From sequence record DRR378314_737: a stretch of 36,062 nucleotides of DNA; one strand, written 5' to 3'. How positions within the stretch are numbered: position 1 is the first letter of the stretch; every line of letters starts with the position of its first letter. The notes under the pieces were generated by a model, which ran no database searches, was not told the origin of the DNA, and saw only the letters and a list, made by a program, of their open reading frames with translations. This document shows positions 1 through 36,062 of this stretch, in pieces. The position numbers were made by a program, and so were the translations under genes.

Positions 1-39
1 CGCCGGAGGTCGCGGGTTCGAGCCCCGTCACTCGCGCCA
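1..39 (+). tRNA. 3' half of tRNA, probably tRNA-Asp(GTC); truncated by window start
   Basis: T-arm GCGGGTTCGAGCCCCGT and acceptor strand ending CTCGCGCCA; resembles alphaproteobacterial tRNA-Asp as I recall it. The anticodon lies just outside the window, so the isotype is inferred. Confidence 0.85.
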
Positions 40-54
40 TTTCTCTTCAGATGG
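26..54 (+). repeat. att core, tRNA-proximal copy of 29-bp direct repeat
   Basis: CGTCACTCGCGCCATTTCTCTTCAGATGG, identical to 16480-16508; includes the last 14 nt of the tRNA. Confidence 0.93.
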
Positions 55-127
55 CAACTGCCAAATCCCTTGAAATCATTGAAAGTCTTGGAGAATCCAC
101 GGGTCTTCCACGCCTTTCCGCCGGTCG

Positions 128-163
128 TGCACCACAAAATGCAAAATTTTTGCACTACAAACG
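128..163 (+). repeat. putative integrase arm-binding block, left (TGCACYACAAA x2)
   Basis: tgcaccacaaaatgcaaaatttttgcactacaaacg matches 16386-16421 at 31/36 positions. Confidence 0.7.
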
Positions 164-166
164 GCG

Positions 167-448
167 ATGAAGCATTTCTCACTCGGATCAAGATTTCTAA
201 AGGATCGCGGCGGTTGGTGGCACTATGTGAGGCGGGTTCCGGCTCGCTTCAAAGACGTCGACAGACGCGGCCTGATCCAGATCGCCTTGCGCACCCAGTC
301 TCTCGAACTGACCATGATGCGCCGCAACAGTTTGGCAGAAGCCGACGCCGCCCTCTGGAACAGCCTGGCTCTCCAGATTGAGGGCACGCAACGATCAAGA
401 AGCCGGGCCGGACAGGCCGGCGTGCTGATGCCGGAACCGCAGCGCTGA
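167..448 (+). pseudogene. truncated tyrosine integrase, DUF6538-like N-terminal domain only
   Basis: FLKDRGGWWHYVRRVPARFKDVD...IQIALRTQSLE pattern typical of DUF6538 integrase N-termini; 93 aa, no catalytic domain; directly after att. Confidence 0.78.
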
Positions 449-560
449 CAAAATCCGCAAGGCTGATTTGAGACCAGGCTGACGCGCTTTTCTGTGCGAG
501 CCCGAAGCATCCGACAGATCCACCCGGTCCGAGGCCTTCCCGTCGCGTGCACATGGTTGT

Positions 561-1967
561 TTAGTCAACAACACCGCGTTCGAGCTGCGTCGTATAATGC
601 TTGCGTGTGACATAGATGAGGGCAGTCGCGGGAACGAGCACGGCGAACGAGATGATTGCCAGAGCCGGCCCCAAATCGGTGGGATTGGCCGATATCGACG
701 ACAACCAAGCCACGAGGGGCGGGCCCAATCCGAGACCGATGAGGATTGTGCACATGAACATGATGGCAATCGCTGTCGCGCGAAATCTGGCTGGAACGGT
801 GAATTGATTAGAGATGACGATTAGATTACTGCAACCCGTCAAACAAAACACCATGACACCAAGACAGATCAGTGCGCCAATCCCGTTTGTCTGGATCGCG
901 GCAAGGCCAGCCGCAGCACAGCCAAGCGCCGCGCCAGCACTTGCGACAAGGACCAAGCCATCGCGGATGCCGTTTCGGGTGAGGCTCTCAGCCAGGCTCG
1001 AGAAGGCCAGCGTACCAATTACGCTGCAGCACAGACCGGTAATTCCATAGGACAGTCCCGCCTGCTCGACGGACCAGCCTTGGGAGCGATGCAGGTATTC
1101 CGGGACCCAGGCGCCGAAGGCGAAAATGACAATCGTAATGAGGCTGGCTCCCAGGAACAGGCCGCCAAAAAGATGGGTATGCTGGAAGAAAAAGCGGGTA
1201 ACCTGCGACAGGCCTGACGCCTCAGTGGTCTCGTCTCCGTCACGTACAGGCTCAAATGTGGTTGCGAAAAATAGGATGCCGATCAAGAGTCCCGGTACGC
1301 CAACGCAAAAGAATACCACCTGCCACACGCTGAAACGGTCGAAGAAAACCGACCCATCCGAGGCCGCCCATCCGAGTACGCTCGCTCCGGCGATATAGGC
1401 GCCATAGGTTCCCACATTTCCAGATGCCGCGTAGATGGCCGACGGCAAAAACCTGCGCTCCGGTGTGAACATGCTGCCAATCATCGAATAGGCCGCCGGT
1501 GACAGGACAGCTTCCCCGATCGCAACGCCCATGCGGAGCAACACGAGCGCAATGAACGTGCCTGCGAGACCGGACCCTATCGTGCAGAGGCTCCAGATTG
1601 CCACACCGGCCAAGATCAATTTCTTTCGATTGCCCCGGTCCGCCAATCTCGCCGCCGGCAGGCCGAGAAAGCCATAGAAGATGGCAAACGCCGCCCCGAA
1701 CAGCAAGCCGATGTGCGCATCGCCGACGTTAAAAGCGGCTTTCAATGGCCCCACGAGCAAACTTGGAATGATCCGGTCGATATAGGAAACAATGTAAAGG
1801 CTGGAGAGAAGGCCGACAGTCCACCAGGCGCGCCAAACCTGAGCCGGTCGAGGGGGGCTGTTCAGTTGGCGCCTGAGGGGCGGTTCATTGTGTGACGTTG
1901 CGTCAGCTTGGGCGCTCAACCCGTTCCGGGGCAGCTCTGTTTCCTTTGGAAACCGGTAATCTGCCAT
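561..1967 (-). CDS. MFS transporter (spinster-like)
   Basis: SYIDRII, ARLADRGNRK motif A, RMGVAIGEA; about 12 hydrophobic segments. Confidence 0.9.
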   Translation of the reverse strand: MADYRFPKETELPRNGLSAQADATSHNEPPLRRQLNSPPRPAQVWRAWWTVGLLSSLYIVSYIDRIIPSLLVGPLKAAFNVGDAHIGLLFGAAFAIFYGFLGLPAARLADRGNRKKLILAGVAIWSLCTIGSGLAGTFIALVLLRMGVAIGEAVLSPAAYSMIGSMFTPERRFLPSAIYAASGNVGTYGAYIAGASVLGWAASDGSVFFDRFSVWQVVFFCVGVPGLLIGILFFATTFEPVRDGDETTEASGLSQVTRFFFQHTHLFGGLFLGASLITIVIFAFGAWVPEYLHRSQGWSVEQAGLSYGITGLCCSVIGTLAFSSLAESLTRNGIRDGLVLVASAGAALGCAAAGLAAIQTNGIGALICLGVMVFCLTGCSNLIVISNQFTVPARFRATAIAIMFMCTILIGLGLGPPLVAWLSSISANPTDLGPALAIISFAVLVPATALIYVTRKHYTTQLERGVVD

Positions 1968-2293
1968 GTTCAGCGTATCATCCTTCCAGCGAGAGGAAGG
2001 CGACTGTAGTTTACTTGTCGGATTGTCAGCCGTTTGCGCCGAACTATCCCGCTATCAGCTGTGAGATCTGGCATGTCCAGGTGCAGTATCCAACGTGTTG
2101 AATGCGTTAGATGACACAATGATGCCCAATGGCACAAGCGTGCAGTTTCTGCTCAGCACTTCGCTGAACAGAATACTCCCTCATAGTGGGGGGTAGCTTG
2201 CAGAAATTACCGGCCGGGCATGTGCAATCCTGAAGGGGACCAAGTTGCGAGCCCGGCCGGAGGTTCATCCGGTGAGCGGGATGAAGGGAGGAA

Positions 2294-3649
2294 TTAGTCG
2301 GTGGCGCTGCCGATGAGGTGAAGCCGTGTTTGGCGCCCATCAATGTAGCGAACGGTCTCGCCGTCAAAGAATGCATCTTCTTCCGTCCGGAAGGTAATTT
2401 CCTGGCCACCCCATTCAGGGACAGCGGTCTTGGCATACAATTCGATTGACCAGGCCGTGTTCGGGCGCAGGCGATACTTACCTTTCTCTGTGGGACCTTG
2501 ATTGTCCCAGAATCCGATTGAAGGACCAGCTCCATGGCCGTGATTGCCGAGGGGGTGAGTGTAGATGCTGGGCTCAAGGCCCTGTGCGATTGCCTTCTCT
2601 CGGGCATTTTTCAGAATCTCGTTCCCGGAAAGCCCGGTCACAAAGGATGATGTAAGCGCATCCTGCACATCATTGCTCGCGCGAAGACCGGCTTTGAGCC
2701 CTTCCGGGGCATCGGTCTCGCCCTCTTTCAGGACATAGGCCAGGTGTTGCGTGTCAGTGCTCAGGCCCATGTACACGATGCCAAGATCAATCCAGAGGAG
2801 GTCTCCTTCCTCAATGATCGCATCGCCCATCAATTCCTCATCTTCGCCTTCACGGAATATATGGACAGAATTGTGAAACCAGGAGTCGATGCCGAGATCC
2901 GCTGTCTTCTGTCGAGTCCACCAAACGACGTCGTCAGTTGTTGTAACGCCGGGCGTGATCACCTTGTTGGAGAAGGCTTCGCCGATAATGCTGTGAGCCG
3001 TGCGCACGATATCGTCATAATACTCCATTTCGGCCGGAATACGCGTTTCGAGCCAGCCGATTGCCAGATCGAATCCTGAGACAAGACGTGCCTGATACAC
3101 CGGATCGAGCGCGTTATAAAGATCCGTATACTGGCTGCTGGTAAGGCCGTCAGCAAAGGCAGACACCGACGACACATTTATCGCAATATTCTTAGGGTCG
3201 CGCTCGGCGACAATTTCCGCGAAGCGTTCCCATTGGTCATCGCCGTCTTCCGGTACCCAGGCTGGTTCGAAGAAGCCGCCAAGGCCGTAACGGCTGACTG
3301 TCAGGCGTTCGATGTCCTGACCTTCCCCCGGATCATTGAAAACAAGGATGGTCCGGCGGCGCGCGTGCAGGCTCGTTGCGTTGAGCATCGTATCAACAAC
3401 GGGATCTTCAAGATATTCTCGGGCCACGAGCACCCACATATCTATTCCGTTTTCACGCATGAGTTCTGGAACGACCGTGTCGAGGCGTTCACCAAGCCAT
3501 TCATCGTGCAGCTTGGCACGTTCGCGAAGGGACAGGATTTCCGGAGTTGCTGGGGAAAGATTGACTTCACCCTGGGCAGGCTCGTCAGCCGCCGCTGTGC
3601 CGCCTGACAAAAGGGCGAGGGCAGACAGTCCGTAGATCAAATTGCGCAT
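2294..3649 (-). CDS. secreted M24-family (Xaa-Pro aminopeptidase-like) metallopeptidase
   Basis: Sec signal peptide; pita-bread ligands WIDLG..STDTQH, YTHPLGNHGH, SIE, EED. Confidence 0.85.
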   Translation of the reverse strand: MRNLIYGLSALALLSGGTAAADEPAQGEVNLSPATPEILSLRERAKLHDEWLGERLDTVVPELMRENGIDMWVLVAREYLEDPVVDTMLNATSLHARRRTILVFNDPGEGQDIERLTVSRYGLGGFFEPAWVPEDGDDQWERFAEIVAERDPKNIAINVSSVSAFADGLTSSQYTDLYNALDPVYQARLVSGFDLAIGWLETRIPAEMEYYDDIVRTAHSIIGEAFSNKVITPGVTTTDDVVWWTRQKTADLGIDSWFHNSVHIFREGEDEELMGDAIIEEGDLLWIDLGIVYMGLSTDTQHLAYVLKEGETDAPEGLKAGLRASNDVQDALTSSFVTGLSGNEILKNAREKAIAQGLEPSIYTHPLGNHGHGAGPSIGFWDNQGPTEKGKYRLRPNTAWSIELYAKTAVPEWGGQEITFRTEEDAFFDGETVRYIDGRQTRLHLIGSATD

Positions 3650-3669
3650 TGTGATTCTCCTTCAAGGGA

Positions 3670-4938
3670 TCAGCCGAAAGGGGCGTCGAGAGTGTTCGGG
3701 GGTTGGGTAAAATAGACCGGGCCGTGCTGGCTCATATAGAAGCAGTCTTCGATGCGGACGCCAAATGAGCCCGGTATGTAGAGGCCGGGTTCGTTGGAAA
3801 AGCACATGCCCGCAGCGAGTGGTGTCCGCTCACCGTGCACCAGATTGATCGGTTCATGGATGTCGAGGCCGATGCCGTGTCCGGTTCTGTGTGGCAGGCC
3901 GGGGGTCGCATAGCCGGGGCCGTAGCCAAGGCTTTCATAAAGCGCGCGCACAGCATCGTCCACGGCGCCGGCGGGGGTGCCGATCTGCGCAGCCATCATG
4001 GCCGCCTCCTGTCCCATGCGAACCTGTCTGTACACGTCCCGGTGCTTTTTCGTTGGTTCGCCGAAGACGAAGGTCCGAGATATATCCGCGTAGTAGCCGT
4101 CGACCCTGCAGCCACAATCCATGAGAACGACCGAACCGGGTTTCACCGTTTCCCGAAACTTCGATCCGTGAGGCAAGGCCGATCCTTCATTGATCTGGAC
4201 GCCGCCCGACGGGGCGGTGCCGCCATGTTCGGTGATCGCCGCGCTCATGATCATGAAGATGTCCCGGCCATCCATTCCAGCTTCGATCTTGCCGGCAATG
4301 CTGCGATAGGCCGTATCAACGATATCCGCTGCCTCCTGCAGCAAGGCCAGTTCCGGAGCCGTCTTGATCATGCGGCAGGCGCTGACCAGGGTAGTAGCGG
4401 ATACGAGGTTGAGCGAGGGAAGTGCGCTCTGAAGTCCGTCTACGGCGAAATACCGGACCGTCTCTTCGATCGCGACCGGGCGATCCCCGAGCTTCTGTTC
4501 CTGAATCCAGCCTGCAACGAGCTTGTGGGGATCCTGGTGCTCGTTCCAGATTCGAACGTCTCCCGGGACCACAAGCATTTCGCGGATCGAGGGTTCTTCA
4601 AATTCAGGCGTCACAATACAAATCTCGCCCTCTGCCGGAATCAGGGCCGCAGTCAGTCGTTCGCTTCGCCACCAATTCACCCCGGTGAAATAGAACAGCG
4701 ACGCGCCTGCTTCGATGAGGGTGGCCCCAATGCCTTGCTCACGCATCAATTGTTGAAGGCGGGCCAATCTCGATGCGCGTTCGGTCGGGCTGATCGGGTC
4801 CGCGCGTTTGATGGGATCGGGGCTGGGCTCGGTGTGAGTACACGCTGACTGCGCCGCGGTTGATGCCATCAGCGCGGTGCCGCCCGTCGCAACAAGCAAA
4901 CTGCGGCGGTTCAGCGGGGGGGAGGTTATGTTTCGCAT
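3670..4938 (-). CDS. Tat-exported Xaa-Pro dipeptidase (M24B)
   Basis: NRRSLL twin-arginine signal; ALPHG, MDCGC, ADISRT, HRTGHGIGLDIHE, NEPGLY, GVRIED. Confidence 0.92.
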   Translation of the reverse strand: MRNITSPPLNRRSLLVATGGTALMASTAAQSACTHTEPSPDPIKRADPISPTERASRLARLQQLMREQGIGATLIEAGASLFYFTGVNWWRSERLTAALIPAEGEICIVTPEFEEPSIREMLVVPGDVRIWNEHQDPHKLVAGWIQEQKLGDRPVAIEETVRYFAVDGLQSALPSLNLVSATTLVSACRMIKTAPELALLQEAADIVDTAYRSIAGKIEAGMDGRDIFMIMSAAITEHGGTAPSGGVQINEGSALPHGSKFRETVKPGSVVLMDCGCRVDGYYADISRTFVFGEPTKKHRDVYRQVRMGQEAAMMAAQIGTPAGAVDDAVRALYESLGYGPGYATPGLPHRTGHGIGLDIHEPINLVHGERTPLAAGMCFSNEPGLYIPGSFGVRIEDCFYMSQHGPVYFTQPPNTLDAPFG

Positions 4939-6383
4939 CAGCCCTGACCTCCTGCGAGGTCCTTGAGCAGAACATCCCAGAAGATCAGCTGATCGAAATA
5001 GGATTTGATCGGAAGACGCTCATCGATGCCGTGCGCGCGGAAGTCATCCGGACGCACGAGCGTGATTGCACCGGCACCGTAGGTCGGAATGCCTGCCGAC
5101 CTGAACTCCCGGCCATCGGTTCCGCCTGACGACATGGAAGGCTTCACAATCGCGCCCGGCTGGACAACTTCAATGGCGTTACGCAAGGATTCAAAGAGTG
5201 GTTCATTTATCGGTGACACCGGGCTTTCAACCGGGGCGCCGAGCACCTCAATGGACAGGGCTGAATTGTCTATCACATCGGTCAGAGTCTTCTGGACATC
5301 GGCGACAGACGTGCCTGGCAGGATGCGGCAGTTCACGGTCAGGCGGGCCTGCTGCGGGAGTGCATTCTCTGCAGTTCCGGCTGCCAGCATGGTCGGCACA
5401 CAAGTCGTTGAAATGAAATGCGTGCTTACGGAAGACGCATCTACAATGGCCCGGGCTTCCGCATTCGATGGATCTCGTGTCAGGGTTTCAAGGGCCCGAC
5501 CGAATTCGCCTCCTTCGGTTTCTGCGAGATCCAGAGCCATTTGCCGAGAGATGTCGTTGAAGCCGACAGGAAATTTGAGGGAACGGATTCGGGTAATCGC
5601 ATCTGCAATATCGAACAGGGCGTTGTCTGCGCGTGGCGCAGAGCTGTGCCCTCCCTTGTTTGCAGCCGTGATGTGAAACGTTGCATAGGTCTTCTCGGCA
5701 GACTGGATGGAGAAGGCTGGATTGTCGCCATTTGCGTCAACGGATCCGACTCCTGCGTCAGAATTCAATGCGTACTCAGCATTCTCCACCCAAGGATGGG
5801 TCGTCAAAAGTCGCGTCGTATTCATTCCGGTTTCTTCATCACCGGAAAAGGCAATGACGAGGTCCCGGTCAGGCTGGAAGCCCTCCCGCTTCAGGCGGAT
5901 GAATGTCGTGACCAGAAGCGCGACCCCCGCCTTGTTGTCGACTGAGCCGCGCGCATAGATATAGCCATCCTTTTCGACCGGGACGTAGGGGGCGGTTTGC
6001 CACAAATCTGCGGAGGCATCGACCACATCCATATGTGCAATCAGCGCGATGGGGCGCTTGGTCGATCCGGCGGGTCCCTTGTAGCGCACGACCAGGCTGG
6101 CGACGGTCTCGCCATCGATCTGCAGTGCTGGAATGTCGATGTCTTCTTCACGGAACCCGCCTGCTAGCAGACGGTCGGCAAGAAGCTCAGCTTGTGGTTT
6201 GGTTTGTGCGAAACCCTTGACGGTGCGAAGTTTCAGAATGTCTTCCAATATGCTCCGGGCGAGCGTGAAGTCGGAGCTTTCGATTTCGACCTCAGCCGTG
6301 TCAGCGCGCACAACAGGCGCGGCGATGCCCCATGCTATCGTTGACATACAAGCTGCAGCAGCAAGTCTGGTGATGAGTTTCAT
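4938..6383 (-). CDS. secreted M20/M25/M40 metallo-amidohydrolase
   Basis: AHMDVV, RGSVDNK, GDEE, GGHSS, GGTDG, HGIDE motifs. Start moved to ATG 6383 (GAGGA RBS, signal peptide MKLITRLAAAAC). Stop overlaps the next ATG. Confidence 0.9.
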   Translation of the reverse strand: MKLITRLAAAACMSTIAWGIAAPVVRADTAEVEIESSDFTLARSILEDILKLRTVKGFAQTKPQAELLADRLLAGGFREEDIDIPALQIDGETVASLVVRYKGPAGSTKRPIALIAHMDVVDASADLWQTAPYVPVEKDGYIYARGSVDNKAGVALLVTTFIRLKREGFQPDRDLVIAFSGDEETGMNTTRLLTTHPWVENAEYALNSDAGVGSVDANGDNPAFSIQSAEKTYATFHITAANKGGHSSAPRADNALFDIADAITRIRSLKFPVGFNDISRQMALDLAETEGGEFGRALETLTRDPSNAEARAIVDASSVSTHFISTTCVPTMLAAGTAENALPQQARLTVNCRILPGTSVADVQKTLTDVIDNSALSIEVLGAPVESPVSPINEPLFESLRNAIEVVQPGAIVKPSMSSGGTDGREFRSAGIPTYGAGAITLVRPDDFRAHGIDERLPIKSYFDQLIFWDVLLKDLAGGQG

Positions 6384-6469
6384 GGTGTCCTCGTATCGGT
6401 CTTTTCTGGGGCAGATCACCTCCCGCCCGCTGACATGGCGTCCGGAAGGTGTCGCAAGGAGCAGCGCGT

Positions 6470-8194
6470 CTAGTAGCGCCAGCTTTCGAGATCCGCGCCG
6501 TCTGGCGCCGAATCTTCGATCCGTTTGAGGATTTTCGGCACATACATCCAATTGTAGCGCAGACGTGAGACCGCGTTTGGAAGATCTGGATCGCCGTTCC
6601 AGCAATGCTCGTCGCGGTCGCCATATGTCACCTCGCCCTGATAGGGCGGATCGGTTTTGTTGAGGAAGTCTTCCATCAGATAGACGGCATTGTTGAGGTA
6701 AAAATTGTCCATGTCGCCGGTATAGATATGGATCTTGCCTTGCAGTTTCGGGCCAATCTCTGCCCAGTCACGCTCCAAGATGTATCGGAGGTCATAGTTC
6801 TCGCGCCAATACTCTGCGACGTCGTGATTGATCTCGCCTGTGCGTTTGTCCCAGATGCGCTGTGGGTATCCATCGTCCCCATTGGGGGAATACACGGCCT
6901 CCCAGACATCCCATTGGGCGCCGGATCGGGTTTTGTCACCCAGAACAAGTTCCCAGCGATTCTCCATTTCCACCGTGTACGGGACTTGACCGAGATAGTT
7001 GCGTTTGCCCGGCTTCGCCACTTTTCCGAACGGTCCGAAATTGTAGTAGGCATTCTCCTCTTCATATATGTCCGTCAACATGAATTGGCGGAAATCGATC
7101 GGATCGGGGCAGGCTGCAAAGGCGCCATTATACTCGTCTGGATACTTGACCTGAACGGCCAGGGCTTCCCACCCGCCTGTCGACCCACCGTAGACGAAGC
7201 GTGACCAGCCTTCGCCAAGACCGCGAAATTTCTCTTCCAGAGCTGGCACGAATTCATAGGTGATGGCATCCCCATAGGGGCCGATGTTCGCGGAGTTCAC
7301 CGCGTAGCTGTCATCATAGTACGGATTGGAATGGTCGATTTCCACAATCAGCATGCGTGGGAAGTCGTCGGATGTCCATTTCTTGTAGAAATCGTATGCC
7401 TCCTGCTGTTCGATACGATTGTAGCAGGGCTCATCGAAGCGTTCGCTGTACTCGCATTCCAGGTCCGGGTCCGGTGGGGATGTGCGGAAGCCTCCGAAAT
7501 CAGCCGGGAAGTGGCCGTGGAAGATGATGAGCGGGTATTCGGCTTCCGGATGGTCATCAAATCCTTCCGGCACAAGCACGTGGCCGCGGATGAAGACATC
7601 AGTTCCCCAAAAGTCTGAAAGCTTGTCGCTGCGAATCTTGAAGTGACGAATATATTTCGTGTCCTGAGGTTCTTCGATTTCCGGCAACACCTCGTTCAAT
7701 GAAATCGAAATGGTATCGCTTCCTTCAGGGTCAAAGCTGACCTTTCTTGGCTTGCTGATCACATTGCCGGGTTCAAGTCTCCAGTTCTGGCCGGCGCCGC
7801 GCGCTGCCGGAAGCTTCACGGTTTTTCCGTTTGAGAGGTTGAACGTGTCATATTTGTGCAGGACGGCCTGCACGTAGTAATCACCGGCCGGGACACCCTT
7901 AATGTCTTCGGCTGGAAAACCGAGGACGCCCGTGCCGATCTCGACAGACCCGCCGGGTTGAAGGCTGTTTACATTGACACCGAAAATCTGTGGCGCGTCA
8001 TAGGACTGCTTTACCTGGAACCGCGGCTCCTTTTCTCCGTCAGGCGTGATGATGAGAAGGACGCGACCATCATGCGCCTCGGTCACGGCTGTATCGGACA
8101 ATTGGATCTCAAACGAATCGGCGTGTGCCATGCCGCTGGTGGCGGCGATCAAGGCAGCGAAACCGACGGAGCCGGCAAGGTTCTTTAAAGTCAC
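6470..8194 (-). CDS. secreted alpha/beta-hydrolase (putative esterase) with N-terminal extra domain
   Basis: Signal peptide (..AHA-D), GGSTGG nucleophile elbow, GDMDNF, distal EHCW. Likely GTG start at 8194 after GAGGA (track gives 8209). Confidence 0.8.
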   Translation of the reverse strand: MTLKNLAGSVGFAALIAATSGMAHADSFEIQLSDTAVTEAHDGRVLLIITPDGEKEPRFQVKQSYDAPQIFGVNVNSLQPGGSVEIGTGVLGFPAEDIKGVPAGDYYVQAVLHKYDTFNLSNGKTVKLPAARGAGQNWRLEPGNVISKPRKVSFDPEGSDTISISLNEVLPEIEEPQDTKYIRHFKIRSDKLSDFWGTDVFIRGHVLVPEGFDDHPEAEYPLIIFHGHFPADFGGFRTSPPDPDLECEYSERFDEPCYNRIEQQEAYDFYKKWTSDDFPRMLIVEIDHSNPYYDDSYAVNSANIGPYGDAITYEFVPALEEKFRGLGEGWSRFVYGGSTGGWEALAVQVKYPDEYNGAFAACPDPIDFRQFMLTDIYEEENAYYNFGPFGKVAKPGKRNYLGQVPYTVEMENRWELVLGDKTRSGAQWDVWEAVYSPNGDDGYPQRIWDKRTGEINHDVAEYWRENYDLRYILERDWAEIGPKLQGKIHIYTGDMDNFYLNNAVYLMEDFLNKTDPPYQGEVTYGDRDEHCWNGDPDLPNAVSRLRYNWMYVPKILKRIEDSAPDGADLESWRY

Positions 8195-8300
8195 GGAGTG
8201 TCCTCTCATAATTCTGTGCGCGGAGTTAAATCGGAATTCGATCCGCCCTCTTCCCTGGTGCGACTTTACAGGCGGGGCGCCTGCCTATGTCAACAAAAAA

Positions 8301-8315
8301 GTGCGAATAGCGACC
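8301..8315. promoter_or_regulatory. IclR (PcaR/PobR-type) box upstream of hydrolase operon
   Basis: GTGCGaatagCGACC; reverse strand GGTCG-N5-CGCAC vs PcaR-type GTTCG-N5-CGCAC. Confidence 0.6.
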
Positions 8316-8491
8316 AAAAGTGCGATATTTAGATTGTGGAGGATTGGGGTGGTTCATTCTTGGGCTATGGGTGCCTGAGCACCGGGCAAGTCCATCGTAA
8401 TTGGTGGTAAAGCCTACAAAATGTGGTTGTTATCGGCGATTTCGGTTGACACGACCTGTGACAATGATGTGAACGTGATGTCGAACTAAAA

Positions 8492-8524
8492 GTACGCATA
8501 ACGCACAAAGTTCGTAAAACGCAC
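8492..8524. promoter_or_regulatory. two tandem IclR (PcaR/PobR-type) boxes upstream of TBDR
   Basis: GTACGcataaCGCAC (8492-8506) and GTTCGtaaaaCGCAC (8510-8524); extra CGAAC half-site at 8482-8486. Confidence 0.7.
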
Positions 8525-8549
8525 ACAAGTGAAGACTATGGGGGTCATC

Positions 8550-11500
8550 ATGTTCAATAAACTTAATCAGAATTCGCGTGATAAGAAAGCGCACTTCAAG
8601 CGACAATTTTTCCTCGGGGCGGCTTCTGCCCCCATCGCCGTGGTCTTGGCGACGGGGTCCATGCAGGCCTTCGCTCAGGAGGGAGTCGAGCGAGTAGAAG
8701 CCGAGGCTGAGGCGAGCAAGGTCGAGCAGACGATCATCGTTACCGGCTCTCGCATCAAGAACGCAAATCTCGTGTCTCCGAGCCCGGTCACCACGGTTGG
8801 GGCCGATCAGATCCAGGCGCGCGGCACGGTGCGTGTAGAGGATATGCTCAATACGCTTCCGCAAGTCTCGCCATCAGAAGGCGCGGGGCGTGCCAACGAG
8901 GCGGCGGGAACGGCAAATGTCGACTTGCGCGGTCTGGGCGCTGAGCGGACTCTCGTCCTCGTCGACGGACGCCGGATGCCATATGGCTCTCCTGTGTCTG
9001 CTCCTGCAGACCTGAACCAGATCCCGTCAATGCTGGTAGAGCGCGTTGAGGTGCTGACAGGTGGAGCTTCGGCGGTTTATGGCGCGGATGCTGTCGCCGG
9101 TGTTGTGAACTTCATCATGAAGGATGATTTCGAGGGAGTGATGGCCGATGTGCAAATTGGCGCCTTCCAGACTGCAAACAGCAACAATCGGATAGAGCAA
9201 ACGCTGCGAGCTTATGACCAGCCGATTCCGGGGTCAACAATGGATGGTGAGTCCATTGATGTGAATCTTGTATTTGGTTTGAATGGCGATGACGGTCGCG
9301 GCAACATTACTGGTTACTTCAATTGGAAGAAGCAGAATGAAGTCCTGCAGGGAGAGCGCGTCAGCAGTGCGTGTGCTTTGGGCTACAGCAACGACATGTT
9401 TACCTGCGGCGGCTCAGGCACCACCAATCCAGGGCAGTTCACAAGCTTCGGGGGCGGGGACGTCCCATTCTCCTTCACGCTCGCCGAAGGGGGCGGCATT
9501 CGGGATTACAATCCGGACACGGATACCTACAACTATGCGCCATTGAATCACTTTATTCGCCCCAACGAACGATTTTCATTTGGCGCGATGGGGCACTATG
9601 ACCTCACCGATGCGGTTGAGCTTTACGGATCATTCGCTTTCACCAATGATCTCACGACGGCGCAAATTGCACCGGCTGGAAACTTCTTTCAGACCAAGAC
9701 AATCAATTGCGACAATCCGTTCCTGACGGACGAGATGGTCCAGGTGATCTGCCTGAATAATGGGTACAGCCCGACGGCCGCTGACCTCGAAGATCGTGTC
9801 GCCCCCCTTCAGATCGGCCGCCGCAATGTCGAGGGAGGGGGTCGTCAGAACGAAACCGAGCACACATCCTTCAAAGTGCTTGGAGGATTCCGCGGAGACC
9901 TGGGCAGTGCTTGGTCATACGATGTGTACGGTCAGTACTCGAAAGTCATGTACTCCGACAGCGCGGCAAATTTCTTCAATCTGGACAAGGTTGCGAATGC
10001 GCTGGAAGTCAGGATTGATCCGGATACCGGAGCGCCAGCCTGTCAGGTGGCCATTGATGGAACCGATCCGAGCTGTGTCCCGTACAATGTGTTTGAGCTT
10101 GGCGGCGTAACCCAGGAAGCACTGGATTACGTTCAGACCCCGGGCTTCCGGGAAGGCGAGGTGACCCAAGAGATCTACAGCGCCGTGCTGACAGGTGATC
10201 TGACCGAGTATGGCCTGGTGATGCCTTGGGCGGAAACAGGGATTCAAACCGTATTCGGCGCAGAATACCGTGATGAGTATCTCGTGCAGACCAATGACGC
10301 CCTGACCCGCGAAGGCAAGCTCGGCACAGCCCGCGCTGACGTCGAGGGTGGTATCAGCGTGTACGAGTTCTTCACCGAAGTGCAGGTGCCACTGGTCGAA
10401 AGCCGTCCCGGAATCGAGGAGCTTGCGATCAATGGTGCGTATCGTTTCTCTGATTACTATGAGACGACGGGAACCCAAAGCACATACGCGTTGGGTCTGA
10501 CTTACGCGCCGGTTTCCGATTATCGCTTCCGGGCGCAGTATCAGCGCGCGACCCGCTCGCCGAATCCGATTGAACTCTATGCGCCACAATCGCCATTCGA
10601 GTTTACGCTACCGGTGAATGCGAATGGTTTGTATGATCCTTGCGCAGGCGCCAACCCGGCGCGTACGTTTGAAGAATGTGCGCGTACAGGCGTTACCGCC
10701 GCCCAATATGGCAACATAGCTGACAACCCTGCGGCCCAGTTCCGGAATATCAGCGGCGGCAATCCGGATCTCGATGTGGAAAGCTCGGATACTTACACGA
10801 TCGGTATGGTCGCATCTCCCGGCTTCATTCCCGGGCTGAACGTGTCTGTCGACTATTTCAGCATCAAGGTTGAAGACTTCATCGGGAGCGTCCCTGAGGA
10901 GCAGGCGCTCAATCAGTGTCTCACGACCGCAGATGAATTCTTCTGTGGCCTTATCAATCGGGGCTCGAATGGTGAGCTCTGGGCGAGTGAGGATGCGTTC
11001 GTGATTGCCACGAAACTCAATACGGGCTCGCTGGAAACGTCCGGGATTGATGTTTCCGCGAACTATGCCTTCGACATCGGATCGTACGGGTCGCTGCGTG
11101 TGGATTATCTGGCAACCTTCCTGCACTCGCTCGACAAGGAGCCGCTGCCGGGCCTGGATATCATTGAATGTGCGGGGTATTTTGCGTCCACCAATGCATC
11201 TTGCGGCACGTCCAAGCCGGAATACCGGCACAATATCCCGGTGACATGGACGACACCGTGGGGCGATCTGACCGCTCGTGCAACCTGGCGACACATCGGA
11301 TCGGTCGACCTTATCGGATCGACTGCGAGCAATGCCAACACGGTATTGGACGCGCGTGATTATCTCGACCTTTCCCTCCGGGCGACTGTTCGGGATGGTG
11401 TCGGAGTGCGGTTTGGTGTGAACAATGTGTTCGACAAGAACCCGCCGGTCAGCACGAATGTCGGCTCAGCTGGCGGTTCGTTTGGCAACGGAAATACGTT

Positions 11501-11561
11501 CCCACAGGCCTATGACGCACTTGGCCGATACATATTCGCCGGCGTGAACGTCAAATTCTGA
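8550..11561 (+). CDS. TonB-dependent receptor (large, Cys-rich loop type)
   Basis: TIIVTGSRI TonB-box region, LRGLGAERTLVLVDGRR, RVEVLTGGASAVYGADAVAGVVNFI, C-terminal F; ATG 8550 preferred as start. Confidence 0.95.
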   Translation: MFNKLNQNSRDKKAHFKRQFFLGAASAPIAVVLATGSMQAFAQEGVERVEAEAEASKVEQTIIVTGSRIKNANLVSPSPVTTVGADQIQARGTVRVEDMLNTLPQVSPSEGAGRANEAAGTANVDLRGLGAERTLVLVDGRRMPYGSPVSAPADLNQIPSMLVERVEVLTGGASAVYGADAVAGVVNFIMKDDFEGVMADVQIGAFQTANSNNRIEQTLRAYDQPIPGSTMDGESIDVNLVFGLNGDDGRGNITGYFNWKKQNEVLQGERVSSACALGYSNDMFTCGGSGTTNPGQFTSFGGGDVPFSFTLAEGGGIRDYNPDTDTYNYAPLNHFIRPNERFSFGAMGHYDLTDAVELYGSFAFTNDLTTAQIAPAGNFFQTKTINCDNPFLTDEMVQVICLNNGYSPTAADLEDRVAPLQIGRRNVEGGGRQNETEHTSFKVLGGFRGDLGSAWSYDVYGQYSKVMYSDSAANFFNLDKVANALEVRIDPDTGAPACQVAIDGTDPSCVPYNVFELGGVTQEALDYVQTPGFREGEVTQEIYSAVLTGDLTEYGLVMPWAETGIQTVFGAEYRDEYLVQTNDALTREGKLGTARADVEGGISVYEFFTEVQVPLVESRPGIEELAINGAYRFSDYYETTGTQSTYALGLTYAPVSDYRFRAQYQRATRSPNPIELYAPQSPFEFTLPVNANGLYDPCAGANPARTFEECARTGVTAAQYGNIADNPAAQFRNISGGNPDLDVESSDTYTIGMVASPGFIPGLNVSVDYFSIKVEDFIGSVPEEQALNQCLTTADEFFCGLINRGSNGELWASEDAFVIATKLNTGSLETSGIDVSANYAFDIGSYGSLRVDYLATFLHSLDKEPLPGLDIIECAGYFASTNASCGTSKPEYRHNIPVTWTTPWGDLTARATWRHIGSVDLIGSTASNANTVLDARDYLDLSLRATVRDGVGVRFGVNNVFDKNPPVSTNVGSAGGSFGNGNTFPQAYDALGRYIFAGVNVKF

Positions 11562-11587
11562 TGCTGGCGGCGGGCTGAATTGAATCG

Positions 11588-11616
11588 GGTGAGGGCGCGA
11601 TGTTCGGGCCCTCACC
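11588..11616 (+). terminator. GC-rich hairpin after TBDR
   Basis: GGTGAGGGC...GCCCTCACC stem; weak U-tract. Confidence 0.55.
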
Positions 11617-11807
11617 TTCATCGCGTCCTGGTTCCAGCTCTGAGCCAAATCGGGAAGGTATTAAATCCGGCGCGCACAAATCGCATCTGATGCGGCAGAA
11701 TTGTTTGCAATATCAGTGACATATTTTAGTCTTTAACCGTTGAGGCGTAACCTTCGCTGCGCGCCAACACTAATTTGCCATCGGGTTCAGGTGGGGAGGG
11801 AGGCATC

Positions 11808-12608
11808 GTGCCGGAAAATATGGAAGAGCATGTCGAGGATAGTGACCGCGACTATGTGGCGACCCTTGCGCGGGGCCTGGACGTAATCTGCGCCTTCACG
11901 CGTTACACCCCTAAGATGACTCTCAGCGATGTGGCGAACGCGACCGGCATGACGCGGGCCTCAGCGCGGCGGATATTGCTGACGCTTGTAAAGGAGGGGT
12001 ATGCGGAGAAAACGGACCGGGTATTCTCGCTTCGCCCCAAAGTGCTGCAACTCGGATACTCCGCACTATCATCAGTCGGGATTCTGGATGTGGTGCAGCC
12101 GGTCATGAATGAGCTGACGCAATCCACTCAGGAATCCATCTTTGCGGCAGTGCTGACCGGGGATGATGTCACCTATCTTGCCAGGTCCACGCCGGACCGG
12201 GTGATGTCGGTCAGTTACAATATTGGAAAGCGCTTGCCGGCCTATGCTGTCTCCACCGGCCGTGTGCTGCTTGCATACGAGCCAGAAGAAGCGCTCGAGC
12301 AATATCTTGCGCGCGTAGACCTGCAGCAATTCCAATCAAAGACGGTGGTGTCAAAAGTCAAACTTCGGGAAATTATCCACGAGACTCGGCAACTTGGATA
12401 CTCCCTCGTCGATGAAGAATTGGAGCCGGGTGTCCGATCGCTTTCAGTGCCAATACGCGATGTGAACAATCGCGTCATTGCAGCGCTGAATGCGTGTTGT
12501 CCGTCTGTCCGGTTCAGTGTGGATGAAATGCGTAGTCAACTGGTTCCGAAACTTCTGGAGTCTGTTGCGAGGATCAATCGATCGTTTGTAAACGGAGCAA
12601 GTTCCTGA
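11808..12608 (+). CDS. IclR-family regulator, PcaR/PobR-like
   Basis: DYVATLARGLDVI..MTLSDVANATGMTRASARRILLTL HTH; GKRLPAYAVSTGRVLLA; DEELEPGVRSLSVP; GTG start after GGAGG. Confidence 0.92.
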   Translation: MPENMEEHVEDSDRDYVATLARGLDVICAFTRYTPKMTLSDVANATGMTRASARRILLTLVKEGYAEKTDRVFSLRPKVLQLGYSALSSVGILDVVQPVMNELTQSTQESIFAAVLTGDDVTYLARSTPDRVMSVSYNIGKRLPAYAVSTGRVLLAYEPEEALEQYLARVDLQQFQSKTVVSKVKLREIIHETRQLGYSLVDEELEPGVRSLSVPIRDVNNRVIAALNACCPSVRFSVDEMRSQLVPKLLESVARINRSFVNGASS

Positions 12609-12786
12609 CGCTATGCGAAGCTGGCGAATGCACGCTGCCGTTCCTCGCTCGCCATTCCGGCCGGGAAGCCTGACGATTGTACGGCTGAAGTGATCACTCG
12701 ATCAGGCTGGCAGACAAAGGCATAAGGATACCTGGATCATTTCAGAAAAAATGCTCCGCCAGAAAAACGCCAGCGGAACACAATAA

Positions 12787-14010
12787 TTACCTCAGTTCGC
12801 GGGTCAGCGTCTGATTGAAGGGGCCGGTGGTGCCCCGCCGCTCGAAGTAGGATGCGGCCATCAAAATGGCGACGCCCAACAAGGCGGAAAGCAGAGACCC
12901 GCCGAGAACCCCGAGGCGCACCTGATCGAGCAAGGCGGCGTCGCTGAAGGCGAGGGTTCCGATGAACAAGCTCATCGTGAAACCGATGCCTGTCAGACAG
13001 GCTATGCCATATATATGGGCCCAGTTGGCGCCTGCAGGTCGTTTGGCAAGACCGGCTTTGACCGCCAGAAACGTCGCACCGAAAACTCCCAATTGCTTGC
13101 CGAGAACGAGACCCGCCGCGATGCCAAGAGGCAGGGGGGCAAGGAAGTCACTAAGCGATACGCCTGCCAGCGAGACCCCCGCATTCGCGAAAGCAAACAG
13201 CGGCAGGATGCCGAACGCGACCCATGGGTGCAGCCCGTGTTCGATTCTGTGCAACGGCGATTGCGACTGCGCGTGATGACCTTTGATCGGGATTGCAAGC
13301 GCTGTCACCACACCTGCAAGCGTCGCATGCACTCCGGATTTCAGGACACACACCCAAACAAAGAGGCCGATCAGGACATAGGGGGTGATCGCCTTCACAC
13401 CCATTCTGTTGAGCGCGATCAATCCTCCGATGCCGAGCCCTGCCAGAGAAAGTGCTGTGAGGGAAAGATCTGCCGTGTAAAACAGGGCGATGATCGCGAT
13501 CGCTCCAAGGTCGTCAATGATGGCTATGGCAAGCAGGAACACTTTCAGCGAGGCGGGGACCCTGCTTCCAAGCAGGAGGAGGACGCCGAGCGCGAAGGCG
13601 ATATCGGTGGCCGCCGGAATGGCCCATCCATTGAGCGTGGCGGGGGAGGACGCATTTATGGCAACAAATACAAGCGCCGGACCGGCCATGCCCCCGATCG
13701 CCGCCATCACGGGCAAGGTCGCCTCGTAGAGACTGGAAAGTTCTCCCTGCAGGATTTCCCGCTTAATCTCCAAGCCTATCAGGAAAAAGAAGATGGCCAT
13801 CAAACCATCGTTTACCCAGAGGATCAGAGGTTTGGCAATTTCGAGTGCGCCAATTTTCACTTCGACAGCTGTCGAGAAGAGGCTGAGATAGGCGTGCTGC
13901 AGCAATGAATTGCTTGCGATCAGCGCTAGGAGCGCAGCAAGCATAAGCAAGATTCCCGCCGAAGATTCGAGGCGAAGAAAGGTCTGTATACGCGATACAA
14001 TCAAGGGCAT
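12787..14010 (-). CDS. nhaA: Na+/H+ antiporter NhaA
   Basis: WVNDGLMAIFFFLIGLEIKRE, GWAIPAATDIAF, IIDD, KSGVHATLAG, GIGFTMSLFI; ATG 14010 after GGAG. Confidence 0.96.
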   Translation of the reverse strand: MPLIVSRIQTFLRLESSAGILLMLAALLALIASNSLLQHAYLSLFSTAVEVKIGALEIAKPLILWVNDGLMAIFFFLIGLEIKREILQGELSSLYEATLPVMAAIGGMAGPALVFVAINASSPATLNGWAIPAATDIAFALGVLLLLGSRVPASLKVFLLAIAIIDDLGAIAIIALFYTADLSLTALSLAGLGIGGLIALNRMGVKAITPYVLIGLFVWVCVLKSGVHATLAGVVTALAIPIKGHHAQSQSPLHRIEHGLHPWVAFGILPLFAFANAGVSLAGVSLSDFLAPLPLGIAAGLVLGKQLGVFGATFLAVKAGLAKRPAGANWAHIYGIACLTGIGFTMSLFIGTLAFSDAALLDQVRLGVLGGSLLSALLGVAILMAASYFERRGTTGPFNQTLTRELR

Positions 14011-14026
14011 CTGGGTCTCCCGAGTC

Positions 14027-14227
14027 CTAGAGATCAAAATCAAGGATGTTGCGTGCCCGCTCGCGTGGCCAGCCGGCGGGTTCGGGGCTGTGAGACGAAG
14101 CGGTGACCGGCCGGGATGGAGGCGGCAAGCGCGTCTCCTCGTGACTCGCTCGATCTGACATACGGGACGTTCTATCTGTCTGCGAAATCTCGTATAAATG
14201 TTCGAAGAGCTCGAAAATCCAGTTCAT
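14027..14227 (-). CDS. small hypothetical protein (66 aa) upstream of nhaA
   Basis: AAAGGA upstream of the ATG; fills the gap between the 165-aa ORF and nhaA with 16-bp spacers on each side. Confidence 0.5.
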   Translation of the reverse strand: MNWIFELFEHLYEISQTDRTSRMSDRASHEETRLPPPSRPVTASSHSPEPAGWPRERARNILDFDL

Positions 14228-14243
14228 GGGTGTGCGGGTCCTT

Positions 14244-14741
14244 TCAGAAATTGTGGATGCTGGGAGGGAGGAGGCGGTTCAGGGTTGATCGGCTGGGATC
14301 GGCCTGGCCCGTAACCCGGTCAGGCGGCCTGTGCAGGCGTGTCCGGAGCCGAACAAGGAGGATCTCCGGCTCGATCCAGTCCATTAGCTGGTTCAGGAGG
14401 CGTTTTGCATTGGCGATCAATCGATCGCGATCATTCAGCGGGCCGGAGTAGCGAAGCCGGCATAGCTGCCATTTTGTGCCATGCTCATCGACGAGCTCGA
14501 TCGGTATGTCCGTTACCTCGATCGGGGCCCATTCAATGAGAGCATCGACGTAGAAAACCAGCGCCTCCACGGATCGGTGCCATTTGGCCACCAGCACAAA
14601 TTCGTCCGCGGACTGAGGCTCCAGGAAGAAAGACCTGCGAGCACCCGACGCAAGACCATTCCGGGCTTGCGACAAGTCTTGCGTACTGTCCGATTGCGCG
14701 TCGCCAATCCTGGACGCAGGCCGGTTGAGGGGGTGAGACAT
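14244..14741 (-). CDS. hypothetical protein (165 aa), first gene of putative nhaA operon
   Basis: GGGAG RBS, co-oriented with nhaA, downstream of a LysR box; no family recognised. Confidence 0.6.
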   Translation of the reverse strand: MSHPLNRPASRIGDAQSDSTQDLSQARNGLASGARRSFFLEPQSADEFVLVAKWHRSVEALVFYVDALIEWAPIEVTDIPIELVDEHGTKWQLCRLRYSGPLNDRDRLIANAKRLLNQLMDWIEPEILLVRLRTRLHRPPDRVTGQADPSRSTLNRLLPPSIHNF

Positions 14742-14800
14742 TGAAAGCTCCCTGGGTGGTGATCTTTCAATGCATGTGGGAAGAGTGTTTCTTTTGTGAA

Positions 14801-14837
14801 ATCGAAAAACAAACTGAAAATGATAGGTTTAGGCTAT
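14801..14837. promoter_or_regulatory. OxyR-type LysR site upstream of orf165-orf66-nhaA
   Basis: ATCG-N7-AACT-N7-ATAG-N7-CTAT; perfect ATAG-N7-CTAT at 14823-14837. Confidence 0.6.
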
Positions 14838-14843
14838 AAAATT

Positions 14844-15761
14844 CTAGTTTCTCCGTCCGAGGAGGATCGTGGACGCTGCCTTCTTGAACTCTTCCGCCAG
14901 CCGGGGCAGGCGATCCGCCAGAGGTGAGGTTTGCCGCCAGATGAGCGAAATTTCCCGCCGGGCAAGCGGGTCATCAATGCGGCGCACAACGAGGTCCGGA
15001 TCACGGCGGGCTTCGGTCATGGCGTACAGGCTGGGAAACACCGCGACACCTGCCCCCATTTCGGCCATCTGACGAATGGCGTCGAGGCTCGTGCCTTCAT
15101 ACTCCGCGCTGACATGCGCCCCCGACGCTTCGGCGATGGATTGAATGGTCAGATTGAGGCGGTGGCCATAACCGAGTGTCAGAAGGGCGCGACCTGACAA
15201 ATCTGTCAATCTGACATCGCCGGCTGATTGGGCGAGCGGGTCGTCCGGTGCGGCACAAATCCAGAGGGATTCCTCGAAAAGCGGCATATGATCCGCGTCT
15301 GAATGGTCTTCAACGGATGAAATGACGGTATCCAGCCGTCCGTCATGCAGGTGAGCCTCCAGATCGATGGTGCGCTCTTCACGGACTGAAAGTCTCAAGT
15401 CCGGGTATTCGACGTGGAGCTGGCGTGTCACCGCAGGCAGAAGATATGGGCCGACGGTCGGAAGAACCCCCAGGCGCACGCGGCCAGCAAGAGAGGCGCC
15501 ACCCGACTGAAGAAACGCTTTCATGTCTTCGACGTCCCGCAGCACACGACGGGCTCTTTTGACGGCTTCCTCTCCGAGGGGAGTCAGAAACGCGCCGTGC
15601 CGGCCTCGTTCTACCAGGGTCGTCCCCAGTTGAGTTTCCATATCGGCGATCTGGGCTGACAAGGAGGGCTGGCTGACATTTGCCCGTTTGGCGGCGTCTC
15701 CGAATTTGCCTGTCTCGGCTATGGCGACGAGGTATTGCATCTGTCTCAGGGTCGGCCGCAT
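14844..15761 (-). CDS. LysR-family regulator, OxyR-like
   Basis: TLRQMQYLVAIAETGKFGDAAKRANVSQPSLSAQI HTH; LGVLPTVGPYLLP; EGTSLDAIRQM. Confidence 0.92.
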   Translation of the reverse strand: MRPTLRQMQYLVAIAETGKFGDAAKRANVSQPSLSAQIADMETQLGTTLVERGRHGAFLTPLGEEAVKRARRVLRDVEDMKAFLQSGGASLAGRVRLGVLPTVGPYLLPAVTRQLHVEYPDLRLSVREERTIDLEAHLHDGRLDTVISSVEDHSDADHMPLFEESLWICAAPDDPLAQSAGDVRLTDLSGRALLTLGYGHRLNLTIQSIAEASGAHVSAEYEGTSLDAIRQMAEMGAGVAVFPSLYAMTEARRDPDLVVRRIDDPLARREISLIWRQTSPLADRLPRLAEEFKKAASTILLGRRN

Positions 15762-15766
15762 TTATT

Positions 15767-15803
15767 ATAGCCTCCAGCTATAGAAAAGAAAGAAAAATAC
15801 GTT
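15767..15803. promoter_or_regulatory. OxyR-type LysR site in lysR leader (autoregulatory/divergent)
   Basis: ATAG-cctccag-CTAT (15767-15781) then N7-AAAG-N7-CGTT. Confidence 0.62.
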
Positions 15804-16372
15804 TTGAATTATGTGGTGCTCAGATCGATTTACAAGAGGCCGGAAGGGTCCGGCTTAGAGAATGGAGCACCAGATGAGACAGATTTATGGTTCGAAAACC
15901 ACAGACTCAGACAATGGGGCGGTACGGTCCCATTTGGAAAAAGACGTCCGCCCCTTGCTTCGCCGGCAGTGGCGGAAGCGTCGACTGAAGCGTTATGCAA
16001 TGTTGCGAGACATATAGAGTGGGGGGCGAATTTCCGGAATGCGTCGCCCGAAAGGCGGTCTGAATTTGAGGGTGCCAGTTTCTGCTGCCTCGGCTGTGCA
16101 GGTTGATCGTCTCCCAGTGAGGGATGGTCAGCCTGTTGGCGGAGACGACAATGCGACGTTCAATAAGGAAGTGCGCGATGATCAAGACCGAGCCTTGGAA
16201 TAACCAGTTCCATGGCGCTTTCGGCCTTTGTCGCTTCAGATGACGGCTACGATCTCGCTCGTCCGTCTGGCGAAATGACTCATAGATGCATCGGGTGACG
16301 CGGTTCAGAGATGACTGTATAGATATGCTGGGGCGTGAATAAGCCGCGTCGAACTCAACTTGCAGGAAAGGA

Positions 16373-16421
16373 TTGCACTACAGTTTGCACTACAAATCGC
16401 AAACTTTTTGCACGACAAACG
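16373..16421 (+). repeat. putative integrase arm-binding block, right (TTGCACKACA x3)
   Basis: ttgcactaca, ttgcactacaaa, ttgcacgacaaac; direct repeat of 128-163, about 60 bp before the distal att. Confidence 0.7.
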
Positions 16422-16479
16422 AAAATTTCAACGCTTTAATACGTTGAAAGTATTGATATTAGTGATTTTGGGTTAGGCG

Positions 16480-16508
16480 CGTCACTCGCGCCATTTCTCT
16501 TCAGATGG
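16480..16508 (+). repeat. att core, distal copy (displaced tRNA 3' end)
   Basis: Identical to 26-54. Confidence 0.93.
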
Positions 16509-16586
16509 ACATCGATTAAAATATTGAAATCAAGCCGAATTTTCGGGTCCGTTTGCGTTTCTTTGCATAAAATAGCCGGAATCTGT

Positions 16587-16619
16587 GGACCAAAATGGGA
16601 CCAAAATGGGACCAGATTG
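16587..16619 (+). repeat. three tandem 11-bp repeats, putative arm sites of island 2
   Basis: GGACCAAAATG GGACCAAAATG GGACCAGATTG between att and the second integrase stub. Confidence 0.65.
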
Positions 16620-16638
16620 TGGGCCAATGGGCGGCGTC

Positions 16639-16860
16639 ATGAAGCGCGTCGTAGGCATTTCTTACCTTGAACAGAGAGGCCGGGTCTGGCGGTATGATCG
16701 CCGGGTTCCGAGAAAGTTCGCACACCTCAATACCTGCAAACAGATCAACGAATCGCTCGGCACGACCTCGCTTGAGCAAGCGCGTTCATTTTTTGGTGTG
16801 GCAAGACAAGAAACTGGTGCGGCTTGTTTTATCCGGCTGGAAGGTTATCGTCAGATGTGA
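16639..16860 (+). pseudogene. second truncated integrase, DUF6538-like N-terminus
   Basis: YLEQRGRVWRYDRRVPRKFAHL...INESLGTTSLEQAR, same pattern as 167-448; similarity ends near 16785. Confidence 0.75.
16827..16846 (-). promoter_or_regulatory. putative TetR operator (autoregulatory)
   Basis: Reverse strand aaccttccagccggataaaa, 15/20 to the site before the TBDR. Confidence 0.4.
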
Positions 16861-16911
16861 CATCTGCTGCGCAACCGCAGCGCAGGTTAAGACAGAGGTT
16901 GGTTGGGGCCG

Positions 16912-17598
16912 ATGAAACAGACCAAAACGAGAAAACCCGTACAGGCGCGCGCCGAGGCGACCCGCGCCCGTATTCTTGATGTCGCACGGAAGCATTTTGC
17001 CGAGCGTGGGTTCGACGCAGCCAACACGCGCGATATCGCCCAAGCGGCCGAAGTTTCACACGCCATGATCCGTTATCACTTCACCAATAAGGATAATCTT
17101 TGGCGCGAGGCCATGCGCGACATGTATGAACGGCTCTGGAACGAGGTTGGTCTCCGTGAGGAGAACGAAATAGACCTGATGACCATGGATGGATTCAGGG
17201 AATTCCTGCGCCGGTACATTCACTATGCGGCCCGTCACCCGGAATACGCACGCATCATGATAAGCGAATCCGTAAAAGGCGGAGACCGATTGCAGTGGAT
17301 GGCAGAGCACTTCATTCGCCCGGCACATGCGCGTTATGCCGAGCCGATTCGCCATCACATGCAGACAGGCGATCTGCCCAAGGTCTGGCCAGTATCCATC
17401 ATCATGATCGTCGCCGCAATTTGCCAGATGCCCTTCGTGCTGGCTGGTGAGGTCGAGGAAATTTACGGCGTAGACATGGCCTCCGAAGCGGCGATCGAAG
17501 CCCATATCGATTCCGTCTTCGCGTTCCTGTTTCGCGATCCTTCACGGGTTAGAAGCGACTGGCCTGCCATGACCAAGACGGTCACCAAGACCAGCTAG
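16912..17598 (+). CDS. TetR/AcrR-family regulator
   Basis: RARILDVARKHFAERGFDAANTRDIAQAAEVSHAMIRYHFTNKDNLW HTH. Confidence 0.93.
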   Translation: MKQTKTRKPVQARAEATRARILDVARKHFAERGFDAANTRDIAQAAEVSHAMIRYHFTNKDNLWREAMRDMYERLWNEVGLREENEIDLMTMDGFREFLRRYIHYAARHPEYARIMISESVKGGDRLQWMAEHFIRPAHARYAEPIRHHMQTGDLPKVWPVSIIMIVAAICQMPFVLAGEVEEIYGVDMASEAAIEAHIDSVFAFLFRDPSRVRSDWPAMTKTVTKTS

Positions 17599-17633
17599 CA
17601 CTCGGCGTTTCATCAGAAAAGCAAGGTTTTCGG

Positions 17634-17652
17634 CCGCCTCGCGACGGGGCGG
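17634..17652 (+). terminator. hairpin after tetR
   Basis: CCGCCTCG-cga-CGGGGCGG. Confidence 0.4.
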
Positions 17653-17664
17653 GGCAAATTCCTG

Positions 17665-17703
17665 TTGACAACACCAATCCCCCAAAACTATCCAAGCGGA
17701 TGA
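17665..17703 (+). promoter_or_regulatory. sigma70 -35 and overlapping putative TetR operator
   Basis: TTGACA at 17665-17670; aaaactATCCaagcGGATga palindrome at 17684-17703 covering the -10/start region. Confidence 0.6.
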
Positions 17704-17736
17704 AAAATTGCATCAAGCGCGACTTGGGAGGACATC

Positions 17737-20097
17737 ATGAAATCAAGCCTGTTTTTCGCATCTGTATCTTGCCTTGCATTGGTCGGCGCATTTCCCGCGC
17801 CAGCCATTGCCCAAGAGAGCGCAGCTAGTGGTGAGGATCAGACCAGCGTTCTGGAAACGGTCGTCGTCACTTCGACCAAGCGAGCTGAAAATCAGCAGGA
17901 TGTAGGACTTACGGTCCAGACGCTCAGTGGGAACGATATCCGTGATCTGGGTGTCGATAATCTCGAAGACGTCATGAACCTTGTTCCGGGTACGGGATTT
18001 CTGGACTCGGCTGGCGGCGGTATTCCGATTGTTGTCATCCGGGGGGTCGGCCTGCAGAACTTTCGTATCAATGATACGCCGACAACGGCGATTTATGTCG
18101 ATGAAATCTATCAGACATCAGTTGCACAGGCGGTCTCGACCCTGTTCGATGTGGAGCGTGTTGAAGTCCTGAAAGGTCCGCAAGGCGGGCTCTATGGGCG
18201 GAATGCTGTCGGTGGGGCAATCCAGATCATTTCAGCCAGGCCAGACTTTGATGGTTTTGGAGGCTCTGTCTCGGCGCGCTATGAGGAATATGAGCGTTTT
18301 GAGGGCGAGGCGGTCGTGACTGGTCCGCTATCGGACACATTGGCCTTCCGGCTCGGCGGCAAGGTCATCCAGTCGGGTGACGGCTATTTCCATAGCACGA
18401 CCGGCAATTTCGACCACGGAGCGGAGGATCGCTGGGCGGCGCGCGGCCTGCTGGAATGGCGACCGTCTTCGATAGCAAACGTGCTTTTCAAGCTCCATGG
18501 CGGCGGCGACCAGTCGGATCTACCGCTTGGTCATGCGACCGGCTTTTACCAGCCATTGGGGCTCAACCTCGGTGCTGTGACAGGCGTGACCGATACAGCC
18601 GATGGTGCGATCCTGAATGCGCAGGCGCCCACAGCCAGCATCAACAGTATCTGTACGACGGCCCTTTCGGGCGGCCGGGCTCCGGAATTGTGTGAGACGC
18701 TCAACGGGATGACCCCTGATGAGCTTGGTTTTTCCTCACGATATGACAGCGCGAGCCTGTCGCAACCGGTCCTCGACAATAGCTGGTGGGGTGCATCCGT
18801 TCAGGCGGATTTCACATTTGGCGCCTTCACCCTGACCTCGATCTCGGCCTATGACGATTTCGAACATGGTCGCTACATCGATCAGGACGCGATGCCAGAA
18901 ATCCATCAGGAGATCGATTATGGATCGGTTATCGAGGCTTGGTCCCAAGAGGTCCGTCTGAGCTATGATGATGGTGGTGTGCTCACATGGATCGTCGGCG
19001 CAAACTATGCCGAAGACGAGCTGACGGAAGACTCGGTTCTTTTGACCGAGACGGGAATTCTCAGAACGCAGCTCGGCGGGCTGACGCAGGCAGGCCAGCA
19101 ATATGTGCAGACCACCGACGCCTTTGCTGTCTATGGCCGTGCTGACTGGGACTTTGCCGAGCAATTGAGTCTGGTTGTGGAGGGGCGCTATACTGAAGAA
19201 GAGAAGGGCTTTGACGGCTCAACATTCCTGCCTCAAGTCGGCGCAACGCTCGCAAGTGCAGACGAGTCGACCACTTTCGATGCGTTGAGCGGCAAGATTG
19301 CCGTTGAATATACGCCGACCGAAAATGCTTTACTTTACATGTCCTATTCCGAAGGCTTTAAGTCCGGTGGCTACTTTGGCGGTTTTGCAACGTCAAATGC
19401 CCAGCTTCAGCCGTTCGACAATGAGACGATCACAGCTTACGAAGCAGGCTTCAAGACTGATTGGCCTGCACAAGCGTTTCGTCTTAACGGCTCTGTCTTC
19501 TTCTATGACCGGAAAGATGTCCAGGCGAATGGGCTCGATACATCCGGGATTGTCAGTATTGCGCGTTTGACCAACGTCGGTGATGTCGAGGCTTACGGAG
19601 CTGAACTGGAATCGGTCTGGGCGCCTACGCCTCAGCTAACTTTCCAGGGAGGTATCGCTTGGCTTGAGACCGAAATTGTCTCGTCCGACAAGACGACATC
19701 GAACATCTTCCGGAGTTCGACGACCGAATCCTTTATTGGAGCCCGGCTGGCGAACCAGCCTGAATTCTCTGCCAATCTCGTCTCGCGATATGAGCAGAGC
19801 CTGACACCAGCACTGCTCGGTTCGCTGCAGCTGGATATCACCTATCGCGGCGAGCAAGACTTGTCGCTGGTGACCAATCGCCTGGAGGCTCCGCTTCTGA
19901 CCGAGGATGCTTACACGCTGGTCAATTTGAAGGCTTCGGTCGGGCCGGATGATCGGCGCTGGTCGGTCTATGCCTATGCGAACAATCTGTTCGACGAGGT
20001 GTATCGCCAGAATGCTGCCGGATCTGCGCCTGCTGGTTTTGTTGAGATCTACGGGGCTCCTCAGGTCCTGGGTGTGGGCCTCGACTTTGAATTCTGA
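17737..20097 (+). CDS. TonB-dependent receptor
   Basis: Signal peptide, ETVVVTSTKR, ERVEVLKGPQGGLYGRNAVGGAI, C-terminal FEF. Confidence 0.95.
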   Translation: MKSSLFFASVSCLALVGAFPAPAIAQESAASGEDQTSVLETVVVTSTKRAENQQDVGLTVQTLSGNDIRDLGVDNLEDVMNLVPGTGFLDSAGGGIPIVVIRGVGLQNFRINDTPTTAIYVDEIYQTSVAQAVSTLFDVERVEVLKGPQGGLYGRNAVGGAIQIISARPDFDGFGGSVSARYEEYERFEGEAVVTGPLSDTLAFRLGGKVIQSGDGYFHSTTGNFDHGAEDRWAARGLLEWRPSSIANVLFKLHGGGDQSDLPLGHATGFYQPLGLNLGAVTGVTDTADGAILNAQAPTASINSICTTALSGGRAPELCETLNGMTPDELGFSSRYDSASLSQPVLDNSWWGASVQADFTFGAFTLTSISAYDDFEHGRYIDQDAMPEIHQEIDYGSVIEAWSQEVRLSYDDGGVLTWIVGANYAEDELTEDSVLLTETGILRTQLGGLTQAGQQYVQTTDAFAVYGRADWDFAEQLSLVVEGRYTEEEKGFDGSTFLPQVGATLASADESTTFDALSGKIAVEYTPTENALLYMSYSEGFKSGGYFGGFATSNAQLQPFDNETITAYEAGFKTDWPAQAFRLNGSVFFYDRKDVQANGLDTSGIVSIARLTNVGDVEAYGAELESVWAPTPQLTFQGGIAWLETEIVSSDKTTSNIFRSSTTESFIGARLANQPEFSANLVSRYEQSLTPALLGSLQLDITYRGEQDLSLVTNRLEAPLLTEDAYTLVNLKASVGPDDRRWSVYAYANNLFDEVYRQNAAGSAPAGFVEIYGAPQVLGVGLDFEF

Positions 20098-20131
20098 TTT
20101 GGCCGAAAGCACTAGTTCCCACCCTGATCTT

Positions 20132-20156
20132 CCGAGGCGGGCTCGACCTGCCTCGG
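20132..20156 (+). terminator. intercistronic hairpin after TBDR
   Basis: CCGAGGCGGG-ctcga-CCTGCCTCGG, no U-tract; may be a stabilising stem. Confidence 0.45.
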
Positions 20157-20185
20157 CATCTTGCTGAGAAGGTAAAAGCGACCGA

Positions 20186-22321
20186 ATGAAACTATCTGAA
20201 CAGGATACGAACCATGGCCGGCAAGGCATCGATGTCGAGCAGGTTCTGGGATGTCTGACCCTTGAGGAAAAGGTCGCCATGATGTCTGGGAGCGGCTTTT
20301 ACCGCATCTACAAGGAGGCCAAGAAATGGGGTGCGATGCCCTATCCGGCGGGAGGCTCGAATGAGCGGCTTGGTATTGAGGGCCTCAAGTTCTGTGACGG
20401 CCCGCGAGGTGTTATTGTCGGGCACTCAACCTGTTTTCCCTGCTCAATGGCAAGGGGGGCCACTTTTGACCGTGACTTAGAAGTTCGGATCGGCGAGGTC
20501 ATGGCTGTTGAGGCCAGAGCCCAGGGAGTGAATCTGCTCGGAAATGTATGCATCAATCTCCTTCGCCATCCAGCCTGGGGACGCGCACAAGAGACCTATG
20601 GAGAGGAAAGCTATCATCTTGGCGAAATGGGCGCGGCACTGAGCCGTGGCACCCAGCATCACAATGTCATTGCGACGGTCAAACACTACGCCCTGAACAG
20701 TCTTGAGAATACGCGGTTCGAGCTTGATGTGCGGGTTGATGACCGGCCCCTTTATGAGGTTTACCTGCCACATTTCCGTAAGGTGATCGAGGCAGGCTGC
20801 TTGTCAGTCATGAGCGCCTACAACAAAGTCAACGGTAATTACTGCGGACAGGACAAGCGCCTCCTCACTGATATTTTGCGCAGAGAGTGGGGCTTTGAGG
20901 GGTTTGTTCATTCTGACTGGGTACTTGGCGTCTACTCTCCCCATGGTGCCGCTGCTGGTCTCGATATCGAGAACCCAGAGCCGGCCTGGTTTGGAAAGCG
21001 GCTTCTCGATGCCATAAATAGCGGAGACATCAGTGAAGAAGTGCCCGATGTCGCTGTCCGCCGGATCCTCATGGCGCTGGACCAATTAGACCGGCAGCAA
21101 GATCCGCTTGATGCCTACCCACCCGATCTTGTGGCCTCACCGGCGCACACGGCAATCGCGCTCGAAGCTGCAGAAAAATCTGTAGTGTTGTTGAAGAATG
21201 AGAGTTTGCTTCCGCTCAGCCCGAGCCGCACCGCGAAGCTGGGTGTGTTCGGCCGACTGGCTGATCTGGAGAATACGGGCGACAGGGGCTCTTCGCGCGT
21301 CAGCCCACCTTACATCAGAACGCCGCTTGAGGGACTGCGTGATTATCTTGGTGCTGAACGTGTCACGCTAGGTGGTGACGAAGGTGATTTGGACGCTGCA
21401 ACGCGAGCTGCTGCAGCCTGTGACGCGGCAGTCGTGGTTGTCGGCTACACGGCACTTGAGGAGGGCGAATACATTCCGAGCGACATTAATCTCGGACAAG
21501 AGGAACTGCCTGACACGCTCCGCGCGATTCTGGATGGCGCCAAGCAAGGCGGACAGGGCAAAGCGATTGGCGGTGACCGTGCATCGCTGGATCTGCCGGA
21601 TGACCAGGTTGCTCTGATTCGAGCTGTCGTCTCCGCCAATCCAGCGACAATCGTTGTTATCGTTGCAGGCTCCGCTGTCATGGTGGAAAGCTGGCACGAG
21701 GCAGCTCCTGCCATACTCCAAACTTTCTATGCGGGTATGGAGGGCGGAACTGCGCTTGCCCGGCTCGTGTTTGGTGAGACGAGCCCCTCGGGCCGGCTTC
21801 CGTTCACCGTCGCAAGGAATGCGAATGACTATCCCGCCTTTGACCGGACCGCGAAAGAAATCGAGTATGATTACTGGCACGGCTATCAGAAATTCGAGCG
21901 AGAGCGGCACACGCCCCGCTATGCCTTTGGCCACGGGCTTAGCTATAGCCGCTTTGCCTATTCAGACCTCACGGCCCGGCGTCTTGAGGATGGCGGGCTG
22001 GAGGCTCGGCTGACCGTCGAGAATACAGGTGATTGTGCAGCCATTGACACGCCGCAGCTCTATATTGGCTGGCCGGGGCGCACGGTTGAGCGGCCAGGAA
22101 AAAGTCTGAGGGGTTTTGAGCGGGTTCATCTTGCACCCGGCGAGCGCTCAGAGGTCTGTTTCCGCATCGCTCCACGTGACCTTGCCTGGTTCGATCCGAT
22201 CGCTCACAGCTGGAAGATCGAAGCTGGTCCGCATCGGCTGATCGCGGCAACATCTGCAGCCGACGCGGACGGGCTGGAAGTCACATTGAATATTGCACAA
22301 GAGGAAGACCTTGGTGTCTAG
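20186..22321 (+). CDS. GH3 beta-glucosidase, no signal peptide
   Basis: DGPRG, WGRAQETYGE, KHY, SDW nucleophile, PSGRLPFT, FGHGLSY, C-terminal Fn3-like domain. Confidence 0.95.
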   Translation: MKLSEQDTNHGRQGIDVEQVLGCLTLEEKVAMMSGSGFYRIYKEAKKWGAMPYPAGGSNERLGIEGLKFCDGPRGVIVGHSTCFPCSMARGATFDRDLEVRIGEVMAVEARAQGVNLLGNVCINLLRHPAWGRAQETYGEESYHLGEMGAALSRGTQHHNVIATVKHYALNSLENTRFELDVRVDDRPLYEVYLPHFRKVIEAGCLSVMSAYNKVNGNYCGQDKRLLTDILRREWGFEGFVHSDWVLGVYSPHGAAAGLDIENPEPAWFGKRLLDAINSGDISEEVPDVAVRRILMALDQLDRQQDPLDAYPPDLVASPAHTAIALEAAEKSVVLLKNESLLPLSPSRTAKLGVFGRLADLENTGDRGSSRVSPPYIRTPLEGLRDYLGAERVTLGGDEGDLDAATRAAAACDAAVVVVGYTALEEGEYIPSDINLGQEELPDTLRAILDGAKQGGQGKAIGGDRASLDLPDDQVALIRAVVSANPATIVVIVAGSAVMVESWHEAAPAILQTFYAGMEGGTALARLVFGETSPSGRLPFTVARNANDYPAFDRTAKEIEYDYWHGYQKFERERHTPRYAFGHGLSYSRFAYSDLTARRLEDGGLEARLTVENTGDCAAIDTPQLYIGWPGRTVERPGKSLRGFERVHLAPGERSEVCFRIAPRDLAWFDPIAHSWKIEAGPHRLIAATSAADADGLEVTLNIAQEEDLGV

Positions 22322-24029
22322 AAGCATGCTGGCCTCGATTGGCCTACTCTGTCTTTCCGCCTGCGGCGGCGGATACACCTATGTCCCGCCCGCGCCGCTG
22401 CTTGTGGATGAGGGGACCTTCGTCGAAACAGAGCTTGGACCCGTGATTGGTGGGCGTGAAGAGAACGGTGCCAAGGCCTGGCTCGGCTTGCCCTACGCGG
22501 CACCGCCGATCGGTAAACGACGTTGGCGAGCACCAATGCGCGCAATGGCCTGGACAACGCCTCGCCACACCCTCAATCACCCAGACTGGTGCCCTCAAAT
22601 GACCAACGGGCTGGACGGACTTTTTGGTCTGGAGTCCGGTGAGATACGCGGCGACGAAGACTGTCTTTACCTGGACATCTATGCACCTTCAGGCGCGACG
22701 ATCGAGAGCGAACTGCCTGTCATGGTCTGGGTGCATGGCGGCTCAAATGTTTGGGGCCGCGCCGAGCAATACGATGGATCGCGCTTGGCTGAACAGGAAG
22801 ACGTAATCGTGATCGTCATTCAGTACAGGCTCGGGCCGCTGGGTTGGTTTTCCCATCCTTCGCTCCGCGCGGAAGGTCAGCCTGCCAACTTTGCCTTGCT
22901 GGACATCATTGCGGCTCTTGGCTGGGTAAATGAGAACATCGCAGCCTTTGGTGGCGACCCTGACAAAGTCAGCCTGTTTGGCGAGAGCGCGGGCGCGCAT
23001 AACATTCTGGCTCTTTTGGCCATGCCAGAGGCTGACGGCTTGTACCGCGCTGCGATCGCTCAGAGCGGTCTGCCACTGAGCCTGCCGCGCGAAGCCTCAG
23101 AGGAGGGTGATGGGGCACGAATATTGGGAGCGATCTCTGCTGCTGAGGCATTTACGGGCAGGTCGGATGCGTCACCAGACCAGTTGCGTTCGGTTCCATT
23201 CGGGCAAATTGTAGGGGCCTACGCCGACAGGCAGCCGGCAACTGTTATCCAGGATGGTTTGACCCTGCCGGATCTGCCGCTGGATGAAGCGATTGCCGCG
23301 CATCAGGCAGGCCATGACATCCCGATCATTCTCGGTTCCAACCGGGATGAGGCGAAGTACCTTCTCGCTTTTGATACTAGCTTCACCAAGCTCGCCTTCG
23401 GAATATTTCCTCAATCGAAGGACAAGGACCACTATAATTCTGTAGACAATGCGATGAGCTCGATGTGGCGCCTGGTCGGTGTAGACCGTTTTGCGAGAAC
23501 GCTTGCGGCGTCGAACACCGGGCCGGTTTATACATACCGCTTCGACTGGGACGAGCAGGGGAAAGTTGGTTTGTCTGATATGTCAGATCTGATCGGCGCA
23601 GCCCACAGCCTTGAGATACCATTTGTGTTCGGACGATTTAATTCCTTCATGGGGCGTCTCGACGAGCGTATGTTCAATAAGTCCAATCAACCGGGCCGCA
23701 CAGTATTGTCAGACGCAATGATGTCGTATTGGGGCGCGATTGCGCGCTCAGGTGCTCCCGACAAGGGGGAAGAAATCCAACGGCCTGTCTGGCAGCCAGT
23801 GGATGAGGGCGGCAGCCCCACGCTCATTTTTGATACAGAGGACGGAGGAGGTATCCGTCTTGCGGAAGAGCCACTGGTTCTGGAGTCGCTTTTGCGGCAG
23901 ATAGAAATGGACGAGGCGCTGACGCAAGATTACCGGAGGTGCCGTGTTGCTCAGCAGATCGAGCAGTTCTTTGGACGGGACGAGCCAGTTCTGGCCAGCT
24001 TTGCCCAGCAGGCGTGTATGACAGAGTGA
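22311..24029 (+). CDS. type-B carboxylesterase, predicted lipoprotein
   Basis: Lipobox LSAC; EDCLYLDIYAP, WVHGG, FGESAG, GAAHSLEI; exact start uncertain (22311-22326). Confidence 0.92.
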   Translation: MVSRSMLASIGLLCLSACGGGYTYVPPAPLLVDEGTFVETELGPVIGGREENGAKAWLGLPYAAPPIGKRRWRAPMRAMAWTTPRHTLNHPDWCPQMTNGLDGLFGLESGEIRGDEDCLYLDIYAPSGATIESELPVMVWVHGGSNVWGRAEQYDGSRLAEQEDVIVIVIQYRLGPLGWFSHPSLRAEGQPANFALLDIIAALGWVNENIAAFGGDPDKVSLFGESAGAHNILALLAMPEADGLYRAAIAQSGLPLSLPREASEEGDGARILGAISAAEAFTGRSDASPDQLRSVPFGQIVGAYADRQPATVIQDGLTLPDLPLDEAIAAHQAGHDIPIILGSNRDEAKYLLAFDTSFTKLAFGIFPQSKDKDHYNSVDNAMSSMWRLVGVDRFARTLAASNTGPVYTYRFDWDEQGKVGLSDMSDLIGAAHSLEIPFVFGRFNSFMGRLDERMFNKSNQPGRTVLSDAMMSYWGAIARSGAPDKGEEIQRPVWQPVDEGGSPTLIFDTEDGGGIRLAEEPLVLESLLRQIEMDEALTQDYRRCRVAQQIEQFFGRDEPVLASFAQQACMTE

Positions 24030-24089
24030 CGTCGACATCTGATGATCGCGATTGGCGTGAGTAGGTGGAGATGACGGGTGGCTTCAGCG

Positions 24090-24217
24090 ACCTTTACGCT
24101 CTAGCACCGCGATGATCGCTCGTGAAAAGCATGATCGTATTGTCAGCAAGCTCATTGGTGTCCTTCCGTCCAGGAAGTGCACCTAATTACTTCTCTTCGC
24201 AGGATTATAGACACTCT
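24090..24217 (-). mobile_element. possible decayed IS256-family left-end remnant
   Basis: Reverse strand starts GAGTGTCTATAATCCTGCG (IS256-like terminus by recollection), then GGAAGGACACCA-ATG and a short broken ORF. Confidence 0.3.
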
Positions 24218-24430
24218 GGGCCGCGATTATTGCCTCGTGTTTCGGAGGTCTATCCGGCGAAGGCGTCGAGAAGGGCCAGCGTCGCGACTGGATCACTCAA
24301 AGTGCCGGTCCGAGCGCCATATGCCGAAAGATGACAAGAAGAAAATTGGGTTGGCGAGCGGTGGCCGTATCGGTCCGCTCGATATGGCAGATGCCAAGCA
24401 GGACCGAGGCGAGGAACCTGTTTAAGGCTT

Positions 24431-25792
24431 TCATTTCTGCGTCTTTCCCTCAAGCTCGCGAACGATCGCTGCATGGCGCTCGGCAGACAGTGGATAGAAG
24501 CGGACGATTAGTGTGGCGAGAGCTGCACCGAGCGCCGGCAGCAGAAAGCTGATAGTTCGAAGGCCGTGCAGCGTGTCGTCGGACTGATCCAGATTGGCGG
24601 CGTAGCCAATGGCCGACAAAAGCAGACCGACCGCGCCGATGCCGAGCCCGGAAGATGCTTTCTGGGAGAACTGGAACAAGCCGAACACGATGCCTTCATC
24701 ACGAACTCCGGTCTTCCACTGGCCATACTCGACCGTGTCGGGGAGCATGGACCAGAAGGCAACGATGCACGCTGAGGTGCCGATGCCCGACAGCATGGTG
24801 AGCGCATAGAATGCTAATTTTCCGTCCGGTCCGGTGAGGTAGAGGAGGAGATAGGCAATCGTGTTGATGGCGAGACCGCAAAACAGCGTGAAGGCCTTCG
24901 AGCGCAGGCGTGCCAACTGGGTCCAGGCGAGGATCGCCGCAGCTGCTGCTAGGGTGTAGAGCGTCAGCGCTTCGCGTACAGCGCCCGGTTCGCCGATGAC
25001 ATAGCGCGCATAGTAGACGATCGATTTGGTGAAGACCGTCGAAGCGATCGTGTTGGTGACCACGACTGCAAACAGGATCCAGAAGGCGGTATTGGCTTTC
25101 AGGACGTTCAACGTCGCCCCAAGGTCCGGAGTTTCTGCGTCAATCTCGACGTGTTCCCGAACCGAAGCAAAGGCTATCAGAAGCACGACTTCTGCAACAA
25201 GAGCATAGAGGATTGCCGTCAGCATATAGCCAAGGGCGAGGTCTTCGCCGCCAAGACTCCCCGCCAGCAGCGGGGTGAGGAAGGCAGTGACAATCGCACC
25301 GAGGGTCGCAAACTGCATGCGCGCGCCGGCAAGGGACGCGCGTGTTCGGCCGCTAGTCGTCATCGCAGCAGAAAGGGCTGCAATAGGGACGCCGACAATT
25401 GTGTAGATCGTACGAAACAGAAGGTGCGTCACAAGGCATGCCAGGGCCGCATGAGCGGGCCAGAAGACCGGGGCTGCGAACATCAGTACAAAGCTTGCAC
25501 CGAGCAGGGGGCTGGCAAACAGGATGTAGGGCCGGTAGCGCCCGAAACGCGTGTTCGTACGCGACGCGATCAGGCCCATCAGCGGGTCGGTAACCGCGTC
25601 CCACAGCAGCGAAACCATGAAGATGCCGCCCGCCAGTGCCGGGTTTAGGCCTGCCACATCTGTGTAGTAGAAGAGCAGGTAAAGATTGAGGCCCGTATAG
25701 AAGAGGTTCAGCCCAAAATCACCGGCCCCATAGCCTATGATCGCGCGGCGGCTGATTTGTCCTTCTTGGCTTGCCGAACGCTTCAATCCCAT
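24431..25792 (-). CDS. glycoside-pentoside-hexuronide (GPH/MelB-like) cation symporter
   Basis: GYGAGDFG, YYTDVAGL, WDAVTDPLMG, TRFGRYRPY, MLPDTVEYGQWKTGVRDEG. Confidence 0.93.
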   Translation of the reverse strand: MGLKRSASQEGQISRRAIIGYGAGDFGLNLFYTGLNLYLLFYYTDVAGLNPALAGGIFMVSLLWDAVTDPLMGLIASRTNTRFGRYRPYILFASPLLGASFVLMFAAPVFWPAHAALACLVTHLLFRTIYTIVGVPIAALSAAMTTSGRTRASLAGARMQFATLGAIVTAFLTPLLAGSLGGEDLALGYMLTAILYALVAEVVLLIAFASVREHVEIDAETPDLGATLNVLKANTAFWILFAVVVTNTIASTVFTKSIVYYARYVIGEPGAVREALTLYTLAAAAAILAWTQLARLRSKAFTLFCGLAINTIAYLLLYLTGPDGKLAFYALTMLSGIGTSACIVAFWSMLPDTVEYGQWKTGVRDEGIVFGLFQFSQKASSGLGIGAVGLLLSAIGYAANLDQSDDTLHGLRTISFLLPALGAALATLIVRFYPLSAERHAAIVRELEGKTQK

Positions 25793-25828
25793 TGCCTCCT
25801 ATGCTTTGGCAAGTATTAGCGCACAAAA

Positions 25829-25848
25829 TCATCCGCGTGAATGGTTTT
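25829..25848 (-). promoter_or_regulatory. putative TetR operator upstream of GPH symporter
   Basis: Reverse strand aaaaccattcacgcggatga, 17/20 to 17684-17703. Confidence 0.6.
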
Positions 25849-26151
25849 TTGATAGCAGATGTCATGGCGGGTCATTGTGATAATTGGCGCGCGCAAGATG
25901 GTTTGCGGAGAGGGTGGTCGGTAGCCCAAAGAAAAGTGAGGGGCGCGGTGCTGCAGTGCCCCCGCCAGGTATTGATCAGGACTTGGGCATTCTGAAAATT
26001 TGGGCATGACGCGCAAGCAAGCTCTCCCATGGTTGAGAATGACAAAGTACGAAATCTGTTTGCAGAGCTGACGGCCTGCCAAAAGCAAACTGATAGCGAT
26101 GCACCCACCGTAGTGTCCTTGGCGAGTGGCCTGCATGGATTTTTCGCGAGG

Positions 26152-26195
26152 TCGTTACAGTTGTTTCAAGGCAGCTTCACGAATCCGTCGCGTTT
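26152..26195 (+). promoter_or_regulatory. degenerate tandem Pho-box-like array upstream of ECF sigma
   Basis: 11-bp period: tcGTTAC-agtt, gtTTCAA-ggca, gcTTCAC-gaat, ccGTCGC vs CTGTCAY. Confidence 0.4.
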
Positions 26196-26233
26196 CTACT
26201 TCAATAGCGCAGGCAACGACCTGAAGGCGCAAC

Positions 26234-26839
26234 ATGCAGGCAAAACCATCCTCTCCGGACGACACCGTCCCACCCGGTACTTTTACTGAAATAGTCAACG
26301 CATCTGCGTCGGGTAGCGAGCGAGACGAAGCGGCGGATCGGACGCGTTTCCTGAATAACCTGTTTCGTAACCACTACAGCGAATTGGTTGGCCGCCTCAG
26401 GAAGATCCATGGTGCCGGGCCACCTGAACCAGAAGATGTGGCGCAAGCTGCATTTTCAAAACTCGCTGAGCTCACGGACCTCAGCCGAATCCGGTCACCC
26501 CGAGCCTTCTTGTTCAAGACGGCGATCAATCTGGGATTAAACTCAAACGACAAGCTACGGCGTGGGCGAAACTTCGTCAAAACCCAGATTAATGGAAATT
26601 TTTCTCCCGAGGTGGAAGAAATCTCTCCCGAAACTGTCTTAATGGGAAAGCAGGATCTCGAACGGGTCGCGTACGCTATGCGGCTGCTGTCGCCGAAGCA
26701 GAAAGAAATCCTGTTGCGAAGCCGGTTCAAAGGGCAGACCTATGCGGAGATCAAGAAGGATACCGGCTGGAGCGAGGCGGATATTTCCCGCCAGCTCAGC
26801 AGCGTCATGGCACTGCTGCAAGCCGAACTGGACGGGTAG
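26234..26839 (+). CDS. ECF sigma factor, FecI-like
   Basis: EDVAQAAF, SPRAFLFKTAINL region 2; LSPKQKEILLRSRFKGQTYAEI region 4; followed by fecR. Confidence 0.9.
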   Translation: MQAKPSSPDDTVPPGTFTEIVNASASGSERDEAADRTRFLNNLFRNHYSELVGRLRKIHGAGPPEPEDVAQAAFSKLAELTDLSRIRSPRAFLFKTAINLGLNSNDKLRRGRNFVKTQINGNFSPEVEEISPETVLMGKQDLERVAYAMRLLSPKQKEILLRSRFKGQTYAEIKKDTGWSEADISRQLSSVMALLQAELDG

Positions 26840-26848
26840 CGCTGCGCA

Positions 26849-27847
26849 ATGAAAAAGCCCGTGAAGCCTGACTCTTCCTTAAAATCTGTTTCGGGATCGG
26901 CATTGGACGCTGAAGCCCATGCATGGGTATTGTACTTTGCTTCCGGAGAAAATGCGCCGGAAAAGCAAAAGCTCTTTGCTGATTGGCTCGCCGGAAATCC
27001 GGATCGTCGCGTCGCGTTCGAGCGGGCAGGCCAGTTGTGGGATGCGATGGCCGATGTCGAAGATGTCGAGAACATCCTGACGGATCAGAACAACATTGAG
27101 ACGTTTCAGCCGCGCCGGAGGATGTCGCGACGGTTATTGTTGGGCGGAGGCCTCGCTGCGAGCCTGGTTTGTGCTGTCGGCATTGGCTCGCTCACGCTAC
27201 AGCAAGTTCCTCCGGAAATGATCGAGCTTTCCACACCAATTGGCGAGATTAAGACCTTCACCTTGTCTGATGGTAGCGAGATCACGCTGGGTGGTGCCAG
27301 CCAGGTTCGAGGCGAGTTCTCAGCGAAGACGAGAAACCTCCAGCTCGTCGGAGGCAATGCCTACTTCGATATTACGCGCAGCAAAGACCGTCCTTTGACC
27401 GTCGATACGGGAAGTGTGCGAGTTCAAGTTCTCGGCACCCGGTTCAGTATAAAGAAGAGAACGGAACAGGTGGCTGTTTCTGTCGACAGCGGGCACGTCC
27501 GCGTGATGACTGATATGGCCGCGCGTGATCTGCGGGCTGGCGACCGGATTGTCTCCTCAGCCGCTTTGCGTCTTGGGCCGGTCGAGCCATTCGATGCTGA
27601 GCGGGAACTTTCTTGGCGATCCGGACGGCTCACATTTGTAGATGCGCCGCTTTATGAGATCGTCGCGGATATAAACCAATACAGCGGTCGTCCGGTCAGG
27701 CTCGCGCCCAGCGCGCCTGCGGACATGCGGCTTACCCTGTCTTTCTCTGTTAAACAGATTGATCAGGTCTTGGCCGGTCTGGATGCAGCTTACCCGATAG
27801 AGGTACGCGAAAACGATACGGAAATCGTGATTTCGCAAGGACGCTGA
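26849..27847 (+). CDS. FecR-family anti-sigma/sensor
   Basis: EAHAWV..FADWL N-domain, one TM helix, LSDGSEITL, GNAYFDI, VQVLGTRF, WRSGRLTF. Confidence 0.93.
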   Translation: MKKPVKPDSSLKSVSGSALDAEAHAWVLYFASGENAPEKQKLFADWLAGNPDRRVAFERAGQLWDAMADVEDVENILTDQNNIETFQPRRRMSRRLLLGGGLAASLVCAVGIGSLTLQQVPPEMIELSTPIGEIKTFTLSDGSEITLGGASQVRGEFSAKTRNLQLVGGNAYFDITRSKDRPLTVDTGSVRVQVLGTRFSIKKRTEQVAVSVDSGHVRVMTDMAARDLRAGDRIVSSAALRLGPVEPFDAERELSWRSGRLTFVDAPLYEIVADINQYSGRPVRLAPSAPADMRLTLSFSVKQIDQVLAGLDAAYPIEVRENDTEIVISQGR

Positions 27848-27889
27848 TAGCGCCTCCGGTGAACCTTTTATGAAGTTCGTAAAATCGCT

Positions 27890-27916
27890 GAAAGTCCTGG
27901 CGACCTGATCTGTCTT
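27890..27916 (+). promoter_or_regulatory. FecI-type ECF promoter
   Basis: GAAAGT-N15-TGTCTT vs E. coli FecI consensus GAAAAT-N15-TGTCCT. Confidence 0.6.
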
Positions 27917-27989
27917 CCCCTTGTCCACGCAGGAGCGTGGCGGCGGGTGTGATGCTTCGCCCCGCACAATTCACCATGAGGGGAAAGTC

Positions 27990-30413
27990 ATGAAAACTTC
28001 GATCAGCCTGCGCAAGGCACTCATTCTGACGGCATCGGGCGCCGCCCTTTGCTTCAGCAATGCAGCGATTGCCCAGACAGCAACCGATCAGGACGATACA
28101 AGCATCCAGGATACGGTCGTCATCACCGGTACGCGCGGTGCGCCCCGCACCGCGTTCGATAGCCTCGCGCCGGTAGATGTCATCTCTGAAAAAGCCATTG
28201 ACCTGACAGCATCTGACGAAGTTATGGATACGCTGTCTCAACTTGTGCCGTCTTTCAACGTCAAACGCCTTCCGATGGCTGACGGTCAGGTTTTTGTCCG
28301 TCCGGCCAGCCTGCGCTCACTTTCAGCCGATCACACGTTGGTGCTGATCAACGGCAAGCGTATGCACCGCTCTGCGATGCTTGGCTCCAACGGCGCTCAA
28401 GCGCCAGACCTTGCTCAGATTCCGTCTTACGCCATCAAGCAAATCGAGGTGCTGCGTGACGGTGCTTCGGCTCAGTACGGGTCCGACGCCATTGCGGGTG
28501 TTATCAACATTATCCTCGACGACGAACCCGGTACGAATGCTTTCGCCCAGGCTGGCCAGTATTATGAAGGCGATGGCGAACAATATCGCATCGGCGCCCA
28601 ACAAGGGTTTCAATTCGACAATGGTTTTCTGAACCTTTCTGGTGAATACACAGATGCGCAACCGACATCCCGTTCGCGTCAGCGTGCTGATGCCATCGCC
28701 CTGCAGGAAGCCTTTCCAGACATTAAAGTGCCGAATCCGGTTCAGAACTGGGGTCAGCCAGAACGCCAGGCTTATAGATTCGCGCTGAACGGTGCATACG
28801 AGCTGGCGAACAACGAAGCCTACATATTCAGTACCTACGGCTTCGGTACCGGCGTAACTGACTTCAACTGGAGAAACCCTCTTTCAACCAGCGCGTTCGG
28901 TGATAGCGCGATTGATCCGGACTATGACCTTTCTGAGATTTATCCGGCCGGTTTTACGCCGCGCTTTGGTCAGGACGACAACGACTTTTCATTGACCGGC
29001 GGTTTGCGCAGTGCAGGAGACGGGGCATTTTCGTATGACCTCAGTGCCAGCTATGGCCGGAACCAGATCGAATACTTCATGTACGACTCGATCAACGCTT
29101 CGCTCGGCTCTGCCAGCCCGACCTCCTTCGATATCGGAACGCTGACTCAGACCGAGTTCAACCTGAACGCTGACTTCGTGTACCTTGCCAGCTTGGATTT
29201 CCTGGCCGACGATCTGTCGTTTGCTTTCGGTGCGGAGAATCGCAAGGAAGAATATTCAATTGGTCAGGGTGAGTATGCATCTTTTGCCGTGGGACCGCTC
29301 GCGGCCGAAGGTTTCCCTTCTGGTTCCAACGGTTTCCCCGGCTTCTCGCCAGACCAGTCCGGATCTTCGGATCAGTCCAGCTATGCAGCATATGTGGATC
29401 TGGAAGCCCCGATTACAGACCGGTGGACGGTTGGCGCCGCAGTCCGTTATGAGGATTATTCCGAATTCGGTAGCAGCACGACCGGCAAGCTGTCGACTCG
29501 TTTCGAAGTGACGCCTGGCTTTGCCCTGCGGGCGACTGCGTCCAGCGGATTCCGCGCCCCCACACCAGGGCAGCTCTTCTCGGAGCGAACCTATCAGGGG
29601 CTCGACACCACGACGTTGAATATTTTCACAAGTGGCCGGTTCAGCCCTCAAGGTGCCGTCGCTGAACTGATCAGCCAGCGTGCTGACGTGAACATTCTTC
29701 CGCTCGAACCGGAAGAGTCTGACAACATCACGGCCGGTCTGGCTTGGAATAGCGATTTCGGCATGACCGCGACTGTTGATATTTATCAGATCGACGTCAC
29801 CAACCGTCTGAGCACATCGTCGACCTTTGTTGTCACTGATGAGGAACGTGCGGAGCTTGCCGCTCTAGGCGTTGCGGGCGCGGAAGGGATTACGCGAGTC
29901 AATTTCTTCCAGAATGATTTTGACACGCGCACGAAGGGGCTCGACCTCGTTTTAGCTTATGCCTTCAATGCTGGGCCAGGACAGGTGAATCTGACCGGAG
30001 CTTATAACTATAACAAGACCGAAGTGACCGGTGGCGACTTTGCTGAAAATACAACCTCGGCTGACCGGTTCGAGAAAGGCATTCCGGAGCATACCGCAAA
30101 CCTTCAAGCCAATTACGCATTTGGTAAATGGGATCTCTTTGGCCGGATGCGCTACTATGGGGAATGGCGTGACTATTCGGGCAATTCCACCGGTGACATC
30201 TTCCAGGATTTTGGCGCGATGGTGCTGTTTGATCTCGGCGCGACCTATCAGGTGAACGATAATCTGTCAGTCCGCGTGGGCGCCGAGAACGTTTTCGACC
30301 AATATCCAGACGAAGCGACCTATCAGGCAAGCCGGGGACTAATTTATTCCCGGAACGCCCCCTATGATACCGATGGCGGCCAGTATTACCTCCGCCTCGA
30401 TCTCAGCTTCTGA
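27990..30413 (+). CDS. TonB-dependent receptor without signalling domain
   Basis: ATG 27990 after GAGGGG; signal peptide followed almost directly by DTVVITGTR; IEVLRDGASAQYGSDAIAGVINI; C-terminal F. Confidence 0.95.
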   Translation: MKTSISLRKALILTASGAALCFSNAAIAQTATDQDDTSIQDTVVITGTRGAPRTAFDSLAPVDVISEKAIDLTASDEVMDTLSQLVPSFNVKRLPMADGQVFVRPASLRSLSADHTLVLINGKRMHRSAMLGSNGAQAPDLAQIPSYAIKQIEVLRDGASAQYGSDAIAGVINIILDDEPGTNAFAQAGQYYEGDGEQYRIGAQQGFQFDNGFLNLSGEYTDAQPTSRSRQRADAIALQEAFPDIKVPNPVQNWGQPERQAYRFALNGAYELANNEAYIFSTYGFGTGVTDFNWRNPLSTSAFGDSAIDPDYDLSEIYPAGFTPRFGQDDNDFSLTGGLRSAGDGAFSYDLSASYGRNQIEYFMYDSINASLGSASPTSFDIGTLTQTEFNLNADFVYLASLDFLADDLSFAFGAENRKEEYSIGQGEYASFAVGPLAAEGFPSGSNGFPGFSPDQSGSSDQSSYAAYVDLEAPITDRWTVGAAVRYEDYSEFGSSTTGKLSTRFEVTPGFALRATASSGFRAPTPGQLFSERTYQGLDTTTLNIFTSGRFSPQGAVAELISQRADVNILPLEPEESDNITAGLAWNSDFGMTATVDIYQIDVTNRLSTSSTFVVTDEERAELAALGVAGAEGITRVNFFQNDFDTRTKGLDLVLAYAFNAGPGQVNLTGAYNYNKTEVTGGDFAENTTSADRFEKGIPEHTANLQANYAFGKWDLFGRMRYYGEWRDYSGNSTGDIFQDFGAMVLFDLGATYQVNDNLSVRVGAENVFDQYPDEATYQASRGLIYSRNAPYDTDGGQYYLRLDLSF

Positions 30414-30427
30414 TTCCGGAAAGAGAT

Positions 30428-31726
30428 ATGGACTTTACCAGACGACTGGTCATGAAGGGCGCCGCTGTTGCAGCGGCGTCCTTTACGACAGAAACGGCCT
30501 GTACCGCTGCGCCGGTGCCGGCCTCTGCAGGGGAGCGGACAGTGCAAGATATCGCGAGCGACGAAGCCTTCTGGCGTCCGATTGTGGCGCAATACGACGT
30601 CACGCCGGATGTTGTGAATTTCGAGAACGGATATTGGGGCCTGATGGCAAAACCTGTCTTGGAAGCCTTCGTTCGGAACACTGAAAAAGTGAACCGCCAC
30701 AACTCCTGGTATGCCCGCCGGGACTATTACTCCGACATCCAGCCGATCCATGCGCGCATCGCCGATTTTCTCGGCGCCGGGCAGGATGAGATCGTCTTCA
30801 CCCGCAATGCCACGGAATCGCTGCAGGGCCTTGTCGGCGGTTATAACCGTCTGAAGCCGGGTGATGCGGTGATGTATTCCGACCTGGACTATGATTCCAT
30901 CCAGACGGCGATGGACACCAAGGCCGAAGGGGAAGGGGCGTCGGTCGTCCGCATTGCCATTCCGGAACCAGTGACCTTCGATGGCTTGATCGACACCTAC
31001 CGGCAGGCACTGGAAGCCAATCCGAACGTGCGCCTTCTGTTGCTGACCCATATCAGCCACCGCACCGGCCTGATGGTCCCGGTTCGGGAGATTGTTCAGA
31101 TGGCGCGCGGTTTTAATGTGGACTGTATCGTCGATGCGGCTCATTCTTGGGGCCAGATCGATTTTCGTATGGAAGATCTTGGTGCGGACTTTATCGGTTT
31201 CAACCTTCATAAATGGATCGGTGCGCCGATCGGCGCGGGCTTGATGTACATCCGCCGCGACCGCCTGACGGACATCTCGCCGGACATCTCCGAGCGGCCC
31301 GAAGGTGTCGGCACGATCTACCATCGCATCCATACAGGCACGACGAATTTCGCGACTTTCCTGACGCTGAAAGATGCGCTTGATTTCCATGAGCTTGTCG
31401 GCCCGGCCCGCAAGGCCGCCCGCGTGGCGTATTTGCGCGACCTATGGGCCGAGGAAATGCGAGACGACGACCGGATCGAGATCCTGACACCGCCAGACCG
31501 ACGTCTGCATGCCGCCATTACGTCTTTTCGCTTCAGAGATGTCACAAGTGTCGAGGGCAACAAGGCTATCGTGAAGGCCTTGGTGGACAAGCATCGCATC
31601 TTCACCGTGCATCGTGATGGCGTGGCAAACGGTGCCTGCGTGCGTGTGACGCCGACTCTTTACAATACGCCGGATCAAGCCTTTCAGCTTGTGCGAGCGC
31701 TGCATTCTCTCTTGGCGGAATTCTGA
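30428..31726 (+). CDS. Tat-exported class V PLP enzyme (isopenicillin N epimerase/C-S lyase/PvdN-like fold)
   Basis: TRRLVMK twin-Arg signal; RNATE, VDAAHSWG, FNLHKWIGAP (PLP Lys), HTGT, VRVTP. Confidence 0.88.
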   Translation: MDFTRRLVMKGAAVAAASFTTETACTAAPVPASAGERTVQDIASDEAFWRPIVAQYDVTPDVVNFENGYWGLMAKPVLEAFVRNTEKVNRHNSWYARRDYYSDIQPIHARIADFLGAGQDEIVFTRNATESLQGLVGGYNRLKPGDAVMYSDLDYDSIQTAMDTKAEGEGASVVRIAIPEPVTFDGLIDTYRQALEANPNVRLLLLTHISHRTGLMVPVREIVQMARGFNVDCIVDAAHSWGQIDFRMEDLGADFIGFNLHKWIGAPIGAGLMYIRRDRLTDISPDISERPEGVGTIYHRIHTGTTNFATFLTLKDALDFHELVGPARKAARVAYLRDLWAEEMRDDDRIEILTPPDRRLHAAITSFRFRDVTSVEGNKAIVKALVDKHRIFTVHRDGVANGACVRVTPTLYNTPDQAFQLVRALHSLLAEF

Positions 31727-31795
31727 CATTGCGAACTGTACCCAACTGCAGCATTTGGGTCCCACCGGCACAGGAATGTCTGTTTTAGATGATGA

Positions 31796-31813
31796 TTGTC
31801 ATCTACCTGTCAT
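31796..31813 (+). promoter_or_regulatory. Pho box
   Basis: TTGTCAT-ctac-CTGTCAT, two near-consensus half-sites at 11-bp spacing, 60 bp before the ATG. Confidence 0.7.
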
Positions 31814-31873
31814 CGCCATCGGCTTCTTAGGGGTAACTTCAACGCGGAATGCGAGGACCTCCCTGAGGGACGA

Positions 31874-34561
31874 ATGCGATCGCTCTGCCTGTTCCTGCTG
31901 ACTTGCTCTGCCGCGGTACCATCGGCGGCTGCGCAGACTCATTCCCTGCATCTGCCAGACATGCCACTGGCTGGTGCCATCACATTGCTGGCAGACCAGA
32001 CTGACACTGTCATTATTGCGGAAGCAGCGGATCTGGATGGCCTTAGTTCCAAGTCGCTATCGGGCGACATGTACGTCGAGGAAGCGCTGACAGCATTGTT
32101 GTCCGGCACATCCCTGAGCGTCAGCCAAGATGCAAACGGAGTTTGGATTGTCCGACGCCAACAGCCCGAAAGCTCGACGTCAGAGCGGCCCGCCTATGGT
32201 CTCCGGGCGATCCGTCGTAGCCAGCGGCCTACACAAACCATCGACCTGCCACGCACCTATGATACGGTGATTGTGACTGGCTCTCGGTCTGGATTGGAAG
32301 CTTGGGAAAGTCTGTCGCCGGTTGACGTGTTGACCCAGACAGATTTGGCCGCGCCTGTATCCGATGATCTTGCAGATGTTCTGGCAGGCATCATGCCCAG
32401 CTTTTTTGTGCAACGCCGACCGCTTAGCGATGGTGCCGTATTCGTGCGCCCTTATAGCCTGCGGAATCTGTCAGCCGATCATACACTGATCATGGTCAAC
32501 GGTAAGCGCCGACACCGCTCCGCCATGCTGAATGCTGGCGGATCCCAGTCACCCGACCTGTCGAAGATTCCCACCAATGCCATCCAGCGTGTTGAGATTC
32601 TGCGGGACGGAGCATCGGCGCAATATGGTTCGGACGCGATTGCGGGGGTGATCAACATTATCACTCGCGATGACACGCTGGTTGAAGGCTTCGCGCAATC
32701 TAGCCAGTACTACGAGGGTGATGGAATTCAGCAGCGTATCGGCCTTGGCGGCGGAGCCCGCGAACTAGAAGGCGGCTTCCGGCTCAGCCTCGACTACAGC
32801 GATGCCGCGCCGACTTCTCGTGCCCGCCAGCGTCTCGATGCTGTGCAATATCTTGAAGAACATCCAGATGCAGCTATTGCCAATCCAGTCCAGAAATGGG
32901 GCCAGCCCGAACGGGAGGATTTCCGGGCGTTGCTGGTGGCAGACCAGAATACGAACTTCGGACAGATCTATACCCTCCTCAGTGCGAGCTGGGGGCAAGG
33001 TGTGAGCGACTTCAACTGGCGCAGCCCGGCAACACCAAGCGTCTATGTTTCCAGTTCCACCTTCGGAGACTGGTCGCTGATTGATCTCTATCCGAACGGG
33101 TTCACGCCCCAATTCGGGCAGGAGGAGAATGACCGTGCTGCAATCTTTGGTCTGAAAGGCGCTTTGGCGAGCGGCTTGTCCTACGATATCAGTGCTGCAT
33201 ACGGAGAAAATCAGATCGACTATTTTCTCTATAACACGATCAATTCGTCCATAGGGCCGGATAGTCCGACGCAGTTCGATGCAGGCGGCTTGCGCCAACA
33301 GGAGTTCAATCTGAATGCAGATTTCCAAACCCAGCTCGATACGTCTCTATTCTTCTCCCGACCAATCAATTTGGCCTTTGGCCTTGAAAGCAGACTGGAA
33401 CGCTACACCATCGCTGAAGGCGAGCCTGCCTCATATGAAATTGGCCCGGGCGCCGCAGACGGTTTGACTTCGGGATCAAACGGGTTTCCAGGCTATACCC
33501 TGGACCAGGCCAAAACATATGATCAGTCCAACTGGGCAGCTTATGTCGACGCCGAGACGCGTCCTGATGAAAATGTACAACTGGGTGTCGCTCTGCGTCT
33601 CGAAGAGTTCGATACTTTCGGAAGCACACTGAACGGTAAGCTATCGTATCGTAAAGACTTGCTGGAAGGTTTCGCGCTACGCACCACAGTCTCGACTGGG
33701 TTCAAGGCTCCGACACCGGCGCAACTCTTCTCGGAGCGGACATCGCAGGGGGTCGCTCCAGACACGTTGGACGTTTTCACGAATGGTCGTTTTAGCCCTA
33801 TCGGACCGGTGGCGGAAATTCTAAGCGGGCGGGGAGGTGTGGATATCTCCGCACTGAAGCCCGAAACTTCGGTGAATCTCTCTGCCGGTTTGGTCTTCCG
33901 TCCTATGGACAGGATGATGGCCAGCCTGGATATCTATCAGACAGACGTCCGAGATCGGATTTTTACATCTGAGTTTTATACGTTGGAACCCAATGAGCGT
34001 GCGCGCCTCGCGGCATTGGGTGTGCCGGGTGGGGAAAGCATTACGGAGGTGGGATTCTTTCAGAACAGCTTCGATACGCGAACGTCCGGCGTGGATCTGG
34101 TGATGGATTACGACGCGCAACTGGCAGCAGGTGACTTAACCCTCGGCCTATCATTCAATTACAACAACACCTATGTGCTGAACTCCAGCTTTGTCCAAAA
34201 TCCCTCGCGAGTAGACCGGTTCGAGCGGCTCTATCCACGTTTCTCCACCCATGCCTCAGCAGAGTTCAGACGCGGAACTTGGTCATTCGATGCCAGACTC
34301 AAATGGATCGGTCCCTGGGTGGATTTTACCGATCAAAATGCAGATTTGATTCAGGAGTTCGGTTCGGAAGTTTTCGTCGATGTCAGTGTGTCGGCTGAGC
34401 TCAGTGACAATTTCACTGTGCGCTTCGGCGTGGAGAACTTATTCAATCAGTATCCGGATGAGGCCGTTCTGGAGGTCAGCAAGGGGCTGATTTATTCCCG
34501 CAACGCCCCCTACGATACTGATGGAGGTCAATACTATGTTCGGCTAACGTCACGCTTTTGA
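31874..34561 (+). CDS. TonB-dependent transducer with N-terminal STN-like signalling domain; paralog of 27990-30413
   Basis: ATG 31874 after GAGGGA; LPDMPLAGAITLLADQT...SLSGDMYVEEALTALLSGTSL extension before DTVIVTGSR. Confidence 0.93.
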   Translation: MRSLCLFLLTCSAAVPSAAAQTHSLHLPDMPLAGAITLLADQTDTVIIAEAADLDGLSSKSLSGDMYVEEALTALLSGTSLSVSQDANGVWIVRRQQPESSTSERPAYGLRAIRRSQRPTQTIDLPRTYDTVIVTGSRSGLEAWESLSPVDVLTQTDLAAPVSDDLADVLAGIMPSFFVQRRPLSDGAVFVRPYSLRNLSADHTLIMVNGKRRHRSAMLNAGGSQSPDLSKIPTNAIQRVEILRDGASAQYGSDAIAGVINIITRDDTLVEGFAQSSQYYEGDGIQQRIGLGGGARELEGGFRLSLDYSDAAPTSRARQRLDAVQYLEEHPDAAIANPVQKWGQPEREDFRALLVADQNTNFGQIYTLLSASWGQGVSDFNWRSPATPSVYVSSSTFGDWSLIDLYPNGFTPQFGQEENDRAAIFGLKGALASGLSYDISAAYGENQIDYFLYNTINSSIGPDSPTQFDAGGLRQQEFNLNADFQTQLDTSLFFSRPINLAFGLESRLERYTIAEGEPASYEIGPGAADGLTSGSNGFPGYTLDQAKTYDQSNWAAYVDAETRPDENVQLGVALRLEEFDTFGSTLNGKLSYRKDLLEGFALRTTVSTGFKAPTPAQLFSERTSQGVAPDTLDVFTNGRFSPIGPVAEILSGRGGVDISALKPETSVNLSAGLVFRPMDRMMASLDIYQTDVRDRIFTSEFYTLEPNERARLAALGVPGGESITEVGFFQNSFDTRTSGVDLVMDYDAQLAAGDLTLGLSFNYNNTYVLNSSFVQNPSRVDRFERLYPRFSTHASAEFRRGTWSFDARLKWIGPWVDFTDQNADLIQEFGSEVFVDVSVSAELSDNFTVRFGVENLFNQYPDEAVLEVSKGLIYSRNAPYDTDGGQYYVRLTSRF

Positions 34562-35218
34562 GGTGCTCAATGATAACCGTGAGAGTGCACCTGTGCGAAG
34601 CTGGGGCGCTCGTATCGCCTTACTGTAAGTGTACAGCTGAAATCATGCCAATTTTTGAGACTTCATACTCGAACCAGATCGGGCACATTTGCGCAGGTAG
34701 GGACTGGCGGCACGAAAGCCGTGCAGACTGTATACCGTCATCAGCTTGTTCCACCCAGGCAGGGGGGGACTCATTCGATATGGGGGCTTCAGGGGCACAA
34801 AAGAACGATGTGTCGAGCTGCGAAATACACAAAAAATTCACAAAACAGCTTTTGTGAGGGGGCGTCTTCAAGGCGGCCGCTATCGCGTGCAATCAGAGGG
34901 CGGAGTTTTGGGGTTTTTCCATGCATCAAATTGATCGTGTTCTGCTCTTCTTGCGAAGATCAAATTGCTCAGCTTGGCACCAGCAGAGTATTCTACAAAG
35001 ACTGTGGAATTAAAATCCAAATAAAACAATGGGTTGGGTGGGTGTTCGGCGCTTCTGTGTCTTGAGGGCGCGTGCATTATGTAGAGTGCCTCACTGCAGC
35101 TATCCTGTAAATGGATGCTTTCTTGTAACTCGTGTGACGAGTCCGTGGCAGAGGCTTTGCATACTGTCTGCGGTGCGTTGAGTGATCTGGACATATCGGT
35201 GCGCGCTAACCATCCGGG

Positions 35219-35236
35219 GTGTCATTCGGGTGTTAC
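35219..35236 (+). promoter_or_regulatory. Pho box
   Basis: GTGTCAT-tcgg-GTGTTAC, 11-bp spacing, about 80 bp before the lipoprotein ATG. Confidence 0.55.
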
Positions 35237-35315
35237 ATAAGACGTCTAGAGCCCCTTCAGATCGTCGAATCTACGATCGAATGCATTTTGCAAACCAATT
35301 ATTAGGGGTTGGACA

Positions 35316-36062
35316 ATGAGACTCAAACTAGCCGCGAGTGCCTTGGCGCTTGCTCTCGCAGCCTGTTCGCAGGGCAGCGACATTTCTTCGCCAGGAACGA
35401 CAACCCCAACGACGCCTCCAGGAGGCGGTAGCGATGGCGGCGGTGACGGCGGTTCAGGTTCCGCTGAATGCCCCGCAGCCTTTACTGAAGGCGAAGCTGT
35501 TGCTGGCCTGACCACATGTAATCTGTCCGGCACCTATCTCGCGAATGTTACGCTCGAGAATATTGAGGGGCTGGCCTACCGCATCGACGGTCGGATCGAC
35601 ATCGGCGCTGACACGGGTGCAGACGGCAATCTCGCCGGCGGCCAGGGCGTGACGATGACGATTGATCCTGGCGTCACGCTGTTCGGTGAATCCGGCTCTG
35701 ACTACATCGTCGTTAATCGCGGATCTCAGCTGGTAGCGGATGGTGAACGCGCGGCACCGATCGTCATGACAAGCGCCGACGACCTTGAGCGCCAGGCCGA
35801 TAGCGACGCGTCCAATGATGACGGTGGTGACAACATCTCTGAGTGGGGTGGTCTGGTCATTCTGGGCCAAGCGCCAATCAACCGCTGCCGCGATGCAGCG
35901 ACCCCAGGCACTGTGGATTGTGAAAACCTTGTTGAAGGTGTGACCAATCCTGAAGCCGTTTATGGTGGCGACGACTCCAACGACAATAGCGGCATCCTCC
36001 GTTACTTGCAGGTCCGTTTCGCTGGTTTTGCTATCAACACAGCTGGTAACGAACTGAACGGC
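35316..36062 (+). CDS. surface lipoprotein, beta-helix-type (possibly ElpS-like); runs off window end
   Basis: Not in ORF track. Own translation: MRLKLAASALALALAAC (lipobox), T/P/G linker, TIDPGVTLFG, IVVNRGSQLVADG, EWGGLVILGQAPIN, YGGDDSNDNSGILRYLQVRFAG; open for 249 codons. Confidence 0.88.
   Translation, partial: MRLKLAASALALALAACSQGSDISSPGTTTPTTPPGGGSDGGGDGGSGSAECPAAFTEGEAVAGLTTCNLSGTYLANVTLENIEGLAYRIDGRIDIGADTGADGNLAGGQGVTMTIDPGVTLFGESGSDYIVVNRGSQLVADGERAAPIVMTSADDLERQADSDASNDDGGDNISEWGGLVILGQAPINRCRDAATPGTVDCENLVEGVTNPEAVYGGDDSNDNSGILRYLQVRFAGFAINTAGNELNG

Follow-up and report, generated by a model that had tools for sequence, protein, structure and literature searches.

The five genes of the marine Hyphomonas sequence DRR378314_737 described here encode an outer-membrane sensing and uptake unit which, on balance, appears to be a FecIR-type surface-signalling nutrient-uptake unit belonging to the PhoB regulon and not to the iron regulon. 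All genes of the unit were confirmed within the window (i.e., the entire stretch of 36,062 nucleotides that was analysed), and with them the order and the domains given in the first-pass annotation: an ECF sigma factor, FecR, a first TBDR (TBDR1), a Tat-exported class V PLP enzyme and a second TBDR with an STN domain (Table 1). The predicted phosphate link of the locus is well supported by comparison, since the Pho box in front of the STN receptor is invariant in orthologs, Pho sites occur at related loci and no conserved Fur box was identified. All regulatory claims rest on motif matches. A description of such a layout was not found in the literature searched.

Table 1. Features of the locus, with positions counted within the window.
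Feature	Position	Strand	Basis or sequence
Three 7-bp direct repeats, 11-bp phase, upstream of the sigma gene	about 26155..26183	+	sequence
ECF sigma factor, 201 aa	26234..26839	+	Pfam Sigma70_r2, Sigma70_r4_2
FecR-type anti-sigma factor, 332 aa	26849..27847	+	Pfam DUF4880, FecR, FecR_C
Conserved upstream region of the TBDR1-PLP pair	27860..27918	+	invariant blocks, 5/5 loci
Conserved leader, two hairpins and a possible RBS-sequestering helix	27909..27989	+	RNAalifold, 7 leaders, two genera
TBDR1 (presumed importer), 807 aa	27990..30413	+	Plug and barrel, without STN
Tat-signal class V PLP enzyme, PvdN/SufS-like, 432 aa	30428..31726	+	Aminotran_5
Pho box, two 7-bp direct repeats, 4-bp spacer	31796..31813	+	TTGTCAT-ctac-CTGTCAT
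STN-TBDR (TonB-dependent transducer), 895 aa	31874..34561	+	N-terminal STN, Plug, barrel

The sigma gene product exceeds the cut-off of the NCBIfam sigma70-ECF model (47.7 versus 42.9 bits), and its orthologs in four related loci (L001-L004) possess 70-76% identity; the start of FecR follows 10 nt past the sigma stop codon. Both receptor ORFs open upstream of the probable ATG used in Table 1, namely at 27921 for TBDR1 and at 31796 for the STN-TBDR, whose STN domain was identified with 32.7 bits versus a cut-off of 28.4. The two receptors are paralogs, sharing 50% identity over 768 residues with 3 gaps.

The near-consensus Pho box claimed to precede the STN receptor is present, deviating from CTGTCAT-N4-CTGTCAT by one mismatch and residing 60 nt upstream of the probable ATG (66 nt for the second half-site). 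A loose search of the window (at most 3 mismatches) revealed 1 match versus 2.84 expected, so that the count alone is within chance, while for a match with at most 1 mismatch about 0.01 per window would be expected (arithmetic, uniform composition). As to conservation in orthologs, on which the earlier proposal had been made to depend, the box was found to be invariant in 5/5 orthologous Hyphomonas-type loci, the upstream flank of which diverges. Genome-wide, perfect YTGTCAY-N4-YTGTCAY was found three times in G001 (3.4 Mb) and once in G002 (3.7 Mb), the STN-receptor site being one of the perfect matches in both genomes. Other sites with at most 1 mismatch in these two genomes locate to pstA/phoU, to a phosphate transporter of the PHO4 type, to an ABC ATPase and to two further TBDR loci. 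A backwards control at this threshold yielded 7 matches versus 12 and 4 versus 11 in the genomes, and chance may account for about half of these genome-wide matches. PhoB was identified to be encoded, with a score over the cut-off, in 5/5 genomes tested; the pstS-like genes of Hyphomonas-type genomes possess just one good half-site. Further Pho boxes of Hyphomonas-type genomes have glycosyltransferase genes (PMT_2, GT2) beside them. RNA contigs document presence only.

Comparison was extended to 80 related loci comprising 1.25 Mb. Among the consensus Pho matches with at most 2 mismatches, 19 of 21 immediately precede the PLP gene or the STN receptor belonging to it, and these matches include about 20 stand-alone Bradyrhizobium-type PLP orthologs, where full Pho boxes lie about 85 nt upstream of the gene. 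A motif of this type is also present in the pstS promoter of Bradyrhizobium, and the three perfect sites of the Bradyrhizobium genome G006 stand before an ORF without a name, a zinc alcohol dehydrogenase and an Orn/Lys/Arg decarboxylase, none of which is a textbook Pho gene. The PhoB-matrix scan and the neighbourhood survey, both suggested as checks by the first-pass annotation, revealed Pho boxes at stand-alone PLP orthologs and half-sites at most sigma-less TBDR-PLP pairs: 20 stand-alone loci reached the 99th percentile of background, 8 of them outside the training set, and YGTCAY was found at -90 to -45 in 14/20 sigma-less pairs versus 42/898 control upstream regions (4.7%). A Pho-type site is absent in about 35 of the 80 loci, among them the close Hyphomonas relatives L005, L006 and L010, in which the PLP gene has no receptor alongside. 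Directly upstream of the PLP gene, a TBDR1-like gene was identified in 30/80 loci (gaps of about 15-110 nt), whereby sigma and FecR accompany the module in 10 of these 30 TBDR-linked loci, with at least three gene orders. Comparison of the loci shows the core to be a two-gene module, i.e., a TBDR followed by the Tat-exported PLP enzyme, which recurs in Hyphomonadaceae, Sphingomonadales, Hyphococcus, Oceanicaulis/Marinicauda and others and which, or the enzyme gene alone, resides behind predicted PhoB-type sites in several lineages. It likewise shows that in Hyphomonas a paralogous STN receptor, an ECF sigma factor and FecR have been added to this module, with the strong Pho box being shifted to the signalling receptor.

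Upstream of the sigma gene a degenerate Pho-like array had been claimed, which was borne out in part. The triple repeat (GTTACAG / TTTCAAG / CTTCACG) exists and is conserved, with GTTACAG and TTTCAA being invariant in 4 orthologs and the third unit reading CGTCAC or GGTCAY, but its score with the Pho matrix stays under 11 and "Pho-like" hence is a resemblance; possibly, it represents a weak PhoB-type site or a sigma-70-type -35 region. Whereas the strong Pho box belongs to the STN receptor, the TBDR1-PLP pair is preceded by a different conserved region without a Pho half-site: YGTCAY was not found within 130-200 nt upstream of TBDR1 in Hyphomonas-type loci, nor was a Pho half-site found before the first receptor of the sigma-bearing loci from other genera (L021, L024, L042, L043). 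This region consists of a first block, TGAACCTTTTATGAAG at 27860-27875, which includes the direct repeat TGAAC-N6-TGAAG, and of a second block, CTGAAAG-N16-TGTCTTCC at 27888-27918, to which the motif CAAGA-N15-CGTCTTCC of two Henriciella loci is similar. A sigma-70 consensus was not found on the + strand before TBDR1, and a loose search with the second motif was unspecific (80 matches) and did not locate the sigma-dependent promoter. The RNAalifold consensus of the 7 leaders, which comprises 3 pairs with double changes, has UUCCCC pairing with GGGGAA (the ribosome-binding site) in 7/7 leaders, so that the second block would sit in the transcript and not in the promoter; Rfam holds no family for this leader.

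From these upstream regions a two-tier gate, involving PhoB first and the ligand and sigma factor thereafter, is plausible. Initially, low phosphate would cause PhoB to make the sensor receptor and perhaps also sigma and FecR. Next, ligand binding would be signalled via FecR, whereby the sigma factor would be released. The freed sigma factor would then induce the importer TBDR1 together with the PLP enzyme, which would finally act on the imported compound in the periplasm.

The PLP enzyme belongs to the NifS/SufS/PvdN branch, with PvdN being nearest by profile, sequence and fold. Kinship via SerC and PhnW, as assumed in the first-pass annotation, was not borne out in that form, as the PhnW match is short and weak (37.2 bits versus a cut-off of 360.8, residues 191-282 only). 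The N-terminus of the enzyme reads T-R-R-L-V-M-K and the twin-arginine motif was found by pattern in 75/80 loci; the family, which at least 585 of the 601 genome stretches matched encode, is widespread and, by prediction, exported. The PLP lysine (H-K-W) is kept, with K262 being invariant in 16/16 sequences, and so is the carboxylate-/anion-binding (substrate) arginine near the C-terminus. In the alignment with the Brucella SufS structure 4w91, V-H395-R396 falls on T-H-C, meaning that Arg replaces the desulfurase Cys, and R97, R98, R212, H302, H395 and R396 are invariant in the family. A cysteine desulfurase was rejected, with the catalytic Cys being absent and the SufS model giving 111.9 versus a cut-off of 475, and so was a true PvdN, with the equivalog NF051467 giving 112.4 bits versus a cut-off of 650 and no pyoverdine cluster being present in the window.

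No feature of the locus sequence identifies a phosphorus substrate. An amino-organophosphorus compound is our guess for the substrate, and it is likewise guessed that the enzyme catalyses a lyase-type reaction on a compound which resembles an amino acid and whose anionic side group probably contains phosphorus. We tentatively suggest, as a possible though rather doubtful reading, that the Arg-for-Cys PvdN/SufS-like Tat enzymes are a new class of periplasmic phosphorus scavengers in the Pho regulon, which would free phosphate or a phosphatase-ready monoester from amino-acid-type organophosphorus, with the Hyphomonas copy and its importer being placed behind the two-tier gate of a PhoB-made sensor and a ligand-released ECF sigma factor. 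Candidate reactions are a beta-elimination from serine-phosphate esters or diesters and C-P cleavage of phosphonoalanine via a PLP ketimine.

The loci without a Pho-type site would agree with the uptake of a phosphorus-free amino acid, D-amino acid or peptide for nitrogen or carbon, whereby the PLP enzyme would serve as epimerase or lyase and either a different regulator of the OmpR family would bind the repeats or any control by PhoB would be incidental. Some sources label homologs as isopenicillin-N epimerase, Kordiimonadaceae and Emcibacteraceae possess 2-4 tandem paralogs beside a sodium:solute symporter and an M14 carboxypeptidase-like gene, and the window is rich in TBDR-based uptake loci for peptides and glycosides, all of which fits such a function. 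However, the repeats are near-perfect with respect to the PhoB consensus, the same motif is found at pst/phoU, PHO4 and pstS in related genomes and the Pho sites arise independently in two distant lineages and two gene contexts, so that phosphorus-free uptake is considered unlikely.

PhoX-type phosphatases need iron, and the Pho box might accordingly mark cross-regulation, e.g., a higher iron demand under phosphate stress, of a unit devoted to the usual FecIR iron or xenosiderophore signalling; the receptors would then import a ferric chelate, which the PvdN-like enzyme tailors or dismantles in the periplasm. This is judged to be quite improbable. The FecIR-type architecture, the weak matches of the receptors to siderophore-receptor models and a Fur-like 19-mer (5-6 mismatches) overlapping the Pho box in the window argue for it, but the left half of the 19-mer is absent in 4/4 orthologs, leaving the Pho half-site as the only conserved part. 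The Fur/Irr scan of orthologous upstream regions, proposed earlier alongside the PhoB scan, revealed no conserved Fur or Irr box; the region before the sigma gene has no conspicuous Fur-, Irr- or Zur-like site, and an Irr-like match before TBDR1 (7/200 shuffles) is not conserved. The closest characterised relative of the enzyme, PvdN, acts on a siderophore, being described as pyoverdine-tailoring (PMC6206403), but the score with the PvdN model stays far under its cut-off (112 versus 650), neither siderophore synthesis genes nor pyoverdine genes are found among the window's ORFs and Pho boxes are present at stand-alone orthologs. Highly improbable is an envelope-remodelling enzyme of the phosphate-starvation response, acting on an endogenous periplasmic or outer-membrane amine (amino lipid, glycan head group) with the receptors serving signalling or unrelated import: the enzyme alone, without a receptor, resides behind Pho boxes in about 20 loci and the above glycosyltransferases are Pho-box neighbours, but the tight and recurrent adjacency to a specific receptor family speaks against it, and the ligand-sensing paralog added to the module speaks for import of the substrate.

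In large parts of the ocean and in numerous soils, growth is limited by phosphorus, and to our knowledge the enzymes known to attack organic phosphorus in the periplasm are hydrolases, i.e., phosphatases, diesterases and phytases. If phosphorus scavenging by the exported PLP enzymes holds true, unsuspected chemistry would be added by a family which is found behind predicted PhoB-type sites in two distant alphaproteobacterial lineages, including soil bradyrhizobia, and whose usual partner, a dedicated receptor, points to a defined substrate. The Hyphomonas unit, if correctly assigned, would be only the second kind of PhoB-controlled surface signalling after PUMA3 and the first in which a full receptor does the sensing and a nutrient importer is the output. 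While the locus resembles known PUMA3-like signalling and PvdN-like enzymes, the novel part is the predicted Pho sites at PLP and STN genes across the 80 loci together with the half-sites at sigma-less pairs.

In the FecI-FecR-FecA system, ECF sigma factor, FecR and STN receptor constitute a three-part logic, for which control by Fur (iron) is typical, not universal. The Hyphomonas unit possesses the same three parts, including FecR with all of its domains, but its equivalog scores are far under the cut-offs (FecI 26.9/260; FecR 100.9/385; FecA 36.4/1100), it is devoid of a conserved Fur box, sensor and importer are separate paralogs and the unit includes a PLP enzyme. P. aeruginosa SppR-SppABCD, the subject of Pletzer et al. 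2016, is reported to bring together a TBDR, a PLP-dependent enzyme and, nearby, a sigma/anti-sigma pair, with xenosiderophore uptake as the proposed function; SppABCD has an ABC importer, unlike the Hyphomonas locus. With SufS and CsdA the Hyphomonas enzyme shares the fold branch, the PLP lysine and the substrate-binding arginine, but it is predicted to be exported and not cytoplasmic, and the catalytic Cys is replaced. PvdN is a Tat-exported, periplasmic class V PLP enzyme that tailors pyoverdine (PMC6206403). The PvdN structure (PDB 5i90) was matched with a PDB profile E of 1e-34 and Foldseek TM values of 0.78/0.86 (rmsd 2.8 A), and the NCBIfam alignment is full-length, including the signal region; identity is however about 23%, the family-invariant residues R97 to R396 listed above are unmatched in the PvdN alignment, pyoverdine genes are not nearby and the family is linked to Pho sites. 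Closest in regulation is PUMA3 (VreA-VreI-VreR) of P. aeruginosa, an ECF sigma/FecR-type unit which was reported to involve PhoB and pho boxes, to be expressed under phosphate limitation and to require an extra signal for full sigma activity (Quesada et al. 2016, PMC4971064). PhoB-linked ECF sigma/FecR surface signalling is common to both, for Hyphomonas as predicted from motifs. In PUMA3, pho boxes and a need for PhoB extend to the sigma-dependent promoters, VreA is described as a receptor-like protein and the regulon as comprising virulence functions (PMC4971064). In Hyphomonas, by contrast, a Pho half-site was not found before TBDR1, the sensor is a receptor of full length with STN, plug and barrel, and the output would consist of an importer and a periplasmic enzyme.

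All five genes of the locus (26152-34561) were found on the + strand, and the source of the window is taken to be a Hyphomonas-type alphaproteobacterium, since homologs of its class V PLP enzyme with 88-99% identity bear Hyphomonas names. Gene content, gene order and a Pho box one mismatch off consensus had largely been described correctly in the first-pass annotation. The probable ATG of TBDR1 at 27990 is preceded by GAGGGGAA. TBDR1 and the STN receptor share 50% identity over 768 residues with only 3 gaps, which identifies them as paralogs, and as judged from their sequences they probably bind the same or a similar ligand. Contigs from public RNA libraries (studies X4 and X6) match the locus in scattered places, with a depth of 3-5, which documents presence only as DNA carry-over is possible; one of them bridges the TBDR1/PLP junction, whereby these contigs carry no strand, level or transcription information. 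Two further uptake loci reside in the window. The second (561-12608) encodes on the - strand an MFS transporter, an M20 peptidase and two M24 peptidases, one of them with a creatinase/prolidase N-domain, and, divergent from these genes, a 1010-aa TonB-dependent receptor and next to it an IclR regulator. The third (16903-25792) comprises a TetR regulator, a TonB-dependent receptor, a GH3 glycosidase and a carboxylesterase on the + strand and a GPH-family symporter on the - strand.

Table. Genes and regulatory site of the five-gene locus.
Feature	Position	Strand	Remark
ECF sigma factor	26234-26839	+	
FecR-type anti-sigma factor	26849-27847	+	start 10 nt past sigma stop
TBDR1, TonB-dependent receptor without signalling domain	mechanical ORF from 27921; probable ATG 27990	+	
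Class V PLP enzyme	30428-31726	+	start 15 nt past TBDR1 stop
Second receptor, N-terminal STN signalling domain	mechanical ORF from 31796; probable ATG 31874	+	
Pho box TTGTCAT-ctac-CTGTCAT	31796-31813		1 mismatch to CTGTCAT-N4-CTGTCAT

The consensus CTGTCAT-N4-CTGTCAT was used for the Pho box, and the count of its matches alone proves nothing, as a loose scan allowing up to 3 mismatches found 1 match in the window versus 2.84 expected; with at most 1 mismatch, the calculated expectation is ~0.01 per window. PhoB-controlled signalling, as proposed earlier, would have been contradicted by a box lacking conservation in orthologs. In four further loci that possess the five genes in identical order (the Hyphomonas-type orthologs L001-L004), the 18 bases of both half-sites were found to be invariant, with the flanking sequence upstream diverged so far as to be largely unalignable. 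Perfect YTGTCAY-N4-YTGTCAY matches number 3 in the genome of L003 (3.4 Mb) and 1 in that of L002 (3.7 Mb), and in each genome the STN-receptor site is one of them. With up to 1 mismatch, 12 and 11 sites were found versus 7 and 4 in a backwards control, and so roughly half of these sites may be noise. Across the upstream regions of the orthologs, the Pho box is kept, and no conserved Fur or Irr box was found. The window does possess a Fur-like 19-mer with 5-6 mismatches (31788-31806) which overlaps the first Pho half-site and was equalled in 0 of 200 shuffles; it is confined to the window, and since none of the four orthologs has its left half, only the Pho part of the overlap is conserved. Within the sigma and TBDR1 control regions, no conserved Fur-, Irr- or Zur-like box was identified.

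Relatives of the PLP enzyme were collected by a scan of genome contigs, which matched at least 601 stretches, at least 585 of them encoding a relative, and the best 80 were analysed. Scanning these 80 loci (1,253,858 bases, both strands, up to 2 mismatches) for the Pho consensus gave 21 matches, 19 of which locate just upstream of the PLP gene, on the strand of this gene, or of the adjacent STN receptor, the remaining 2 lying elsewhere. Among the 19, 15 belong to 14 loci with a stand-alone PLP gene, mostly from Bradyrhizobium, and the rest, in L001-L004, to the STN receptor that adjoins the PLP gene. A Pho matrix was trained on 14 of these sites, and by this matrix 20 stand-alone loci, 8 of them outside the training set, score at the 99th percentile or higher when compared with 4142 background windows; in stand-alone loci the box starts 72-189 nt (mostly 83-89 nt) before the start codon. 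No Pho-type site of any kind was seen in ~35 of the 80 loci, among them L005, L006 and L010, close Hyphomonas relatives whose PLP gene lacks an adjacent receptor. No recurrent partner emerged when 81 ORFs flanking stand-alone orthologs were compared with Pfam, and a conserved ORF of ~470 aa near the Bradyrhizobium PLP genes, without Pfam or NCBIfam match, may be a calling artefact. A 'phosphatase-family' neighbour in locus L038 was recognized as an ordinary exodeoxyribonuclease III. Based on these comparisons, the phosphate link is much better supported than a reader could know from the window's sequence alone.

Calibration of the motif against the Pho regulon of related genomes is supportive, and it is not clean, as the pstS-like genes show only one good half-site. 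PhoB scores above the curated cut-off in all five genomes tested and adjoins phoU in the Hyphomonas-type genome G001. TIGR00975 matched no pstS in five genomes; TIGR02136 identified sub-threshold pstS-like genes, the upstream regions of which score below 9 with the Pho matrix, the single half-site of the Hyphomonas-type ones being TTTTGTCAY. Intergenic sites with up to 1 mismatch lie, among other places, where pstA ends ahead of phoU, at a PHO4-family phosphate transporter, at an ABC ATPase that has a TOBE domain, at a GT2 glycosyltransferase and, in both genomes, at a TonB-dependent receptor of another type paired with a PMT_2 glycosyltransferase. In L086 and L103, stretches of two Hyphomonas-type genomes, a Pho box separates a CarboxypepD_reg-type TonB-dependent receptor from a PMT_2 glycosyltransferase, which may constitute another phosphate-starvation unit. 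The strongest array of the Hyphomonas pacifica genome (L088, 1479-1518) consists of four phased Pho half-sites, has a small divergent ORF on one side and a methyltransferase gene, with its 3' end, on the other, and has no ORF of at least 60 aa downstream on the same strand. For the Bradyrhizobium lineage, the motif is tied to PhoB by one complete genome (G006) in which the pstS promoter downstream of phoR contains GTGTCAT-ccag-CTGTCAC; against this tie counts that the three perfect consensus sites of this very genome (L109-L111) precede an unnamed 361-aa ORF, a gene for a zinc alcohol dehydrogenase and one for an Orn/Lys/Arg decarboxylase.

A TBDR1-like gene directly precedes the PLP gene in 30 of the 80 loci, the sources including Hyphomonadaceae, Sphingobium, Sphingopyxis, Sphingomonas, Hyphococcus, Marinicauda, Oceanicaulis, Henriciella, Ponticaulis, Eilatimonas, an Aestuariibacter and several bins. 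Ten of these 30 loci additionally encode sigma and FecR, and at least three arrangements occur: Hyphomonas has sigma-FecR-TBDR-PLP-STN receptor, Henriciella has STN receptor-TBDR-PLP-sigma-FecR, and one Sphingobium has TBDR-PLP-sigma-FecR-STN receptor. Where sigma and FecR are missing, 14 of 20 receptor-enzyme pairs possess a YGTCAY half-site at -90 to -45 from the receptor start codon, compared with 42 of 898 (4.7%) other upstream regions of the same loci, and four more such pairs have one at -99 to -124. This half-site is usually followed by CTAG, CTAA or TTAAT after 9-12 nt, and the window is alike (CTGTCATC, 11 nt, CTTAGG). No YGTCAY half-site was found at the receptor adjoining the PLP gene in Hyphomonas, Henriciella and locus L042. 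The ancestral state may have been a PhoB-type operon of receptor and enzyme, to which some lineages would have added a ligand-sensing layer by insertion. Counter-evidence comes, besides the ~35 loci without any Pho-type site, from sigma-bearing loci (those of Henriciella as well as L042 and L043) in which the first receptor is not preceded by a half-site. The two-tier AND gate suggested by the first-pass annotation, with PhoB supplying the sensor and ligand then inducing importer and enzyme, would be a reasonable model for Hyphomonas and not a general one. In Kordiimonadaceae/Emcibacteraceae (L047, L064, L066, L068 and L077), 2-4 PLP-enzyme paralogs are arranged in tandem next to a sodium:solute symporter, an 855-aa M14 carboxypeptidase-like protein and BioY, a context that hints at amino-acid or peptide chemistry.

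The Pho-like array noted earlier before the sigma gene stood in part. All five loci conserve its three 7-bp repeats, which are phased by 11 bp; in the four orthologs the third repeat forms a good half-site, CGTCAC or GGTCAY, where the window reads CTTCAC. By the Pho matrix the array is weak, and it could equally contain a sigma-70-type -35 element (GTTACA). Upstream of the Henriciella STN receptor (L021, 2455-2500; L024, 2395-2445), a conserved TGACAG-N5-TTACAG forms a Pho-like repeat on the opposite strand, its GTTACAG being common to the Hyphomonas sigma upstream region. TBDR1 is preceded by an invariant TGAACCTTTTATGAAG, an invariant CTGAAAG, 10 variable nt and, from there to the start codon, sequence that hardly varies. 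The arrangement CTGAAAG-N16-TGTCTTCC, which we take to resemble iron-starvation ECF promoters, has a similar pair in Henriciella; as a promoter mark the ECF-type motif is not specific, a loose search giving 80 matches. Within the locus, a sigma-70 scan identified no + strand promoter consensus, and terminator-like sites occur at chance level only. When seven leaders from two genera were folded to a consensus, UUCCCC paired with the ribosome-binding GGGGAA in 7/7; should this helix exist, the block would be part of the transcript and the presumed sigma-dependent promoter of TBDR1 would lie further upstream. The TBDR1 leader (27909-27989) is almost invariant in the five Hyphomonas-type loci, is predicted to form two internal hairpins and, according to this modelling, may be a translational control element. 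Rfam revealed no riboswitch in the leaders (25000-36062, E up to 1), its only match being a sub-threshold Glutamine-II inside the STN receptor gene.

As to the enzyme itself, PvdN was identified as closest by NCBIfam (full-length match, 112 bits, below the cut-off of 650), by PDB profile search (5i90, E 1e-34) and by Foldseek with the predicted model (mean pLDDT 81.3), for which 5i90 ranked first (TM 0.78/0.86, rmsd 2.8 A), with SufS and CsdA next. PvdN is described as a Tat-exported periplasmic PLP enzyme converting the pyoverdine glutamate side chain to succinamide (PMC6206403). Sixteen diverse family members served to define invariant residues, and identity with PvdN itself was rejected, as the sequences are only ~23% identical and the invariant R97, R98, R212, H302, H395 and R396, among others, are not matched in the PvdN alignment. 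A cysteine desulfurase was likewise dismissed, since V-H395-R396 aligns to T-H-C of the Brucella SufS structure, so that an invariant arginine takes the place of the catalytic cysteine. Both the PLP lysine K262 and R406, which in this fold is the arginine contacting the carboxylate of the substrate, are kept. PhnW and SepCysS models match a short central stretch only (28-37 bits), and ESM Atlas matches carry generic names only. The window's enzyme possesses an N-terminal twin-arginine export motif, found by a simple pattern in 75 of the 80 loci (at least 3 likely false positives), three of the five misses having ERR or QRR, which lie outside this pattern; predicted export is therefore a family trait, three actinobacterial members included. 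We infer an exported lyase-type or PvdN-type enzyme acting on an amino-acid-like substrate whose side group is anionic. Phosphorus in this side group, as in the amino-organophosphorus compound proposed at first, is suggested by the regulatory sites only.

In the openly accessible full-text literature, neither such a module nor a Pho-regulated exported class V enzyme was found to be described, and the main text of the Caulobacter PhoB-regulon paper does not mention an aminotransferase. The nearest regulatory precedent is PUMA3 of P. aeruginosa, in which vreAIR requires PhoB and pho boxes are also located at sigma-dependent promoters (PMC4971064). Compared with PUMA3 as described there, the unit presumed here to depend on the sigma factor revealed no Pho half-site, a full receptor forms the sensor and possesses a non-signalling paralog as importer, and the output is a periplasmic enzyme.
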